Under the pieces are notes generated by a model. It saw only the letters and a program-made list of their open reading frames with translations. It was not told where the DNA came from and did not search any database. This document shows positions 1 through 64,000 of a stretch of DNA of 64,000 nt, in pieces. A program made the position numbers and the translations under genes. Within the stretch, counting starts at the first letter, position 1; the number at the start of each line of letters is the position of its first letter. Where the stretch lies: positions 8,377 to 72,376 of the forward strand of contig JBAXXI010000002.1 of assembly GCA_037127955.1 (NCBI GenBank), read 5' to 3'. This stretch comes from Candidatus Berkelbacteria bacterium (GTDB lineage: Bacteria > Patescibacteriota > UBA1384 > UBA12157).

Positions 1-592
1 GCGGCATTGGCGGCATGACTGGAGCCTGACCACGCAAAGTCTGAAATACACTAGCGCGTGGCTCATTAACCTTAACTAAAGGTTCGTCATCGTAAGTACG
101 TGAGCCCATTTTCTCCCACAAACTCTTAAGTGATAAATTCAAGGTAACCAATAATGAAACAACGGTTAAACCAAAAAGCAACAAAATAGTAGCATATGGC
201 CCAACCATTTTTACAAATAAATCATGAATGAATGCCCCGAAAAATCCGCCGGCCGGCGAAATGAGTGCTGGAAAAAAGATTAAAGTAAAAATCATACCAA
301 TAACCGAAAATGGCGAAAGTTTGATTCTTTCCGGTAACAAAAAAGCGAGTCCATAAAACAAATAAATGAAAGGTATAATATAGCCAACTAGGCCCCAAAT
401 ATTTTTGGAAAGATTAATAAAAAAATGGCCCACAACACCAGCTAACGAAAATTCTCCTAATAGAATAATTAATCCTAATATAATCAGGATTACACCAGCC
501 GCTTCGCGTGTGGTATCGGGATTGATTTTCCAATCAAGCGATTCCCAAACTGAAACTTGCTGACCGCGTCGATGATATCTTCTTTTGGCCAT
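1..592 (-). CDS. DNA translocase FtsK/SpoIIIE family, N-terminal membrane domain. Partial: ATG at 592, reading frame stays open to the window's left edge.
   Basis: My own translation: MAKRRYHRRGQQ..., then about four hydrophobic helices, then a Pro-rich linker (PVMPPMP). This is typical FtsK N-terminal architecture. It is not in the ORF track because it runs off the edge. Confidence 0.45.
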   Translation of the reverse strand, partial: MAKRRYHRRGQQVSVWESLDWKINPDTTREAAGVILIILGLIILLGEFSLAGVVGHFFINLSKNIWGLVGYIIPFIYLFYGLAFLLPERIKLSPFSVIGMIFTLIFFPALISPAGGFFGAFIHDLFVKMVGPYATILLLFGLTVVSLLVTLNLSLKSLWEKMGSRTYDDEPLVKVNEPRASVFQTLRGQAPVMPPMP

Positions 593-845
593 TTTCCCTC
601 CCGCGTTTTGAAAACGCGTTTATCTGGGTAATCAAATCTTTTCCTACCCATTACTAATATTATATCATATTTTGAGGAAAATGTCGAGACCAATAGCTGC
701 GAAATTTCTTATTATTTGTTCAGCCGGGTAATAAGAATGTTCTCTGGCTTACTCAAACTAGCGCAAAGAATGGTTTTGAATTTAAATTATTTTCGGCCAA
801 CAATCTTTACGCTTTTTTATTTGGCTTAAATTACCAAAAAAATCA

Positions 846-874
846 TTGACTTTTTCAGGTTCATAGTATATAAT
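846..874 (+). promoter_or_regulatory. sigma70-type promoter TTGACT-17-TATAAT
   Basis: Perfect hexamers with 17-bp spacer, 60 nt upstream of ORF 936. The same AAAAATCATTGACT context recurs at 1444. Confidence 0.6.
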
Positions 875-935
875 TTTTTCATAAGTTAAGTGTTAATTTT
901 TCAAACATTTAACTGGCAACTTTGGAGGTAGAAGA

Positions 936-1394
936 ATGGATGATATTGTCAAAGAAGTAACCGACAAACTATCAAAATCTGGCTTTGTCGCGACCGAATT
1001 AGAAAAACTCGTCCTGGAAAGTTACAACTTTCATTTAATGAGGGGCTTCATTGCCGAAACTGGTTGGCCAAAACTTGGTGACATGGCCATGTGTACAGAT
1101 ACATATATGTTTGGCACAATAAAAATCAACAAGATCCACTTTCAACCTGGATGGTTACACGACGATACGGCTGGATTTGTAGGACATTTAATTGAATTGA
1201 TAATTTTTGTTAATAATCTAAAAAATCATAAATACAGTATTGATGAAAACCAAGATATTATCAATATCAACAAAAGACTGCTTTGCGATCTTCAAAACTG
1301 GCTCAATGGCGAAAGCAAACGAAAATTCCGCTGGGATTATCACTTAGAGCAGTTAAATCAGACTAATAACGAAGAAATCAAATTGCCTTACTAA
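936..1394 (+). CDS. hypothetical protein (152 aa)
   Basis: ORF with RBS GGAGGT. Consensus promoter upstream and a terminator hairpin downstream. No recognisable motif. Confidence 0.5.
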   Translation: MDDIVKEVTDKLSKSGFVATELEKLVLESYNFHLMRGFIAETGWPKLGDMAMCTDTYMFGTIKINKIHFQPGWLHDDTAGFVGHLIELIIFVNNLKNHKYSIDENQDIININKRLLCDLQNWLNGESKRKFRWDYHLEQLNQTNNEEIKLPY

Positions 1395-1410
1395 CAGAAA
1401 TAACGGTCTA

Positions 1411-1437
1411 AACGGATACAAAATATCCGTTTTTTTA
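1411..1437 (+). terminator. rho-independent terminator
   Basis: AACGGATAC-AAAA-TATCCGTT followed by T6. Confidence 0.7.
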
Positions 1438-1450
1438 TACTGAAAAATCA

Positions 1451-1479
1451 TTGACTGAGTTTACAAAAAATGTTACAAT
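1451..1479 (+). promoter_or_regulatory. sigma70-type promoter TTGACT-17-TACAAT
   Basis: Upstream of ORF 1525. Shares the AAAAATCATTGAC extended context with the promoter at 846. Confidence 0.6.
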
Positions 1480-1524
1480 TACTCCATATAGATCGCCAAG
1501 ATACTATATGGAAAGGAGTAAAAT

Positions 1525-1809
1525 ATGCGTGTAATTGTTGTCTCCACTCTTTTGGCCGGACTTTTGCTTATACCCGGCACATCCTACGCCCAGGCAGTCG
1601 ATGGTACCTATTTCAGCTCACAAATCCCTATTCCTGCTGATCCGGTTCCCGGCACACCACCAGTTAATTACGCCTGTAACCTCAACGAGATCAGAGAATC
1701 TCGTCGCAAGAAAAAGAAACGACAAAACCGCCACCCCAGAAACCAAGGCTTTTGGGATTACGACCCGTTTCGACCGAATTTTTACCGCACCGGCGTGCGT
1801 AACCACTAA
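1525..1809 (+). CDS. small secreted hypothetical protein (signal peptide, basic C-terminus)
   Basis: N-terminal hydrophobic signal ...LLLIPGTSYAQA. RBS GGAAAGGAG. Flanked by a consensus promoter and a terminator. Confidence 0.5.
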   Translation: MRVIVVSTLLAGLLLIPGTSYAQAVDGTYFSSQIPIPADPVPGTPPVNYACNLNEIRESRRKKKKRQNRHPRNQGFWDYDPFRPNFYRTGVRNH

Positions 1810-1815
1810 CCTCAC

Positions 1816-1841
1816 AGCGGACCTATAAGTCCGCTTTTTTA
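1816..1841 (+). terminator. rho-independent terminator
   Basis: AGCGGAC-CTATAA-GTCCGCT followed by T6. Confidence 0.7.
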
Positions 1842-1913
1842 TATCAAAATTTATACTAAAAAACCGCCTTTGATCTAATCTCCAGCGGTTTTTATATACC
1901 AATATTAAAATAT

Positions 1914-3689
1914 TTATATTTCGATGATCACCGGAATGATCATTGGTCGGCGCTCAGTTTCAGTAAACAAAAATTCACCTAATTCCTGACGCAAAGCTTT
2001 CTTGATAAAATCCCAGTTTGCCGGGTATTTTTCATTATGCTTATTAAAGGTTTTCTTGATTTCCTGGCGAGCCTTGTAAACCAAGTCTTCTCGTTCACGC
2101 ATATAAATAAACCCGCGCGAAATAATATCTGGACTAGTAATAGTTTTACCAGTTTCATGGTCAACCGTCATAATAATGACAAAAATACCATCTTTAGCCA
2201 TGGCTTGGCGGTCACGCAAGACAATATTGCCCACGTCTCCCACACCTAAACCGTCGACTAAAACATAAGAAGCGTCAACTTTTTGGTTTGAAATACGGGC
2301 ACCTTTTTCATCGATTTCGATCACTTGACCATCTTCAATAGTAAAGGTTTTTTCTTCTGGAATACCCAATTCTTGAGCTAAACGAGCGTGTAAAACCAAG
2401 TGACGAAACTCACCATGAATTGGCAAAAAGTACTCTGGTTTTACATTGGCAATCACCAACTTCAACTCATCACGTTTAGCGTGACCCGAGGAGTGAACTT
2501 TTTCTCGTTCTGAACCATAAAACACGTTTGAACCAAGTCGGTACAAATTATTGACGGTATCAGAGTAAGTGCGTTCATTACCAGGGATAGCACCAGCTGA
2601 GATAACCACTGTATCGCCTTTTTTGATTTTGATTTGGCGATGTTCGCCAGTCGACATACGGACCAAGGCTGAATATTCTTCACCTTGTGAACCGGTACAA
2701 AGAATAACTAATTGATTATCAGGAATCTTATCTGCGCCACGAATATCAACTAATATTCCTTGTGGCACCTTTAAATAGCCTAAATTCATAGCAATATTGA
2801 TCGCCTTTTCCATACTTCGACCAGCAATCGCCACCTTGCGGTGGTACTTCTGAGCCGAATTAATCACACCTTGAATACGATCAAGAGCGGAAGCAAACGA
2901 AGTCACAATCATACGGCCTTTGGCTTTACCAAATATACCTGCAATTGTATCGTGAACCACGCTTTCTGCGATTGGATTACTTTTAATTTCAACGTTAGTC
3001 GACTCAAGTAGTAATAATTTAACCCCACGAGCCGAAAATTCATTCAATTTATTTAGAATTTTTTGTGATTCTAATTTGTTTGGATCAAGCTTAAAGTCAG
3101 CAATATGAATAATTAAGCCTTCTGGAGTATCGATAGCCAAACCCACATCGTCCAAAAACGAGTGAGAAAATGGGATAAATTCGATTTTGAAAACACCTAA
3201 CTGAATCTTGTCGCCAGCTGTAATCAAACGGATTTGAGGTTTGAGTTCCATTTCTTCCATTTTTGATTCAATAAAACCAGCGGTGAGCTTGGTCGCATAA
3301 ATCGGGCATTGTAATTTTGGCCAAATGTAAGCAATAGCGCCAATATGATCTTCGTGTCCATGAGTAAAGACAATACCGCGAATCTTGGATTTACGTTCTT
3401 CAAGGTAAGCCACGTTTGGAATGATAAAATCGATGCCAAGCATTTCGGCTCGAGGAAACATGATACCGCAGTCAACGATTAAAATATCGTCGCCATACTC
3501 ATAAATTTGCATGTTTTTACCGATTTCGCCGTTTCCACCCATTGGGATAATTTTTAATTTTTTCGCCTCAGGCGCTTTGAAAGTTGCCAAAGGTTGGTTA
3601 CCGGTTTGTTTAGCTGGCCCATTGTATATCGGTCTGATATTAGGGTTAGCGGCCGGACGAGGTTGCTCGTAAGATTGTTTGTAAGCCAT
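1914..3689 (-). CDS. rnj: ribonuclease J (beta-CASP metallo-beta-lactamase RNase)
   Basis: KIIPMGGNGEIGKNM...; HGHEDHIGA (HxHxDH) motif; about 590 aa. This is classic RNase J architecture. Confidence 0.93.
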   Translation of the reverse strand: MAYKQSYEQPRPAANPNIRPIYNGPAKQTGNQPLATFKAPEAKKLKIIPMGGNGEIGKNMQIYEYGDDILIVDCGIMFPRAEMLGIDFIIPNVAYLEERKSKIRGIVFTHGHEDHIGAIAYIWPKLQCPIYATKLTAGFIESKMEEMELKPQIRLITAGDKIQLGVFKIEFIPFSHSFLDDVGLAIDTPEGLIIHIADFKLDPNKLESQKILNKLNEFSARGVKLLLLESTNVEIKSNPIAESVVHDTIAGIFGKAKGRMIVTSFASALDRIQGVINSAQKYHRKVAIAGRSMEKAINIAMNLGYLKVPQGILVDIRGADKIPDNQLVILCTGSQGEEYSALVRMSTGEHRQIKIKKGDTVVISAGAIPGNERTYSDTVNNLYRLGSNVFYGSEREKVHSSGHAKRDELKLVIANVKPEYFLPIHGEFRHLVLHARLAQELGIPEEKTFTIEDGQVIEIDEKGARISNQKVDASYVLVDGLGVGDVGNIVLRDRQAMAKDGIFVIIMTVDHETGKTITSPDIISRGFIYMREREDLVYKARQEIKKTFNKHNEKYPANWDFIKKALRQELGEFLFTETERRPMIIPVIIEI

Positions 3690-3726
3690 AGTGATGACTT
3701 TCTAGTTAAATTCTAAATATAGAACT

Positions 3727-4284
3727 TTATTGATTAATTTGAGATAAAATTTCTGGAATTTTTTTAAAATCTTCCTTCATTGCTTCGCGGACCGAAAGCT
3801 GGTGTGTAGCGGCCGCTGGCTGATGCATAATCAGATAAACCTGGCCGGCTTTTTGATAAGCCTTGCCGTGAGCATCTGAAACAGATTTTAATTGTGGGAA
3901 AAACACTTGCATCGAGTGCTTACCCAAAGTGACGATTAATTTTGGTTTAATAGTTCTTATCTGACTAATTAAATAACTATTCGTACAAATTCTGACCTCT
4001 TCTTCAAGAGGATCGCGATCGTGCGGCGGACGACACTTAACTACATTTGTAATAAAAACGTCTTCTCGCTTTAAATTGATTGAAGCCAGTAACTCATTTA
4101 AAAATTCGCCAGCTTCACCAACAAAGGGTCTGCCTGCCCGATCTTCCGGTTCACCCGGACCTTCGCCAATAAAAAGAATCTCGGCAGTGGGACTACCTTC
4201 ACCAGGAGTGGCGTTAATTCTTCCCCTATAAAGAGGACATTTTTTGCAAGATTGAATATCTTGCCCAATCGAATCTAGATCCAT
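3727..4284 (-). CDS. uracil-DNA glycosylase, family 4
   Basis: CKKCPLY...GEGPGEPEDRAGRPFVGEAGEFLNELL motifs are characteristic of family-4 UDG. Confidence 0.85.
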   Translation of the reverse strand: MDLDSIGQDIQSCKKCPLYRGRINATPGEGSPTAEILFIGEGPGEPEDRAGRPFVGEAGEFLNELLASINLKREDVFITNVVKCRPPHDRDPLEEEVRICTNSYLISQIRTIKPKLIVTLGKHSMQVFFPQLKSVSDAHGKAYQKAGQVYLIMHQPAAATHQLSVREAMKEDFKKIPEILSQINQ

Positions 4285-4461
4285 GCAATCTTTCTGAGAC
4301 CTTAATTTAGATCAAGAGAAATAAATAATTTATTTTACCAATGAGATCTTTTTATATGACACACCTAGTTTAACACTAATTTAGGCTTTTGTCAAGCTAA
4401 ACCTAGTTATAAGGTTTAAAATATTAAAAAAGAGGTAAAAATTTACCTCTTTTAACTTGGG

Positions 4462-4707
4462 TTAGGAGTAAGTGACGCGGATTCCTGCGTCGTGCTGAAG
4501 GTCTAATGCCTTTTGACCAATAATACTGTAATTTGTTTCGCGACCGGCGACAACTTTAGCTTTTTCGCGGAAATGATCCGTAAAAAATTGCCCCATTGCT
4601 TCTTCAGCGGTTGTGCCACTGGTTGCTTTTGCTGGTTTGTTGAATTCGTAAACTAAGAAATCCTTAGTCCGTTTTAACAATACCAGGTGTACAACTTTCC
4701 CATTCAT
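4462..4707 (-). CDS. hypothetical small protein (81 aa, possible alpha/beta-barrel fold)
   Basis: Start moved to MNGKVVHLV... because AAGGAG lies 7 nt upstream. No firm family assignment. Confidence 0.4.
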   Translation of the reverse strand: MNGKVVHLVLLKRTKDFLVYEFNKPAKATSGTTAEEAMGQFFTDHFREKAKVVAGRETNYSIIGQKALDLQHDAGIRVTYS

Positions 4708-4875
4708 TAACTTTCTCCTTATAAAGTGTAGTGACAGATCAAATCTGTCTTCGTATATTAGCACATATTAACAGGTTTGTCAAGGTTAGGACATAAAAAA
4801 CCTGCTGAGCGGCCGACTACTAAGGAAGGCGTTTCAACAGGTTTTTGTTAATATTTAAAACTTAAATACTTGAAT

Positions 4876-6984
4876 TTAATGGTCTTCGTTCATAGCATCT
4901 TTGATGCTGAGTGAGACGCGGCCTTTTTCCTTGTCCACTTCGACGACTTTGACCTTGACGATATCGCCGACTTTAACCTTGTCGGAAACTTTCTCAATTC
5001 GCTCATTAGCAATTTGAGAAATATGAACCATACCGTCTTTATTTGGTAAAATCTGAACAATGGCGCCAATTTCATTACCGCGCATGCGGTCTTTCAAGAT
5101 TTGAACGACTGGACCTTCGAAAATCTCACCGACTTTTGGTTCACGCATGGAACCCGTAATAATCGACTCGGCTTTGGCAGCCATAGCTGAATCAGTTGAA
5201 CTGATCATAACTAAACCGTCGTCTTCAATATCGATGGAAATTAATTCACCACCACCACAGTCTTCGATGATTTTACGAATATTTTTACCACCTGGCCCGA
5301 TTAATTCACCAATCTTATCGGCATCGATTCTGAGCGATGTGATACGAGGAGCATAAGCCGAAAGTTCAGCTCGTGGCTCAGTGATGACTTCATTGATCTT
5401 ACCTAAGATAAAATTGATACCGTCGCGAGCTTGAAAAGTAGCTTCGGAAAGCATGTTCATTTCAACACCCTTGAGTTTGGTATCCATCTGGCAAGCCGTA
5501 ATACCATCTTTGGTACCAGTTAATTTATAATCCATATCGCCAGCAAAATCTTCCAAACCTTGAATATCGGTTAAAACTTTGTATTTATCGCCCAAAGTCA
5601 TCAGACCCATGGCAATACCAGCCACTGGAGTTTTAATCGGCACACCAGCGTCCATCAAAGCCAAGGTTGAACCGCAAGTCGAAGCCATTGAGCTTGAACC
5701 GTTGGAAGCCAAAACTTCGGATACAACGCGGATAGTATATGGGAAATCTTCTTTGCTTGGAATAACAGCCACCAAAGCGCGTTCTGCCAAGGCGCCGTGA
5801 CCAATTTCTCGACGAGAAGTACCACGAATGGTTTTAACTTCACCGGTTGAATATGGTGGGAAATTATAGTGATGCATGTAACGCTTGGTTCCCTCTTCTT
5901 CCATGGTTTCAATAGTCTGTTCTTCACCAGGAGCGCCAAGAGTCACAATTGACATAACCTGGGTCTGACCACGAGTGAACAAACCTGTTCCATGGGTTCG
6001 TGGCAGTAAACCAACTTCAATATCGATTGGGCGAATTTCGTCTAGCTTTCGGCCGTCAGGGCGAATACCCTTTTCGACAATAGCGTGACGGACTTCTTTT
6101 TCGAGTAAATCCGACAAAGTATTTTTCAGTTCTGATTGTTTGTAGTTACCCTCAAAAGTCTTCAAAACATCGGCTTCAAAAGAAGCAACTTGTTCATCGC
6201 GTTTAGCTTTATCCATCTCTGTCATAACGCTAGCCAATTTATCGCCAAGGTGTTTTTTAACATCGGCAATAATAGCGGCTTCACCTGGATCAGCCACGGT
6301 GTGCTTGGTTTTAGAAATTAAAGCTTTTTGGACTTCGATACCTGGTTGAAGTTCTTTCAAACCAAATTCAACGGCGGCCATAAAGTCTTTTTCAGACACT
6401 TCTTCAGCACCAGCTTCAATCATCATAACGCGTTCCGAAGTTCCAGCAACAGTTAAATCAAGGGTAGATTTTTCCATTTCGGCCATGGAAGGATTGGTAA
6501 TAAATTTACCGTCAACCAAACCAACACGAACAGCCGAAACTGGTCCTTCGAAAGGAGCTGGAGTTTGACTAAGTGCAGCCGAGGCGGCAATAATACCTAA
6601 AATATCTGGGTCATTTTCACCGTCAAACGAAAGAACAGTGATAATCACCTGAACATCGTTTCGGTAATTTTTTGGAAACAAAGGACGAATCGGACGATCA
6701 ATCAAACGGCAAGTCAAAATGGCTCGGTCTGAAGGTCGACCTTCACGTTTAATAAAGCGGGAACCGGAAATTTTTCCAGCCGCATATAATCTTTCCTCAT
6801 AATCCACCATGAGTGGAAAATATTCTGCATCATCTTTAGCTTTTTCGGAAACAACCGCAGTCGCTAAAACAACTGTGTCACCGCAACGAACGGTGACGGA
6901 ACCAGAGGCTAATCGAGCGAGTTTACCGGTTTCGATAGTAAGTTCTTTACCACCAATGACGGTCTTAAACACATCGGATTTCAT
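4876..6984 (-). CDS. pnp: polynucleotide phosphorylase (polyribonucleotide nucleotidyltransferase)
   Basis: Two RNase PH domains followed by KH and a C-terminal S1 domain (…KVKVVEVDKEKGRVSLSIK). Start set to MKSDVFKTVIGGKEL...; the track ORF starts 26 codons further upstream. Confidence 0.95.
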   Translation of the reverse strand: MKSDVFKTVIGGKELTIETGKLARLASGSVTVRCGDTVVLATAVVSEKAKDDAEYFPLMVDYEERLYAAGKISGSRFIKREGRPSDRAILTCRLIDRPIRPLFPKNYRNDVQVIITVLSFDGENDPDILGIIAASAALSQTPAPFEGPVSAVRVGLVDGKFITNPSMAEMEKSTLDLTVAGTSERVMMIEAGAEEVSEKDFMAAVEFGLKELQPGIEVQKALISKTKHTVADPGEAAIIADVKKHLGDKLASVMTEMDKAKRDEQVASFEADVLKTFEGNYKQSELKNTLSDLLEKEVRHAIVEKGIRPDGRKLDEIRPIDIEVGLLPRTHGTGLFTRGQTQVMSIVTLGAPGEEQTIETMEEEGTKRYMHHYNFPPYSTGEVKTIRGTSRREIGHGALAERALVAVIPSKEDFPYTIRVVSEVLASNGSSSMASTCGSTLALMDAGVPIKTPVAGIAMGLMTLGDKYKVLTDIQGLEDFAGDMDYKLTGTKDGITACQMDTKLKGVEMNMLSEATFQARDGINFILGKINEVITEPRAELSAYAPRITSLRIDADKIGELIGPGGKNIRKIIEDCGGGELISIDIEDDGLVMISSTDSAMAAKAESIITGSMREPKVGEIFEGPVVQILKDRMRGNEIGAIVQILPNKDGMVHISQIANERIEKVSDKVKVGDIVKVKVVEVDKEKGRVSLSIKDAMNEDH

Positions 6985-7069
6985 GTTACCTTTCTGGCAT
7001 GAGTACGTAGAACACCTAAAGGAGCACAAATTTTTATGCGTCTTTACCTGCCCTACGTCCATGCAATTA

Positions 7070-7180
7070 TTTTATTAATTCCGAAATCCGAATTCTAAAT
7101 CTCAAATAAAATATCAAACTGTTAAATTTCCAATTGGGAATTCTGATTTAATGATTTTATTCGTCATTCGTCATTCGAAC
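7070..7180. mobile_element. MITE-like repeat copy A (ORF-less) with about 17-bp terminal inverted repeats AAATCCGAAATCCGAAT / ATTCGGATTTCGGATTT
   Basis: CCGAAATCCGAATTCTAAAT…AATTGGGAATT…TTATTCGTCATTCG…TTCGGATTTT. Shares both ends and the internal AATTGGRAATTT…TTTATTCG block with the copies at 27335, 47222 and 63408. Confidence 0.7.
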
Positions 7181-7195
7181 TTCGGATTTTTTAAT

Positions 7196-7453
7196 TTACT
7201 TTTTTAAACCTAAATCTTTAATAAGTTTTTCGTACTTTTTTGTTTCGTTTTTCTTGAGATAATTCAAAAGACGGCGGCGTTTTCCAACCATCATCAAAAG
7301 TCCGCGGCGTGAATCTGAATCTTTAGCGTGCTTTTTCAAATGTTTGGCTAATTCAGCGATTTTCTCTGTTAAAAGAGCGACTTGAACATCGGTTGAACCA
7401 GTGTCATTTTTGTGTGTTTGGTACTTTTTGACCAAATCTTGTTTTTCTGCCAT
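7196..7453 (-). CDS. rpsO: 30S ribosomal protein S15
   Basis: 85 aa, full-length S15-like sequence. Lies downstream of pnp in the usual rpsO-pnp order (both on the minus strand). Confidence 0.93.
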
Positions 7454-7614
7454 GTTTTCTCCTGTTCGTTATACTTCAGCCATGATTTACCCCGAGCTTG
7501 TCGAGGGGCCAAGACATAACCTGCCCTCAATATTATTGGGGCGATTAATTAATATGGATTAATTGTACTACATTTTCACCTATTTGACAATAGTCTTGAC
7601 AAAAGCTTGATTTT

Positions 7615-7632
7615 GAGAGAGAGAGAGAGAGT
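7615..7632. repeat. (GA)9 dinucleotide microsatellite in the rpsO / 7708-gene intergenic region
   Basis: GAGAGAGAGAGAGAGAGA seen directly. Confidence 0.8.
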
Positions 7633-7707
7633 AAATTTGAATTGGAAGGATTTTCCTTCTAATACAAATAATTTATCGTTCATAGCGGTAACAAAAAGGA
7701 GAAAACT

Positions 7708-8262
7708 ATGTCAGTGGAAAATCCAAATCAAATCGGACAATTTGAGCCAGAAGAAAGTCGTAGTTGGGACGAGCAAATGAACAAGACAGAAGAAGGCACC
7801 ATTAATCCACTCAATAAAACCAATGAAATACCAACAGAATTATACTATGGACAAAATAAATTACGCGACGGATTTAAAGTAGAAATTGGACCTGATGCCG
7901 AAAATAGATACTACGAGACTCGTGCTAAAAGAATTATTGAATTTGCTAATCAATATCTCGAACATGCAAAAAATAGTTTTAAAGGTGAAACAAATGAAGG
8001 CTGGAGAAATCAGCTAATTTTGAATGAACTCAACGATATGGTAAATGGCATAGTTGTTGCACGAGAAGCAATTGCATGCAATGCAATGGAAAAAAATACA
8101 AACATTTCTGAGACTTTCATTCAAAGAAGTGGTAAATTTGATCGCGATAATTTTGGAGACAGTATGGGCGTTGCCGACGTGAAACAAACATACAGAGATG
8201 ATAAACTAATGAAAGCAATTCAAAGTGAAATACTAAATTTAAACAAAACCGAAACTAAATAA
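7708..8262 (+). CDS. hypothetical protein (184 aa)
   Basis: RBS AAAAGGAG. A bidirectional terminator hairpin follows at 8285-8311. Confidence 0.5.
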   Translation: MSVENPNQIGQFEPEESRSWDEQMNKTEEGTINPLNKTNEIPTELYYGQNKLRDGFKVEIGPDAENRYYETRAKRIIEFANQYLEHAKNSFKGETNEGWRNQLILNELNDMVNGIVVAREAIACNAMEKNTNISETFIQRSGKFDRDNFGDSMGVADVKQTYRDDKLMKAIQSEILNLNKTETK

Positions 8263-8284
8263 TTTTTATTCAATTAAAACACCA

Positions 8285-8311
8285 AAAGCACACCTCGTAG
8301 GTGTGCTTTTT
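8285..8311. terminator. bidirectional terminator hairpin
   Basis: AAAGCACACCT-CGTA-GGTGTGCTTTTT, with A/T runs on both sides. Confidence 0.65.
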
Positions 8312-8335
8312 AATAAAAATAAACTTTTTAAGATG

Positions 8336-9502
8336 TTACGATTGCATATTTTGAGTTTTTTTGGCTTGCCAGTCGCGGATGGTAGCAATGACCTGGTTTC
8401 CACGGCTTTGCAAGCTCTCGCCTGCAATGTTAAAGGCTGCCGCGGCTTCGTGACCGCCGCCACCAAAAAGTCTGGCAATAGCCGAGACATCCACTCCGGC
8501 CTTGGCGGCTCTAAACGACCCGTGAAGACCATCATTTTTTTCACTTAGTAATAAAGCAAAATCAATGCCTGGCGCGGTTTTTAAGAGCTCGTCGAGTACA
8601 CCAGAGGTAGCCGAATCATCGGCTGCCGCACCAGCAAAATCCGCTCGATTAACCGCAGACCAGATAAACTTATAATTATTTTCATCACGAACATTTTCCA
8701 AGACTCGGCCCCAAAGTTTTAAGGTTGAAAGAGTTTTGGTTTTAAAAATCCATTTGATAATTTCTTGCTGACGAGCGCCAGCAGCCACTAATTGAGCGGC
8801 GACGGTAAATGATTTTGGGGTGGTATTAGAGTTTTGAAAACTTCCCGTATCAACGATAATACCAGTTAATAAAGCGGTAGCGACATCGGTATCAAGTAAC
8901 GGTTTTTCCCGACCTAAAGATTCAACCAAAGCTACCAAAATTTCAGCCGTACTGGTGGCAGTCAAATCAACCCAGTTAACTTTACCAAAATAATCATTAC
9001 CAGGATGATGATCGATATTAACCACCGGTGTTTCGTAAAATAGTTCTGTATTTTTATCATAAATAGCCCCTAATCGGTCTAAATCAGGTGCGTCGAGCAC
9101 AATAATCAAATCGTATTTAAAATTACCAAAAGAAAAAGTGACATCTTCAGATTTAAAACTACCGTTAACAGGAGTAATAACGACGTTAAGTTTATTTTCT
9201 TCAGGCACATTTTTATAGGCCAGTTTGTCAACTTTAACTTTGCTAGTGTTGACGGAAATAATAAAGTCTTTAGTTCCGGAAAAAGTTGAAGATAGACTAT
9301 CTTTTCCAGGTAAAAACTGTAAATTTTCCGGCAAAACCTCGCTCGTAACCGCGGTCACTTCTTTACCTAGTTTTTTCAGTACCAAAGAAAGAGCGATCAT
9401 TGATCCCAAAGCGTCACCGTCAGGGTTCACATGGCTCAAAATTAAAACTTTTTGCGCCGATCGAACCAATTCAATTGTTTGCTGTTTAGGGGTAAGTTCC
9501 AA
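8336..9502 (-). CDS. nrnA: DHH/DHHA1 phosphoesterase (NrnA-like nanoRNase / pAp phosphatase)
   Basis: DHH motif (VNPDGDALGS, NIDHHPGN) and a C-terminal DHHA1 GGGGHEAAAAF motif. Confidence 0.82.
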   Translation of the reverse strand: MELTPKQQTIELVRSAQKVLILSHVNPDGDALGSMIALSLVLKKLGKEVTAVTSEVLPENLQFLPGKDSLSSTFSGTKDFIISVNTSKVKVDKLAYKNVPEENKLNVVITPVNGSFKSEDVTFSFGNFKYDLIIVLDAPDLDRLGAIYDKNTELFYETPVVNIDHHPGNDYFGKVNWVDLTATSTAEILVALVESLGREKPLLDTDVATALLTGIIVDTGSFQNSNTTPKSFTVAAQLVAAGARQQEIIKWIFKTKTLSTLKLWGRVLENVRDENNYKFIWSAVNRADFAGAAADDSATSGVLDELLKTAPGIDFALLLSEKNDGLHGSFRAAKAGVDVSAIARLFGGGGHEAAAAFNIAGESLQSRGNQVIATIRDWQAKKTQNMQS

Positions 9503-9649
9503 AATAATTTTTCCTCTTACTTATGCAACTTACTAATATATTAAAAAACCGGCAAATTGTCAAGGGTTTTAGCTAAAAAAAATTAATTTACTATAGAACT
9601 TCTGCTTTAATCTTGATTTAAACTAAATTTTCTGGTATATTAAATAGTC

Positions 9650-10102
9650 ATGAATAATAAAAATATCTTACAAAATTTTAGAAAAGCTTTCTTCAGGGAA
9701 AAATATCGCTTTGATCAAGGCAATGCTTTTTTAGTATTCGTAAACTTTGCCCTCCTTGTCGCCGCTCTAATTAATCAAAATGGTGGTAAACCAGAAATAA
9801 TCAAATACTACGTCATCGGCGGTCTGTTTGCTACCTGGTTTTTAGGTTATATTTTAGATCGCGTGGTTCAAGTTCAGGATATCCAAGAACGCGTTATCTT
9901 AAAACGCAGCCCAATTTGGCAACAAAATTTTGCCCGTCACGACGATCATGAAGAAAAATTAGCAACGCTAATTTCAAAACTGGAAAATATTGAGAAAAGA
10001 CTGGAAAAAAATATTAAAAAGACAATGCCGACTAAAGAGTTGCAAACTCGAAAGAAATATGCTAATATTAACCTAAATCAGTCAAAAATGAAAACTGAAT
10101 AA
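9650..10102 (+). CDS. hypothetical membrane protein (2 TM plus coiled-coil tail)
   Basis: Hydrophobic helices LVFVNFALLVAALI and VIGGLFATWFLGYIL. Confidence 0.45.
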   Translation: MNNKNILQNFRKAFFREKYRFDQGNAFLVFVNFALLVAALINQNGGKPEIIKYYVIGGLFATWFLGYILDRVVQVQDIQERVILKRSPIWQQNFARHDDHEEKLATLISKLENIEKRLEKNIKKTMPTKELQTRKKYANINLNQSKMKTE

Positions 10103-10111
10103 AGGAAAAAC

Positions 10112-10411
10112 ATGCCAATTACCAAATCTGCGAAGAAATCATTAAAAGTTTCTCGCGCCAAACAAGCTCAAAATTACATCAAAACTGTTGCTTTAGAAAA
10201 AGCTATTCGTAAAGCCGATGTTAAAACCGTTAGCGAAGCTATTTCTCTAATCGATAAGGGTGCTAAAACTGGTTTAATGCACAAAAATAAAGCAGCCAGA
10301 CTCAAAAGCCAATTAACTAAGAAATTTGGTACACCAAAAGTCGAAGCTAAACCAGTAGTTAAAACTGAAGCTAAAGCTAAGACAGTCAAAAAAGCGGCTG
10401 CTAAGAAATAA
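10112..10411 (+). CDS. rpsT: 30S ribosomal protein S20 with Lys-rich C-terminal extension
   Basis: KSAKKSLK… and GLMHKNKAARLK motifs match S20. Confidence 0.85.
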   Translation: MPITKSAKKSLKVSRAKQAQNYIKTVALEKAIRKADVKTVSEAISLIDKGAKTGLMHKNKAARLKSQLTKKFGTPKVEAKPVVKTEAKAKTVKKAAAKK

Positions 10412-10417
10412 TTCAGT

Positions 10418-10512
10418 ATAAAGTTAAAAGTCCAAAGTTAAAAGTTGCTTGGAATTACTATAAATATGATTTTTTCCATCTACTTTAAACCTTAAACTTT
10501 AAACTTTTAACT
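10418..10512. repeat. heptamer-tandem palindromic element (AAGTTTA/AAGTTAA type) in rpsT-lepB spacer
   Basis: Left arm AAGTTAAAAGTCCAAAGTTAAAAGTTG. AT-rich loop. Right arm ACTTTAAACCTTAAACTTTAAACTTTTAACT is its approximate reverse complement. Confidence 0.7.
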
Positions 10513-10527
10513 GTTTGCTGGAGGGGT

Positions 10528-11109
10528 ATGAATCAAATTCAACAGGCGCTATCACCTAATACCAAACAAAAAATCATGTATGGAACAGGTTGCGCCTATG
10601 AACTCACAAAAGGAATCATTGTTGTGGCAATTGTCATAACCTTGATTCATTTTTTTATTGCCACCATTGCCATTGTCGACGGTATTTCTATGGAACCAAA
10701 TTTTCATACTGGCGATTACTTGATCGTTGATCGCTGGGACTATAATTTTGGTAAACCTGCCCGCGGCGATGCGGTTGTCCTACGCTTTCCTGGTGATCCT
10801 GATCACAAAAAATATATTAAAAGAATTATTGGCCTACCTGGCGAACATATTAAAATTGCTGACGGCCAAGTTTTTATTAACGATAAACTTCTTAACGAAA
10901 CATATATCCCAGGCACGACCGAAACAACTTCACCATCACGGGTAATCGACGAAATAGTCAAGCCTGATGAATATTTTGTCATGGGTGATAATCGTATGAA
11001 TTCCAATGATTCGCGCATCTGGGACACGGCCGGCTCTCGCTTCTTAATCGGTAAGGCCTGGATTGAGGTTTGGCCTAAACCAAAACAAATCGAAAAAGTT
11101 AATTACTAA
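10528..11109 (+). CDS. lepB: signal peptidase I
   Basis: SMEPNF…GDYLIVDRW, KRIIGLPGE and YFVMGDNRMNSNDSR boxes. Confidence 0.9.
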   Translation: MNQIQQALSPNTKQKIMYGTGCAYELTKGIIVVAIVITLIHFFIATIAIVDGISMEPNFHTGDYLIVDRWDYNFGKPARGDAVVLRFPGDPDHKKYIKRIIGLPGEHIKIADGQVFINDKLLNETYIPGTTETTSPSRVIDEIVKPDEYFVMGDNRMNSNDSRIWDTAGSRFLIGKAWIEVWPKPKQIEKVNY

Positions 11110-11174
11110 ATCGATTGCAATTTAATTTAAAATTATCTAGTATAAACTAAGAATACACTTAGGGGGATTTTAAT

Positions 11175-11390
11175 ATGCCAAAACGAGCCTGCAGTTCCTT
11201 TAGGCAAAACGCCATCGGAATTTTAAATCAAAGGCCAAAACCTTTAGAAATCGGCGGACAAGCTAATTCCGCCTATGTCGTTGATCGACTATCTGATCAA
11301 GATAACGATCACTTTCTCGAGTGCAGACCATGCAAAAAATTTGTCATTAATCAGGACAGACCAAACCCTTCCCCAGACAATCCGGCTTAA
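11175..11390 (+). CDS. hypothetical small protein (71 aa)
   Basis: Strong RBS AGGGGGA 7 nt upstream. A terminator lies immediately downstream. Confidence 0.35.
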   Translation: MPKRACSSFRQNAIGILNQRPKPLEIGGQANSAYVVDRLSDQDNDHFLECRPCKKFVINQDRPNPSPDNPA

Positions 11391-11400
11391 GCCGGATTTT

Positions 11401-12927
11401 TTAAACTGTTGGTTCGTGCGATTTATCTAAACTCTCGCCAATATAAGAGATAATTGGAAAAAGTTCACCAGCAAAAGTCTCAAGCGTTACCACCGAGGTA
11501 TCTGATTCATACCAATCTGGTTTGGCATAAGTTTCACTCATAAAACGTTTTGTCCATTCAACTTCAACCCCAAAAACAATCGCGTAAGGCAAAAACAAAT
11601 TATACCTGTCCTCAAGAGTCGAACCACCGTCGATTCTGCCGTTCAATTCCAAATATTTCTTAAATTGCATCCATTGACGCAAGGTTGTGGTACCGACCAC
11701 GCTTCGAGTTGGCATCAAATTAGATAAACCAATAATAACGCTGGCCGTAATCATTTGACCAACCCAGGCAAACAAAAGATATTTTGGTTCAGGTCCCCAA
11801 ATCGCCGTATAAAAAAACCCGGCTAAACTCAAAAACAGTAAACCAATACCGGTAAAACGCCAATAAAGGTGAATCACCATTGGGTTTTGAACAAAATAAC
11901 CACGTTTAGTTGCCTCATTGTAAATATTAAGGTAAACCATGGCGATTTTTTTCGAAAAGATATGGCGACCAATCCTCATCTCCACATCTTGACCAGTACT
12001 TTTGTATTTATCAGGTTCAAAAATCTTTGAAAGTAAAATTCGTTCGAATTCGTTCAATTCCGGTAAAGTTTCTAAGTTTAAGCTTTTACGCTTACCAAAA
12101 GAGAAAGTCCCGTCAGCGTGATGGGTAATAAAAAGATATTTACGTCTAGCTAAATCAATCAAAGTAGCCGCGATTTCGCGCGAACCGACTTTACCGTCCA
12201 TCAAGGCGCCGACAATCGCCGGTGGACTATCGTTTGGCGGTAAATTGACTACTTTTTTACTATTGTAAAAAATTTGATCCTGGCGACGTCTAACCACCAT
12301 AAAAATCAACAAAATTAAGGTGGCTAAAGGTAAAATTATAGCCAAAACTACATAACTTTGAGCCGGAATTTGAGCCAAATAGTAATTAAATTTTTTAGTA
12401 ACAGGCGCATCTAAAACACCAAGTGGCAAATCAGCCACAATTGTAAAAGAAGCTTGAGCATCGATATTAGTTGCTTCATAAACCAAAGTTCTTGAATCCG
12501 CCATGTATTCTTTATGACTTTCCACTCCATGAACTGCATAAACTCGTTGGTTAATTTGTGCTTGCGTCACATCGGCCGGTAAATGCATGACGGCCTTAAA
12601 GTTTCCGATAAAAACACCGGGGGCATCCAACACGATCATGCTAATTTCATACTTATCTGGTAAAATTTTCAAATTTCGAGAATAATTCTTAGTCTCGGTT
12701 AAAACATGACCATCAGACGTCACCGCGATATCTAAAACCTGATCTTCCACCAAACCTTCGTTTGGCACGCTCGCAATTTCAAATGCTGCACTGGTTTTAT
12801 TACTTTGAGAATTTACTAAAAAATAACCGCCACCAAAAACTGCGATTACCATTAAAAACGTAAAAAGTTTACGCCAATAAATACCTGAATTTTTCAGTAA
12901 TTGATTAATTACCTGCCAAGTCGTCAA
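11401..12927 (-). CDS. polytopic membrane protein, DUF2207-like topology
   Basis: N-terminal TM, an extracellular domain, a TM followed by an LPPNDSPPAIVGALMDG segment, and a C-terminal TM cluster. The family assignment is from memory only. Confidence 0.5.
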   Translation of the reverse strand: MTTWQVINQLLKNSGIYWRKLFTFLMVIAVFGGGYFLVNSQSNKTSAAFEIASVPNEGLVEDQVLDIAVTSDGHVLTETKNYSRNLKILPDKYEISMIVLDAPGVFIGNFKAVMHLPADVTQAQINQRVYAVHGVESHKEYMADSRTLVYEATNIDAQASFTIVADLPLGVLDAPVTKKFNYYLAQIPAQSYVVLAIILPLATLILLIFMVVRRRQDQIFYNSKKVVNLPPNDSPPAIVGALMDGKVGSREIAATLIDLARRKYLFITHHADGTFSFGKRKSLNLETLPELNEFERILLSKIFEPDKYKSTGQDVEMRIGRHIFSKKIAMVYLNIYNEATKRGYFVQNPMVIHLYWRFTGIGLLFLSLAGFFYTAIWGPEPKYLLFAWVGQMITASVIIGLSNLMPTRSVVGTTTLRQWMQFKKYLELNGRIDGGSTLEDRYNLFLPYAIVFGVEVEWTKRFMSETYAKPDWYESDTSVVTLETFAGELFPIISYIGESLDKSHEPTV

Positions 12928-12995
12928 ATTCCCTCCTCGACGAACTTTTACTCAATGTAAATATAGTATAGCAGATTCTATTTTTCTTTGCCCAG

Positions 12996-13937
12996 TTAAC
13001 TGGCTAAACTAAGAACTAATAGATCTAAAATGGTTCTCGGCGCCATTTTACCAGTTTTGGCCGCGATATCTTGCTCGAGCAAAAAACCATAGATCTTTTT
13101 GAGCTCAGCTAAATCATATCGCCGTACTAAATTTAGGGTTTTACCCGCCACAAACGGGTGCAGACTGGCCATTTTAGCAATTTCCCACTGCGAATTGATC
13201 CCCCGTTCCACCAAATCTCGCACCACCAACATATTACGAAATTGATAAACAATCATACTTAAAATATAAAGTTCATTTTCACCGTTATCTAAAAGTCTGT
13301 ACAACTCCTTTAAAGACTGGGTTTGCTTCCGGTTAGCCAAGGCATCGATCAAAGTGAAAATATCACTGGTAGTTTGAGCCTGAACCAGTAATTCGATGGT
13401 TTTTGGAGTGATTTTCGGGTTGTAAGTCACTAGTTTTGTAATCTCGTTAGTTAATCGCCATAAATCCGCACCAACAAAAACATAAAGTTTATCAATTCCG
13501 TCATAGTCAATCTCCCCTTTTTGCCTGGCCACTTCTTCACCAATCCACTTCTTAATTCCACCTTCATCAAGAAATTTGAATTCCTGAGCCTGTTTTGGTT
13601 TATTCAGTTTTTTAAATAAACTACCACGTTTATCCGGCACCCCACTTTCAGCAAACACTAAAACTGTTGTGTCCGGCACTTTCAGGATAAATTCACCGAT
13701 TTTTTCTTGCTCTTCTTTTTTACCTTCCAATAATAAGTTTTCTACAATCACCAACCGACTTTTAGCTAAAAACGGAAAAGCCAAAGCCTGACGGATAATA
13801 TCATCAGCCTTAACGGTTTTACCCTCCAAAACGGCCAAATTGGTATCGCCCAAAGAAGCGGAAATGTATTTTTCCTTCATATCTTTGATTTTTTGTTTAA
13901 GGCGATATGTATCTTCGCCAAATAAGAATAGGATCAT
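12996..13937 (-). CDS. holA: DNA polymerase III subunit delta
   Basis: N-terminus MILFLFGEDTYRL… with a central LVF…ESG region typical of HolA; about 310 aa. Confidence 0.75.
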   Translation of the reverse strand: MILFLFGEDTYRLKQKIKDMKEKYISASLGDTNLAVLEGKTVKADDIIRQALAFPFLAKSRLVIVENLLLEGKKEEQEKIGEFILKVPDTTVLVFAESGVPDKRGSLFKKLNKPKQAQEFKFLDEGGIKKWIGEEVARQKGEIDYDGIDKLYVFVGADLWRLTNEITKLVTYNPKITPKTIELLVQAQTTSDIFTLIDALANRKQTQSLKELYRLLDNGENELYILSMIVYQFRNMLVVRDLVERGINSQWEIAKMASLHPFVAGKTLNLVRRYDLAELKKIYGFLLEQDIAAKTGKMAPRTILDLLVLSLAS

Positions 13938-14003
13938 ATTCCGAGTATATATTATCTACAATCAAGTATCTAGTTCTATTTCCTTGGCCGCCAGACCCAT
14001 ATT

Positions 14004-14026
14004 TTTGGGTGTAGGGGTTGACTTTG
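14004..14026. repeat. solo copy of the GGGTGTRGGGGTTGAC motif, again forming a -35 box (TTGACT-17-TAATAT)
   Basis: TTTTGGGTGTAGGGGTTGACT lies upstream of the hotdog gene at 14081. Confidence 0.5.
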
Positions 14027-14080
14027 CCCTGTTTTTATAGTAATATATGGCTATCTTATTGTTCCTTAAAGGAGAAAAAA

Positions 14081-14833
14081 ATGGGTAAATTTCCAGTTGT
14101 AGTTCCGCACGGTCGGGACTGGCATTTTCTCGACGAAGTCGACGAAATTGATGTTACAAATGGTCGCGTCAGAGGTAAATACCACTTTCGCGCCGGTGAG
14201 GCTTGGTTAGCCAGTAATCATTTTGAAAACATGCCAATCATGCCTGGAGTTAGACAACTCAACCTGATAAAAAAGGCTGCCCGCCAAACACTCCAAAATC
14301 CCAATCCGAATCGATTATGTGAAATCGAAAATGTTGTTTTTATCGGTCAAGTCAAACCTGGCGACCAGCTCACGGCAAGTGCTGCGAGCTGCCAGGATTT
14401 CGAAAATGTTAAAGCTTTTTGCACGTTAATGGCAAACGATAAAACGGTCTGTGTAGCTAATTTAACTTTTTCGGGTCAGACAGCTAAAAATAACGAACCG
14501 GTTCTGGTGCCATTTAGCTATTCTGGACAAGAAATCTGGCAATCCGAAAATGGTTTACTTGACCCGGAAATGGTTCTGGAAGCAATGGCTCACAACACTA
14601 TTCAGATTGCCCAGGGCTACCCGGAAATAAAAGATAAACTTTTTCTCTTCCAGGGTATCCAAAAAGCTGAATTCGGCCCAGACATCTATCCATCAACTCT
14701 TCATTTGACCAGTAAAATCTCCTGGAACCAACCTGGCCGGCGCGGTATCGCGCATTGCACAGCCATGGTCGGTCAAGACAAAATGGCCCAGGCTACTATC
14801 GAATTTGCCTGCCTTAATCAGCGCAAAAAATAA
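14081..14833 (+). CDS. FabA/FabZ-like double hotdog-fold dehydratase-family protein
   Basis: HFENMPIMPGVRQLNLIKKAARQ resembles the FabZ HFPGxPVMPGV…Q catalytic motif, and a second hotdog-like half follows. ATG at 14081 lies after AAAGGAG. Confidence 0.55.
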   Translation: MGKFPVVVPHGRDWHFLDEVDEIDVTNGRVRGKYHFRAGEAWLASNHFENMPIMPGVRQLNLIKKAARQTLQNPNPNRLCEIENVVFIGQVKPGDQLTASAASCQDFENVKAFCTLMANDKTVCVANLTFSGQTAKNNEPVLVPFSYSGQEIWQSENGLLDPEMVLEAMAHNTIQIAQGYPEIKDKLFLFQGIQKAEFGPDIYPSTLHLTSKISWNQPGRRGIAHCTAMVGQDKMAQATIEFACLNQRKK

Positions 14834-14838
14834 CTTAC

Positions 14839-14862
14839 AACCACCCTTCGGGGTGGTTTTTT
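14839..14862 (+). terminator. rho-independent terminator
   Basis: AACCACCC-TTCG-GGGTGGTT followed by T5. Confidence 0.75.
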
Positions 14863-15042
14863 AATCTATTTTGTCGCAACAAAGAGATTAACCCACCAAT
14901 AATGAAATCTACTTGCAGATTCATATAATTAGGATACTGCAAGAGATTGAATTATGGTGGGTAAACAACAGTCTTGACTTTTGCCCTTTTAAGGTGTATT
15001 GTTTTTACTATTCAGACTATTTCGAAAAGGGAGGGTAGTACT

Positions 15043-16122
15043 TTGAAAAACTACGCAAAAATCATTGGAATCGGGTCATATGTACCCGAGAGAGTTCTGA
15101 CTAATTCAAATATCGAGCACATGCGACCAGATGGTGTTGAACCAGAAAATTGGACCAACGATGACTGGATTTTTTCCAGAACTGGCATTAAAGAACGCCG
15201 AATCGCTCAACTTCATGAAGGTTCAAGTGACCTGATGGTTAAAGCCGCCCGGCGAGCTTTGCTCGATGCCAACCTGACGATCGATCAAATCGATCTTATT
15301 GTCACTTCGACATCTTTTCCTGACAATGGCTTTAATGTACCTCGAACCGGCGAAATTTTTGGTTCTAAAATCAATGCCAAACCAGAAACGCTCATTATTG
15401 AAGAAAATGCCGCTTGTGCGGGTTCCACCTGGGCACTCGAACGCGCTCGCATGGAAATGATTATTCATAAATATACACATGTTTTAGTTGTTTCCGGCGA
15501 CAAGGTTAGCGCCAGTGTTGATTATGAAGATCGCTCAACCTGTATTTTGTTTGGCGATGGCGCCGGTGCCGTAGTTTTAGAGCGCGGCAATTGTGCCGGT
15601 ATCCTTAAAACCATCCGCCAAAATGACACTCAATATCTTGATAGTATCGAAATCCCCGGCGGCGGCTCAGCTTTACCGATGACTCAAAAACTCCTGGAAC
15701 AACACGCTCAGTTTATGCATATGCCCGGCGGCAAAAATATGATTGAAGTTATGGGTGGGAAAATTCTTCCTCAAATTTACGAAGAAATGAGCAGACAGGT
15801 CTTTAAGATTAAATACGTTATCCCACACCAGGCTAATATTAGAATTATCAATTTGGCTAAAAAGAAAATTGAAAGACAGTTAGCTAAAACTGGTAAAACC
15901 CTGGGAACCATATTTTTTACCGATAATATCGAAATTTATGGCAACACTTCCGGCTCCAGTATTTTTCTGGCGCTCGATACTTTATATCACCAAGGGTTAT
16001 TAGAACCCGGCGATCTGCTTCTTCTGGTCGGCTTTGGGGCCGGCTTCGTTTACGGAGCCAATCTCCTCGTCTGGACCAAAGAAAAATTCAAATCAAAGGA
16101 GGGCCCGTCTATGGGCGATTAA
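15043..16122 (+). CDS. fabH: 3-oxoacyl-ACP synthase III (FabH/KAS III family)
   Basis: Catalytic Cys (NAACAGSTWAL), His (IPHQANIRI) and Asn (YGNTSGSSIFLAL) motifs. TTG start lies 7 nt after AGGGAGG. Confidence 0.82.
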   Translation: MKNYAKIIGIGSYVPERVLTNSNIEHMRPDGVEPENWTNDDWIFSRTGIKERRIAQLHEGSSDLMVKAARRALLDANLTIDQIDLIVTSTSFPDNGFNVPRTGEIFGSKINAKPETLIIEENAACAGSTWALERARMEMIIHKYTHVLVVSGDKVSASVDYEDRSTCILFGDGAGAVVLERGNCAGILKTIRQNDTQYLDSIEIPGGGSALPMTQKLLEQHAQFMHMPGGKNMIEVMGGKILPQIYEEMSRQVFKIKYVIPHQANIRIINLAKKKIERQLAKTGKTLGTIFFTDNIEIYGNTSGSSIFLALDTLYHQGLLEPGDLLLLVGFGAGFVYGANLLVWTKEKFKSKEGPSMGD

Positions 16123-16148
16123 AAAAACACAATACCTATTCACCAAAG

Positions 16149-16175
16149 CAAGCCGCGATGCACACCGCGGCTTTT
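16149..16175. terminator. bidirectional terminator
   Basis: AAGCCGCG-ATGCACAC-CGCGGCTTTTT. Confidence 0.65.
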
Positions 16176-17089
16176 TAAAACAATGTTTGTTGATCGTTAG
16201 TTCTGGTTGAAACTGGCATACGAACTAAAAGTGATTTAAAACCGAGATCTAAAAAGAGTTTTTCCACTTTTGCCTGGTCAAAATCGTGAATACGACTGGT
16301 TTTGAGTTCAAACTCAATCGGCGCGTTTGACACAATTTGTGACAATTTTCGACTTAAAAATGCTTGTTCTTTGTTCTCTATTAATAAGGTTTGTAATTTT
16401 CCTTTTATTTTTTCAATATTTTCATAAATATTTTCTAAATTATTGTATTCCTGAATCAATTTGGCCGCGGTTTTTTCCCCAATTCCTGGTACACCCGGAA
16501 TATTATCAGAAGTATCGCCCTTGAGCGCCTTGAAATCAACAAAATCAGCCGGAGGCAAACCGTAACGGGCTTGGACTTTATTTTCGTCATACATGAGCGC
16601 GTGTTGGGCGCCACGAGCCATGGAATAAACCTTAGTCAAACCATCAACTAACTGAAAAGTATCAGAATCCCCGGTCACAATAATGGCTTCGATATTTTTT
16701 TGAATTTCGCCATTTGATCTTCGGATTTGCGCCACAATCGTGGCAATCACATCTTCCCCTTCATAACCCTCGGCCGAAACAATCGGGATATTCATCGCTT
16801 CCAGAATTTTCTTGCAATACTGAATCTGTGGTACTAAATCGTCGGGCATAGGTTTACGGTGAGCTTTATACTCAACATAATCCTCGTGTCTCTTGGTTTT
16901 CTTGGGTAAATCAAAACAAGCCACCAAGTACTCTGGTTGCAAATCTTTAATCGCGGCCAAAATGGCCGAGGCAAACCCGTAAGCCGCATTAATCGGGTGA
17001 CCATCGCGGGTTAGAGTTGGCGGGATGCCGTAAAACGCTCGGTAAATCAAGGCAAACGAATCAATTAAAACTAATCGGTTTTTTAACAT
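16175..17089 (-). CDS. 5'-3' exonuclease (Pol I N-terminal / FEN-like), stand-alone
   Basis: LVLIDSFALIYRAFYG… with a C-terminal helix-hairpin-helix region; 304 aa. Confidence 0.85.
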   Translation of the reverse strand: MLKNRLVLIDSFALIYRAFYGIPPTLTRDGHPINAAYGFASAILAAIKDLQPEYLVACFDLPKKTKRHEDYVEYKAHRKPMPDDLVPQIQYCKKILEAMNIPIVSAEGYEGEDVIATIVAQIRRSNGEIQKNIEAIIVTGDSDTFQLVDGLTKVYSMARGAQHALMYDENKVQARYGLPPADFVDFKALKGDTSDNIPGVPGIGEKTAAKLIQEYNNLENIYENIEKIKGKLQTLLIENKEQAFLSRKLSQIVSNAPIEFELKTSRIHDFDQAKVEKLFLDLGFKSLLVRMPVSTRTNDQQTLF

Positions 17090-17154
17090 GTTTTGATTGT
17101 AACATAAAATTCATTTTTAAAAGAAATTCTACAACAAGATATAACGCTTATACC

Positions 17155-17182
17155 TTGACAAAAGTCTTTTTTTGTGCTATAC
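17155..17182 (+). promoter_or_regulatory. sigma70-type promoter TTGACAAAAGTC…TATACT
   Basis: TTGACA, 16-17 bp, TATACT. Upstream of the lipoprotein gene. Confidence 0.55.
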
Positions 17183-17273
17183 TATTTAGTTACAAGATTA
17201 GCTATGTCTACTTGTGACCGCCGTGGATTTTCCCGGCAATTGTCTCCCGCTTAGCGGGAAAGGAACCTTAACA

Positions 17274-18179
17274 ATGAAGAATATCTTCAGTCTCGGAATG
17301 GCGCTTATACTGGCGCTTATTCTTACTCTGACCACCGCAGGTTGCGATGGCGGAAACGCAAAAAAATTGTCACCATCAGTGCCAAACTATCAGATTACAG
17401 TTAGTGCTCCCAACGATTCAGCCCAAAAAGTCAATCAGGATTTTGACGGTACCGGCTTTACTGCCTATACCGGACACCTGTATTTCGATTTAATTGTTGC
17501 TGGAACCAGAGGTGGCGCGCCTTCAGCAGATTTCCAATTATGGAAGTCGAGCGAACCGCAAAACTGGAATTCACCGAGCGACGATCTTAAAACCTTTACC
17601 AAGGTTTGTGATCTCGCTTACGAAAACGGCGAACTGCCCAATTATTGGTTCTTCGAACCAGGGCGTTATCTGATTAAGGCGTTTGCACTAAATTCAAAGG
17701 TTGAATACACGCATACACGGTTAACAATTAACAAAAAACCTGTAGTCGTACCAGTGATAGTGACGCCGCACTTGTCAATCAAAATGTCAGCCAGTGCCCC
17801 AAACGAAATCGGCGACAAAACTGTCACCATCGTTGTCAAGAACAATGGCGTAACCGCAGACAACATTACTGTCTCGGTTTTCGACTATTTTGACACCCCT
17901 GGCTCAATCATTGTTTACGCCGGCCAAAATGGCTTACAGGACTGGTTAACCGATTCCGGACCGGTTGAAATCGGCTACGGCATGATTTTCAAACCAGGAA
18001 CGGTCAAAATGACCAAGTCCGGTATGACTAATCCGATCACCGACGATATAATTACCGACGTTTATAACGCTGGTATTATGTCAACCGGTGAAGAGATTAC
18101 TTTCACCTGTATTTACACATTCGACCAAAACGCCCCAGGTAAAGGCATGACCCGGAAGATCAAAAGAATCAAATTATAA
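17274..18179 (+). CDS. putative lipoprotein
   Basis: Signal peptide ending in an LTTAGC lipobox. ATG at 17274 after GGAAAGGAA. Consensus promoter upstream at 17155. Confidence 0.55.
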   Translation: MKNIFSLGMALILALILTLTTAGCDGGNAKKLSPSVPNYQITVSAPNDSAQKVNQDFDGTGFTAYTGHLYFDLIVAGTRGGAPSADFQLWKSSEPQNWNSPSDDLKTFTKVCDLAYENGELPNYWFFEPGRYLIKAFALNSKVEYTHTRLTINKKPVVVPVIVTPHLSIKMSASAPNEIGDKTVTIVVKNNGVTADNITVSVFDYFDTPGSIIVYAGQNGLQDWLTDSGPVEIGYGMIFKPGTVKMTKSGMTNPITDDIITDVYNAGIMSTGEEITFTCIYTFDQNAPGKGMTRKIKRIKL

Positions 18180-18199
18180 TCTTTCATCTTAACCTAACA

Positions 18200-18228
18200 A
18201 AAACCCCAGATTTATTCTGGGGTTTTTA
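18200..18228. terminator. bidirectional terminator
   Basis: AAAACCCCAGA-TTTATT-CTGGGGTTTTT. Confidence 0.75.
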
Positions 18229-18263
18229 AGTATCTAAAAATTTCTACAAACAATAGAACTTTA

Positions 18264-20204
18264 TCACCGGATCCCAATGACATTAGTTAATAGAGCTTGA
18301 GCAGTATAAAGTAAAAGTAAACCTAGGACTACCCCCATCATTAAATCTTTGGCTGTGGTGATATTTTCTTGGTTACCCTGACTGGTCATGTACAAGTAAC
18401 CTGCGTACATAAAAATAGCAATAGCTAGTCCGCTTAAAATTGGTAAACCCCAAACAAAAAACTTGCTAATATAGTCACCAATATTATTAACCCTACCAAA
18501 GTCTGTATCTATATTACCTGTGGTATTTGATTGAGTTACGGGCGCGCCCACCGTTACATTGATTTTCCGAGATGGCGCCGCACCTTGAGCATAAACTTTA
18601 CTAAAAATATTTAAGAAACTTTCTTTCTGATTTTCCTCAATTAAAACTCTAACTTCATACTCGTGTTCACCTTCAGGAACATTTCTATCAATAAAGGTTC
18701 TACTGGCAGTTTCTCCAACCTGTTTTCCATCTCGATAGATTATAAAATTGGCTGGTGCATATAAATCATAAAATTGACCGATATCGATCGTAACATCATA
18801 ATTATTAACCGAGCTATTTACGGCGCCACTACTGTTACTACAATTTATACCGATTGTGGTAATATTCGACGGATTAACAGGATTTCGAGTACTAGCCGAA
18901 ACCGTACCCTCTTGTTTACAGTAATCTGTTTGATCGTTCGATTCGTTTTCATTAAAAACCTTAACCCTAATCAAATGATCGCCAGCACCTGTTCCCGAAG
19001 CAGATGTATTCCAGACATAATCAACAGTTTGATCCTCGCCAGTCAATAAACCGTGTGATTTCTGATAAAAACATTGGCCATTTTCAGGATTAGCGCATTT
19101 AGAACTCTTACTACTAACCCATAAATAATAAGTATAACCTTTTAACTTTTTAAAATTAATTTTTATTGGTGATTTCTGACCAAGTTTAATTTCACTCGGT
19201 GTGGTGATAATAATATCGCGTCCGCTTGATGGTATGACTGGATCGACTACTTTTGTCTGAGTCGGACTTGAAACAGTTTTATCGGGCGAAGTTGACGAAT
19301 CAGAATGAGGCTTACAACTATTTACTCCTGAATCAATATTATTTGGTGTGTTACCCTGCATTGAAACAACTTCTGCGCCAAGGTCACGATTAGTAATACT
19401 TAACAAAATATTCTTACCGCTTGGACAAGCCTGACGATACTCACTAGTAATTTTAGGAATATTAATACTTTGACCTGACTCACCAATAAAAACCTTCCTT
19501 GACAACCACTGAGTACCACTAAAAACCGTATTTGTCCCCTCTACTGGCAGATTCTCTCGACCCAACTGATCAATCGATGTAACAAATTTAACTTCATGAT
19601 TAGTATTTTTCCTGATTTTTGCTGCAAAAGGTTCAGTTTCAAAACTTTTACCGCTACCAGAAACTTTAAATATTAAAGAATTATCCTTTGGCACAGTTAA
19701 AGTCATAGTGACGGTTTCACCACTATGCCATTGAAAAGCTGGTGAAATAGGCGCCATATTCAAGCCGCTAGCTTCTGTTCTCCAGTAAGGACGAAAAACT
19801 ATCTGAGTTTGACTCGTATTGCCATTTTCGTCTTTACCAAGTTCCCATTCTAAACCAACATCTGATTCTTGTCCGTTAACATCTTTTATACCAAAATAAA
19901 TATCTGGATTATCCTTGGACTTACAATAATTATTAGAGGAATAAGTAACAGTCTGAAAACGATTATCATCAGGCTTAACACTGCCTAAAACAACGGTCGC
20001 CTCAATACCGGTAAAATTCCCCCGACTAGTATTTTTTAAATAATAAGCACCAGGAAAACAAGATTTTGAACTAACCATATTGTTAAGCTCATCCGCCGAG
20101 GAAAAAGGATTGCCTAAAACAAAAAACAAGATAATTAAAAAAACAATTATGATCAATGAGTACAACCAATATTTTTTGGCTTTAAATAGATTTCTTAATT
20201 TCAA
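18264..20204 (-). CDS. large surface protein with N-terminal TM and C-terminal VirB2/TrbC-pilin-like double-TM domain
   Basis: N-terminal anchor helix and roughly 550 aa of Ser/Thr/Asn-rich ectodomain. The C-terminal 70 aa has two hydrophobic helices separated by a short polar loop (…VWGLPILSGLAIAIFMYAGYLYMTSQGNQENITTAKDLMMGVVLGLLLLYTAQALL…). Confidence 0.55.
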   Translation of the reverse strand: MKLRNLFKAKKYWLYSLIIIVFLIILFFVLGNPFSSADELNNMVSSKSCFPGAYYLKNTSRGNFTGIEATVVLGSVKPDDNRFQTVTYSSNNYCKSKDNPDIYFGIKDVNGQESDVGLEWELGKDENGNTSQTQIVFRPYWRTEASGLNMAPISPAFQWHSGETVTMTLTVPKDNSLIFKVSGSGKSFETEPFAAKIRKNTNHEVKFVTSIDQLGRENLPVEGTNTVFSGTQWLSRKVFIGESGQSINIPKITSEYRQACPSGKNILLSITNRDLGAEVVSMQGNTPNNIDSGVNSCKPHSDSSTSPDKTVSSPTQTKVVDPVIPSSGRDIIITTPSEIKLGQKSPIKINFKKLKGYTYYLWVSSKSSKCANPENGQCFYQKSHGLLTGEDQTVDYVWNTSASGTGAGDHLIRVKVFNENESNDQTDYCKQEGTVSASTRNPVNPSNITTIGINCSNSSGAVNSSVNNYDVTIDIGQFYDLYAPANFIIYRDGKQVGETASRTFIDRNVPEGEHEYEVRVLIEENQKESFLNIFSKVYAQGAAPSRKINVTVGAPVTQSNTTGNIDTDFGRVNNIGDYISKFFVWGLPILSGLAIAIFMYAGYLYMTSQGNQENITTAKDLMMGVVLGLLLLYTAQALLTNVIGIR

Positions 20205-20222
20205 AATCCCTCCTTAAATTAT

Positions 20223-21536
20223 TTAGCCATTCATTCTTTTAAGTAAAGCATCTTTGGCAATTTTGCGATCAGACCAAGGAATTTTGTGATCTCCGACCAC
20301 CATACACTCCTCGGCGCCTTTACCAGTAATTAAAACTATATCACCTTTATAAGCTAGGTTTACAGCTTTCTCAATAGCCGCTTTTCGATCCAGCATTTTA
20401 AAGAAATTTTCACCTTCAATTTTTGGTTTCTTTGGGTCAGCCCCACGCGGCACACCACCGGCTACTTCTTCGATAATTTTATTAGCATCTTCGGTATAAG
20501 GATCTTCGTTAGTCACGATCACGATATCGGCAAATTTACCGGCTAGTGCTCCAAGAATCGGCCGCTTAGTTTTATCGCGATCACCACAAGAACCTAAAAC
20601 CGAAATAATCCGCGCTTTTTTAGCCATAGTTAAGGTTTGATAAACTTTTTCCAAAGCATCTGGTGTGTGAGCATAATCAATCAAAACCGCAAAAGATTGG
20701 CCCAACTCCACTTTTTCCATACGTCCAGGCACAAGCTCTAATTCGTCTAAGGCACGCTTGGCCACATCTAAATGGATTTTTAAGGCGTAAGCCACCGAAA
20801 GAGCGGCTAGGGCATTATAAATGTTGAATTTGCCAGGAAGCTTTAAATCAATAGCAATTTGACTAGTTGGTGTCACCACGGTAAACATCGAGCCGGTCGA
20901 TTCTAGAATAATCTTCTTAGCCAAAATATCCGGTCGACCCTTACGACCACGCTCTGGGCTTTCTGTACCATAACTCAAGGTTGTTCGAGACGGCATTTTC
21001 TCCAAGTACTCAAAAGTGCGTTCGTCATCATGGTTGATAATATTAATAGTTTTGCCAGTATTAAAAAGCTGACCTTTAGTATTTCTGTATTCATCAAAAG
21101 TTTTGTGATAATCCAAATGATCGTGAGTCACGTTAGTCATGACAGCCACCTGATAATCAATCCCAAAATTACGATTTTGAGCAATCGCATGAGAAGTCGT
21201 TTCCACAATTACCCAGTGGCACCCCGCCTTAAGGCAGTCCGCTAAAAACTTCTGAAGAGCAAACGGCGAAACCGTAGTCATTTTACTGGTATTAACCCAT
21301 TCTTCCTTATCAATTTTAAAGTTAATAGTCGTGGCCATACCAACCCTATAATTCGCCTTTTCTAAAATTCTGGCGATCATGTTACAGGTCGTGGTTTTAC
21401 CATTTGTACCAGTCACACCAATAATTTTGAGCTTTCTTCCAGGATAGCCATAATAAGTCGCCGCCAAAATACCCCTGACTTTGTGGGTCCAGAGGATAAA
21501 ATTTGGGGAAACAAATTGTTTGAGAAACTGCTTCAT
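20223..21536 (-). CDS. murE: UDP-N-acetylmuramoyl-tripeptide synthetase (MurE family Mur ligase)
   Basis: GVTGTNGKTTT P-loop, DYAHTPDAL motif and a C-terminal TNEDPYTED segment (MurE DNPR-region equivalent). Confidence 0.82.
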   Translation of the reverse strand: MKQFLKQFVSPNFILWTHKVRGILAATYYGYPGRKLKIIGVTGTNGKTTTCNMIARILEKANYRVGMATTINFKIDKEEWVNTSKMTTVSPFALQKFLADCLKAGCHWVIVETTSHAIAQNRNFGIDYQVAVMTNVTHDHLDYHKTFDEYRNTKGQLFNTGKTINIINHDDERTFEYLEKMPSRTTLSYGTESPERGRKGRPDILAKKIILESTGSMFTVVTPTSQIAIDLKLPGKFNIYNALAALSVAYALKIHLDVAKRALDELELVPGRMEKVELGQSFAVLIDYAHTPDALEKVYQTLTMAKKARIISVLGSCGDRDKTKRPILGALAGKFADIVIVTNEDPYTEDANKIIEEVAGGVPRGADPKKPKIEGENFFKMLDRKAAIEKAVNLAYKGDIVLITGKGAEECMVVGDHKIPWSDRKIAKDALLKRMNG

Positions 21537-21538
21537 GA

Positions 21539-22465
21539 CTAATTTCGTCTTAATTTTTCAATAATTTTAAATAATAAATACCAACAAGATTTATGAACCA
21601 AATCGTAGCTACCAAATGTCTGATAACTTTTGCCACCAAATTGCTCCTTAAACCTTGTAATACCAGCATATTTGACAGCTAATTTTTTATCAACATTTTT
21701 ACCAAAGGGCGAAACCGCCAAAAGATCGTAATAAGAACAACTTTTTTCTTTGGCTAATTTAATCGCCTCCCAGTGCAACAGGTATGGCGCCATCACTTCT
21801 CTATGCTCTGATAAAGAAGCGCCATATAAATAGCTAGCGGTTTCAGAGTAAAACGTAAAAATACCAGCCGCTACTGGAACCTTATTATACCTGGCGATTA
21901 ACATTTCGGCAAGACCATCTTGGTTTAATATTTTAAATAATTTTTCAAAATAACTTTTCGGCCTCACTTGAAAGCCGTCCCGGCGAGCTGTTTGACAAAA
22001 AATCTTGTAAAAATCATCGATATTTTTACTTTCTTCGATCACCACTTCGTGCTTTTGCGCTACCTTAATATTGTAACGACCTTTTGGCTTCATTTGAGCC
22101 AAAATACTTTCCTGTGAACCAGTAATTTTCACGATTTGACGGTACTCTGGCTGAATTTCCTCGAATGATTTAATAAACCGATTTGTTTTTAGAATATTTT
22201 CGATTTTTTGATTGAAAACTGTATATTTTTGATTTAAAAAATCTAACCTTGTAAATATCGAGTGAGATTTAACAGAAATTTCTTTAATTTTTGGCAAAAA
22301 TTTTCGAAAATCGATTTGAAAAAAATCAACTTCTGGCGCATATAAAAATGACAAACCAAATGGCAACGGTTTTTCGAGTACCAAAATTTCATCCAGCCAG
22401 TGAATTTTCCAACCTTGGCTTTCTCTTAGCGCAGCCCACTCTTTTGTTTGAAGCAAACTTTTCAA
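21539..22465 (-). CDS. FemAB-family peptidoglycan interpeptide aminoacyl-transferase
   Basis: N-terminal LQTKEWAALRE… resembles FemABX. About 300 aa. Sits directly adjacent to murE. Confidence 0.6.
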   Translation of the reverse strand: MKSLLQTKEWAALRESQGWKIHWLDEILVLEKPLPFGLSFLYAPEVDFFQIDFRKFLPKIKEISVKSHSIFTRLDFLNQKYTVFNQKIENILKTNRFIKSFEEIQPEYRQIVKITGSQESILAQMKPKGRYNIKVAQKHEVVIEESKNIDDFYKIFCQTARRDGFQVRPKSYFEKLFKILNQDGLAEMLIARYNKVPVAAGIFTFYSETASYLYGASLSEHREVMAPYLLHWEAIKLAKEKSCSYYDLLAVSPFGKNVDKKLAVKYAGITRFKEQFGGKSYQTFGSYDLVHKSCWYLLFKIIEKLRRN

Positions 22466-22549
22466 AGCAATAATCCTTACTATTAAAGCTTAATACAACT
22501 TGATTATAACAAATTTTTCAGGTAAAATGTAGTGGATGAAAATTAAATA

Positions 22550-22582
22550 AGTTTAAAGTTGAAGGTAAAAAGTTTAAAGAAC
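22550..22582. repeat. half-element of AAGTTTA-type heptamer repeat immediately upstream of tsaD start
   Basis: AAGTTTAAAGTTGAAGGTAAAAAGTTTAAAGAAC. No clear matching right arm. Confidence 0.4.
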
Positions 22583-23770
22583 ATGGAAAAAAACAATATT
22601 AAAATACTGGCTATCGAGACTAGTTGTGACGAAACCGCCGCCGCTGTTGTTGAATCTAAAAATGGCGAAGTTAAAATATTGTCAAACATTGTTAATAGCC
22701 AGATTGATCTTCATAAAGTTTTTGGCGGTGTTTTTCCAGAAATTGCCTCTAAGACTCATGTTGAAAATATCATTCCAGTGATCGAAGAATCACTGGATAA
22801 ATCCGAAATCAGAATGTCAAAATCCGAAAAATTGAATGACATAGATGTAATTGCTGTAACTAGCGGACCAGGTTTGATTGGTTCACTTTTAGTGGGCACA
22901 AACACGGCTAAAACCCTGGCTTTTACCAAAAGCAAGCCGATTTTACCGATTAATCATTGGCTAGGTCACATATACTCCACTTTCAGTGGAGAATTTCCAG
23001 TTTCCAGTTTCCAGTTTCCAAATAAATTATCTAATGAAGAAAAATCCAAAACTGAAAACTGTGAACTGAAAACTGAGAACTTGCCCCAATTCCCTCTTCT
23101 CGCTTTAATTGTTTCAGGTGGCCACACCGGTTTAGTGATTATGAAGAGCCACACCGAGTACGAAACTATCGGCCAAACCCTCGATGATGCCGCCGGCGAA
23201 GCTTTTGACAAGGTGGCCAAACTGCTCGAACTTGGCTACCCAGGTGGACCAGCGATTTCAGCCGCCGCTGAAAAGTTCACAGTTTACAGTTCACAGTTTA
23301 CATATAAAATAATTCCAAATATTAAATTTCCGCGGCCCATGATACATTCAGGGGACTTTAATTTTAGTTTTTCCGGACTTAAAACATCGGTACTGAATAA
23401 GGTTAGAGAACTTGCTCAAACATACACTTTAGATGAAATTAAAAATCAAATTGCTTACGAATTTCAACAAGCCATTATCGATACTTTAATTACTAAAACT
23501 TTAGAAGCTGCCAATGAATACAAAATCAAATCAATTTGTCTGTGCGGTGGCGTTTCGGCTAATAAGGAACTCCGAGACCAGTTGGCTTCCGCACTTGAGA
23601 ACTGGAAATTGGAAACTGGAAACTCTGAATTATCTCTTTTTGTTCCCCCGATGCACTTGACTGGCGACAACGCTGCCATGATCGGTATCGCCGCCGCTTA
23701 CCAACTCGCCAACGGTGTCGAACCAACGACTTTTGATCAGGTTAACGCGAACTCAAATTTAAAGTTATAA
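22583..23770 (+). CDS. tsaD: tRNA N6-adenosine threonylcarbamoyltransferase TsaD (Kae1/YgjD), carrying three in-frame repeat-derived insertions
   Basis: ILAIETSCDETAAAV, SGPGLIGSLLVG, HWLGHIYS, VSGGHTGL, DDAAGEAFDK and GGVSANKELR motifs. The protein is about 60 aa longer than typical TsaD. The extra segments are encoded by heptamer-repeat elements. Confidence 0.9.
   Translation: MEKNNIKILAIETSCDETAAAVVESKNGEVKILSNIVNSQIDLHKVFGGVFPEIASKTHVENIIPVIEESLDKSEIRMSKSEKLNDIDVIAVTSGPGLIGSLLVGTNTAKTLAFTKSKPILPINHWLGHIYSTFSGEFPVSSFQFPNKLSNEEKSKTENCELKTENLPQFPLLALIVSGGHTGLVIMKSHTEYETIGQTLDDAAGEAFDKVAKLLELGYPGGPAISAAAEKFTVYSSQFTYKIIPNIKFPRPMIHSGDFNFSFSGLKTSVLNKVRELAQTYTLDEIKNQIAYEFQQAIIDTLITKTLEAANEYKIKSICLCGGVSANKELRDQLASALENWKLETGNSELSLFVPPMHLTGDNAAMIGIAAAYQLANGVEPTTFDQVNANSNLKL
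22994..23080. repeat. heptamer-tandem palindromic element (GTTTCCA type) inserted in frame inside tsaD
   Basis: TTTCCAGTTTCCAGTTTCCAGTTTCCA-AATAAATTATCTAATGAAGAAAAATCC-AAAACTGAAAACTGTGAACTGAAAACTGAGAAC. 87 bp. Encodes FPVSSFQFPNKLSNEEKSKTENCELKTEN, which typical TsaD lacks. Confidence 0.75.
23275..23303. repeat. partial GTTCACA-type heptamer repeat inside tsaD (in frame)
   Basis: GTTCACAGTTTACAGTTCACAGTTTACA encodes …FTVYSSQFTY…, an 11-aa insertion relative to the E. coli TsaD alignment I did by eye. Confidence 0.55.
23596..23626. repeat. partial GAGAACT/GGAAACT-type heptamer repeat inside tsaD (in frame)
   Basis: GAGAACTGGAAATTGGAAACTGGAAACTCTG encodes …ENWKLETGNSE…. Confidence 0.55.
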
Positions 23771-23884
23771 CACTCACATGTCCTCCCCTCCTTTTCGAGG
23801 AGGGGCGTAAGGGTGGTTTTAATAATATAAAATTAATTAATTTTTTATATAAGAAAAGCGCCTACTTTTCAGTAGGCGCTTCTA

Positions 23885-24223
23885 TTATTTTTCGTCCATC
23901 GTCCTTACGTCTCGGTGTTCATTGCATGATGTATACTTCCATTTACAACCACATTCCTTACAACATGCTATTCTATACTCCTCCCACGAATACCTATCAT
24001 GCGTAACCCCGCGTGAACAAATCTCGCTTGTTTTAAGTAAATCTGATAAAGAATAATTACCAGCCACTTTACACTTTGGACAAATTTCATTTTGTTCGTA
24101 AAAAGTCTTTTTTTCAAACTTTTTAACTGCAGAAAGATTCAAACCGCATTCATCACAAATACGCAACCTACCTTCAGGAATTTTAGTCCCGCATTCTGGA
24201 CATACGAAAGCTTCATATGGCAT
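23885..24223 (-). CDS. Cys-rich zinc-ribbon hypothetical protein (112 aa)
   Basis: Multiple CxxC pairs. Strong RBS (AAGGGGGTGG) preceded by an A8 tract. Confidence 0.5.
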   Translation of the reverse strand: MPYEAFVCPECGTKIPEGRLRICDECGLNLSAVKKFEKKTFYEQNEICPKCKVAGNYSLSDLLKTSEICSRGVTHDRYSWEEYRIACCKECGCKWKYTSCNEHRDVRTMDEK

Positions 24224-24305
24224 ATTTCCACCCCCTTTTTTTTGAATTTAAAGTACTGTATATAGCCTAATACATTTTTTAAGGTTTGTCAAGGAGTAAC
24301 AATTA

Positions 24306-24330
24306 AAAAAGCCCGGAAAAACCGGGCTAG
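24306..24330 (-). terminator. rho-independent terminator on minus strand, 270 bp downstream of the nearest minus-strand stop codon
   Basis: On the minus strand: GCCCGG-TTTTT-CCGGGC followed by T6. A second terminator (ATCCGG…CCGGAT plus T6) sits at 24566-24600 directly after the 24604 gene. Confidence 0.55.
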
Positions 24331-24603
24331 CCCTGAGGAGTTGGATATGGTACCAAGCGTTATTTGGCAAATATTTATATTGGGGAGAAACAGTTGGCAA
24401 GACCCAAACATGTCTCCTCCTGAGGCATGAATAAATATTTGTATTTAGAAAGCTGCAAAAATTTCTGAGCGGCGACCGAACTTATCAGATCGCGGCGGCA
24501 AAACATTTACTGCAAACAAATAACGCTTAAGGCGATAATAACAAACCATTATTTAAAATACAAGCTTTTAAAAAATCCGGCAGAAAACTACCGGATAAAT
24601 GAT

Positions 24604-25041
24604 TTAGATTAAAGGTGAATAAGGTTCAGCATAATCTTTATTCACAATTTGCGTATAAAGATCTGTTTTGCATTTTTGTACATGTAGTGGTTCAACCACA
24701 AGCAGCGAGTCTGTCGCCCATTTTTCCAACTCTTTTTCGTTAGGCCGACGAATCAGAACCAAATGATGACAATCTTTCAACAACTCCATGTCAACATCTT
24801 GCGATTGGTGATTTTCGTGTTGAAAACCTAAAACTAAAACATTGGTACCAGGATGATGTTCAACAGGTTCGTGATCCTGAGCCTGAGAGATACCCAGAAT
24901 TTGTAAGGCCTTAACTTCACCATTATGGTTTAGGTAAAAGTCCAGCTCTGGGCAGGGACAACTTCCACAGGGGAAAATTGGCCATTCAGCCTTATTCAGC
25001 GCGCTGAGAATCGCCAATCTTTGTGTACGTGGCATACTCAC
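24604..25041 (-). CDS. His-rich hypothetical protein (145 aa)
   Basis: ORF with a terminator hairpin immediately after the stop codon. No family recognised. Confidence 0.4.
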   Translation of the reverse strand: MSMPRTQRLAILSALNKAEWPIFPCGSCPCPELDFYLNHNGEVKALQILGISQAQDHEPVEHHPGTNVLVLGFQHENHQSQDVDMELLKDCHHLVLIRRPNEKELEKWATDSLLVVEPLHVQKCKTDLYTQIVNKDYAEPYSPLI

Positions 25042-25215
25042 ATTTCTACCTCCTCTGAGTTACTGATTTTCAAGTGATTAATCAGAATAATAGACCATTT
25101 TTCGCCAAAAGTCAAGCCCCATACCCAAAATTTCAGCATGAGGATTATGTCTCTGGTCAAGGTTCAAAAAATTTGATAGAATAAAATCAATATTTAATCA
25201 CTTCAAAGGAATAAT

Positions 25216-27336
25216 ATGAAGGAACTAGCAAAAAACTACAATCCGAAAGAAACTGAAGATAAAATTTACGCGCTTTGGGAAAAAGCCGAGGCTTTTAAAC
25301 CTGTTATTGATAATCCGTCAGCTGATGGACAAAAACCTTTTGTAGTAGTTATTCCGCCACCGAATGTCACTGGCTCCCTTCATATGGGCCATGCTCTCAA
25401 TAATACGATTCAAGATATATTAATCCGCCGTTCGCGCATGCGCGGCGTGCCAACTTTATGGATCCCTGGCACTGATCATGCTGGTATCGCCACTCAAAAT
25501 GTGGTGGAGAAAAAATTAGCCAAAGAAGGCACTTCTCGTCACGAATTAGGTCGTGAAGAATTTACCAAAGAAATTTGGACCTGGGTTGACCAATACGGCA
25601 ACACCATTATCAATCAGTTAAAGAGTATGGGTTGTTCTTGCGACTGGTCGCGTCAGCGTTTTACCATGGACGAGGGTTACGCTGAAGCCGTCAAAGCCAC
25701 CTTTATTCGTTACTATGAAAAAGGTTGGATTTACCGCGGTGAACGCGTGGTCAACTGGTGTACTCGCTGCCAAACATCGCTTTCAGATATCGAGGTTGAA
25801 TACAAAGAAGAAAAAGGTAAATTATACTGGATTAAATATGGGCCTTTCACTTTAGCCACCACCAGACCAGAAACTAAACTGGGTGACACGGCCGTTGCAG
25901 TTCACCCAGACGACAAGAGATATAAAGATATGGTTGGCAAAACATATACGATTAAAGGCGTAAATGGTGATTTTGATGTGATTGTTATTGCTGATAGATA
26001 TGTTGACCCAAATTTTGGTACTGGCGCCGTAAAAGTAACCCCAGCTCACGATTTCTCTGATTATGAAGCATCTCTCAGACACAATGTGCCGATGAAACAA
26101 ATTATCGATAAATACGGTAAAATGATGGACAACTGCGGTAAATACGCTGGCATGAAGACCGCTGAAGCTCGCGAAGCTATTGTCGAAGATATGCAAAAAA
26201 TGGGCTTAATTGACCATATCGATGAAGATTACATCCATAATGTCGGAACCTGTTATCGTTGTGGTAAAATCATCGAGCCACAACCAAGTAAACAATGGTT
26301 TGTCAAAATGGACGAACTAGCTAAACCGGCTATCGAAGCGGTTAAGAGTGGTGCTATCAAATTTACCCCAGAGCGCTGGAGTAAAGTGTATTTAGATTGG
26401 ATGGAAAACCTGCGCGACTGGTGTATTTCTCGTCAAATCTGGTGGGGCCACCAAATCCCAGCCTGGGAAAAAGGCGACGAAATTTATGTCGGTGATAATC
26501 CGCCAGAAGGTTTTACCAGGTCGGAAGATGTTTTAGATACTTGGTTTAGCTCCGCCCTTTGGCCATTTGCCACCCTTGGCTGGCCTAGCAAAACCGAAGA
26601 TTTAAAGCATTTCTACCCTACCAGTGTGCTTTCAACAGCCCGCGATATCCTCTATCTTTGGGTTGCCCGCATGATTTTCTCTGGGTACGAATTTACTGGC
26701 GAAAAACCATTTTCCGAAGTTTATATTCACCCAACCGTTTTCAATAAAGAAGGTAAACGCATGTCCAAATCACTTGGTACCGGCGTTGATCCGCTACTTT
26801 TAATTGACCAGTACGGCGCCGACGCCATGCGTTTCGGTTTAAGTTATATTAATACCGGTGTCCAAGATTTGAAGTTCGACGAGGAAGCGATCAAAGCTGG
26901 TGGTAAATTTGCCAATAAACTCTGGAATATCTCTCGTTTTCTTACCTGGAAATTAGAAAACGAAAATCCAAAATCAGAAATCAAAATTACAAATGAAACA
27001 CCAGAACCTAAATCCGAAGCCGACAAAATCATATTAACTAAATTAAACGAAGTTATTTCTTTAGTCGATAAAGACTTAGATGAGTTCAAATTTGGCCAAG
27101 CCGCTCACGAACTCTACGATTTTGTTTGGCACGATTTAGCCGATGTCTATATCGAAGAAAGTAAAAAAGAACTAAATTTACCAGTTTTGCAGCACATTAT
27201 TACCTCTTCGATTAAACTTCTACACCCAATTATGCCTTTTGTAACTGAAGAAATCTGGCAAAACTTGTACGAAAACAAAATAGTTGATGAAAAATTATTG
27301 ATTAAAGCCAAATGGCCAAATGCTAAAAGCGTTTAA
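25216..27336 (+). CDS. valS: valine--tRNA ligase (short form lacking C-terminal coiled-coil)
   Basis: PPPNVTGSLHMGHAL (HIGH) and KMSKSLGTGVDP (KMSKS) motifs; editing-domain sequence present; 706 aa. Confidence 0.93.
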   Translation: MKELAKNYNPKETEDKIYALWEKAEAFKPVIDNPSADGQKPFVVVIPPPNVTGSLHMGHALNNTIQDILIRRSRMRGVPTLWIPGTDHAGIATQNVVEKKLAKEGTSRHELGREEFTKEIWTWVDQYGNTIINQLKSMGCSCDWSRQRFTMDEGYAEAVKATFIRYYEKGWIYRGERVVNWCTRCQTSLSDIEVEYKEEKGKLYWIKYGPFTLATTRPETKLGDTAVAVHPDDKRYKDMVGKTYTIKGVNGDFDVIVIADRYVDPNFGTGAVKVTPAHDFSDYEASLRHNVPMKQIIDKYGKMMDNCGKYAGMKTAEAREAIVEDMQKMGLIDHIDEDYIHNVGTCYRCGKIIEPQPSKQWFVKMDELAKPAIEAVKSGAIKFTPERWSKVYLDWMENLRDWCISRQIWWGHQIPAWEKGDEIYVGDNPPEGFTRSEDVLDTWFSSALWPFATLGWPSKTEDLKHFYPTSVLSTARDILYLWVARMIFSGYEFTGEKPFSEVYIHPTVFNKEGKRMSKSLGTGVDPLLLIDQYGADAMRFGLSYINTGVQDLKFDEEAIKAGGKFANKLWNISRFLTWKLENENPKSEIKITNETPEPKSEADKIILTKLNEVISLVDKDLDEFKFGQAAHELYDFVWHDLADVYIEESKKELNLPVLQHIITSSIKLLHPIMPFVTEEIWQNLYENKIVDEKLLIKAKWPNAKSV

Positions 27337-27795
27337 ATCCGAAATCCGAATTCTAAATTTCAAATAAAAGGCGAAAATGTCAAATGATGAAACCAAATTT
27401 GACTTAGAAGAAAGAACCGCTAAATTCGGTGAGGATGTTATAAATTTCGTTAAAACGATACATTTAAACGAAATCAATCGCCCATTGATCAGTCAATTAA
27501 TCAGATCTGCAACAAGCGTAGGCGCCAATTACTGTGAAGCAGATTGCGCAGAAACAAAAAAGGATTTCGAGCATAAGCTTGGAATATGTCGTAAAGAATC
27601 AAAAGAAACCAAACACTGGTTGAGAATGATGGCGACAGCCCAACCAGATTTAAAAGAAAATCTACGATCAATATGGAAAGAGTCCAACGAATTAAATTTA
27701 ATCTTCTCTTCAATAATTCGTAAATCTAGAAATAAATTGTAGAATTGGAAATTTAATATTTTATTCGACATTCGAGTTTCGTCATTCTGATTTAT
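27335..27795. mobile_element. Long copy B of the TIR repeat, carrying the four-helix-bundle (Avd/IVS-protein-like) gene
   Basis: Left end AAATCCGAAATCCGAATTCTAAATTTCAAATAAAA overlaps the valS stop codon. Right end AATTGGAAATTTAATATTTTATTCGACATTCGAGTTTCGTCATTCTGATTT. The ORF 27377..27742 lies between them. Confidence 0.7.
27377..27742 (+). CDS. four-helix-bundle protein (23S rRNA intervening-sequence protein / Avd-like family)
   Basis: LISQLIRSATSVGANYCEA and KKDFEHKLGICRKESKETKHWLRMM match the family signature; 121 aa. Located inside a TIR-bounded repeat. Confidence 0.8.
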   Translation: MSNDETKFDLEERTAKFGEDVINFVKTIHLNEINRPLISQLIRSATSVGANYCEADCAETKKDFEHKLGICRKESKETKHWLRMMATAQPDLKENLRSIWKESNELNLIFSSIIRKSRNKL

Positions 27796-27811
27796 AGAAC
27801 ATATCATTAAT

Positions 27812-28285
27812 ATGAATCACAAAACCACTATCATAATTATTCTTCTTGTAATCAGTTTACTGGCCTCTCTTTTAATTCTAAAAATCACTTATCAACAGAA
27901 AATTGACAAAATAAATCAAGAAAAACAATTAATGATTACTGGTTATACTGAAGAAATCAAGAATGAAACTAACCCCAATATCCTAATCGAAAGTGGTTTG
28001 AAACAGCTTGAAAATGGTCAACCAGAATTAGCCATGATTAGCCTGAAAAAAGCCGTAACTGTTGAACCAAATTTCCGAGACGGATGGTTAACCTTAGGTT
28101 TGGCTCAATACACTCAAAAAGATTATCAAGCCGCTCTTACCTCTTTTCTAGCGGCAGAGAAAATTGACCCGATCAATGCCCAAACCTATCACTTTCTTAA
28201 TCTAACCTACACTAAACTCAAACAAAAAGATTTAGCTCTCATTGCCCAGGAAAAATTCGTTTTTCTAAACAAAAACCAGAAATAA
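27812..28285 (+). CDS. TPR-repeat protein with N-terminal membrane anchor
   Basis: N-terminal TM followed by 34-residue TPR-like repeats (…AMISLKKAVTVEPNFRDGWLTLGLAQYTQKDYQAALTSFLAAEKIDP…). Confidence 0.65.
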   Translation: MNHKTTIIIILLVISLLASLLILKITYQQKIDKINQEKQLMITGYTEEIKNETNPNILIESGLKQLENGQPELAMISLKKAVTVEPNFRDGWLTLGLAQYTQKDYQAALTSFLAAEKIDPINAQTYHFLNLTYTKLKQKDLALIAQEKFVFLNKNQK

Positions 28286-28370
28286 CCCCGAACTTCACAT
28301 GCTATGCGAAACAAGCTTTTGTGTGATACAATATTAATAATCATTTATTGATTTATTGTCTGGAGGGGTT

Positions 28371-29639
28371 ATGAACTATTTGAAAAAATTAAATATAAAA
28401 ATTTTATATTATTTTATTTCGATTTTATTTTTATCAAGCGTTTTTACTCCTATTTCAAACATTAGAGCTCAGGTTCCATCAGCTGAAGGAATCTGTTGGA
28501 GTTGGTCAGGTATGCCAAATAATAGTCCTCAAGTTTCCATTAATAACTCTGATGGAACTCCTGTTTGTGGTACAAACTGGAAAAATGCAACTTCGAAGCC
28601 AACGGTTACCTCGCCATCAAGCGGGAGCACAACAACAACCAAACCCAGCACGACAACCACAACAAAATCAACCAGTCCTGCCAATAACTCTGGGGCCGTT
28701 CAAAACGTTAAAGCTTCACCATCAATCAATAATAATGTTTGCAAAGTCGTTCTTTCTTGGAAAAAACCTGCTAAAACTAACACTTCTTTTGCCCCTGCTA
28801 GTCCAGCTGACAATGTTAAATATGACGTTTCGGTTTTTGCTTTTTCTGGCGCAGTCAGCCTTAGTCCGCCTAATAATATTCAAGTTGTTGACTACAATAC
28901 CACTTCACTCACCTTTAATAATATAAAATGCGGTTTAACCTATAAGTACTATATTGTTACGAAAAGCCGCAATCCAAATACGACAGTATTTCAAATTGAA
29001 GATGGTAGGGCAAGTGGTCAATTTGCTGCTCCTATTGGGACAGCTGCTACCGCCTTTCCACCAGATGGAGCCATTATTGATTCACGTCAGAATGAAACCA
29101 CTAAAACTTATACGGGCACATTGCAATGGCGCGAACCGATCAACAAACCTGCTGGGAAAACGGGCAATGACCTTAAATACCGCTACACTCTAACAAAAAA
29201 AGGTGTAGCCAGTAGTCCGGTTACTGTTAACAAACCTCAAAGTGGTATCCCGGTTTTTACTAATATTAAATGCACAAACGAAGACTCAAGCGGTTGCGGC
29301 CAATACAAAGCTCTTATCGAAACCATGTTGGATGGCCAACCAATTGGCTCGCACACATCAGTCGTTACAATAGCCAAAGATGGACAAGCCGTCTCTCAAG
29401 CCGATAGTAATGGCCAAACCTTACTGGATATTGATAATTATGGTTCAGCTGATCAAAATGGAAATGCTGGTGAAAATGCTGCCTGCGGTAATGTTTGTGA
29501 ATCTAATGTATGGGGATGGTTTAATCCGGTCCAAGAAATAAAACATGTTATTTGCCAAATTCAATGCACAATTTTAGATTTTATTGCCGGAGCATTGGGC
29601 CAAGCATTTACTACAATTCTGCTACCAAATCTTTTATAA
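28371..29639 (+). CDS. secreted Thr-rich surface protein (possible FN3/Ig-like domains)
   Basis: ATG at 28371 lies after GGAGGGG. Signal peptide, then a TTTTKPSTTTTTKST linker. Hydrophobic C-terminus. Confidence 0.55.
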   Translation: MNYLKKLNIKILYYFISILFLSSVFTPISNIRAQVPSAEGICWSWSGMPNNSPQVSINNSDGTPVCGTNWKNATSKPTVTSPSSGSTTTTKPSTTTTTKSTSPANNSGAVQNVKASPSINNNVCKVVLSWKKPAKTNTSFAPASPADNVKYDVSVFAFSGAVSLSPPNNIQVVDYNTTSLTFNNIKCGLTYKYYIVTKSRNPNTTVFQIEDGRASGQFAAPIGTAATAFPPDGAIIDSRQNETTKTYTGTLQWREPINKPAGKTGNDLKYRYTLTKKGVASSPVTVNKPQSGIPVFTNIKCTNEDSSGCGQYKALIETMLDGQPIGSHTSVVTIAKDGQAVSQADSNGQTLLDIDNYGSADQNGNAGENAACGNVCESNVWGWFNPVQEIKHVICQIQCTILDFIAGALGQAFTTILLPNLL

Positions 29640-29648
29640 GAAATAAAA

Positions 29649-32354
29649 ATGTTTCAAAATTTTAAAAAAATTCCACAACTTTTATTCATTGCATTAGCTA
29701 TTTTTGGATTTGGCTATTTTTTGCAACATAATCATACAGATTTCAATACTAATATTGGTGTAGCCCACGCAGCCGTAACACTTGAACAATCGACCAAAAC
29801 CATAAATTCACTTCATGCCGAATTAACTTCAGCTACAGCTGCAAGTGAAGGCACTGCCTGGATCTTCAGCGTCTGGAAAGTCATGATGGGACTAGCCAAC
29901 GCTTTTGTCGCCATCATTTTGATTTTCTTTGCCTTTGTTAATATTGCCCATATCGAGTACGACACTTATCAACTCAAAAAAGCTTTACCGAAACTGATTA
30001 TTGGTATAGTTATGGCTAACTTTAGCATGCTTATTTGCCGCATGCTAGTTGATCTAGCCTCAGTCTTAACCGCTACTTTCACTCATAACCCAAAAGGTTT
30101 AATGGGTGGAATTATGTGCGCTATGGGCATTCATCCAAGTGGCAGTATCGGTGAATATTTTCTACAAATATTAGCTCAACAATGGCTCTGGATTCTTTTA
30201 GTTGTTTTGGCAGTCTTTATCTCGATTCTTTATCTAGGCATCTTATTACTCATTCGACATGGCGTTATCTTGGTTTTAGCAGCCGTCGCTCCAATTGCTT
30301 TTATTTTGCTCGCTTTTCCACCAACTGAAAGTTACTTTAAAAAATGGTGGGAATGGTTTGTTAGTTGGACTTTTATGGGTCCAATTATGACACTGATTCT
30401 TTGGATGGCTGGTATGGTTGGTGGCGCCGGAGAATTTACAGGCACAGTTTGCGCTCCAACTACAACTTTTAGCTGGCTCCGGGCGTTTACCACCCTGGCT
30501 TTACTCTATGTTGCCGGTATTGTTCCAAGTAAACTTGGTGGCGAAGTCATGGGCGCATACAAAAACGCGGTTCACGGCGCTGGTAAAGCTGCTTACGACA
30601 ATCCTTGGAGCAAACGCAAACGCGAAATCATGGGCAATGATCTAAAACACAAGTTTTATGGTAACACTAAACTTGGTCGCTGGATGGAACAAGGCGTCAG
30701 AAACGATGAAGCCATGCTTGAGGCACAAAAAAACGAAGAAGAAGTTCGCAAGGGTTTGCGCGACCTGACTACTCCTGACTCAACCGCTGAACGCAATGCA
30801 ATTGCTAAAGAACGTTTAATCAGATTAAAGACCGAACTTGAAAACCAGGGCGATGAAAGACTAGCTAAACATATGAAAATCAATATCGATGCCATTACTG
30901 ACACCGATTTAGCTAGCAAAAAACTCAAACGAGCCATGGATCAAATCAAGAAAAAAGGCATGACCGATGCCTACAAAGGCGCCAAAGGTGCAAAATTAAC
31001 TGAAGAAGATATTGAAGACGCTCAAGTTACTCGTGATCTTGACCAAGCTCAAAAACAACAAATGACGGCCGCTTATGACGACGATATTAAAGGTACGGCT
31101 TTGACTCAAAAAGATATTGAAGATGCTCGTGTGACCCGTGATTTAGAAGCAGCAAAAAAGAACAAAATGACACTGGCTTATAAAGGAGCAGGCGGCGATA
31201 AACTGGTTGAAGACGAACTTAAAGATGTTGTTGCTACTGGCAAAATGGAGAAAGCCAAAAACGATGCTACGGCTAGAGTTTATTTAGGTGCTACTGGTAG
31301 AAAAATGGCCGAATTTGAATCTGGTATTGCTAATTCACAAATGGCTATTGACAAAGTTAAAGACGATCAAAGAGTCTTAATGGCTACCGAGCGTTTAGCC
31401 GGCCATGAGATTATTCACGATTTAATTAAACAGTACGACAAAGACAACGAAGCCGCTGGCCGTCCATCAAACTTAAACAATGCTTATAAGGAAGTTGATA
31501 ACTTTACGATGGAATTGGCTAATGCTAAGACTGAACCAGAAAGAGTTGCCGCACAAGCTAAACTCGATATTGCCTTAACTAATTTAGAAACTGGAAAAAA
31601 AGCTTTTGCCGCCGACCTTCACAGTAAGGGTAAATTTGCAACAGCCAAAGACGCTGATGAATTTGTTGAAAATAGCCATTTACAACGCTACGAACGCACT
31701 AGACATATGGCTATTATCGGCAAGCGTGTTAATGACGATGCCACTGTCGATGCTCAAAGTATGTCTTCTAGCGCCGCTATCGGAGACTTGGTTAAATCAG
31801 ATGGCAGTCTCGACGGTGGTAGTTACGGCCCGTACACTTGGACAGCCAAGACCAATGAAGATTTCTGGAAAGGTGTTCGCTCTGACGATCCTGACTCCAG
31901 AGCTGGAGCCTTAGGTATTGCCACAAAACTTGATACCGTGAAACGTAAAATGCATGATTCTCAGACTCGAGGTGCGGCTATCAAGGATTACTCTAAGGTT
32001 ATTAGCGCCGGTAACCCTGAGTGTTTCAAAGCTCATATTTCTACAGCTATTCATGAATTAAAAGATGCTGAAAGAGCACAATTAGATAAAAGTCTTCGTG
32101 ATCGAGGTAAAACACCTGCAAGTGGTACAGATTTTACTTTAGAAGATTATAGTCGAATCTTAGGCGAAACAACTCTAGATACCACTACTCCTAATAGCGT
32201 TGAGAACAAATTTGCCAGTCGATTAATCAACTCTTTGCAACAAAATGATGATGCCGAAATAACTTACAAAGATGACGCTGGTGTCGATCAAACTATCAAA
32301 GGTGGTTTCACTGGTCTTGGTCGACAGTCACACTACTATGCCCGTATGGGTTAA
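29649..32354 (+). CDS. polytopic membrane protein, VirB6/TrbL-like N-terminal domain with about 500-aa charged repetitive C-terminal domain
   Basis: Roughly 6-7 TM helices in the first 300 aa with a VirB6-like topology (inferred, not searched). The C-terminal half contains internal repeats (DIEDAQVTRDLDQAQKQQMTAAYDDD / DIEDARVTRDLEAAKKNKMTLAYKGAGG). Confidence 0.4.
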   Translation: MFQNFKKIPQLLFIALAIFGFGYFLQHNHTDFNTNIGVAHAAVTLEQSTKTINSLHAELTSATAASEGTAWIFSVWKVMMGLANAFVAIILIFFAFVNIAHIEYDTYQLKKALPKLIIGIVMANFSMLICRMLVDLASVLTATFTHNPKGLMGGIMCAMGIHPSGSIGEYFLQILAQQWLWILLVVLAVFISILYLGILLLIRHGVILVLAAVAPIAFILLAFPPTESYFKKWWEWFVSWTFMGPIMTLILWMAGMVGGAGEFTGTVCAPTTTFSWLRAFTTLALLYVAGIVPSKLGGEVMGAYKNAVHGAGKAAYDNPWSKRKREIMGNDLKHKFYGNTKLGRWMEQGVRNDEAMLEAQKNEEEVRKGLRDLTTPDSTAERNAIAKERLIRLKTELENQGDERLAKHMKINIDAITDTDLASKKLKRAMDQIKKKGMTDAYKGAKGAKLTEEDIEDAQVTRDLDQAQKQQMTAAYDDDIKGTALTQKDIEDARVTRDLEAAKKNKMTLAYKGAGGDKLVEDELKDVVATGKMEKAKNDATARVYLGATGRKMAEFESGIANSQMAIDKVKDDQRVLMATERLAGHEIIHDLIKQYDKDNEAAGRPSNLNNAYKEVDNFTMELANAKTEPERVAAQAKLDIALTNLETGKKAFAADLHSKGKFATAKDADEFVENSHLQRYERTRHMAIIGKRVNDDATVDAQSMSSSAAIGDLVKSDGSLDGGSYGPYTWTAKTNEDFWKGVRSDDPDSRAGALGIATKLDTVKRKMHDSQTRGAAIKDYSKVISAGNPECFKAHISTAIHELKDAERAQLDKSLRDRGKTPASGTDFTLEDYSRILGETTLDTTTPNSVENKFASRLINSLQQNDDAEITYKDDAGVDQTIKGGFTGLGRQSHYYARMG

Positions 32355-32369
32355 TTCTTAAGGAGATAA

Positions 32370-33164
32370 ATGGACGATCCGATTTTAACCGACGATATAA
32401 TTACAATCGATTGGCAAAAAGTTGACGAGGCCAACGCGATTCGTGATGAAATTTGCGCCAAACCCTGGGATGAGTTAAAGAAAAACCCAGTGGTTTTAGC
32501 TAAAACTTTTTCTGAAGAATTCGAAGTTACGCCAGCCGAAATGATCATGATGGATGAAGCCGAGCTACTCGACTCAGTTTTTGAACATGCTGATAAAATC
32601 CCTGAGGAAAACAAAACCGCACTGATCAACCTCTATAAGGATTATAATTTTCACCAAGATGTGGCAACTATTCAAAATGATTATCAAAGTTTAGCCCCGG
32701 AAATTAACTTTCACGAGAATCTCGATCTTGAAAAAACTCAAAATCAGGCTAAACGAGTTTCTCAAGGGTTGGAAAACTTGCGTTTGATCACCTTTTACAA
32801 AGAGGCTGAAGACTTGACTATCGAAACTAATGCGCTAAAAACTGTTTCGGCTGAACGGGAAAAACTTTTATTTGACAAAGTCGACCAATTACTCAAAATG
32901 ATTAAAGCGGCGACGGACGAAAAGCGCCAACTGAATATTAACGAAATCAACGAAATTATTGAGTTCGAATCAAAATTCGGCCGCAACAGCGTGGGGCTCG
33001 AAGATCTTAAAGAAGAAACCGATCCGCTAGTTTACCTAACCGTCGTTCAAAAAAACCGTAAAGCTTTGATGGTTTTAGCCGCCGCCGATCGCGAAGATTT
33101 GCGCGAAAATTTAGGCGATGCCTTTACGGTCGCAAACTTAATCGAAAAATATCGCATCGAATAG
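32370..33164 (+). CDS. acidic cytoplasmic hypothetical protein (264 aa)
   Basis: RBS AAGGAGA. Begins 16 nt after the VirB6-like gene, so likely co-transcribed. Confidence 0.5.
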   Translation: MDDPILTDDIITIDWQKVDEANAIRDEICAKPWDELKKNPVVLAKTFSEEFEVTPAEMIMMDEAELLDSVFEHADKIPEENKTALINLYKDYNFHQDVATIQNDYQSLAPEINFHENLDLEKTQNQAKRVSQGLENLRLITFYKEAEDLTIETNALKTVSAEREKLLFDKVDQLLKMIKAATDEKRQLNINEINEIIEFESKFGRNSVGLEDLKEETDPLVYLTVVQKNRKALMVLAAADREDLRENLGDAFTVANLIEKYRIE

Positions 33165-33195
33165 TTTAGTACTAGTAATAAACTAACTCAACCTC

Positions 33196-33220
33196 TTGAC
33201 CCCCACACCCAATAAAATTT
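33196..33220. repeat. left inverted repeat flanking GIY-YIG gene (TTGACCCCCACACCCAATAAAATT)
   Basis: Reverse complement AATTTTATTGGGTGTGGGGGTCAA matches the motif at 33504..33530 in 22 of 24 positions. Confidence 0.6.
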
Positions 33221-33473
33221 ATTCTAAAGAATGCTTAATACGTTTTTTGAGTTGATTAAAAGCATTACTTCTTAATTTTAAGTTATGCTCTCTATGTCTC
33301 GCATCCTTTTCCGCCTTGTAAACTTCGGTATAAACAAGCTCGAAAGGAATGCGAGTTTTTGTTGAAAAAACTTTTCCACTATTATGTTCCTCTAACCTTC
33401 TTTTTAAATTAGAGGTCGAACCAATATATAATTTTTCATCTTTTAAACTTTTCAAAATATATAAACAAAACAT
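33219..33473 (-). CDS. GIY-YIG nuclease family protein (stand-alone, 84 aa)
   Basis: LYIGSTSNLKRRLEEH matches the GIY-YIG core (YIG…R…E). Confidence 0.85.
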   Translation of the reverse strand: MFCLYILKSLKDEKLYIGSTSNLKRRLEEHNSGKVFSTKTRIPFELVYTEVYKAEKDARHREHNLKLRSNAFNQLKKRIKHSLE

Positions 33474-33503
33474 GTATTAATTTTATCATATTTTGAAAAA
33501 ATG

Positions 33504-33530
33504 AATTTTGTTGGGTGTGGGGGTTGACAA
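33504..33530. repeat. right inverted repeat flanking GIY-YIG gene (AATTTTGTTGGGTGTGGGGGTTGACAA); also supplies the -35 of a consensus promoter
   Basis: TTGACA at 33524-33529, then 17 bp, then TACAAT at 33547-33552. Confidence 0.6.
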
Positions 33531-33740
33531 ATGGGCCTTTTTGTGTTACAATAGCATGTTCTTGAAAAATGATTAATTTAGTCATTTGGATAGTTACCTT
33601 AAAAATAATTCCAATTCTGCTTTAGATTGGTTTACATAGAAAAAGCCTTTCCGGCTAGTTTATTTTGCCAGGCCTTTTGCCCTGGAAGCGTTTTATAACG
33701 CACGACAGGGTCAATTGGACCCGCCACAGGAGATACTGTA

Positions 33741-34634
33741 ATGAAAAACACTCTGCTTGCCGCCATTTTAATGGCCATCATGACCTTAATCATAGGGTCA
33801 ACCTGTTTTGCTGCCGAAGCAGCCTGGACAACTAAGGGTAAACCTGCCTGTTTTGATGATTTAAATACCAATTTAAATTTTAATCAAAACCCGGCTAACC
33901 CGCCTGCTAACCCCACCTATATCCCTGTTAAGGGCGATCAAGGTGATCAGGGTCCAAAGGGTGACAAAGGCGAACCTGGAAAAACCATTGTCAAGACCGT
34001 CGTGAAGTATGCTCATGCTCACAGGAATCACACTTCAACTTCAATCGGTCACGAAAAGGTTTACCAGGAATTAAAAAAATGGAAAATCGCCTCTCAAGGT
34101 GATATTGATCGCAAGATCGCCGAACAAAAGTCCATTGATAAAAAAGATGGCAAGTCAGAAAACAAACCTGACACGACCGTGACCAAAGAGTCACAACCAC
34201 AGGAGAAGAAAATGTCAGAAACGTTAATTGGTTTTATCGCGGCCTTAATATTCATTGCAGCTGTTAGTATCACTTTAGTGATGTTAAACAATGCCAAAGA
34301 AGCTGCCGTATTGAAAGCTGAAGCTGCCAAGCTCGAAGCCGCTGAAAAAGAGCGCAAAGAAGCTGCTGCTGAACGAGAAAGAATTGCTCGCGAAGATCGT
34401 CTCGAAAGAGAACGCAAAGAAGCAACGATCAATGAGATTAAATGGACAATGGCTGGTAATATTGTTTCAAAACAATTCAGCCAAAAAAATGACCAGGAAG
34501 TTGAAAATTCCGCCAATATTATTGGCATCGGCAATTTCAGCTCCAAATCAAGTCCTGTCCGTATAACATCGGATAGATCTGATACCACTACTGATGCGAC
34601 CGGGGACGCCGGAGGCGCAATCTCTGATATCTAA
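33741..34634 (+). CDS. membrane protein with short collagen-like Gly-X-Y repeat and Ala/Glu-rich coiled coil
   Basis: Signal/TM at the N-terminus, GDQGDQGPKGDKGEPGKT, a TM (LIGFIAALIFIAAVSITLVML), then EAAKLEAAEKERKEAAAERER. Confidence 0.5.
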   Translation: MKNTLLAAILMAIMTLIIGSTCFAAEAAWTTKGKPACFDDLNTNLNFNQNPANPPANPTYIPVKGDQGDQGPKGDKGEPGKTIVKTVVKYAHAHRNHTSTSIGHEKVYQELKKWKIASQGDIDRKIAEQKSIDKKDGKSENKPDTTVTKESQPQEKKMSETLIGFIAALIFIAAVSITLVMLNNAKEAAVLKAEAAKLEAAEKERKEAAAERERIAREDRLERERKEATINEIKWTMAGNIVSKQFSQKNDQEVENSANIIGIGNFSSKSSPVRITSDRSDTTTDATGDAGGAISDI

Positions 34635-34651
34635 CATCTAACCCAACGCAC

Positions 34652-34684
34652 AAAAAAGGCGCACCGCAAGGTGCGCCTTTTTCT
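34652..34684 (+). terminator. rho-independent terminator
   Basis: AAAAAAGGCGCACC-GCAA-GGTGCGCCTTTTTC. Confidence 0.75.
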
Positions 34685-34812
34685 TATTTAATTTTTCTAG
34701 TACTCATATAAATTTAACTTGCCAAAACCACTTTATTTGCCTATTGTGAACCATTATAAGGCGCTGAAACAAGGTTTTAAGCCAAAACAGAACAATTGAC
34801 CGCTTGCCAAAA

Positions 34813-35871
34813 TTACTCAAATTTAGAGGCATCTAGCTCCATCTTCTTCTCTTGAGCGAGTAAATTCGCTTGGTTATTCTCGGTTAAAATAGTTTCTGTC
34901 TCCTTATCTTTACGCGATAACATTGCGCCAAGCTTGAACCCACCAAGTAAACTGACCATACCCATAAAAGCATTGCCCATTATCTTGGCGCCGTGGCCCA
35001 GATAAGGTTTGCCAAAGGCACTCCAGGCACCATCGACATAACGCACGGCATGATGAACTATATCTTGATCAAATTTGGCTGCGGTCATCATATCTAAACC
35101 TCCAAACAAACCAGCTCCCCAGCCTGCACCCAAACCAAGACCCAATCCCCACTTTCCGGCCGTTTCCTGGGCCTTATTCACCTCTTTTGAGTGGTCAGCT
35201 AACTGACCCTCTAACCGTAACATATCTTCTGATTTATGGTAAAAACCGTCAAAAATTTCTTTAGCCAAGGCCTCTTTCTCTTCTGGCTCCATATTTTCTT
35301 TTTGAGACATCCAGGCTTTAGCCTTTTCGCTTAATTCGGCCCACTCGCTAGACATTTGATGAGCAATATCATTTTGGCTCAATTTTTCCGCTCCCTTAAC
35401 CGCGGCAGCAATTTCCACTGAAGTTCGGCCAATCAATACGCCCGCGGCCGCCAAAACTCCTGGTAAACCAAACCCGCCACAGGCAAGACTAACTACACCA
35501 TAACTAACCAAACCCGTTACGGTCTTTTTATCAAATACGCGAGCAGTATGGTTTATAAATTCATTAAAAGTATTGTGTTTAACCAAGCCTTCCGGGGTCA
35601 GCTCGTAATTCAAATCCCCAGCCATTATCTGGTGTAATTTAGGGATTTGACGACCGTGTTTATGTTCTAATTGAACCTCTTGAGACTGTCGCGCATCCAT
35701 TAAGCTGACAAAATGAATTAACCCCTCGGCGTCACCACCCAAGTTTTTCAATCTTTCCTGCCAATTACTGGTTAAAAGTTCGCCTTTAAACTGTTCGTTT
35801 AGACGCACATTTTTTTCAGCATAAACATTAATCGGCTCATTTAAATTAATTTCGGATTTATCCATATTCAC
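34813..35871 (-). CDS. hypothetical protein with glycine-zipper segments
   Basis: GLGLGLGAGWGAGLFGGL and ACGGFGLPGVLAAAGVLIG motifs; 352 aa. Confidence 0.45.
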   Translation of the reverse strand: MNMDKSEINLNEPINVYAEKNVRLNEQFKGELLTSNWQERLKNLGGDAEGLIHFVSLMDARQSQEVQLEHKHGRQIPKLHQIMAGDLNYELTPEGLVKHNTFNEFINHTARVFDKKTVTGLVSYGVVSLACGGFGLPGVLAAAGVLIGRTSVEIAAAVKGAEKLSQNDIAHQMSSEWAELSEKAKAWMSQKENMEPEEKEALAKEIFDGFYHKSEDMLRLEGQLADHSKEVNKAQETAGKWGLGLGLGAGWGAGLFGGLDMMTAAKFDQDIVHHAVRYVDGAWSAFGKPYLGHGAKIMGNAFMGMVSLLGGFKLGAMLSRKDKETETILTENNQANLLAQEKKMELDASKFE

Positions 35872-35875
35872 CCTG

Positions 35876-36223
35876 TTAATTTGATGGATTTTGCGCTTGT
35901 GCGGTCTTAAAAAGTTCGTAAACTTCTAATTTGTAAGCTAAAGCTTCCGCTGCCATCAGCGCCGGCAAATCTAAATTTTTACGGCGCAAATATTCCTGAA
36001 CCTTGTCAAACTCATCTTGATCAATTAATTTATCAAATTCCGCCCCTTCCTCTTCGGAGAGCGTCGCATAAATTCGAGCAATGACTCGGTTTTGAACGGT
36101 TTTGCCAATTTCCAGGTATAATTCCTGCTTTTTTTCTGGCGCAAGATCATCGCCACCAATCAATTTTAAGATATCTTCATCGAAAAATGCCTTGAGTTCA
36201 GGATCGTTCATTAAATCAAACAT
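35876..36223 (-). CDS. acidic hypothetical protein (115 aa), operonic with 34813..35871
   Basis: 4-nt gap to the downstream gene. Divergent palindromic promoter upstream. Confidence 0.45.
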   Translation of the reverse strand: MFDLMNDPELKAFFDEDILKLIGGDDLAPEKKQELYLEIGKTVQNRVIARIYATLSEEEGAEFDKLIDQDEFDKVQEYLRRKNLDLPALMAAEALAYKLEVYELFKTAQAQNPSN

Positions 36224-36259
36224 AGACCTCCTTATCTACCTTTTTATTGTAGCTGATAC

Positions 36260-36288
36260 TTGACAAAAGTCAAAAAATGTGGTATACT
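36260..36288. promoter_or_regulatory. divergent promoter region with palindromic -35 (TTGACAAAAGTCAA)
   Basis: Plus strand: TTGACA-17-TATACT upstream of the 36414 gene. The palindrome gives TTGACT on the minus strand, followed by TACAAT toward 35876..36223. Confidence 0.55.
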
Positions 36289-36413
36289 ACTTGGTTAATC
36301 GATCTTTGACAATTTAATATATATCACCTTTGTTTTCCGGGCCCAGCCCGTTTTAGCTTATAGCACCAGACGGGCAGGTATATGGCTCGACAAAAATTTA
36401 GGGGGATACTGAC

Positions 36414-38204
36414 ATGTCAGTAATTTTTACCAAGCAAGAAAATGCCAAGCTTATCCAATTGTTCCCAGGCAGCCTGTTAAACAGGTTTACAGCCGCCCTT
36501 CGCGACGCGATTTGCACCTGCGACTTGTTTAAGTCAACGGTGACCAATATCGTTAACGCGATGTTCGCCTCTGACGCTTTTCAAGCGAAGATTGAGGAAA
36601 TGGTCAAGAATTCAATCAACAGAATTTTTTCTGGAAATTCGATCCAAGAAGTAGTTGAAATCTACATCAAGGAAAACGTTGAAGAAAGAATTGAAAAGAT
36701 TGTTAAAAAGAAAACTGAGAAGGCCGTTGAGGTGTCACTTGGATCTGATTTCTTCAAAGTAGGCATAGAGAAAATCATTGCCGAAAAAATGAAAATACAG
36801 CTTGACGGGATTGCCGATACAATTGAAGCATCGGTTGGGAAAGTAGCAAGCGATTTAAATCATCAAATCTCGACTGAAACAGAAAACATTCGAGAAGATT
36901 TAAAAGCAGAACTGCTGGCGCAAATAGCCAAAATCAATCCTAAACCAAAAGTTGATTCGCAAATTGTCTCGAGCACGATTTCTGGTTTAAGCCAAATTGG
37001 CTCAGCCTTAATCAACGCTAATGCCGCCAAAAAAGTGGCCAATATCAACAACCCGACAAGCGAAACGGAAACCACTGTTGAACCGGAAACAATCGTCAAA
37101 CCTGAAACAATCATCGAACCGGAAACAACTGTTGAACCCGAACCGATCAAGGTTGTGGATCCTGAAGTTGAAAAGGCTGAAGAATACGCCAGACGGCGAG
37201 CTTTAGCGTTAAAAGTTGGTAAAGACAAGAACCGTCAAGTAACTGAAGCCGAAATTGATGATATCTCAAAATGGGAAAAGAATATCACCGAAGAAAGCAT
37301 CGCTTTTTTCTTTGACCGGAACGATACCACTAATCAACTTGCTCAAATGTGCTTTGCTGCCGGTTTAAACCGTGCCCGCAAAACCATCTGGCGCTTAGCT
37401 TGGATTGTCGTTAAAAAATTAGCTACAATCGAACAGGTTTTCGAAGAACTTAAGGTTGAAAATGGCGACCCCGAAGAAATTATCGAAAGATATAGAAACG
37501 GCATTGCCAATAATATCAACGATGTCGGAGACTACCTGGACAGCCTAACCAAGGCCAAGATCGAAGCCACTTTGGCGGTTGACCCCATACTGTACACCAA
37601 ACTGCTCGACCCTGATAATTACGATGCAAATATCGATAAATGGTTTGAGCAGATTACCAAGGCACAAAATGACAATTTGGCAATGGAAGAAGTGATTGAA
37701 GAAGCTTTAGAAATTGTCAGGGGTATTAACCCCACGATTGAAAATGGTGGCATCTTACCTGAAAAGGTTAAAAATGTTACCCCACCGGATGATTTCCTCG
37801 ATAGTATTTTGCTCAACTCTGACAAAGAGAAAGGCGAAAATACTGAAGAAAACGAGCAAGAATTCAAGAATATTAACGACCTGTTCAAGGCCATCGATGC
37901 TCTTGGTCTTCCGGGGACTGAAGAGGAAAGTCAGGAAAACGTTCCTGAAGGCCCACCGACCGAAGCCGAAGTTCGCGAGTACACCTTGGCCGATCTCGAC
38001 CAAAAGATCCTAAAAAAGATGTACAAACGAGCCTTGACCAGAGAAGGTGCGCTAAAAACCATCGGACAGTTATTGGATGCTAATTTTGAAGAGTTGCTGG
38101 CGAAAGTCAGTCACAAAATTAACTCCAAAGAGTTGAAAGAAGCCAAGGACGCTGTTGAAGCCTATGTCCTGGCGACTATCTCTCCCGAACCAACCAAACA
38201 ATAA
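36414..38204 (+). CDS. large alpha-helical hypothetical protein with tandem PET/PE repeats
   Basis: 596 aa. ETETTVEPETIVKPETIIEPETTVEPEP repeat block. RBS AGGGGGA. Confidence 0.5.
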   Translation: MSVIFTKQENAKLIQLFPGSLLNRFTAALRDAICTCDLFKSTVTNIVNAMFASDAFQAKIEEMVKNSINRIFSGNSIQEVVEIYIKENVEERIEKIVKKKTEKAVEVSLGSDFFKVGIEKIIAEKMKIQLDGIADTIEASVGKVASDLNHQISTETENIREDLKAELLAQIAKINPKPKVDSQIVSSTISGLSQIGSALINANAAKKVANINNPTSETETTVEPETIVKPETIIEPETTVEPEPIKVVDPEVEKAEEYARRRALALKVGKDKNRQVTEAEIDDISKWEKNITEESIAFFFDRNDTTNQLAQMCFAAGLNRARKTIWRLAWIVVKKLATIEQVFEELKVENGDPEEIIERYRNGIANNINDVGDYLDSLTKAKIEATLAVDPILYTKLLDPDNYDANIDKWFEQITKAQNDNLAMEEVIEEALEIVRGINPTIENGGILPEKVKNVTPPDDFLDSILLNSDKEKGENTEENEQEFKNINDLFKAIDALGLPGTEEESQENVPEGPPTEAEVREYTLADLDQKILKKMYKRALTREGALKTIGQLLDANFEELLAKVSHKINSKELKEAKDAVEAYVLATISPEPTKQ

Positions 38205-38275
38205 GGAGAATCGAGACCCTGCGAAAGCGGGGTCTTTTCTTTGCTCAAAATTTCCCATTTTAACCATATAGACTC

Positions 38276-38304
38276 TTGACATTTAGCCAAATTTATGCTA
38301 TAAT
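38276..38304 (+). promoter_or_regulatory. sigma70-type promoter TTGACA-17-TATAAT
   Basis: Perfect consensus hexamers upstream of ORF 38365. Confidence 0.6.
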
Positions 38305-38364
38305 ATATAGTTATCTTTGATAACCTCACCTCGGTGAGATTTTAACAAAAGGAGGGCCCTAAAA

Positions 38365-38892
38365 ATGCTAGGGACTCAAAACCAACCGGCTGTCAAGCCA
38401 AATATTATCGGTCAAGGCCGCATCGTCATGATCGACTTACCCTTCCAGGGTGTCGAATTTAAGCCAATGAACCCAGATGACGTGGAAAGCCCGATTATCT
38501 GGAAATTCACAGGTGAAAAAGGTTTCTGGATCAATATTTATGATCACAGAATGAAAACCCGCCAGGCTTACGTGAAATTCTTTGAAAAAGAAATTCAAGT
38601 AATTGAATTGGTCAGAGAATTTCGTCGGGCAATGCCCTGCCTCGGTCGTTTCAGCCTGAAAGGTAATACCCAATACATTTCTCTCACTGATTTAGGTGTT
38701 GAGGACATGTTCGACTCTGGTGACCATGGGTTGAGACTGACTTTGGCTGGATCGTTTGACCACGACGCCTTCCGGGTTATCCGCGACGAAAAGTCCGGTA
38801 AAATGGCCATGCACCAAGCAACCAAAATTTGTCTGCTTGAACCACGACCGGCGAAACCGGAAATTTCTTCCAAGACGGAAGAAAGCATTTAA
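38365..38892 (+). CDS. hypothetical protein (175 aa)
   Basis: RBS AAAAGGAGGG. Consensus promoter at 38276. Confidence 0.5.
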   Translation: MLGTQNQPAVKPNIIGQGRIVMIDLPFQGVEFKPMNPDDVESPIIWKFTGEKGFWINIYDHRMKTRQAYVKFFEKEIQVIELVREFRRAMPCLGRFSLKGNTQYISLTDLGVEDMFDSGDHGLRLTLAGSFDHDAFRVIRDEKSGKMAMHQATKICLLEPRPAKPEISSKTEESI

Positions 38893-38982
38893 TCAAAACA
38901 AGCGCTGATAGGATATCGGCGCTTTTTTATTGATTCAAAACTAAAAATGAGATATACTGAACCTTGAAAGGAATTTTAAATT

Positions 38983-39924
38983 ATGAATACACAAGAAATT
39001 TTTGATCTCGGTATTAAAATGGGGATGAAGGCCGACCCTCGTGGAAAAGTTGGCGTGAAACGCTGGTTGGATTTACAAAAAAAGAAATTTGATAAACTTT
39101 CTAAAGAGGAAAAAGAATTTTTTGATCTTGAACGACTGAACAATCCTTATGCCGACAGCCGGATTCATTTTGCTAATAAAAAACCAGTCAAAACAGTTTT
39201 GGCCGGAATTGATGTGGAAGTCGGTGAAATTGCCTTGATCAAGGCTTTAAATAAAAATATCGATCTGATAATTACTCATCATCCTCAAGGTAAATCACTG
39301 GTTGATCTGGATGTCAATATGTCTATGATGGCTGATATGCTGGCTAGTTATGGCGTGCCAATCAATGTCGCCGAAGGCGTGATGCGCGATCGAATTCAAA
39401 CCGTAGCTCGCCGTATTTCTCCAGAAAATCATTTTCAATCAATTGACGCTGCTAAAATGGCTGAAATTCAACTACTTAATCTGCATACGCCTTGCGATAA
39501 TTTAGTTTGGCAATTTTTAGAAGACTTAATGACCAAGAAAAAACCTGAAACCGTTGGCGAAATTGTTGAAGCACTTAAAACTGTACCAGAATATAAGCAA
39601 GCAGCTAAGGAAGGTGCTGGCCCGATGATTTTTGCCGGAGCCCCGGAAAACCGCTGTGGCAAAATCGCTGCATTTGACACCACTGGCGGCACCTCTGGTA
39701 GTAAAGAAATCTACCCAGAATTAGTCCGTGCCGGCATTGGTACCGTCATTGGCATGCATATGAACGAAGAAAACCGTGAAGAAGCGCTTAAAAATCACTT
39801 GAATATCGTTATTGCGGGACACATTAGTTCTGATTCACTTGGTATGAATTTATATCTTGACGAACTCGAAAAACAAGGTATCGAAATAGTACCAATTTCA
39901 GGGTTGATAAGAGTGAAAAGGTAG
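38983..39924 (+). CDS. Nif3-like (GTP cyclohydrolase 1 type 2 family) dinuclear-metal protein
   Basis: DLIITHHP motif and a C-terminal IVIAGHISSDSLGMN segment resembling the Nif3 AGHYxxE signature. Assigned from memory. Confidence 0.45.
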   Translation: MNTQEIFDLGIKMGMKADPRGKVGVKRWLDLQKKKFDKLSKEEKEFFDLERLNNPYADSRIHFANKKPVKTVLAGIDVEVGEIALIKALNKNIDLIITHHPQGKSLVDLDVNMSMMADMLASYGVPINVAEGVMRDRIQTVARRISPENHFQSIDAAKMAEIQLLNLHTPCDNLVWQFLEDLMTKKKPETVGEIVEALKTVPEYKQAAKEGAGPMIFAGAPENRCGKIAAFDTTGGTSGSKEIYPELVRAGIGTVIGMHMNEENREEALKNHLNIVIAGHISSDSLGMNLYLDELEKQGIEIVPISGLIRVKR

Positions 39925-39964
39925 TCATCCTGAACTTGTTTCAGGATCTACTCATGAAGGATAT

Positions 39965-40258
39965 ATGAAAAAACAATATTATACATATTTTTTAACAAAT
40001 AAAAATAATACGGTTTTATATATTGGTGTTACGAATAATTTAATCAGAAGAGTCTACGAACACAAAAATAAATTAATCGATGGTTTTACTTGTCATTACA
40101 ACCTGGATAAGCTAATTTATTTTGAATTATTAGATGATCCAAAAACAGCAATTGCAAGAGAAAAACAACTAAAAAATTGGCACAAAGATTGGAAATGGAA
40201 TTTGATAAAAGCAAATAATCCTAACTTAAAAGATTTATATGACGAGATGCTGAAATAA
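39965..40258 (+). CDS. GIY-YIG nuclease family protein (stand-alone, 97 aa)
   Basis: YTYFLTNKNNTVLYIGVTNNLIRRVYEHK is a GIY-YIG core. Confidence 0.85.
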   Translation: MKKQYYTYFLTNKNNTVLYIGVTNNLIRRVYEHKNKLIDGFTCHYNLDKLIYFELLDDPKTAIAREKQLKNWHKDWKWNLIKANNPNLKDLYDEMLK

Positions 40259-40278
40259 ATTCAGCATGACAAATGTTT

Positions 40279-41430
40279 TTATTTCATCGCTTTCTTAAGC
40301 TCTTCCACCTTATCTGTCTTTTCCCAAGTCAGGTTTAATTCTGTTCTACCAAAATGCCCATAAGCGGCTAGTTTTTGGTATACTGGTTTACGTAAATCTA
40401 GAGCCTCGATAATCATGCCTGGGCGTAAATCAAAAACTTTATTGACAGCTTCGGCAATCTTATCATCTTCAAACTTACCGGTACTAAAGGTATCAACTCG
40501 AACTGACATAGGCTCAGCTCGACCAATCGCATAAGCAATTTGCACTTCGGCGCGTTCAGCGAGCCCGGCAGCCACAATATTTTTGGCAACCCAACGGGCG
40601 GCATAACTACCAGATCGGTCAACCTTACTTGGATCTTTACCAGAGAAAGCACCGCCACCGTGGCGAGCATAACCGCCATAAGTATCGACGATAATTTTGC
40701 GACCAGTTAAACCAGTGTCGCCTTGAGGCCCACCAATCACGAAACGACCAGTAGTATTAACATAGAATTTAGTTTTACTGTCCAAATATTTCTCTGGAAC
40801 AACTTTTTTAATCACTAATTCGATAATTTCTTTTTGCAACTCTTTTTGTTTAATATTTTCATCGTGCTGAGCCGCGATTAAAACTGATTCAACTCTGACC
40901 GGTTTGTTACCATCGTACTCCACTGTGACCTGAGTCTTTCCATCTGGTCGAAGACCTTTGATAATCCCTTTTTTCCTAACTTCAGCTAAACGCGCAGCTA
41001 ATTTATGAGCTAAAACGATTGGTAAAGGCATAAGTTCCTTGGTTTCGGAACAGGCATAACCAAACATCAAACCTTGATCGCCGGCGCCAAGTTTCTCCAT
41101 ATTTTCCGCATCAACACCGCGAGCAATATCTACCGATTGACCAGTAATAGCCACATTGACGCCGCTAGTTTGCCAGTGGAAACCATATTCTGAGTCTGTA
41201 TAACCAATTTCTTTAATTTTGTTGCGAACAATCTTTTGAACATCAACATAAGTGTTAGTGGTAATTTCACCAGCAACCAAACAAAAACCATTAGTCAAAA
41301 AGGTTTCGCAAGCCACCCTAGCTTGAGGATCGTCAGTTAAAATTGCATCTAAAACCGCATCGGAAATTTGGTCAGCCATTTTGTCTGGGTGACCCTCGGT
41401 CACTGATTCGGAAGTAAAAAACTTTCGCAT
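40279..41430 (-). CDS. metK: S-adenosylmethionine synthetase
   Basis: [29 protein letters not shown] and DTYGG motifs. Confidence 0.97.
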
Positions 41431-41444
41431 TTTGTCCTTTCATT

Positions 41445-41580
41445 TACAAAAAAATCACCTTTTAAGGTGATGTATATTTTTACATTTTTCCCTAAAGGGT
41501 CGGAATTAGCACCCAACTTAAAGGGTTGCTGGTGGATCAACGGGCCGAATCCCTAACCACACTCTGAATATATTTTAGTT
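41445..41580 (-). promoter_or_regulatory. SAM-I (S-box) riboswitch in the metK leader, with intrinsic terminator as expression platform
   Basis: Minus-strand leader contains AGGGAUUCGGCCCGUUGAUCCACCAGCAACC … GGUGCUAAUUCCGACCC, matching the SAM-I core (GAGGGA-YGGCCCGAUGA…GGCAACC…GUGCYAAUUCC). This is followed by UCACCUUAAAAGGUGA and a U-run just before the metK ATG. Confidence 0.7.
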
Positions 41581-41592
41581 ATTAATAAATCG

Positions 41593-41653
41593 ATTGTAAT
41601 ATTAACCTGTATTTTTGTCAAATATTGACAAGAAAAATTAATTTTGCTAGTAT
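41593..41653. promoter_or_regulatory. divergent promoter region with palindromic -35 pair (TTGTCAAATATTGACAA)
   Basis: Minus strand: TTGACA-17-TACAAT drives the metK riboswitch leader. Plus strand: TTGACA-17-TAGTATAAT lies upstream of the 41703 gene. Confidence 0.55.
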
Positions 41654-41702
41654 AATCTCACTCCATTTTTTTGATGGAGGTTTTGTTACAAAGGAGACTG
41701 TT

Positions 41703-42119
41703 ATGAGCAAACATTACACTAAATCATGGCTTTTCCGTTGCGCTGACGATCGTTACGGAAAAAATTTGGAATTAAGAAATGGCCTTAAGGCTATTTTGAA
41801 CGATGCTGATGTCAAGGTTGCATTTGGACCCATGACTCCTTTTGGTAATTCTCTTGGTTTCACTAATCAAGATTTTTGCAATTATCTTCCAAGTGAAATC
41901 AAAACAGCTCGTCACCTTGGTATCGAAGAAATTATCTTCATCGATCACCTTGATTGCGGTGCTTTTTCTCTAACCTATGGTAAATTAACTGCCGAAGAAG
42001 AAGAGAAAAAACATCTCGAATCAATCGAGGTCGCCAGACGTTTCTTCAAGCAAAATGCACCGGACATGAAATTTGTCGCTTATCTACAAGATTTCGATAA
42101 TTTCAAAAAAATCTGCTAA
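41703..42119 (+). CDS. short beta-carbonic-anhydrase-like protein (139 aa)
   Basis: CADDR (CxDxR) and HLDCGA (HxxCG) zinc-ligand motifs of beta-CA. ATG at 41703 after AAAGGAG. Shorter than canonical beta-CA. Confidence 0.4.
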   Translation: MSKHYTKSWLFRCADDRYGKNLELRNGLKAILNDADVKVAFGPMTPFGNSLGFTNQDFCNYLPSEIKTARHLGIEEIIFIDHLDCGAFSLTYGKLTAEEEEKKHLESIEVARRFFKQNAPDMKFVAYLQDFDNFKKIC

Positions 42120-42296
42120 CTCCATCCCCGCACTCGATGCGGGGTTTTTATTTTAATAATAGTAATAATTAAAATATTTTAACCATGAACCAAAAAATAG
42201 GGGTGTTGATTTTGTTTGACACATATGTTAGCCTAAAAAAAGCACGACTAAAAATAGTAAAATAGATTTTTCTAATTTATAGATCTTATTTATATT

Positions 42297-43040
42297 ATGA
42301 ATATTTCCCTAGCCGCTGAAAAAATCATTGAATTCGGCCCAATCGCCATTACCAATACCATGTTGGTCACTTGGGTAGTGGTCGCTTTCTTAATTATTAT
42401 CAGTTATTTTGCCACCAGAAATATGCAAAAAGTTCCAGGTAAATTGCAAAATATTTTTGAATTTATTGTCGAAGCGCTTTTAGGCTTAATCGACTCGATC
42501 ACTCAGAACCGAGAGCAAAGCAAAAAATTCCTACCTCTTGTCGCTACCATTTTTTTATTCGTATTAACATCTAACTGGACTGGTTTGATTCCTGGGTTTG
42601 AAACCGTTGGTCGTTTCGAACATCATCATGGCGAAGAGGTTTTAATTCCATTTCTCAGATCGCCTGCTTCAGATTTAAACACCACTCTAGCCATTGCCAT
42701 TATCACCATGATCACTGTTCAAGTTTTTGGCGTGATTAGTGTTGGTTTCTTCCGTTACTTTAAAAAATTTGTTAACTTTAAAGGCCCAATCGAATGGTTT
42801 GTCGGTGTCGTTGAAAGTATTTCCGAATTTGCTAAAGTTATATCGTTTTCCTTCCGTTTATTTGGAAATGTTTTTGCCGGTAGCGTTTTGCTGGCCGTCA
42901 TTGCCAGCCTTCTAACCTTCATTGTGCCGATTCCTTTTTACGCCATGGAGGTTTTCGTTGGCGCCATTCAAGCCTTGGTTTTCGCCATGCTTGCCACTGT
43001 CTTTTTACAAATGGCCACCGTTGCTCATGACGAGCATTAA
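42297..43040 (+). CDS. atpB: F0F1 ATP synthase subunit a
   Basis: FRLFGNVFAG with the conserved Arg; 5-6 TM helices. Confidence 0.9.
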   Translation: MNISLAAEKIIEFGPIAITNTMLVTWVVVAFLIIISYFATRNMQKVPGKLQNIFEFIVEALLGLIDSITQNREQSKKFLPLVATIFLFVLTSNWTGLIPGFETVGRFEHHHGEEVLIPFLRSPASDLNTTLAIAIITMITVQVFGVISVGFFRYFKKFVNFKGPIEWFVGVVESISEFAKVISFSFRLFGNVFAGSVLLAVIASLLTFIVPIPFYAMEVFVGAIQALVFAMLATVFLQMATVAHDEH

Positions 43041-43056
43041 TTTATAGATTTATTAA

Positions 43057-43308
<252 letters not shown>

Positions 43309-43372
43309 AGTTAAACAAGTAAAGAGTTTTGCTCTTTACTGTTTACCCTTAAATTTTATATACGGAGGTCAC

Positions 43373-43855
43373 GTGGAAGCATTAGGTATAGAACTTAAAT
43401 TATTAATTGGTCAAATAGTCAACTTTGGCATTTTAGTCACAGCCTTGATTTTCTTTTTGTATAAACCAATTGTTAAAATGCTCGAAGATCGGCAAAAAAC
43501 TATTGCCGAATCCTTAGATAATGCTAAAAAGATTCAAATTAATTTGACCAAGAGTGAAACCAAAACCCGCGAAGCTCTAGACAAAGCTCAAGCTGAAGCT
43601 CGCAAAATGCTTGAAGAAACCAGCAAATCTGCAGTCGAACAAAAAAATAAGATTATTGCCGAAGCACAAGCTCAATCAGATAGAATCATCGAAAACTCAA
43701 AAGCTGAAGCTAAATCCATGAAAGACGATGTTGTTCGCGAAGCTAAAAAAGAAATTTCTTCAGTGGTTTTGGCCGCGTTAGACAAAATTATTTCCAAAGA
43801 TATTGATAGCGAAACAAAAGCAAAATTAACCAAAAAAGCTATAGACGAAATATAA
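43373..43855 (+). CDS. atpF: F0F1 ATP synthase subunit b
   Basis: N-terminal TM plus a long amphipathic helix. GTG start after GGAGG. Confidence 0.78.
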   Translation: MEALGIELKLLIGQIVNFGILVTALIFFLYKPIVKMLEDRQKTIAESLDNAKKIQINLTKSETKTREALDKAQAEARKMLEETSKSAVEQKNKIIAEAQAQSDRIIENSKAEAKSMKDDVVREAKKEISSVVLAALDKIISKDIDSETKAKLTKKAIDEI

Positions 43856-43858
43856 AAT

Positions 43859-43940
43859 AGTTTCCAGTTTCCAGTTCACAGTTTCCAATTAAATAAAAAA
43901 TTGAGAACTAAATGAGAACTGAAAATTGAGAACTGAGAAC
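43859..43940. repeat. heptamer-tandem palindromic element (GTTTCCA type) between atpF and atpH
   Basis: GTTTCCAGTTTCCAGTTCACAGTTTCCA-ATTAAATAAAAAATT-GAGAACTAAATGAGAACTGAAAATTGAGAACTGAGAAC. Confidence 0.75.
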
Positions 43941-43947
43941 CTAAATT

Positions 43948-44331
43948 ATGAAGATTTCTGCAAAAATTTACGCTCAAACCTTAATCCAGTCAGCCACAGA
44001 AGATAATTTGAAAAAATTAGCTAAAAGTTTTTGGTACAAATTACAGAAAAATAAACAGTACAAAGATATGAGTAAGGTTTTAGAAGCTATTGATGAAGAA
44101 TCGGCAAGACTTGATAATAAAATTTTAGCCAAAATTTATTCAAAAAATGAAATTTCCCAAACAGAGAAACAAGCCATAAACGAAAAACTCAAAAATAAAT
44201 TCAAAAAAGAAATAATTTTGCAAAATATTATTGGCAAAAATATCACCGGTATTATCGTTAAAGTTGAAGATAAAATTATTGATTTAAGTTTAGAAGGTAA
44301 ACTCGATAAACTCAAAAGAGTTTTAAATTAG
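43948..44331 (+). CDS. atpH: F0F1 ATP synthase subunit delta (short form)
   Basis: C-terminal …GIIVKVEDKIIDLSLEGKLDKLKRVL matches the delta/OSCP C-terminus. Operon position supports the call. Confidence 0.7.
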   Translation: MKISAKIYAQTLIQSATEDNLKKLAKSFWYKLQKNKQYKDMSKVLEAIDEESARLDNKILAKIYSKNEISQTEKQAINEKLKNKFKKEIILQNIIGKNITGIIVKVEDKIIDLSLEGKLDKLKRVLN

Positions 44332-44420
44332 TTTCCAGTAATCAGTTCCCAGTTCACAGTTAATTTTTAAAATTTAATAAATTGAGAATTAATTGAAAAT
44401 TGGAAATTGAAAACTGAAAA
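44331..44420. repeat. heptamer-tandem palindromic element (GTTTCCA type) between atpH and atpA
   Basis: GTTTCCAGTAATCAGTTCCCAGTTCACAGTT-AATTTTTAAAATTTAATAAATT-GAGAATTAATTGAAAATTGGAAATTGAAAACTGAAAA. Confidence 0.7.
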
Positions 44421-44433
44421 TTTAGGAGAAAAT

Positions 44434-45954
44434 ATGTCAAATAACATTATTGAACAATTAAAGGCTGAGATTTTAAACTTCGATGCCACAGTCAAAGAAG
44501 AGTCCACGGGTGAAGTCGCCGAAATCGGTGACGGTATCGCCAAAATCTATGGCTTAAAAGACGCCAAAAACGGTGAACTTTTAAACATTGAAGCCAAGAC
44601 CGGCGTGGTTACTGCCATGGTTTTAAACCTTGAAGAAACTTCTATCGGCGCCATTATTTTGGGCGATTATAAGAAAATTCAAGCTGGCGACAAAGTCACC
44701 ACCACTTCAAAAGTGGCAACAATTAATGTTTCTGAAGATATTGTTGGCCGCGTGGTTAACCCACTTGGTGTCGCTCTTGATGGCAAAGCCGATATCAAGC
44801 CTGGCAAAGCCATGTTAATTGAAAAAGTGGCCCCAGGCGTCATTACTCGTCAGGGTGTGTCCGTTCCACTTCAAACTGGTATGAAAGCCATTGACGCTTT
44901 GATTCCAATTGGTCGTGGCCAGCGCGAACTCATTATTGGTGACCGTGGTACCGGTAAAACTGCTATTGCCATCGACACCATTATTAACCAAAAAAGTTTA
45001 CCAAAAGATAAAAGACCGATTTGTATTTATGTCGCCATTGGTCAAAAGCAAAGTAAAGTCGCTCGTATCGCTGCCATTTTAGCCGAGCACGGCGCCATGG
45101 AATACACCACCATCGTTTTGGCTGGTGCCTCTGACCCAGCTCCTTTAAGCTATATTGCCCCTTATGCCGGTTGCGCTATTGGCGAATATTTTATGGAACA
45201 GGGTAAAGACGTTTTAATTGTTTTCGATGACTTAACCAAACATGCTTGGGCCTACCGACAGGTTTCCCTTTTGCTTCGTCGCCCACCAGGCCGTGAAGCT
45301 TACCCAGGCGATGTTTTCTATTTACACTCACGACTACTTGAACGATCCGCTCGCTTAAACAAAGAATATGGTGGCGGTTCCATGACTGCACTGCCAATCA
45401 TTGAAACCCAAGCCGGAGACGTTTCCGCTTACATTCCAACCAACGTTATTTCGATTACCGATGGTCAGATTTTCTTGGAAAGCGATTTATTCTACCAGGG
45501 CGTTCGCCCAGCTTTAAACATTGGTATTTCGGTTTCCCGTGTTGGCGGCGCCGCACAAATTAAAGCCATGAAAAAAGTTGCTGGTAAATTAAAACTTGAA
45601 ATGGCTCAGTACCGTGAAATGGCCGCTTTTGCCCAATTTGCTTCTGATTTAGACCCAGCGACCAAGAAAACCATTGAACGCGGCAAACGCATGACCGAGG
45701 TTTTAAAACAACCTCAATACCAACCAATGCCAGTTGAAGAACAAGTTTTGGTTTTATACGCGGTTTCCAACGGTTATTTAGACGCTTACGAAGTTTCCGA
45801 AATCAAAGAAATTGAAGCTGGTTTAGTTTTGAAAGCCCAAACCGCTGGTAAAGAAATATTAGCCGAAATCAGAGAAAAAGGTGTGATTGACGAGACTTTG
45901 GAGAAAAAAGTCAAAGAGTTCCTTGAGAAAAATACAAAAAAAGCCAGCGTATAA
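44434..45954 (+). CDS. atpA: F0F1 ATP synthase subunit alpha
   Basis: [18 protein letters not shown] Walker A. ATG at 44434 after AGGAGAA. Confidence 0.97.
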
Positions 45955-45978
45955 ACACTGGCTACGATTTCAGATAAA

Positions 45979-46224
45979 TTATCCCCTTGATTCAACGCAA
46001 ACCTTAAATGGTTTAGCGGCTTCGATAAATTCTGAATGAAGTTGTTCGGATATCGGTGTACCTTCTGGCACTATGACCATAATTTCCATAGTTGCCTGTA
46101 ACACTTTTAAGTGATTCAAAGGAATTTTACTCTGAATCCGAACATCCGAAACGCGTCTGACCGAATCTTTAAGATCAGATGTCATTTCAGTCCAAGGAAT
46201 AAAAGTATCATTCTGATTATGCAT
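45979..46224 (-). CDS. small hypothetical protein (81 aa) encoded antisense between atpA and atpG
   Basis: ORF with strong RBS AAGGGGGTG 6 nt upstream of ATG. No family recognised. Confidence 0.35.
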   Translation of the reverse strand: MHNQNDTFIPWTEMTSDLKDSVRRVSDVRIQSKIPLNHLKVLQATMEIMVIVPEGTPISEQLHSEFIEAAKPFKVCVESRG

Positions 46225-46283
46225 TAGACACCCCCTTTATTACATAGTTTATATCATAAAAATATTAATTAGTCAAGAGAAAT

Positions 46284-47204
46284 ATGCCAAGCACACAAGA
46301 ATTTAGACGAAGAATTAAATCAGTTGGTTCGATTAAGCAAATTACCAAAGCCATGGAAATGATTGCTTCTATTAAGATGCAAAAATCGACCAAAACCATT
46401 GCCCAAGCCCGTAGTTATATTCAAAACGCTTGGAATATTTTACATTTGTTGGCTAGTAAAACTCTTGACCAAGACCACCCTTTACTTAAACCAAGAGAAG
46501 TTAAAAAAACGGCTGTCATTTTAATCACATCTGACCGGGGTCTTTGCGGATCTTATAATTCCGAGGTGATTAAAAAATTTGTCAATTTTGAAAAAAATGA
46601 ATGCGCTTGTAACAGCGAAACCAAAACATGTGGCGAATATTTGGGCAATTGCGATGTCATTGCTATTGGTAAAGTCGGCGCAGGGTATGTCAATCGCTAC
46701 AAAATCGGCAAACTAATTGCTGAATTCAAAGGCTTCGAGAACAACATTTCCATCGAAGACGTAGTACCGATTTCCAAACTCACCAATGGTGAGTATCTTG
46801 ACGGTCACTATGACCGAGTGGTGGTGATTTACAGTCACTTTATTTCGTCACTTAAACAACTGCCGGTCGTTAAACAAATTTTACCAATCGTTGAAGAACA
46901 TATCGACAACCCTGAACTTTGGGAAAAAGTTGAGATCGATGAAAACATTGATTTCAAGTTTGAACCAAATCCAGAAGCCGTCATTGATGGTGTTTTAAAA
47001 CAAATTGTCAGAAGCCAAATTCTCGGTGCTATATTAGAAGCAAATGCTTCAGAGCATTCAGCTCGTATGGTTGCTATGAAGAACGCCACGGACAATGCCA
47101 CCGATTTGGTTGATGAATTAAAACTGGTTTATAACAGTATTCGCCAAGGCAATATTACCAGCGAGATTGCTGAAATTTCCGGCGCCGCCGAAGCGATGAA
47201 ATAA
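46284..47204 (+). CDS. atpG: F0F1 ATP synthase subunit gamma
   Basis: N-terminal RRRIKSVGSIKQITKAMEMIASIKMQK and C-terminal LVYNSIRQGNITSEI(A)EI motifs. Confidence 0.9.
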   Translation: MPSTQEFRRRIKSVGSIKQITKAMEMIASIKMQKSTKTIAQARSYIQNAWNILHLLASKTLDQDHPLLKPREVKKTAVILITSDRGLCGSYNSEVIKKFVNFEKNECACNSETKTCGEYLGNCDVIAIGKVGAGYVNRYKIGKLIAEFKGFENNISIEDVVPISKLTNGEYLDGHYDRVVVIYSHFISSLKQLPVVKQILPIVEEHIDNPELWEKVEIDENIDFKFEPNPEAVIDGVLKQIVRSQILGAILEANASEHSARMVAMKNATDNATDLVDELKLVYNSIRQGNITSEIAEISGAAEAMK

Positions 47205-47221
47205 ATTTGCGCGCAAATTTA

Positions 47222-47323
47222 AAAATCCGAAATCAGAATTCTAAATGACAAATAAAATTCACGATTAATAAATTTTAAAATTGGACATTTTATTCGAAAT
47301 TCGAATTTCGTCATTCGGATTTA
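47222..47323. mobile_element. MITE-like repeat copy C (ORF-less) between atpG and atpD
   Basis: AAAATCCGAAATCAGAATTCTAAATGACAAATAAAATT…AATTGGACATTTTATTCGAAATTCGAATTTCGTCATTCGGATTT. Confidence 0.7.
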
Positions 47324-47371
47324 AAACAAATAAATATCATAAAAACTAAAAAAGATATTAAAAAGAGATAA

Positions 47372-48756
<1,385 letters not shown>

Positions 48757-48757
<1 letters not shown>

Positions 48758-48945
48758 TGACAAATCCTAATATTATAGAATACTTTTTAACTTTCTTATT
48801 TTTGGCTTCTTTAGTAGGTACAATTTTTGGATTTATTAAAAAAATAAAATGGCTAAAAATAACTGGTATTAGTGTCTTAATTCTTTTCTTGTTTTATATC
48901 GGTTTTATTAGCTGGATAGCTTTTCAAATAAGTAGTTGGGATTAA
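48757..48945 (+). CDS. small 2-TM membrane protein (62 aa) inserted between atpD and atpC
   Basis: ATG overlaps the atpD stop (TAATG). Two hydrophobic helices. Confidence 0.35.
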
Positions 48946-48949
48946 TTAA

Positions 48950-49363
48950 ATGAAAACATTCAATCTAAAACTTATCTCTCCCACTGGTATCAAGTACGAA
49001 GCTGAAGCAAATTCAGTCTTTTTGCCGACTCCAGACGGCGAAATTGAAGTTTTACCAGATCACATGCCTTTGGTAGCCTTGCTTTCACCGGGTGAAATCT
49101 TGATTAAACTTGATGGTAAAACTGAACATTTAGCCACCGATGGAGGTTTGGTTGAAATTAATAACAATACTGTCAAAATCATTGCCGATGCCGCCGAGTC
49201 TGCCGAAAACCTTGATGAATTAAAAATCATGGAAGCTAAAAAATTAGCCGAAGAAAGACTGGCCAACGCCAAAGACAATGTCGAATCCGCCGATGCCGCC
49301 GCTCACCTTGAAAAACAACTTTCCAGACTCCGAATTGTCACCAAGCACAAACATAGAAAATAA
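48950..49363 (+). CDS. atpC: F0F1 ATP synthase subunit epsilon
   Basis: N-terminal beta-sandwich (…VTPDGEIEVLPDHMPLVALL…) plus a C-terminal helical hairpin; 137 aa. Confidence 0.85.
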   Translation: MKTFNLKLISPTGIKYEAEANSVFLPTPDGEIEVLPDHMPLVALLSPGEILIKLDGKTEHLATDGGLVEINNNTVKIIADAAESAENLDELKIMEAKKLAEERLANAKDNVESADAAAHLEKQLSRLRIVTKHKHRK

Positions 49364-49383
49364 ATAATCAATCAAAGACACAA

Positions 49384-49416
49384 AAAACCGTTCTCAAAAT
49401 GAGAACGGTTTTTTGT
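49384..49416 (+). terminator. rho-independent terminator ending the atp operon
   Basis: AAAAAACCGTTCTC-AAAAT-GAGAACGGTTTTTT. Confidence 0.8.
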
Positions 49417-49460
49417 TGCATAGTACGCAAATTTAAATATTGTGATATAATTGATACAGT

Positions 49461-49558
49461 CTAAAGTTTAAAGATAAAAGTTGAAAGTTCATGGAATTAA
49501 TTATTTATATTAATGTTTTTCATATTACTTTAAACCTTTAACTTTATACTTTATACTA
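49461..49558. repeat. heptamer-tandem palindromic element (AAGTTTA type) upstream of PrgI-like gene
   Basis: CTAAAGTTTAAAGATAAAAGTTGAAAGTT - loop - ACTTTAAACCTTTAACTTTATACTTTATAC. Confidence 0.7.
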
Positions 49559-49588
49559 ACTTGGAGGAGGGATACTATTCAGTTTCAA

Positions 49589-50071
49589 GTGCCGCAAAAT
49601 ATAGATCTAGAGGACAAAATCGTCGGGCCACTCACGCTGACCCAGTTTTTGTATGTCCTAGGTGGTGGTTTGCTTGACTATATCTTGTTCCAATCTTTAG
49701 GTAAAAACTACTTCGGAATTTTCCTTTTAATCGGCGGCCCAATCGCCATCATTGCTTTGTCTTTAGCTTTTTTTAAGGTTCAAGAACAACCTTTGTCACA
49801 CTTTATTACTGTTGGTATCAGTTATTTAACTAGACCAAAAGTTAGAATCTGGAAAAGACTAGATAGCTACCCAACTGTTTTAACCGAACCACCAAAGAAA
49901 AAAGAAGAAGAACCGATTATTATTAAAAAACACTTAGAAAAAAGCGAATTAGACCAGTTAGCCTATAATTTAGACACTTTTCAGTCAGATAAACCAGAAG
50001 AGAAAAAGAAAATTGGCAGTATTACCAGCGCTTTTGAACAATTATTAAAAGAACAACCAAAACAAAAATAG
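49589..50071 (+). CDS. PrgI/VirB3-like T4SS membrane protein
   Basis: DKIVGPLTLTQFLYVLGGG followed by two TM helices. Sits upstream of the VirB4 genes as in Gram-positive T4SS. GTG start. Confidence 0.5.
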   Translation: MPQNIDLEDKIVGPLTLTQFLYVLGGGLLDYILFQSLGKNYFGIFLLIGGPIAIIALSLAFFKVQEQPLSHFITVGISYLTRPKVRIWKRLDSYPTVLTEPPKKKEEEPIIIKKHLEKSELDQLAYNLDTFQSDKPEEKKKIGSITSAFEQLLKEQPKQK

Positions 50072-50146
50072 ACTTATAGTAATTAAGACTTTTAGACTTA
50101 TAGAGGCGAACTATAAGCCTATAGATCTAAAAGTCTATAAGTCTGA
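50071..50146. repeat. heptamer-tandem palindromic element (TAAGACT/TATAGAC type) upstream of 50160 gene
   Basis: GACTTATAGTAATTAAGACTTTTAGACTTATAGAGG-CGAAC-TATAAGCCTATAGATCTAAAAGTCTATAAGTCTG. Confidence 0.65.
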
Positions 50147-50159
50147 TGCAGGAGGGGAA

Positions 50160-50849
50160 TTGGCAGACAAAAACTCACAACCAATTATCAGCACCCAAGA
50201 ATTTTTGAGTTTTGCTGAAATTCACGACGGAGTCGTCATTACTAAAACCGGAGAACTTCGGGTTCTATTAATGGCGTCATCGATCAATTTTTCCCTTAAA
50301 AGCGAACAGGAGCAAACAGCTATTGTTTATGCTTACCAAAATTTCTTAAACTCTCTGGCTTTTCCAATTCAAATTATGCTCCAATCTAGAAAACTAGATT
50401 TAACCAAATACATAGCTAAACTCAAAGAAATTAGTCGAGTTCAAACCAATGAACTTTTGCGCGGTCAAACCAATGACTACATCAATTACATCACCAGATT
50501 GATCGAAGTGGCCAATATTATGGATAAAAAGTTTTATGTGGTTGTCTCTTATATGCCACCGGTTTTAGACATAAAAAAAACTGGTCTATTTCCGTCGAAT
50601 AACGACACTTCGAAAATCAAAATGACCCCAGAAAGCTTTGAAAAATACCGTCAAGAATTATCGCAGCGCGTACAGGTAATTCAAAACGGATTAGGTTCAA
50701 TCGGAGTTCGTACTGCTCCACTTAATACTCAACAAGTTGTTGAACTTCTTTACGGTATATATAACCCTGAAGAAGCAGCTAAAGAAAAATTAATTAATTT
50801 TAATCATCTTAATTCAGATGTGATTGAGAGTGAAATAGAACAGCAATAA
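50160..50849 (+). CDS. VirB4 N-terminal-domain-like protein (229 aa), separate ORF
   Basis: FAEIHDGVVITKTGELRVLLMASSINFSLKSEQEQ… resembles the start of Gram-positive VirB4/PrgJ/TcpF proteins. TTG start after GGAGGGG. Assigned from memory. Confidence 0.45.
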   Translation: MADKNSQPIISTQEFLSFAEIHDGVVITKTGELRVLLMASSINFSLKSEQEQTAIVYAYQNFLNSLAFPIQIMLQSRKLDLTKYIAKLKEISRVQTNELLRGQTNDYINYITRLIEVANIMDKKFYVVVSYMPPVLDIKKTGLFPSNNDTSKIKMTPESFEKYRQELSQRVQVIQNGLGSIGVRTAPLNTQQVVELLYGIYNPEEAAKEKLINFNHLNSDVIESEIEQQ

Positions 50850-50889
50850 TTAGATTAAGGCTTGACGCGGAAATTTTCTGAGGAAAATT

Positions 50890-52935
50890 ATGAATAATCA
50901 AAATCAACAACCAAATATGCCAATGCAACCACCGAGACAGAATCCATTTTCTGGCGGTGCTGCTATTCCAATACAGGTAAACAAAACTCAACCTGTTAAT
51001 CAACCGATTCAAAATCCAAATTTAAGACAAAATCCTCAAGCGCCACAAGCTCAGCCACAGATGCAACCAAGGCCAGCTCAAATGCCGCCACAGGCCATGC
51101 CTCAAGTCAGACCAGTTCAAATCCCGAATACCAGACCGACTGTACCAACACAACCAGTCAAAAACATGATTCCAGTACTGAATCAACCAAATTTTCAACA
51201 GGGTCATAATTCACTTTTTGACTTGATTGCTCCCCCATCTTTTGAAAACAAACCGAACTATTTAAAAATCGGCAATATTTTTGTGCGCACTCTTTTTGTT
51301 TTTACTTACCCACGATACGTTATTACCAACTGGCTTTCGCCGATTATTAATTACGATATCACCATGGATATTTCCATGTTTATTCACCCAGTTGGGTCAA
51401 AAGAAACCATGGATCAACTTAAGAAAAAGGCCACTCAACTTGAATCATCGGAACAAATTGATCGCGAGAAAGGCTTAACCCGTGATCCAGAGAGAGAAAC
51501 TGCTATTTCAGATATTGAAAACCTACGCGACGTGCTTCAACGAGGTGAATTAAAACTGTTCCAGTACTCCTTATATTTTACAATTTATGCTCAAAGCGAG
51601 GCTGAACTCAACACCATTACTGAGCAGCTCGAATCGACTTTGGGCGGCATGTTAATTTATACTAAACAATCACTTTTACAGATGGAACAAGGCTTTAATT
51701 CCACGATTCCACTTGGTATCGATCAACTCAACGTTAAGCGAAATCTTGACACCGCTTCCCTCTCCACCACTTTTCCTTTTACTTCCTCAACTTTGTCGTC
51801 AAACGACGGTATTCTTTATGGTATCAATAGACACAATAATTCCTTAGTTTTATTTGACCGTTTTAATCTTGAAAATGCTAACTCAGTTGTTTTTGCCAAA
51901 TCAGGTTCAGGTAAATCTTACACGGTCAAACTTGAAGCGCTGCGTTCACTCATGCTTGGTACCGACGTCATTATTATTGACCCAGAAAATGAATATAAAG
52001 CTCTTTGCGATGCTGTCGGCGGTAATTATTTGGATATTTCTTTAAATTCCGATAAACGTATTAATCCGTTTGACTTACCAGTAGCCGGTATCGGTTTACA
52101 AGCTGGTGCTTCAGGAGACGACATTTTAAGAAGTAATATTACCATGCTCCATGGTTTAATTTCTTTAATGATGGGCAGAATCACTCAAGATGAATCCGCG
52201 CTTCTCGAAAAAGCTATTTATGAAACCTATAATCTTCGCGATATCACCAACGATATCAATACTCAAAAAAATGCCCCGCCACTTTTGGCCGATTTGCAGG
52301 CTATTTTAGCTAATATGACCGGCGCCGAAAGCTTAGTTAAACGTTTAACCAAATATACCGAAGGTACTTTTAAAGGTTTGTTTGACCAACCAACCAACTT
52401 TAATTTGGGTTCTGGCTTAACAGTGTTTAGTGTCCGGGATTTGGAAGATTCACTTCGCCCGATTGGTATGTACATGGTTTTAAATTACATTTGGCAAAGA
52501 ATTCGTTTTAATGTTAAAAAACGTATTATGATTATTGATGAAGCCTGGTGGATGATGCAATACGAAGATTCCGGTAAGTTCCTGTACGCCTTGGCCAAAC
52601 GTGGTCGTAAATATTTCTTAGGTTTAACTATTATTACTCAGGATGTTGAAGACTTTATTGATTCAAAATACGGTCGAGCCGTAGTCAACAACTCTTCGAT
52701 GCAAATTTTAATGAAGCAAAACCCAGCTTCAGTTGATAAAATCGCCACGGTTTTTGGTTTAACTGAAGGTGAAAAATTCATGTTACTTGAGTGCGAAGTG
52801 GGCGAAGGTTTATTTTTTGCCGGTCTCAACCACGTTGCCATTAAGGTTGTAGCCAGTTACACCGAAGACAGGATTATCACCACTAACCCACAAGAAATTC
52901 TTGATGCACAAAGCAAAAAAAGCTCTGATTTTTAG
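50890..52935 (+). CDS. virB4: VirB4/TrbE/PrgJ-family T4SS ATPase with P/Q-rich low-complexity N-terminus
   Basis: FAKSGSGKSY Walker A and IIDEAWWMM Walker B. …YPRYV…NWL…, DISMFIHP and FDRFNLENANSVV blocks. The first roughly 100 aa are Pro/Gln-rich. Confidence 0.85.
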   Translation: MNNQNQQPNMPMQPPRQNPFSGGAAIPIQVNKTQPVNQPIQNPNLRQNPQAPQAQPQMQPRPAQMPPQAMPQVRPVQIPNTRPTVPTQPVKNMIPVLNQPNFQQGHNSLFDLIAPPSFENKPNYLKIGNIFVRTLFVFTYPRYVITNWLSPIINYDITMDISMFIHPVGSKETMDQLKKKATQLESSEQIDREKGLTRDPERETAISDIENLRDVLQRGELKLFQYSLYFTIYAQSEAELNTITEQLESTLGGMLIYTKQSLLQMEQGFNSTIPLGIDQLNVKRNLDTASLSTTFPFTSSTLSSNDGILYGINRHNNSLVLFDRFNLENANSVVFAKSGSGKSYTVKLEALRSLMLGTDVIIIDPENEYKALCDAVGGNYLDISLNSDKRINPFDLPVAGIGLQAGASGDDILRSNITMLHGLISLMMGRITQDESALLEKAIYETYNLRDITNDINTQKNAPPLLADLQAILANMTGAESLVKRLTKYTEGTFKGLFDQPTNFNLGSGLTVFSVRDLEDSLRPIGMYMVLNYIWQRIRFNVKKRIMIIDEAWWMMQYEDSGKFLYALAKRGRKYFLGLTIITQDVEDFIDSKYGRAVVNNSSMQILMKQNPASVDKIATVFGLTEGEKFMLLECEVGEGLFFAGLNHVAIKVVASYTEDRIITTNPQEILDAQSKKSSDF

Positions 52936-52947
52936 ATTTATCAAAAA

Positions 52948-54147
52948 ATGAAACACATATACTTGAAACCAGAAAATAAAAAAGGTTTCGCGGTTGTTAT
53001 TGCAATTGTCATTGTAGTTATTTTGATAATTGTCTGTCTAATCGCTGCCGCTGCTTTTATTGGCGACCGTCAGGGAGCAAATGCTAATGGAGAGATGATC
53101 ACTAATAATTCTACTAATGGCAACAATGGGCAAACTACAAAATGTGCTAATATTAGCTTTGGTAGCAATTATTACCCTTGGATTAAAGATGCCTCTGCTA
53201 AATATTTAAATGGAGACGATGCCGCCTTAATAACCATGATAAACGCTGAATCAACATGGAACCCTAATGCTTCAAACCAAGGTCATGCAACTGGTTTAGG
53301 TCAATTTATGCCAAGAACAGCTAGAGGTTACCCAGAATTTGTTGGTGGTAACGATAAGCATGGTATCACTTGGCCAGCTGGAAATGTTTATGATATTTCA
53401 ACTGGTCATACTGACGATGCTCGATTCGATGCCAAAAGATCGATTTATGCTGCCGCGCATCTTCTTGGTGGGCAGATAGACCGATTTGGATCTTTAAAAG
53501 AAGCTTACGAGCAAGGTTATCACACTTACTGCAAAGAAAACACTGCTAAATGCCAACAACAAAAATCAGAGGCTCAAACGGCTAGTGCAAAAATCATCGA
53601 TAATTACAATATTCTAAAATCTGGCGGCAAATGTATTGATTCGTCTTCAAATATAGCCAATAGCACATCAAATGGTGCTTGCTTGCCAGTTGCTTTTATA
53701 CATGAAAACCACGGCGGATTTTGCGGTCGTGCTAGCCAAGCTCAAGTAGTTAATTATTTTAATCCGAATCAATATCCTTCTCCAACTTCTTCAGCTTTTC
53801 AAGAAAAAAATGGATTAAGCGCCAAGACAGTACATGATAAAAGTGGTAAACCATATATTGGTACAGGGCAATCAGCAAATATCGAAGCTGCCATCAACTC
53901 GATTCAAAAAGGTTTTCCGGTTATCGTTTATACTGATCTGGAAGGCGGACAACATATTTTTGTTCTAACCGGATATGATTCTGCCACTCAAACCTTTCGA
54001 GCAAACGACACTAACTCTGGAATTAGAGATAATTTTCAAACCACTTGTACATCAATTTTAGGCGGGCCAAGAGGAGTATTGCTAACAAAAGCAAATTTAT
54101 TAGCACATCTAGTACCTCAAGCAAACTATTTTATCCTAGTTCAATAA
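52948..54147 (+). CDS. VirB1-like cell-wall hydrolase: membrane anchor, lytic transglycosylase (SLT) domain, C-terminal papain-like (C39/CHAP-like) peptidase domain
   Basis: INAESTWNPNASN…ATGLGQFMP gives the SLT catalytic ES and GLxQ motifs. The C-terminus has Cys (…GFCGRASQAQ…) and His (GGQHIFVLTGYD) in a C39-like arrangement. Confidence 0.65.
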   Translation: MKHIYLKPENKKGFAVVIAIVIVVILIIVCLIAAAAFIGDRQGANANGEMITNNSTNGNNGQTTKCANISFGSNYYPWIKDASAKYLNGDDAALITMINAESTWNPNASNQGHATGLGQFMPRTARGYPEFVGGNDKHGITWPAGNVYDISTGHTDDARFDAKRSIYAAAHLLGGQIDRFGSLKEAYEQGYHTYCKENTAKCQQQKSEAQTASAKIIDNYNILKSGGKCIDSSSNIANSTSNGACLPVAFIHENHGGFCGRASQAQVVNYFNPNQYPSPTSSAFQEKNGLSAKTVHDKSGKPYIGTGQSANIEAAINSIQKGFPVIVYTDLEGGQHIFVLTGYDSATQTFRANDTNSGIRDNFQTTCTSILGGPRGVLLTKANLLAHLVPQANYFILVQ

Positions 54148-54177
54148 TTTTGATTAAAACAAGAGGGACAAAATAAA

Positions 54178-55215
54178 ATGAATAAAAAATTTATCTATAT
54201 AATTATCAGTATCGTTTTAGCCTTATTTATAGGAACTATTGCGCTAATTTTAATTACCACTAGTCCTGTCATAACACTTGGCAACCCCGCTAAAGATAGT
54301 ATTTTTATGCCTTTTATTGCGCCAAATAGCCGTACTATTTTTTACTATAACGGTGTCGATACAATCAAAAAATGGAACTTAACTAACAACCAAGTAGAAG
54401 ATTGGATTAAGTTTCCATTTACCTCTATCGACAACATTAATTACTCCCCTGATGGCAACCAGGCATTAATTTATTGGAGCAACCCACAAGGTAATAACAA
54501 TAATGAACGAACATGGCTTATTGATTTAAAAAATAAAAAAATCATTAAGGAAATTGGTCAAAACATCATAAATAATGCTTGGTCGCCAGATAGCAAAAGT
54601 ATTGTTTACCAGTTCTTTAGTCAAACCAATCACCAAAACGAATTAATAAAAGCCTTAGCAGACAATACTAATCAACAAGTTATTGCCAATCTTGACCTAA
54701 GTCTACCAATTGGTGAAGTTATAGATATTCTTTGGCCAAATAATCAAACTATTGTTTATTTTCCATTAAAAGAAGAAAAAACACCTGTAGACATTAAGTC
54801 GATCAATCTTAATGATCTCAAACAAAAAACTATTATCTCTCAAGTCTTACCGAATATAGCCAATATAATAACTGATCAAAATAAAATTATTATAAGTTTA
54901 TCTAATCAAGATGATGATATTGTCACTCTAAATATTTACGATCTAAACACTAATCAAACAAAAGCGATCGATAAAAATGATCTGTTTTTATCGAAAACCT
55001 CCCAAATCGCCAATACTAATATCTTTTATGCTGGTTGGCGCGGAGCAAAACAATCTACAGATAGTATTATCAGATTTGACACCGATGGAAAAATCGCAGT
55101 AATTAAGGCAAAATTACCAGACAAACTTGAAGTTTCCAACCTAATGTCTCCCGATAAGAAAACCTTATTTTTTCTTAACGGTAACCAACTTTATAAAATG
55201 ACAACCAACCTATGA
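54178..55215 (+). CDS. membrane-anchored PD40/TolB-like beta-propeller protein
   Basis: N-terminal TM, then repeated …YSPDGNQALIYWS… / …WSPDSKSIVYQF… blades. Confidence 0.5.
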   Translation: MNKKFIYIIISIVLALFIGTIALILITTSPVITLGNPAKDSIFMPFIAPNSRTIFYYNGVDTIKKWNLTNNQVEDWIKFPFTSIDNINYSPDGNQALIYWSNPQGNNNNERTWLIDLKNKKIIKEIGQNIINNAWSPDSKSIVYQFFSQTNHQNELIKALADNTNQQVIANLDLSLPIGEVIDILWPNNQTIVYFPLKEEKTPVDIKSINLNDLKQKTIISQVLPNIANIITDQNKIIISLSNQDDDIVTLNIYDLNTNQTKAIDKNDLFLSKTSQIANTNIFYAGWRGAKQSTDSIIRFDTDGKIAVIKAKLPDKLEVSNLMSPDKKTLFFLNGNQLYKMTTNL

Positions 55216-55222
55216 GGTCAAA

Positions 55223-55636
55223 ATGAAAAATAATTTTTTAAAAATTAGCTTAATTATTATCGGAATAATAACTGTGATTAGTATTGTTTTTATAGTTGTA
55301 AAAAATAATATAAAACAGGCACAAAACTCCCCTTCTAAACCAGTAACTCTAACTCAATTAGATCAATTCCCTGTCGAAAATGATAATTTTCGCATAACAT
55401 ACAATAACCAAAACAATACCTTGACCATCGTCCCTAAGATTCCTTTTGATACAACAGATTCACCAGAGTATTTTCTTTCAACCTATTGGAAAGACTATAC
55501 CAATCATGGCAAAGAAGCTCTTTCGTGGTTAAACACTCATAATGTTAATCAACAATTTAGAACTAATTATGGTATTGAAATTAACTGGTGGGCACAAGAA
55601 TGGTGGCCAAATGGCGTCACCGCACCAACGCTTTAA
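55223..55636 (+). CDS. small N-terminally anchored hypothetical protein (137 aa)
   Basis: Single N-terminal TM. Operonic with the upstream genes. Confidence 0.4.
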   Translation: MKNNFLKISLIIIGIITVISIVFIVVKNNIKQAQNSPSKPVTLTQLDQFPVENDNFRITYNNQNNTLTIVPKIPFDTTDSPEYFLSTYWKDYTNHGKEALSWLNTHNVNQQFRTNYGIEINWWAQEWWPNGVTAPTL

Positions 55637-55672
55637 CTAAAAAAGCAGTACATTTAAGTACTGCTTGCTGTA

Positions 55673-56611
55673 TTATTCTCCAGTATCATTTCCCCAATCT
55701 TCAGGAATGCACTCAAGACTGTTTTGTTTTTGATCGTAAGTAATTGAACAAGACCGAGTCGGATTGTCTTTACCGATCACATTATATAAATTATCAAAAT
55801 CGAAAAGTAAAGCTTCTGTTAGAGATAAATTCATATTCGTTTTGCCCGAACTTAAACGATCGCCAACCACCCCAGCTACTTCGATCTTGGGTTCAAACCA
55901 ATTAGCAATATTCTTTCGATACTTTTTATTAGTAAAATATTTTTTAGTTGCTGTGCCGCATTTTACTTTTTGTTCTGTTAAAAACTTGACTGGATCTCCA
56001 TCCTTTTTAACAATATCAATAATTTGCCAACCCATATGAATAAGTTTTGGCGCCGGATCAGAATAGGCTTTAGCTAAAATTTCCGGTGTTACCTTATAAC
56101 TTTTCTGATATTCCTGACTTAAATGAGGGTTAGGCCAACGAATTAATTTATAAGAAATCGTATCGCCATCTAACCATTCAGCCTCAGGAACATCATCGGT
56201 ACCTTTGACTGGCTTGGCGCAAAAACCAGCAATCCAATGAATATTTTTTTCGACTGGGTCAAAAATACCCAAAGTACCCGGGCCTCCATAATCATGCTTA
56301 TAGCTCTGATCAATCTCGTCATGGCAAGAAATAAAATCCATTAAAATTAAAAGTTTGCCTCCAGGTGACCAGCTGAAATAAACTGCCTGACCATTGTCAT
56401 CACTAAACCAAGTGATTCTTTCCCAAGTTGCGCCGGTGTCATAACTAATAAAAAGTTGCTGACCAGCTAACACTGTTCTAGCAATTTTTGCCATAACATG
56501 ATTCAGGGCTGGAGAGACAACCGCCTGATCAAGTTCAGAAATATTTTTATTTTCTTGGGCAAATGCCAAAAACGAAAATAAAAACACTAACCAAATTGTT
56601 AAGATACGCAT
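55673..56611 (-). CDS. secreted hypothetical protein (possible beta-propeller)
   Basis: Start set to MRILTIWLVFLFSFLAFAQ (signal peptide) with RBS AAGGGGA. The track ORF begins 20 codons earlier. Confidence 0.45.
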   Translation of the reverse strand: MRILTIWLVFLFSFLAFAQENKNISELDQAVVSPALNHVMAKIARTVLAGQQLFISYDTGATWERITWFSDDNGQAVYFSWSPGGKLLILMDFISCHDEIDQSYKHDYGGPGTLGIFDPVEKNIHWIAGFCAKPVKGTDDVPEAEWLDGDTISYKLIRWPNPHLSQEYQKSYKVTPEILAKAYSDPAPKLIHMGWQIIDIVKKDGDPVKFLTEQKVKCGTATKKYFTNKKYRKNIANWFEPKIEVAGVVGDRLSSGKTNMNLSLTEALLFDFDNLYNVIGKDNPTRSCSITYDQKQNSLECIPEDWGNDTGE

Positions 56612-56723
56612 GAATTTTCCCCTTTTTAAATAAGATGATTGTAGTTTACGCTTTTTCTCGAGAAAAGTCAAGGGATTATTTATAATTTTGCTAAGAAAAT
56701 GCTATGATAAATTAAGGAAGAAT

Positions 56724-59252
56724 ATGGCAGATAAAATTGATCCAAAGAAAATTGATGTCAAAACCACACCCAAAAAACCAGCCCCTGGTGGTTTTGATGT
56801 AACTCAAAATAAAGTCAGTGTTGAAGAAGTAAACAGTTCACAAGATAGTGTTATGGGTAGTACCGAAGAAACTCCAGAAATCCAAGAAATTCCTGTAAAT
56901 CAAGTAAATCAAGAGGTTCAACCAAATAATACTCAGGTCAAACAACAACCTGAAGCCCAACCTCAAACTGAATCTAAACCTCAAAATCAACCAGAAAAAG
57001 AAGAAGAACCGGCTCAGCAAGAAAATCCTGAGGAAGAGAACCCTGAAGAGGATGAAAAAGAAAAATCTGAGGACGAAAAAGAGGAAGAAGCTGAAGAAGA
57101 GGAACCTGAGGAGGAGGAAGAAAAAGAGGAAGAGCAGTCAGAACCAGAAGAAAACGAAGAAGAAAATCCAGAGAATGAAGAAAAGGAACCAGAAGAAGAA
57201 AGCCCCGAAACCGAAGAAAGTAATACACCAGAAAACGAAAATGCCGAAACTCCTGAAGCTGGCGAAACTAGCGCTTCACCAGAAGCTGCCGAAGGCGCAG
57301 AAGTAGCAGAGGGAGCCGAAACCGCCGAAGCAGCGGCAGCAGCCGAAGAAGCGGCCGTGGTTGCTGAGGAAGCCGTAGTAGCTGGCGAAGAAGTTGCGGC
57401 TGGCGCCGCCGGCGCCCCAATTTTACTGGTTGCTTTAGGTGTACTAGTCGTTATTTTATTGGTCATAATCGTCATTTTTGGCTTTATGGCTTGTCAGGCC
57501 TCTCAAGGTTATTTTGGTAAATCTACACCGATTCCTTCAGGTAAAGATTACGCCAACGTTAAAACTGTTTTAACAGCCGCAAACACCCAAACCAAAACCA
57601 GCACGGGCAAAAATATCAAAGGTTATAATCAATTAAATCTTAACAATAATGATAAAAAATTTATTGAGGACGGCTTAGCTGACAAACGCCTACTTGATGC
57701 TCTCAAATATCTATCTGATCGACACGCCTCTATTGGTATTAGTCATATTATCGACGGCTATCAAAATATGACGGTTAACCCAGAAGCCGGCGAATCCACT
57801 TCTCAAATTAATAGTAATATTTCGGCCCATAAAGAAGGTTTGGCCGCCGATATCGCCAGTGTTGATTTTGTTTACAAAGTTCTTGAGCCAAGCGAATATT
57901 GTCAAAATTTAGTCGCCTCAGCCTGCGGGCCGCTTGCTTTTGCCTGTAAACGTGCAGCCAAAGCCGCCAAGTGGGGCGATATTGTTTATTATCATGAAGA
58001 CGTAAAACAACCAAATTCAAATACCACTAATGTTGACGCAAACGGCAATCCTGTCACAAGTACCGACGGTTCAATCGATAATACTAATCTTGATCAAATC
58101 GGCACTAGTCTTGAAGAAATTAATGCTTCAAACACTGATATTTTAGCTCGATTAGAAGCTTTACAGAAAAAACTATCAGATCAAATTGCCAACTCAGGTC
58201 AAAATCAAGCAGCCCAACAGGATCAAATCCAACGACTTCAAAAAATTATTGACCAATATCGCATCACCATTACTAAACTAAACGATCTCAAAACCAAATT
58301 AGCCAAAATGGTCACTAGTATTCAAGATATGCAAACAAAACTTACTACTCTAAACACTAATTTAGGCACAGCTAGCAACGTCATGAGTAAACTCGGTGCC
58401 GGCAGTAGTACTCTAAACACACTTGGCGATATCACCAAGATTACCGGTCAAGTCAATCAAACCTTAAATATTACTAAAACTCAATTAAATAAATTGATCG
58501 GCGGTCTTAATCAAATCGTCATCACTTTTGTAAAACAATTAAGCATTGCGGAGGCCGCCACCAACTCAACTGATCTAGGTAATGCCATCGCGAACCTTGA
58601 AAGCAGTTCGTCTGACGCGAGCACCCTAGCGGGTTCAGACGCAATCAGCAATCTCGACACCGCCCTACCCGATCTAGATATTTTTAAAAATACTCTCGAT
58701 AGCGCGGCCATGGCTTTAGCCCAAAAAGAATTAGACAAACTAACTAATGAAGCTAAAGATGAAGCCGTGAGCAAGGTCAAAGATGAGTTAAATAAAGCTG
58801 TTGGCGAAAAGCTTGGTAGTGCTTTGGGCAGTCTTGGTCTGGGCGGCAGCGGCAATGAACTTTTACGCCAGAAATGTTTAGGAAATTTAACCTCTATCAC
58901 TCCTTCGAACACTAATTTCAATGGCACAGATTATGTCCAAGCCATCCCAATCAAACTTTCCTGGCAAGACAAAAAACCAGACGGCTTGATCGATCCGCGA
59001 GTTTATTATATGGTCTATCAACCAGAAGCCAGAGCCAAAGTTCACACTGTTATTAGCGAACTTCTTCAGTTTCCATATGACATGAATAACAAATTTTACT
59101 ATCGAATTGTTCAATTAATAACCTATAGCCAAGATCGCGATGTCGCCCCATTCTGGGATAAGCTCATTGATCTTTACGGTTTACCTCGGCCAGCCAATTT
59201 CGGACTTTTCTCCATGCCAGAAGCCTCGGATCAAATTCACGTCTCATACTAA
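56724..59252 (+). CDS. bitopic membrane protein with extreme Glu/Pro/Ala-rich N-terminal region and large coiled-coil ectodomain
   Basis: ATG at 56724 after AAGGAAG. Roughly 200 aa of E-rich low complexity, a TM (PILLVALGVLVVILLVIIVIFGF), then roughly 590 aa with helical heptads. Confidence 0.5.
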   Translation: MADKIDPKKIDVKTTPKKPAPGGFDVTQNKVSVEEVNSSQDSVMGSTEETPEIQEIPVNQVNQEVQPNNTQVKQQPEAQPQTESKPQNQPEKEEEPAQQENPEEENPEEDEKEKSEDEKEEEAEEEEPEEEEEKEEEQSEPEENEEENPENEEKEPEEESPETEESNTPENENAETPEAGETSASPEAAEGAEVAEGAETAEAAAAAEEAAVVAEEAVVAGEEVAAGAAGAPILLVALGVLVVILLVIIVIFGFMACQASQGYFGKSTPIPSGKDYANVKTVLTAANTQTKTSTGKNIKGYNQLNLNNNDKKFIEDGLADKRLLDALKYLSDRHASIGISHIIDGYQNMTVNPEAGESTSQINSNISAHKEGLAADIASVDFVYKVLEPSEYCQNLVASACGPLAFACKRAAKAAKWGDIVYYHEDVKQPNSNTTNVDANGNPVTSTDGSIDNTNLDQIGTSLEEINASNTDILARLEALQKKLSDQIANSGQNQAAQQDQIQRLQKIIDQYRITITKLNDLKTKLAKMVTSIQDMQTKLTTLNTNLGTASNVMSKLGAGSSTLNTLGDITKITGQVNQTLNITKTQLNKLIGGLNQIVITFVKQLSIAEAATNSTDLGNAIANLESSSSDASTLAGSDAISNLDTALPDLDIFKNTLDSAAMALAQKELDKLTNEAKDEAVSKVKDELNKAVGEKLGSALGSLGLGGSGNELLRQKCLGNLTSITPSNTNFNGTDYVQAIPIKLSWQDKKPDGLIDPRVYYMVYQPEARAKVHTVISELLQFPYDMNNKFYYRIVQLITYSQDRDVAPFWDKLIDLYGLPRPANFGLFSMPEASDQIHVSY

Positions 59253-59350
59253 ATAAAAAATCCCAGACATTTAGCCTGGGATTTTTTAGCTTGATACTCT
59301 ATTAAAAATAATGGATACTAATTTTAGGTTGATAAATTAAAGGATTACAA

Positions 59351-59629
59351 ATGGATATAATTAATAAATTTTTAGGCGGCAACTCCAAATATCAAAGGCT
59401 CGCCGGGCCGCTACGCGCCGCTCAAGTCTGCGACTCGGCCCGTTCGCTCGCCGATGGTCGTTTCGCGGTTCTGAGCTTTATAGACGGCTGCTTAACGGTC
59501 GGCGTCACCAGCTCCGCCGCCAGCGCCAACTTACAATTTGAACTACCTCAAATACAAAAAGAAATCAACGAAAAATTAAATTTCGAGTGGGTCAAAAAGA
59601 TCAGAATTAAAATTGTTTCAAGTTTTTAA
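59351..59629 (+). CDS. DUF721 (DciA-like) protein
   Basis: …LSFIDGCLTVGVTSSAASANLQFELPQIQKEINEKL… fits the DUF721 pattern (L.V.V.SSAWA.EL…LN) usually found near recF/dnaN. Confidence 0.55.
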   Translation: MDIINKFLGGNSKYQRLAGPLRAAQVCDSARSLADGRFAVLSFIDGCLTVGVTSSAASANLQFELPQIQKEINEKLNFEWVKKIRIKIVSSF

Positions 59630-60198
59630 AACTTGATTTGAGGCAAATTTAAAGTTCCGGAAATAAAGGCTGGAGCCAAGGAAATAAGGTATAAAGCCAA
59701 AGAAATAAATATACCATAAAGTAAAACTCTAATTGACCAGTTCAAATAATATTTGCGTGGCACATTGGAAAAACTAGTTAAATTATAGGTTTCCAAAATA
59801 TAAGCACTATAAATTTTTGTCTCGTCGCCCATAGTTTCTAGAATTTCTTTTTTATAAGCTTCTTCAGATTTACTATCAATCTGATGATGATAAAAAAGAC
59901 TTTCTTTTTGACCTTTTTTGCTGACAAAATGACTTGGTTTTAAAGCCATTAAGGCAAATAACATCGAGATCACGATGGCCGCCAAAGCCGCTACAAAGAA
60001 AACACTATTAGCCCACTCAGCCTTAAAATTACTGGCAAAAAACACAATCAAAGCCGAGTTAAAACCAATCATAATGTTGGTTCTTAAATCGAGCATATTG
60101 CGAATTTCGACCTGTTTATTTAATAAATCGGACACAAACGTAATTCGCTCAAGCGCGCCAAATTCGCCATCCCATTTAATTTCTTCTTTAGTTTCCAT
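59626..60198 (-). CDS. hypothetical 3-TM membrane protein (190 aa)
   Basis: TM pair after a roughly 45-aa N-terminal region, plus a third C-terminal TM. RBS AAAGAGGG. Confidence 0.45.
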   Translation of the reverse strand: METKEEIKWDGEFGALERITFVSDLLNKQVEIRNMLDLRTNIMIGFNSALIVFFASNFKAEWANSVFFVAALAAIVISMLFALMALKPSHFVSKKGQKESLFYHHQIDSKSEEAYKKEILETMGDETKIYSAYILETYNLTSFSNVPRKYYLNWSIRVLLYGIFISLALYLISLAPAFISGTLNLPQIKF

Positions 60199-60820
60199 AA
60201 ACCCTCTTTTTATATTATTTAATACTATCGTAACATATTTTTAATCGCGATAATATCAATCGCCAAATAAATTGTACAAAAAAAGCGCAAATCGATGTAT
60301 CGGCCCAATACTTATTTTAAAATTCAAGACCAATCGTTGCGCTTATATTTTTTGTTAGACCTAGAGATCATTCCAATCTTCCTCTAAAAAAGAAAATTAG
60401 AAAGTGGTCTAAAACCACCAGGTTGATAAAATCCCTCTCCTTTTTTAAGTGCTTGACTAACCTCCAGAAGGAAGCTAACCACGATTTATTTACTAAGGGA
60501 TTGTTTATATTGTATCGCGATTTCAATCGTTTGTCAAGGGTTAAACCTTATAGTTTTTAAAAGAAAATGTTATTTTTCAAAATATTTTTACATTTATATG
60601 GTTCAATTTTTAATATTTATAAAATCTAGGATTTTGTTTAAATTTTAGGCCTGGAAATTTGTGATTTTTTATACCTCTAAAATAGCTCGCCGGTTTTTTA
60701 ATAATTCTCTAAATGGAACGTTAGCCTTATACTTCCAACATCGCCTGGCCGAGTCACGGCCACCCCTCCAAAACAGCAAGAGTACATTTTTATTATACAT
60801 GTTTTTAAAAAATTTATACA

Positions 60821-60850
60821 AAAAATCCCGCGTAATTAAACGCGGGATTA
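60821..60850 (-). terminator. rho-independent terminator after the MBL-hydrolase gene
   Basis: On the minus strand: ATCCCGCG-TTTAATTA-CGCGGGAT followed by T6. Confidence 0.65.
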
Positions 60851-60854
60851 ATTT

Positions 60855-61718
60855 TTAAATAGGAAGTTTCATCCCATCATAAGCAATCTCAATATTGAGA
60901 CAAGTTTTACGAACCATTTTACACAAATCAGCATGATTTCCGTCATTAGCCCGGTGTCTGGTACCATCGATATGAGTCAAAATCGTCTGTTTAGGCCTGG
61001 TTAATTTGATAATTTCCAGATTTTCTTCAAAACTAACATGGTCGTGCCAAGGGTGCTTTTTTGGTAACTTGGCGCGAATTTTCTGAGTATCACCCGGCCA
61101 ACCCAGCTCCATAATCAAGTAATCCAAATCATTATAATAAGCATCAAGGGTTAGACCAAAGATTGAACATGGCGCGTACATAATGCGCTTGTTATTCACC
61201 TCAGTCAAAAACCCATAGCGATCACGATCTGCACGATTGAAATTAACTGGCGTGACCGTGACTTTTTCAAGCTTGATTGGCAACCGATCATCAACTTCGC
61301 GAATCACGGCCCAACCCATTTTTACAAAATACCAAAGTGTCGGACACCATCTCTCGAAATCATTATCTCCATATTCATCTACTCTGGTTTCAGGTAACCA
61401 AATATTAATCGGACTTTTGCGCTGCTCATGAGCATAAACATGATTAATGTTTTCGATAATGCGCATGCCTTGAGTGTGGTCTGGGTGCCAATGAGTAAAA
61501 AAAATATGTTTCAACTCTTTAATACCTTCTCTTTCAAATTGAAAACGAATTTCCTCTGGCGTATCGAAAAGTATGCCACCATCTTCAGGAATATACATAC
61601 TTGGGCCGGTTCGGGCATAAGGAATGCCTTCGTCGCGAGCTTGCTCGCAATTTACACAACGACAAAGCGCCCGTGGAAACGGCAATGCTCCACCGGAGCC
61701 TAAAATATTAATGTTCAT
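60855..61718 (-). CDS. MBL-fold metallo-hydrolase, PhnP/PqqB-like phosphodiesterase family
   Basis: ILGSGGALPFPRALCRCVNC (N-terminal Cys cluster as in PhnP/PqqB) and HWHPDHTQG (HxHxDH). Confidence 0.65.
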   Translation of the reverse strand: MNINILGSGGALPFPRALCRCVNCEQARDEGIPYARTGPSMYIPEDGGILFDTPEEIRFQFEREGIKELKHIFFTHWHPDHTQGMRIIENINHVYAHEQRKSPINIWLPETRVDEYGDNDFERWCPTLWYFVKMGWAVIREVDDRLPIKLEKVTVTPVNFNRADRDRYGFLTEVNNKRIMYAPCSIFGLTLDAYYNDLDYLIMELGWPGDTQKIRAKLPKKHPWHDHVSFEENLEIIKLTRPKQTILTHIDGTRHRANDGNHADLCKMVRKTCLNIEIAYDGMKLPI

Positions 61719-61869
61719 AGAAATCCCCCTTTTTTTCGTTTTCTAAACGACAGTTTATTAAACATCTAAAACTAAACTGTGTCAAGAGGTGACCTGATTA
61801 CATCTTGACTTTAACCGATTTTTGCCATACAATACACCTAGTTAATCGCACCTTTGAAGGAGAAAAAAT

Positions 61870-62247
61870 ATGACAAATACTATTTGTCCAAAATGTGGCC
61901 ACGAATTGACCGGTAACGGCAAAAATTGCATTGACTGTAATACCAGAGACGGACACGAGACGATCCGAGATACTTTGAAAACTCAGTTTAACAGTTTTTT
62001 CCACGAGCGTCACAAGTCAGACTGTCGCTCCTACGCCTTAACCTCGGTTTTAATCAGCTTGATCATTTTGGCGATTGTTTCATTCATTTTGACCTATCTA
62101 ATCCCGTCTATAATAGCTTTAGTGAACAATTTAGGCTGGAAAGCGGGAATTATTGCGCCTTGCCTTAGTATAATTGTCTATTTCTTGGCTTTTTACTACA
62201 AAAAGAATGCCCTTCGCAAGGAATTTATCGATTCGAATTTCAAGTAA
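61870..62247 (+). CDS. zinc-ribbon plus 3-TM hypothetical protein (125 aa)
   Basis: CPKCGHEL…CIDC N-terminus. RBS AAGGAGA. Terminator downstream. Confidence 0.45.
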   Translation: MTNTICPKCGHELTGNGKNCIDCNTRDGHETIRDTLKTQFNSFFHERHKSDCRSYALTSVLISLIILAIVSFILTYLIPSIIALVNNLGWKAGIIAPCLSIIVYFLAFYYKKNALRKEFIDSNFK

Positions 62248-62283
62248 TCTTAACCCATTAACTCGCAATCACTTGCGGGTTTT

Positions 62284-63366
62284 TTATTTATCAATTTTTC
62301 CAATCTCCACAATCCTGGCGGTTTTTTGTAATGATTTTTCAATATGGTCGAGATCGGTGGTGGTAATAATTGTTTGTTGACCAGACATAATTTTGGCTAA
62401 ATGCATGCGCCGATCATGGTCGAGTTCAGAAAAAATATCATCTAAAAGTAAAATGGGGCGTTGACCAAGTTTTTCAGACATAAACTCAAGCTCGGCCATT
62501 TTAAGCGCCACCAAAGCCGTGCGATACTCGCCGCGGGAAGCAAAAGTAGTGATATCTCGCCCATCCAACAAAAATACCAAATCGTCTCGGTGCGGGCCAT
62601 GACTAGTAGTGTTTTGACTAATATCACGATCGCGATCAATAGTTAAAATATCCATAAATCGATCTTCTTCCACTGAGGCTTTATAGGAAAGTTTTAAAGT
62701 TTCCTTTTGGCCACTAATTTCCGAATAAGCCTTGTCCAAAGTTTGATTGAAAAATTTAATAACACTTGTCCGTTGAGCAATAATAGCTCTACCTGCCTCC
62801 ACTAATTTTTGATCCCAAAACTCTAATTCATCTGGTTTACCCCGACGCAAACTAATCATTTGTAGTAATTTGTTTCGCTCTTTTAGAACTTTATTAAAAC
62901 TGAGTAAATTTAGGGCATATTTTTTGTCGATTTGAGAAAGCATGACGTCTAAAAACTTGCGTCTTAAGCCTGGCGCGCCATCTAAAATTTCCAGTGATTC
63001 TGGACTAAAAAGCACGGCTGGCAAAATTCCGAGTAGATCAATCAGGCGCTTTTTAGTACTGTTTACTTTGAGAATCTTTGGTTGCGGTCTATCTTTAGTT
63101 GGAATTTTTTGCAAAACCAAATCGATTTTTACAGATTTATCCCCACTTACCTCAGCTTCAATTTTAGCAAAATCATTTTCCCAGTTAATCGACTCAGCAT
63201 CTCGGTTTGTCCGCCAACTTCGGCCGGTCGATATAAGCCAAACCGCCTCTAAAACATTAGTCTTTCCCCTGCCATTTGGCCCAATAAATATGGTCACATC
63301 ACTAAAATCAAACTCGTTGCTCAACCAGTTTCGAAAATTAGTAAGTTTTATAGATTTAATAATCAT
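62284..63366 (-). CDS. recF: DNA replication and repair protein RecF
   Basis: IIKSIKLTNFRNW…FIGPNGRGKTNVLEAV Walker A and a C-terminal signature region; 360 aa. Confidence 0.92.
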   Translation of the reverse strand: MIIKSIKLTNFRNWLSNEFDFSDVTIFIGPNGRGKTNVLEAVWLISTGRSWRTNRDAESINWENDFAKIEAEVSGDKSVKIDLVLQKIPTKDRPQPKILKVNSTKKRLIDLLGILPAVLFSPESLEILDGAPGLRRKFLDVMLSQIDKKYALNLLSFNKVLKERNKLLQMISLRRGKPDELEFWDQKLVEAGRAIIAQRTSVIKFFNQTLDKAYSEISGQKETLKLSYKASVEEDRFMDILTIDRDRDISQNTTSHGPHRDDLVFLLDGRDITTFASRGEYRTALVALKMAELEFMSEKLGQRPILLLDDIFSELDHDRRMHLAKIMSGQQTIITTTDLDHIEKSLQKTARIVEIGKIDK

Positions 63367-63407
63367 AATACAGATCTAAAATCATGATGCAGATTTAGTA
63401 ATCATAA

Positions 63408-63505
63408 TGTCGAATAACAAAATCCGAATGTCGAACAAAATACTAAATTAATAAATCTCCAATTAGACGTTTTATTCGTCATTTGAAATTCGGATTTCGG
63501 ATTTA
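63408..63505. mobile_element. MITE-like repeat copy D (ORF-less) between dnaN and recF
   Basis: …AAAATCCGAATGTCGAACAAAATACTAAATTAATAAATCTCCAATTAGACGTTTTATTCGTCATTTGAAATTCGGATTTCGGATTT. Right TIR is perfect. Confidence 0.7.
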
Positions 63506-63507
63506 AC

Positions 63508-64000
63508 CTACTCGTCAATGCGTAACGGCATGATCACATATAAATAGTTTTTATCTTTATTACCACGGATCACCCCGGCCGCCATATTGTTAAGTAAGTC
63601 CAACGTAATTCTTTCTGAACCAATGACAGCTAAACAGTCCAAAATAAATTTAGCATTAAACGCTACTTCAAGTGAATCCCCTTTTACCACACCGGTAACT
63701 GTCGAGATATTATCGCCAACATGGCTCGATGTCGCCAAAACCTCAACCTTATCAGGCGCTGTAATTCGAAGTTTAATATTATTAGCTGATTCTCGGGCAA
63801 ACAAACTAGCCATTTTAATCGCATTATTAAACTCAGCTGTCGCCACCTCCATAGTGGTTTTACTTTCTTTTGGAATAATTTGAGCATAATCAGGAAAAGT
63901 TCCCTCGATCAATCGTGAAACTAAAATCGTATCTTCCATCACAAATTCGACTTGATTCTCCCCTGGTAGCACTCTCACCTTTTCCCCGGCGCTTGAAAGA
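63508..64000 (-). CDS. dnaN: DNA polymerase III beta sliding clamp, C-terminal part (partial; N-terminus beyond right edge)
   Basis: C-terminal domain sequence …GDSLEVAFNAKFILDCL…YVIMPLRIDE. Lies upstream of recF in the canonical dnaN-recF order. Confidence 0.9.
   Translation of the reverse strand, partial: LSSAGEKVRVLPGENQVEFVMEDTILVSRLIEGTFPDYAQIIPKESKTTMEVATAEFNNAIKMASLFARESANNIKLRITAPDKVEVLATSSHVGDNISTVTGVVKGDSLEVAFNAKFILDCLAVIGSERITLDLLNNMAAGVIRGNKDKNYLYVIMPLRIDE

Follow-up and report, generated by a model that had tools for sequence, protein, structure and literature searches.

The locus raises two questions: which machine is encoded by a row of genes that resembles the type IV secretion systems (T4SS) of Gram-positive bacteria, and what it does for the cell that carries it. 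The source contig belongs to a Candidatus Berkelbacteria MAG, of which a stretch of 64 kb, called here the window, was analysed. We consider it very probable that the locus is the core of a Patescibacteria-type T4SS, that is, a conjugation machine of monoderms (MPF-FATA) that became a vertically inherited chromosomal apparatus of episymbionts. The system has already been published for ultra-small episymbiotic Patescibacteria; the Berkelbacteria locus is a typical member, and its odd-looking partners are conserved parts. The gene cluster (window 49589-59252) is composed as follows.

49589..50071, + strand: PrgI/VirB3-like small membrane protein, 160 aa (Pfam PF12666)
50160..50849, + strand: TrsD-type protein of 229 aa, the N-terminal domain of VirB4 as a separate ORF (NCBIfam)
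50890..52935, + strand: VirB4 ATPase, 681 aa, its N-terminal ~100 aa rich in Q/P (NCBIfam NF045971, Walker motifs)
52948..54147, + strand: membrane-anchored wall hydrolase, SLT + papain-like C39_2, 399 aa (Pfam)
54178..55215, + strand: membrane-anchored TolB/PD40-type beta-propeller, 345 aa (family profile)
55223..55636, + strand: small protein of 137 aa with an N-terminal anchor (one TM segment)
55673..56671, - strand: secreted protein, ORF of 332 aa, public call of 312 aa from M21 (signal-like N-terminus)
56688..59252, + strand: giant membrane protein, ORF of 854 aa; likely start ATG at 56724, called as 842 aa

The matches of the cluster genes to known families were far beyond chance, and the gene order was found again in related genomes. 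An earlier note on this DNA had read the first three genes as a PrgI/VirB3-like protein with two TM segments, a VirB4-N-terminal-like ORF and a VirB4 ATPase, and the family searches bore this out. The 160-aa protein has two hydrophobic segments and reached 34.5 bits with PF12666 (gathering score 27, E 3e-8). The 229-aa ORF matched the TrsD/TraD model and, in VirB4 models, no more than the N-terminal ~120 positions; all of these matches were below the curated cut-offs (NCBIfam TrsD/TraD, E 1.7e-6; VirB4_plasma, E 7.9e-9; conju_CD1110, positions 11-120, E 3e-5). The 681-aa ORF passed the cut-off of NF045971 conju_CD1110 (350.5 bits against 325, E 2e-104, model positions 183-733 of 752), its top match among 16 VirB4/TraC-type families of NCBIfam. 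It was also matched by Pfam P-loop_TraG (E 1.3e-26) and carries a Walker A motif GSGKS at residue 339 and a Walker B motif IIDEAW at residue 548. An FtsK/HerA-type ATPase is not indicated, the DUF87 match being confined to the P-loop.

The best 80 genome matches to VirB4 showed 51-85% identity, and nearly all of them were labelled as Patescibacteria lineages or unclassified bacterial MAGs (single loci of this set are given below by their L numbers). Within these 80 loci, a PrgI homologue stood directly 5' of TrsD-VirB4 in 62, and TrsD adjoined VirB4 in 67. This bears on the idea that the cluster is a decaying, non-functional remnant with a broken virB4, which we regard as scarcely credible. 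It is true that VirB4 is distributed over two ORFs (229 aa and 681 aa) in different reading frames, the first ending 40 nt upstream of the second, with a low-complexity Q/P linker; but the split is the conserved TrsD arrangement, every ORF is intact, the ATPase and hydrolase motifs are kept, and the nearest relative has a VirB4 that is 85% identical and full synteny. The size of the ORFs suggests that TrsD and VirB4 are fused in L027, L038, L041 and L043, as a single ORF of 873-897 aa.

The order PrgI, (TrsD), VirB4, hydrolase, likened in the earlier note to pCF10/pIP501-type systems, is shared by the MPF-FATA class as a whole (pCF10 Prg/Pcf, pIP501 Tra, pGO1/pSK41 Trs, C. difficile CTn2). The monoderm architecture without VirB7, VirB9 and VirB10 is common to both, and the window VirB4 belongs by its score to the CD1110 family. 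PrgK of pCF10 has the same set of wall-hydrolase domains, namely metallopeptidase-type, SLT and Cys peptidase (PMC11323569), whereas in the window these domains are spread over two proteins. The window further differs from the conjugative systems of this class in that coupling protein, relaxase and LPXTG adhesin are lacking in the 64 kb, in that the cluster is chromosomal and vertically inherited, and in carrying an extra TolB-like propeller and a VirB2-type pilin domain. No VirB8-like protein (PrgL/TraM, NTF2-like) was matched by sequence among the window ORFs, the 137-aa protein being a candidate for this part.

It could then be asked if the locus is an ICE or an integrated plasmid, functional in conjugation and moving DNA between cells, since the curated families nearest to it are ATPases for conjugal transfer in Gram-positive ICEs and it has the PrgI, TrsD and PrgK-like hydrolase set. 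We find this very improbable. Neither relaxase nor coupling protein (T4CP) was found among the scanned ORFs of at least 110 aa in the 64-kb window, where no match to a MOB-family relaxase was obtained; the same window ORFs gave no integrase, and a flanking tRNA was not detected within the 64 kb. The cluster has the ATP synthase operon on one side and DciA on the other, a placement common to L001, L025 and L028, and recF comes directly after DciA in L025 and L028. In addition, the phylum has few relaxases, and its VirB4 proteins are related along taxonomic lines (PMC12102498). With recF and dnaN at the end of the window and dnaA, then rpmH-rnpA-yidC, further along the contig, the cluster sits near the replication origin (dnaA/dnaN neighbourhood).

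All this agrees with what has been described for Patescibacteria, where the VirB4 clade is nested in the monoderm MPF-FATA, has TrsD and PrgI as partners, occurs without relaxase and lies near oriC (Quinonero-Coronel et al. 2025, PMC12102498); the locus fits that description point by point, with its VirB4 as a probable member of the monophyletic clade. A homologous cluster, SEML1_0006-0019, is essential in Southlakia epibionticum (Wang et al. 2023, PMC10633639), where the T4SS is needed for epibiotic growth; among its products are a 1,113-aa protein with a Hedgehog/DD-peptidase domain and one that combines lysozyme and Cys protease (PMC10633639). The accessory genes of the window, which the earlier note could place in no canonical VirB/Prg set, are indeed outside that set, yet they are conserved partners of the system in Patescibacteria, with counterparts in SEML1_0005 (PEGA), 0006 (lysozyme + Cys protease) and 0007 (Hedgehog/DD-peptidase domain). 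Window and Patescibacteria T4SS have in common the PrgI-TrsD-VirB4 core with wall hydrolases directly downstream, a large protein of Hedgehog/DD-peptidase fold, an exported partner of PEGA/propeller type, the vicinity of recF-dnaN-dnaA and the absence of relaxase and T4CP nearby (64 kb scanned in the window); putative VirB6-like and VirB2-type pilin genes may be added to these. The comparison of gene order called for in the earlier note showed that in many of the best 80 loci hydrolase, propeller, giant and DciA/recF/dnaN/dnaA follow one another downstream.

The window departs from the Patescibacteria T4SS in the location of its channel and pilin genes. The following features, outside the cluster, are concerned.

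27812..28285, + strand: anchored TPR protein (Pfam TPR), with whose gene the displaced VirB6 module (27812-33164) begins
29649..32354, + strand: VirB6-like membrane protein of 901 aa, polytopic, its C-terminal part large and hydrophilic (family membership)
18264..20204, - strand: protein of 646 aa carrying at its C-terminus a T4SS pilin domain of VirB2 type (Pfam PF18895)

The VirB6-like gene is displaced ~17 kb upstream of PrgI, and the block between them includes metK and the ATP synthase operon. The Pfam scan of the 901-aa ORF itself gave no match, and its VirB6-like label is transitive, a prediction that goes through relatives: phmmer gave 29 matches in the family that elsewhere sits just 5' of PrgI (best E 4e-36, residues ~68-314). 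Of 27 members of this family, 10 matched TrbL/VirB6 (Pfam), two of them, L018 (32.6 bits) and L034 (31 bits), passing the gathering score in the same region. NCBIfam CD3337/EF1877 was matched by five members. L008, L009 and L018 likewise have a member of the TPR protein family 5' of their VirB6-like gene. While the Patescibacteria T4SS has a pilin array, the 64-kb window contains none, its one pilin-domain gene being the 646-aa fusion ~30 kb from the cluster. Its match with PF18895 was just above the gathering score (27.1 bits against 26.6); it has two C-terminal TM segments and is related to 25 pilin ORFs near virB4 in other loci.

The wall hydrolase of 399 aa, with a single N-terminal TM segment, exceeded the gathering scores of both SLT (39.5 bits against 21.3, E 4.7e-10) and Peptidase_C39_2 (39.4 bits against 24, E 1.2e-9), as the earlier note had supposed for its VirB1-type enzyme. 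Judged from these domains, it is a predicted functional equivalent of VirB1/PrgK. The strings AES (100), FCGRAS (258) and GGQHIF (333) are present and are presumably the catalytic motifs of these families. The corresponding hydrolase of the Patescibacteria T4SS has two lysozyme-like domains and a Cys protease, where that of the window has SLT and a C39-like domain. The next protein had been proposed as a PD40 propeller; its own match with PD40 was below threshold, and the proposal gained its strength from the profile of the family, which matched TolB structures with E 1.4e-26. This family comprises 49 ORFs across the best 80 loci, mostly right behind the hydrolase, and 17 of 38 members match PD40 and 15 of 38 match PEGA.

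The giant protein can be divided into these parts.

56724-57419, + strand: acidic cytoplasmic N-terminus
57420-57512, + strand: TM segment
57606-58004 and 58854-59249, + strand: extracellular LAS-fold domain, in two halves
58005-58853, + strand: L/T/N/A/S-rich insertion of 283 aa, which parts the LAS halves

The N-terminal 232 residues, followed by the one TM segment, hold 78 D+E against 15 K+R; the acidic character that had been attributed to the whole protein stands for its N-terminal third and not for the remainder. A Hedgehog/DD-peptidase (LAS) fold is predicted for the extracellular domain, and this prediction is supported. The candidate zinc ligands H381, D388 and H851 are invariant across 50 sequences and fit H-x(3-6)-D plus a C-terminal His. 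The C-terminus SDQIHVSY gives Q-x-H and not H-x-H, while many relatives end in D-H-x-H-I-G-Y; with Gln in place of the first His, the domain may have no catalytic activity. For PrgK, a degenerate LytM domain is known (PMC11323569). Foldseek of the LAS model against PDB gave nothing significant, the PDB sequence search gave no matches, and among the curated M15, M23 and M74 models only Peptidase_M15_2 responded (E 0.009, 16 bits against a gathering score of 27). Compared with LAS zinc peptidases (MepA/M74, M15 VanX/VanY, phage L-Ala-D-Glu peptidases, Hedgehog N-domain), the domain is of ~265 aa with extra helices, and it differs in the Gln and in its split halves. The split also distinguishes it from the LAS domain of the Patescibacteria T4SS, which is contiguous and C-terminal. 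Members of the family differ in the gap between the halves, which can be as short as 15 aa or as long as about 1,500 aa, with lengths grouped around 90, 330, 600-700 and 1,050 aa.

A joint reading of these features, which we offer as doubtful, is that the giant is an undescribed T4SS component of the Berkelbacteria group, an interrupted LAS wall peptidase with stalk, docking tail and scaffold role. A helical stalk could interrupt the catalytic domain at the tip of a beta-hairpin and could serve as a ruler or as an element reaching from the symbiont envelope to the host wall, and the acidic tail could dock on the VirB4/TrsD core. The giant and the TolB-like propeller would then form a wall-spanning scaffold replacing the missing VirB8 and adhesin functions.

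Returning to the Patescibacteria-type T4SS, its conserved membrane and energy core is made up of PrgI/VirB3, the VirB4 ATPase and TrsD, which is the N-domain detached from VirB4. The VirB6-like channel protein and the pilin-domain protein are presumably supplied from elsewhere in the window, and the TolB-like propeller is a conserved partner. Three domains of wall-hydrolase type are carried by two anchored proteins, SLT and papain-like by the 399-aa protein and LAS-fold by the giant. The hydrolases would open the cell's own wall, perhaps also that of the host, so that translocon and VirB2-type filament could assemble, and VirB4 would drive assembly and transport. Most likely, we infer, the system serves not to conjugate DNA but to export proteins or a pilus where the cell touches its host bacterium; our confidence in export over import is about even. 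The role in host interaction of an episymbiont, put forward in the earlier note, would be in line with the literature.

An import machine would be the same apparatus directed inward, taking up host DNA, RNA or macromolecules as nutrients, like H. pylori ComB or archaeal Ced; this we judge unlikely. The review that names the T4SS as a candidate route of nucleotide acquisition does so on the ground that S. epibionticum can dispense with comEC (PMC11665869), and the lack of relaxase and T4CP in the window would suit such a use. VirB4 does match the DNA-import ATPases CedB (E 1e-13) and CedD (8e-6), but far below the cut-offs and with scores far weaker than those to conjugative VirB4 families. A DNA-binding or nuclease component was not seen in the cluster, and VirB2-type pilins with wall hydrolases are equally consistent with export or attachment.

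No T4SS before that of Patescibacteria had been shown to be indispensable to the cell that carries it. To this system the locus adds a Berkelbacteria example and leaves the picture of what the system is unchanged. Several partners beyond the VirB/Prg vocabulary are conserved, namely the TolB-like propeller and the split LAS-fold giant with its insertion of variable length, and they are candidates for the missing envelope-spanning components.

Two further genes lie in this stretch. The 137-aa protein had no family match in Pfam or NCBIfam; homologues were found at the same position in L001 (E 2e-31) and, more distant, in L023 and L035. The minus-strand protein has an N-terminus resembling a signal (MRILTIWLVFLFSFLAFA); at residue 76 lies the string SYDTGATW, which is Asp-box-like. 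Among the best 80 loci it has a detectable homologue only in L001, and it is uncertain that it is part of the T4SS. Described before as divergent, its gene is so only with respect to the giant gene and is convergent with the upstream operon. Two hairpins were found as well.

55643..55666, no strand: bidirectional terminator-like hairpin, 9-bp stem on both strands, between the convergent genes
59254..59288, no strand: terminator-like hairpin, 15-bp stem with A/T runs on either side, 3' of the giant gene

The ORF listing and the HMM scans back the gene cluster claimed in the earlier note, which consists of the following features:

49589-55636, plus strand, six co-directional genes
55673-56671, minus strand, single gene
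56688-59252, plus strand, large gene encoding the giant protein

The identities proposed for PrgI, VirB4 and the hydrolase were borne out by the HMM scan. The PrgI model was matched at 34.5 bits (gathering score 27), the 399-aa protein contained SLT and Peptidase_C39_2 domains, each over threshold, and the 681-aa ATPase, in which Walker A and Walker B motifs were located, scored above the curated cut-off for CD1110, a VirB4-like family (350.5 versus 325 bits, E 2e-104), and also matched P-loop_TraG (E 1e-26). Residue strings in the 399-aa hydrolase were read as what we take to be catalytic motifs. The ATPase did not group with FtsK or HerA in the scan and its DUF87 match spanned the P-loop only, which agrees with its assignment to a type IV secretion system (T4SS) family. 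The match of the 229-aa ORF was confined to the first ~120 positions of the VirB4 models and to the TrsD/TraD model. By pattern matching, strong hairpins were located at 49380-49416, 55643-55666 (bidirectional) and 59254-59288, and a promoter-like site for the giant gene at 56658-56686; judging from the sequence, the hairpin positions are consistent with two transcription units.

Gene order was compared across related genomes by scanning one genome per species. This gave 573 loci with a relative, and the best 80 (51-85% identity), labelled almost all as Patescibacteria lineages or unclassified bacterial MAGs, were retained. Among these, PrgI was found upstream of VirB4 in 62 of 80 loci and TrsD in 67 of 80, and the loci departing from this order included Gracilibacteria and Peribacteria, in agreement with what has been reported in the literature. 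ORFs of 873-897 aa in some loci correspond by size to a TrsD-VirB4 fusion, which suggests that the two are fused there and supports TrsD as a detached VirB4 N-terminal domain. The possibility that the split is a frameshift pseudogene was rejected because it is conserved in those 67 loci, and decay of the cluster is unlikely. When the neighbouring ORFs in the best 80 loci were clustered, one succession of genes recurred downstream: a ~400-aa hydrolase, the propeller family, a giant protein (850 aa to more than 2,000 aa) and then DciA/recF/dnaN/dnaA. The nearest relative (L001) had the entire gene order in common with the window, including the 137-aa and minus-strand genes, and an ATP synthase operon lay directly 5' of PrgI in this locus and in L025 and L028.

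In the window, the cluster comes after the ATP synthase operon atpHAGDC and is followed by DciA, a PycTM-like gene, recF and dnaN. The giant protein was identical to a hypothetical protein of the Candidatus Berkelbacteria MAG GCA_964547745.1, and on its 228-kb contig CAZJOX010000001.1 the genes dnaN, dnaA and rpmH-rnpA-yidD-yidC-jag lie directly past the window end, which puts the cluster within a few kb of the region of the replication origin. There were no tRNAs in the 64-kb window, and no integrase, relaxase or VirD4-type protein among its scanned ORFs. Conjugation-specific genes are thus absent within the 64 kb, and conjugation is an unlikely role for the cluster. Between DciA and recF (59351-62247) the window had PycTM-like, MBL-fold and 125-aa membrane genes. 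DciA was on the plus strand in the window and in the nearest relative, but shared the strand of recF in L023, L025 and L028; its orientation and the genes between it and recF suggest a local rearrangement beside the origin region. The PycTM-like gene (59626-60198, minus strand) encodes an orphan two-TM protein of the Pycsar effector type (PF18967, E 2e-10), with no cyclase gene nearby, and among the best 80 of 573 loci its homologue was seen in the nearest relative only.

The earlier reading of the cluster as a T4SS is supported, and a system of this kind is already known in Patescibacteria. It was described by Quinonero-Coronel et al. in 2025 (PMC12102498), with VirB4 in about 80% of Patescibacteria genomes forming a clade nested in MPF-FATA, variable association of VirB1, VirB8 seldom detectable, VirB2-like pilins present, relaxases almost absent and the cluster near dnaA/dnaN; the main text makes no mention of the propeller partner or of Berkelbacteria. 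In S. epibionticum, SEML1_0006-0019, located beside dnaA-dnaN-recF, are essential for epibiotic growth (Wang et al. 2023, PMC10633639). The structure-based table of that work gives SEML1_0005 as PEGA, SEML1_0006 as two lysozyme-like domains plus a cysteine proteinase, and SEML1_0007 (1,113 aa) as carrying a Hedgehog/DD-peptidase domain, so the partners considered atypical in the earlier note have counterparts there. PrgK of pCF10 has LytM (degenerate), SLT and CHAP domains on one protein (PMC11323569), whereas in the window the same kind of set is distributed across two proteins. The points added here are a split LAS domain with a length-variable insertion, a conserved TolB-like propeller and a displaced VirB6 module.

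The giant protein consists of two conserved modules with a variable region between them. The N-module has an invariant S-x-H-x2-G-x-A-x-D motif, and the C-module carries H-[IV]-[GSA]-Y at the protein C-terminus. An exhaustive search of 1.84 billion protein representatives gave just 71 members of the family; with the profile of the N-module, a word-indexed protein search yielded only 2 proteins. In one member (P0074), a secreted protein of 217 aa, both modules are nearly contiguous. Among the representatives, the module matches are separated by as few as 15 and as many as about 1,085 aa; in the genome loci the gap reaches about 1,500 aa, and its length distribution is multimodal. We modelled residues 307-439 of the window protein joined to residues 723-854. 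With a 5-sequence alignment the AlphaFold result had a pLDDT of 47 and was discarded; with a 50-sequence alignment, used instead, the halves formed one confident domain (pLDDT 94.9, pTM 0.90). In this model the junction is located between the neighbouring strands E124-129 and E135-143, and it is read as a β-hairpin tip. Foldseek against the PDB with the joined-domain model was negative or sub-threshold, no PDB sequence was matched by the joined domain or by its profile, and all sequence-level comparisons of this domain were negative or below threshold. We conclude that a LAS-fold domain, a putative peptidase, is present in the giant protein and is interrupted by a 283-aa insertion. The triad H381/D388/H851 is conserved; the window protein has Gln in place of the first His of H-x-H, which many relatives retain. 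HMM scans of the insertion gave weak coiled-coil-type matches.

Gap lengths in the family (P0001-P0074) cluster around 90, 290-410, 515-730 and 1,020-1,085 aa, which suggests stepwise expansion of an inserted stalk. Four pairwise matches to the giant protein (loci L072, L040, L049 and L068) were set aside as lying wholly within its acidic low-complexity N-terminus, and two more (L031 and L016) as running from this N-terminus through the TM segment.

The propeller family comprised 49 ORFs among the best 80 loci. Its profile matched TolB structures at E 1e-26; of 38 members, 17 matched PD40 and 15 matched PEGA. The 137-aa anchored protein was weighed as a VirB8-like component; sequence matches were absent, and its ectodomain of ~100 aa is short for an NTF2-like fold. 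At 54001-56000, covering the propeller and 137-aa genes, G+C falls to 0.32, versus about 0.38-0.40 in the rest of the cluster.

The gene at 29649-32354 (901 aa, N-terminal TM bundle) matched, at E 4e-36, a family located directly 5' of PrgI in 29 other loci. TrbL/VirB6 was matched by 10 of 27 members of this family, two of them over threshold across the homologous region, and five members had matches to CD3337/EF1877, a mobilome membrane family. Another family of upstream partners includes the TPR gene at 27812-28285. Considering that LeuRS, a TPR-like gene and a VirB6-like gene are found in that order 5' of PrgI in L027, L038 and L043, we infer that the module at 27.8-33.2 kb represents the other half of the T4SS cluster, displaced from it. 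For the two ORFs flanking the VirB6-like gene (427 and 264 aa), no homologue was detected in the families that lie upstream in the other loci. A C-terminal T4SS_pilin domain was present in the gene at 18264-20204.

VirB4, TrsD, PrgI and the VirB6-like protein would assemble as a translocon through the wall, helped by the anchored hydrolases, and may serve contact with a host bacterium. The translocon would most likely export proteins or a pilus, the main alternative being import of host macromolecules.

About 16 kb (33200-49500) separate the VirB6 module from PrgI; in Saccharimonadales-like loci both halves adjoin. This block contains metK, a NIF3-like gene, the ATP synthase operon and several ORFs, as follows:

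33741-34634, ORF without any family match
34813-35871, ORF without any family match
36414-38204, ORF without any family match

The protein encoded at 35876-36223 (minus strand) is 115 aa long, matches DUF5663 weakly and belongs to a family of small proteins adjoining T4SS genes in L003, L005, L035 and L051. Just 5' of the VirB6 module, 27377-27742 (plus strand) encodes a 121-aa "23S rRNA-intervening sequence protein" (PF05635). This family (27 ORFs, hmmsearch E 1e-47) occupies varying intergenic sites inside T4SS clusters of many Patescibacteria loci, such as L004, L005, L016, L018, L049 and L061-L064, and appears to be a small gene of the mobile or selfish kind.

What the first reader, a model, noticed from the sequence alone, without database searches (positions are those of the whole stretch)
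50160..51260. VirB4 apparently split: N-terminal-domain ORF, 40-bp gap, then ATPase ORF with a 100-aa Pro/Gln-rich leader
ORF 50160..50849 carries the DGVVITKTGEL…INFSLKSEQEQ pattern I associate with the very N-terminus of Gram-positive VirB4 proteins. The following 681-aa ORF has the rest of VirB4, preceded by MNNQNQQPNMPMQPPRQNPF… low complexity. This is either a natural two-polypeptide VirB4, a domain duplication, or a recent disruption or pseudogenisation.
Basis: inference. Interest (0 to 1): 0.6.

Follow-up and report, generated by a model that had tools for sequence, protein, structure and literature searches.

The report
Naturally split VirB4 secretion ATPase
In this Berkelbacteria (Patescibacteria) chromosome the type IV secretion motor VirB4 is encoded as two adjacent genes, a 229-aa N-terminal piece (TrsD/TraC-like) and a 681-aa ATPase piece with a disordered Pro/Gln-rich head; the arrangement is real and conserved but has already been described for this phylum.

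Summary

The split is not an error or a pseudogene. None of 80 species-level Patescibacteria loci is fused. In 56 of them the VirB4 gene lies downstream on the same strand, mostly overlapping or within 20 nt. A closed Berkelbacteria genome has the same atp-PrgI-ORF1-VirB4 order. The same split occurs in Bacillota, Actinomycetota and haloarchaeal plasmids, including staphylococcal trsD-trsE.

One rare 898-aa natural fusion, seen in several sequencing runs, is collinear with ORF1 + linker + ORF2. Its Pro/Ala-rich linker sits where the window has its Pro/Gln leader. The leader is predicted disordered and is hypervariable in length.

Quinonero-Coronel et al. 2025 already report TrsD homologues, remotely homologous to the VirB4 N-terminus, beside virB4 across Patescibacteria. 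Verdict: real, ordinary for the phylum, already known.

The parts
49589..50071 (+). PrgI-family (VirB3-like) membrane protein, 160 aa. It is the first gene of the T4SS cluster, after the atpC terminator.
   Evidence: Pfam PF12666 PrgI, E 3.1e-8, above cut-off. One strong hydrophobic stretch at aa 39-65. Same position in the closed Berkelbacteria genome L006 and in the Clostridium, Miltoncostaea and Lactococcus plasmids.
50150..50157 (+). Shine-Dalgarno sequence AGGAGGGG in front of the ORF1 TTG start.
   Evidence: Read directly. The same AGGAGG + TTG/ATG arrangement precedes ORF1 homologues in L007, L009 and L012-L015.
50160..50849 (+). ORF1, 229 aa. A TrsD/TraC-like protein equal to the first half (~200 aa) of the VirB4 N-terminal domain, made as a separate soluble polypeptide.
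50850..50889 (+). 40-nt intergenic gap with GAGGA (50880-84) 5 nt before the ORF2 ATG. It holds stops in ORF2's frame at 50851 and 50863.
   Evidence: No terminator-like site lies between the ORFs.
50890..51204 (+). Pro/Gln/Asn-rich leader of ORF2 (aa 1-105). It is low complexity, predicted disordered, and positionally equivalent to the linker of a rare fused orthologue.
   Evidence: Composition and open frame. pLDDT ~35 with no secondary structure for aa 1-100. Length varies from 10 to 134 aa among 120 homologues, with no sequence conservation. No DNA tandem repeat. Aligns with the Pro/Ala-rich linker (aa 236-320) of fused P0312.
51205..51790 (+). ORF2 aa ~106-300: second half of the VirB4 N-terminal domain.
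   Evidence: PF03135 CagE_TrbE_VirB positions 62-196/204 and TraC_F_IV 273-349/375. CD1110 model from position 183. The profile reaches the solved C-terminal domain 4AG5 only from profile position 234. The model has beta-alpha elements at 118-256, and a conserved but low-confidence stretch at 257-326.
51791..52935 (+). ORF2 aa ~301-681: VirB4 C-terminal RecA-like ATPase domain, with Walker A AKSGSGKS (aa 336-343) and Walker B IMIIDE (aa 546-551).
   Evidence: PF19044, PF12846 and PF01935. 4AG5 E 6.9e-61. Foldseek 4ag6 E 4e-22, TM 0.84. Motifs invariant in 65 homologues.
52948..54147 (+). Membrane-anchored SLT lytic transglycosylase + C39-like peptidase (VirB1/TraG/TrsG-like cell-wall hydrolase), directly downstream.
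   Evidence: PF01464 E 4.7e-10 and PF13529 E 1.2e-9. N-terminal TM segment. A cell-wall hydrolase occupies a comparable downstream position in pGO1-type (CHAP), Lactococcus (CHAP) and Pontibacillus (metalloendopeptidase) loci.

Best explanation
The locus encodes a naturally split VirB4, the signature ATPase of type IV secretion systems, in a chromosomal Patescibacteria-type T4SS cluster ordered PrgI/VirB3-like, ORF1, ORF2, cell-wall hydrolase.

ORF1 is the free-standing N-terminal module, called TrsD/TraD in staphylococcal and enterococcal plasmids and Pfam TraC-like elsewhere. It corresponds to roughly the first 200 residues of the ~400-residue VirB4 N-terminal domain. ORF2 supplies the second half of that domain plus the Walker A/B ATPase domain.

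Both genes are probably co-transcribed and each is translated from its own ribosome-binding site (inferred from sequence features). The two polypeptides then most likely dock non-covalently to rebuild one VirB4 protomer (inferred). In the R388 structure the N-terminal domain is the part that VirB3 wraps around and that mediates VirB4 dimerisation, so ORF1 would be the membrane-proximal, PrgI-contacting module and ORF2 the motor (inferred).

The 105-aa Pro/Gln-rich head of ORF2 is an intrinsically disordered, fast-evolving extension at the break point. It is equivalent to the flexible linker of the rare fused form. It is most likely a tolerated or tether-like segment rather than a folded domain.

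Shown here: homology, complementarity, conservation of the split, and the existence of a collinear fusion. Inferred: physical assembly of the two pieces and the VirB3 contact.
For: 1. Complementary, non-overlapping matches of ORF1 and ORF2 to the same full-length VirB4 models. All 62 ORF1-family members hit the N-terminal part of VirB4_plasma and the TrsD model.

3. Size bookkeeping. ORF1 (~200 aa) plus ORF2 aa 106-300 gives ~395 aa. The TrwK N-terminal domain is residues 15-400 (PMC9259494).

4. Conservation. More than 1000 homologue clusters of ORF1 were found, and the 120 best listed are all 207-266 aa. There are 3502 50%-identity representatives. 0 of 80 GTDB species loci are fused. 56 have VirB4 downstream on the same strand, and 41 of these have gaps of -12 to +20 nt, consistent with translational coupling. 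The closed genome CP011213 has the same atpAGDC-PrgI-TraC-like-VirB4 order.

5. Rosetta-stone fusion. P0312 (898 aa) occurs on at least 5 contigs from at least 3 runs, with PrgI upstream. ORF1 aligns to its aa 13-235 (38% identity, E 2e-49) and ORF2 aa 62-679 to its aa 264-898 (56%), with a Pro/Ala-rich linker at 236-320.

6. The same split occurs outside the phylum: S. aureus trsC-trsD(227 aa)-trsE(670 aa), C. perfringens, Pontibacillus, Miltoncostaea and Haloterrigena plasmids. A Lactococcus plasmid has the fused 795-aa form, whose first ~220 aa are not covered by the ORF2 profile.

7. Intact catalytic motifs and 54-57% mean column identity in both families.

8. Literature. TrsD is described as remotely homologous to the VirB4 N-terminus, is the most abundant T4SS component in Patescibacteria, is mostly next to virB4, and is essential in Ca. 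Southlakia epibionticum (PMC12102498).
Against: Sequence links between ORF1 and fused VirB4 proteins are weak for single sequences. hhalign against the Lactococcus VirB4 is not significant, although it aligns to the expected region, aa 37-129. The ORF1 profile finds nothing in PDB by sequence.

No tool here could test physical association of ORF1 with ORF2 or with PrgI.

In loci labelled Gracilibacteria, Peregrinibacteria or Peribacteria, the ORF1 homologue has no adjacent VirB4 (also PMC12102498). This shows the module can be encoded independently and might act as a separate subunit.

Low-complexity extensions also occur at the N-terminus and C-terminus of ORF1 homologues, and about 40% of loci have none. 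The leader is therefore not strictly a junction-specific linker.
Confidence: 0.82

Rival explanations
1. ORF1 is an independent accessory T4SS subunit (TrsD family). It shares ancient ancestry with the VirB4 N-terminus but does not complete ORF2's protomer. It might act as an assembly factor, a chaperone-like adaptor, or a VirB3/PrgI partner with its own stoichiometry.
Against: A natural fusion exists that is collinear with ORF1 + linker + ORF2. ORF2 lacks the first ~180-290 positions of every full-length VirB4 model. In most genomes the gene pair overlaps or abuts. TrwK gives the longest structural alignment (158 aa against 85-98 for the chaperones).
Confidence: 0.12
2. Recent disruption, pseudogenisation, or an assembly or sequencing frameshift of a once-fused virB4.
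For: The only support is that the two ORFs are in different frames and 40 nt apart.
Against: Two in-frame stops lie upstream of the ORF2 ATG, and each ORF has its own SD sequence. The split is present in 80 of 80 species-level relatives, including two complete chromosomes. Both proteins are under strong conservation with intact Walker motifs. Identical proteins were recovered from independent assemblies.
Confidence: 0.02
3. Domain duplication: ORF1 is a paralogous copy of an N-terminal region that ORF2 also contains.
For: Both ORFs give weak hits to Pfam TraC_F_IV.
Against: Those hits fall on different parts of the model: 110-184 for ORF1 and 273-349 for ORF2. hhalign of the two family profiles gives probability 0.15%, E 0.39. 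The ORF1 HMM gives no significant hit in TrsE, C. perfringens or Pontibacillus VirB4.
Confidence: 0.01
4. The Pro/Gln-rich leader is a functional module in its own right, for example a substrate- or partner-recruiting disordered region, or a cell-envelope-spanning spacer, rather than a neutral linker remnant.
For: Compositional character (P/Q/N/A-rich, few charges) is retained across many Berkelbacteria homologues despite complete sequence turnover. Similar tails occur on ORF1 homologues. The N-terminal MNQ/MNN start is conserved.
Against: Length ranges from 10 to 134 aa, and about 40% of relatives have no long extension on either side of the junction. No conserved motif was found. More distant homologues carry a short charged leader instead. 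VirB4 is cytoplasmic, so an envelope-spanning role is unlikely.
Confidence: 0.1

Closest known systems
TrsD + TrsE of staphylococcal pGO1/pSK41 (TraD + TraE of pIP501), MPF-FATA conjugation systems
   Same: The gene order is the same: VirB3-like membrane protein, a ~227-aa TrsD, a ~670-aa VirB4 lacking the N-terminal ~200 aa, then a cell-wall hydrolase. ORF1 and all 62 relatives match the TrsD model. The ORF1-family HMM hits S. aureus TrsD at E 1.4e-5, and hhalign gives E 0.0017.
   Different: The TrsD match scores only 28 bits against a 200-bit family cut-off, so this is a distant relative, not a family member. The window's system is chromosomal with no relaxase seen nearby, and it sits in a CPR bacterium. 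TrsE has no Pro/Gln-rich leader (sequence).
Patescibacteria T4SS as described by Quinonero-Coronel et al. 2025 (PMC12102498) and in Ca. Southlakia epibionticum ML1
   Same: PrgI/VirB3, a TrsD homologue and VirB4 are clustered on the chromosome, without a nearby relaxase. TrsD homologues are reported in 2,221 assemblies, with 1,664 next to virB4. TrsD and VirB4 are essential in strain ML1. The window's ORF2 is an NCBI Berkelbacteria MAG protein.
   Different: Nothing essential differs. The paper treats TrsD as a component with no assigned function rather than explicitly as half of a split VirB4. It does not discuss the low-complexity termini or fused exceptions.
TrwK/VirB4 of plasmid R388 (PDB 7O41-7O43, 8RTB, 8RTD)
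   Same: It is the best structural match for both ORF1 (N-terminal domain) and ORF2. The ~400-aa N-terminal domain plus ATPase domain architecture equals ORF1 + ORF2 minus the leader.
   Different: TrwK is one 823-aa polypeptide from a diderm system. Sequence identity is 12-16%.
CD1110-family / PrgJ-type fused VirB4 of Firmicutes, e.g. the Lactococcus pLLUL021B 795-aa protein
   Same: ORF2 scores above the CD1110 family cut-off (350 against 325 bits). PrgI lies immediately upstream.
   Different: These are fused. Their first ~220 aa are not covered by the ORF2 profile and correspond to ORF1.
Other split or fused T4SS ATPase architectures: VirB3-VirB4 fusions, and the TraI + TraJ two-protein coupling protein of pIP501
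   Same: They show that T4SS inner-membrane ATPase modules are repeatedly fused and split in evolution (PMC4981023; PMC12102498).
   Different: Different junctions and different proteins are involved.

Membership tests
VirB4 (T4SS ATPase) | C-terminal RecA-like/HerA-FtsK-type ATPase domain with Walker A and B motifs | tested here: met
   ORF2: PF19044, PF12846 and PF01935. 4AG5 E 6.9e-61. Foldseek TM 0.84. AKSGSGKS 336-343 and IMIIDE 546-551, invariant in homologues.
VirB4 (T4SS ATPase) | Complete ~400-aa N-terminal domain on the same polypeptide as the ATPase domain | tested here: not met
   ORF2 aligns to full-length models only from position 183/752, 287/894, 253/800 or 239/792. The missing part is encoded by ORF1.
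VirB4 (T4SS ATPase) | Encoded with other T4SS inner-membrane and cell-wall components (VirB3/PrgI, VirB1-like hydrolase) | tested here: met
   PrgI upstream and an SLT + C39-like hydrolase downstream. Same synteny in L006.
VirB4 (T4SS ATPase) | ATP hydrolysis, hexamer formation and a requirement for secretion | not testable with these tools
   Needs biochemistry or genetics. Essentiality of homologues in Ca. S. epibionticum is reported in PMC12102498.
NCBIfam NF045971, VirB4-like ATPase, CD1110 family | Whole-protein score at or above the curated cut-off (325 bits) | tested here: met
   ORF2 scores 350.5 bits, E 1.9e-104, but the alignment covers model positions 183-733 only.
NCBIfam NF041427, TrsD/TraD family | Whole-protein score at or above the curated cut-off (200 bits) | tested here: not met
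   ORF1 scores 28 bits, E 1.7e-6. 62/62 relatives match at E <= 1e-3, best 8.9e-9. This is a distant homologue, not a member of the curated subfamily.
NCBIfam NF041427, TrsD/TraD family | ~200-230-aa protein encoded between the VirB3-like gene and a virB4 that lacks its N-terminus | tested here: met
   Window order is PrgI, ORF1, ORF2. Same order as trsC-trsD-trsE in L003.
Pfam PF26593 (TraC-like) | Match to the family model | tested here: inconclusive
   Precomputed PF26593 is listed for P0001 (100% identical to ORF1) and for all 120 listed homologues. L006 carries it with the name TraC-like. The local Pfam copy did not report it for ORF1, probably because that copy lacks the model.
Patescibacteria-type (MPF-FATA-like) chromosomal T4SS | Chromosomal location, a VirB4 of the Patescibacteria clade with adjacent TrsD and PrgI, and no relaxase in the cluster | tested here: met
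   Flanked by the ATP synthase operon and housekeeping genes. Closest homologues are all Patescibacteria/Berkelbacteria. None of the window ORFs scanned matched a relaxase or coupling-protein family; many smaller ORFs were not scanned. No VirB4 phylogeny was built.

The most novel reading that the evidence does not exclude
The split is functional rather than neutral. Freeing the N-terminal module (ORF1/TrsD) lets the cell load it at a different stoichiometry from the motor, for example only on the VirB3/PrgI-bound inner ring of VirB4. It could also let the module be exchanged or regulated separately. The disordered Pro/Gln-rich termini would act as in-trans tethers or partner-recruiting regions in a T4SS that lacks a relaxase and has been repurposed for the epibiotic lifestyle.
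Probability: 0.1. Interest if true: 0.55.

Novelty: already known. Interest (0 to 1): 0.25.

Why it matters
VirB4 is the one universal T4SS protein, and the Patescibacteria T4SS is reported to be essential for epibiotic growth. TrsD still has no assigned function in the literature.

Reading TrsD-like proteins explicitly as the detached first half of the VirB4 N-terminal domain gives a concrete hypothesis: this module carries the VirB3/PrgI contact and the dimerisation surface. The fold matches, the size bookkeeping and the rare natural fusion found here support that reading. It is testable by co-purification, complex prediction, or engineered fusion in Ca. Southlakia or in pGO1/pIP501.

For genome annotation, these gene pairs should not be flagged as frameshifted virB4 pseudogenes. 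For this particular window, nothing is unusual relative to its phylum.

Tried and rejected
- Sequence search of ORF1 and of its family profile against PDB found only chance hits.
- hhalign of the ORF1 family against a single fused Lactococcus VirB4 was not significant.
- The duplication hypothesis was rejected.
- The frameshift or pseudogene hypothesis was rejected.
- A DNA tandem repeat as the origin of the leader was ruled out; none is present.
- I first thought the low-complexity region swaps strictly between the ORF1 C-terminus and the ORF2 N-terminus. Across 56 loci the two lengths are not inversely related (Spearman +0.31), 3 loci have both, 21 have neither, and N-terminal extensions of ORF1 homologues also exist. 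The idea was weakened to 'free termini of the pieces tolerate low-complexity growth'.
- P0351 looked like a possible VirB3-TrsD fusion. It has no Pfam support and comes from a single 1.2-kb contig, so I dropped it.
- The intergenic hairpin upstream of ORF1 is not conserved in relatives.
- The AFDB fold library was unavailable.
- I could not decide whether the fused P0312 is ancestral or a re-fusion. It is about equally distant (61-63%) from many split homologues.
- In one search I first picked the wrong ORF for the E. faecalis PrgJ-like reference, so that comparison was not used.
Full report
**What is in the sequence**

ORF1 runs 50160..50849 (+, TTG start, 229 aa). ORF2 runs 50890..52935 (+, ATG start, 681 aa). 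The gap is 40 nt. ORF2 is in the +1 frame relative to ORF1, and two stops lie in its frame just upstream of the ATG (50851-53 and 50863-65). AGGAGG precedes the TTG and GAGGA precedes the ATG. No terminator-like site separates the genes. A single sequencing indel therefore cannot explain the arrangement.

The first 105 residues of ORF2 are 23% Pro, 22% Gln and 13% Asn, and almost uncharged. The frame stays open where chance predicts P of about 0.001, and the other two frames are closed. There is no DNA tandem repeat.

**Identity of the pieces**

- The upstream gene (49589..50071) is a PrgI-family, VirB3-like membrane protein. The downstream gene (52948..54147) is a membrane-anchored SLT + C39-like peptidase, that is, VirB1-like.
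- ORF2 scores above the curated cut-off of the CD1110 VirB4 family (350 bits, E 1.9e-104). In every full-length VirB4 model, though, the alignment starts only at position 183-290.
- ORF2's profile matches the solved VirB4 C-terminal domain (4AG5, E 6.9e-61) from profile position 234 onward. Its AlphaFold model superposes on 4AG6 (TM 0.84) and on ~600 columns of R388 TrwK.
- Walker A (AKSGSGKS, 336-343) and Walker B (IMIIDE, 546-551) are intact and invariant among homologues.
- ORF1 matches the N-terminal parts of the same models: VirB4_plasma positions 102-233 of 894 (E 7.9e-9) and CD1110 positions 11-120 of 752. It also matches the TrsD/TraD family model (E 1.7e-6). All 62 sampled ORF1 relatives repeat the first and last of these hits.
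- ORF1 and ORF2 are not similar to each other (hhalign probability 0.15%). Their weak Pfam TraC_F_IV hits fall on different parts of that model.
- Size bookkeeping fits. About 200 aa from ORF1 plus ORF2 residues ~106-300 equals the ~385-aa N-terminal domain of TrwK, residues 15-400 (PMC9259494).
- The break therefore lies inside the N-terminal domain, not at the boundary between that domain and the ATPase.

**Is the split natural?**

- ORF2 is identical to an NCBI protein from a Candidatus Berkelbacteria MAG. ORF1 is identical to a JGI protein carrying precomputed PF26593, which names TraC-like.
- ORF1 has more than 1000 homologue clusters, and the 120 best listed are 207-266 aa. It has 3502 representatives at the 50% identity level.
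- A scan of GTDB species genomes returned 80 Patescibacteria loci. None is fused. 56 have the VirB4 gene downstream on the same strand, and in 41 of these the genes overlap or lie within 20 nt, the usual signature of translational coupling.
- The closed genome CP011213 (Berkelbacteria GW2011_GWE1_39_12) has the identical order atpA-G-D-C, PrgI, TraC-like (235 aa), VirB4 (699 aa).
- Loci labelled Gracilibacteria, Peregrinibacteria or Peribacteria have the ORF1 homologue without an adjacent VirB4, in line with the published observation. One caveat applies: I called ORFs with table 11, while some of these lineages use code 25 (the code usage is from my own knowledge).
- Outside the phylum the same split occurs on plasmids:
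  - S. aureus: trsC, trsD (227 aa), trsE (670 aa)
  - C. perfringens: PrgI, 312 aa, 641 aa
  - Pontibacillus: 274 aa overlapping a 621-aa CD1110-family VirB4; 38% identity to ORF2, the best plasmid hit
  - Miltoncostaea (Actinomycetota)
  - Haloterrigena (Archaea)

- A Lactococcus plasmid shows the fused alternative, PrgI followed by a 795-aa VirB4. Its first ~220 residues are not covered by the ORF2 profile.

**A natural fusion**

Among the 150 best representatives, one, P0312, is 898 aa. It occurs on at least five contigs from at least three sequencing runs, with PrgI directly upstream. ORF1 aligns to its residues 13-235 (38% identity, E 2e-49). ORF2 residues 62-679 align to its residues 264-898 (56% identity). 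The conserved ORF2 core (from residue ~102) starts at P0312 residue 321. Between the two lies an ~85-aa Pro/Ala-rich linker. That is exactly where the window has its stop codon, gap and Pro/Gln leader.

This collinear Rosetta-stone protein is the strongest indication that ORF1 and ORF2 work as one VirB4. Whether it is ancestral or a re-fusion is unresolved. The nearest non-Patescibacteria relatives found are split.

**The leader**

AlphaFold gives residues 1-100 a pLDDT of ~35 and no secondary structure. Among 120 homologues the segment before the conserved '...QQG/HNSLFDLIAP' start varies from 10 to 134 aa with no sequence conservation. It is P/Q/N/A-rich in Berkelbacteria-like sequences, and short and charged in more distant ones.

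In 25 of 56 related loci a comparable 60-177-aa low-complexity tail sits on the C-terminus of the ORF1 homologue. 7 loci have a long ORF2 leader, 3 have both, and 21 have neither. Other representatives carry such regions at the N-terminus of the ORF1 homologue.

The leader is best read as a tolerated, fast-evolving disordered extension at a free terminus, positionally equivalent to a linker. A specific function is possible but unsupported.

**Mechanism**

Shown: a complementary pair of conserved, intact genes in an operon-like T4SS cluster, and a collinear natural fusion.

Inferred: the two polypeptides assemble into one VirB4 protomer. In R388 the N-terminal domain mediates VirB4 dimerisation and is what VirB3 wraps around (PMC9259494; PMC12857230). 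ORF1 is therefore the probable PrgI-contacting, membrane-proximal module and ORF2 the motor.

Two conserved segments are predicted with low confidence in isolation: ORF1 200-229 and ORF2 257-326. They are candidate interface elements. This is speculative.

**Comparison with the literature, and verdict**

Quinonero-Coronel et al. 2025 (PMC12102498) already report the following:
- They found 2,272 homologues, of which 1,664 are next to virB4, except in Gracilibacteria.
- No function is assigned to it.
- The TrsD homologue of Ca. Southlakia epibionticum is essential.

NCBI already names relatives 'TraC family protein'.

This analysis adds four modest points:
- fold-level support for the TrsD = VirB4 N-terminal-half equation;
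- localisation of the break inside the N-terminal domain;
- the rare fused orthologue with a linker at the break;
- the variable low-complexity termini.

Noticed in passing
window 50069-50144: An imperfect 34-nt-arm inverted repeat (AGACTTATAG motifs, direct and inverted) fills the PrgI-ORF1 intergenic space. It folds into a long hairpin (-27.5 kcal/mol, z -3.8) just before the ORF1 Shine-Dalgarno and has no T-run. It is not conserved in related loci.
   Followed up: partly
window 49380-49416: A perfect 17-bp inverted repeat with flanking A/T runs lies right after atpC. It looks like a bidirectional intrinsic terminator separating the ATP synthase operon from the T4SS cluster.
   Followed up: partly
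window 48757-48945: A 62-aa ORF with two predicted transmembrane helices sits between atpD and atpC, an unusual place for an extra gene. Real gene or not is unknown.
   Followed up: no
window 18264-20204 (- strand): A 646-aa protein ends in a T4SS_pilin (PF18895, VirB2-like) domain at aa 573-641, about 30 kb from virB4. It is far larger than ordinary VirB2 pilins.
   Followed up: no
window 56688-59252: An 854-aa protein has a ~200-aa Glu-rich acidic low-complexity N-terminus, one TM segment and a long coiled-coil-like region, with no Pfam match. An 836-aa protein occupies a similar position in the closed Berkelbacteria genome (L006 9911-12421). It may be a lineage-specific T4SS-associated surface protein.
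   Followed up: partly
window 59626-60198 (- strand): A 190-aa protein matches PycTM (Pycsar effector transmembrane domain, E 2.3e-10). This is a possible anti-phage defence remnant in a CPR genome.
   Followed up: no
window 41479-41574 (- strand): A SAM-I riboswitch (RF00162, 54.9 bits) lies upstream of metK (40279-41430, - strand).
   Followed up: no
L089 3001-5697 (also L090, L091); protein P0312: A rare naturally fused TraC-like + VirB4 protein (898 aa) with a Pro/Ala-rich linker, in a Patescibacteria-like T4SS cluster. It was recovered from several independent sequencing runs.
   Followed up: yes
L019, L023-L027, L030, L032-L034, L044, L046, L054 and others; proteins P0355, P0329, P0369, P0342: ORF1 homologues often carry 80-220-aa P/Q/A/T/N-rich low-complexity extensions at the C-terminus or the N-terminus. 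Such regions are a general feature of these cytoplasmic T4SS pieces in Patescibacteria.
   Followed up: partly
window 51658-51867 (ORF2 aa 257-326): This is one of the most conserved stretches of the VirB4 piece, with many invariant residues (FPF, NRHNNSL, FDRF). AlphaFold nevertheless predicts it with pLDDT below 50 in the isolated chain. It may be ordered only in the complex.
   Followed up: no
L001 (Pontibacillus NZ_CP062975), L002 (C. perfringens pJFP838A): Firmicute ORF1 homologues have an N-terminal hydrophobic, TM-like segment that the Patescibacteria ORF1 lacks. These clusters sit on large plasmids typed as 'non-mobilizable', and the Pontibacillus one also encodes a pilin-like Mbov_0395-family protein.
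   Followed up: no
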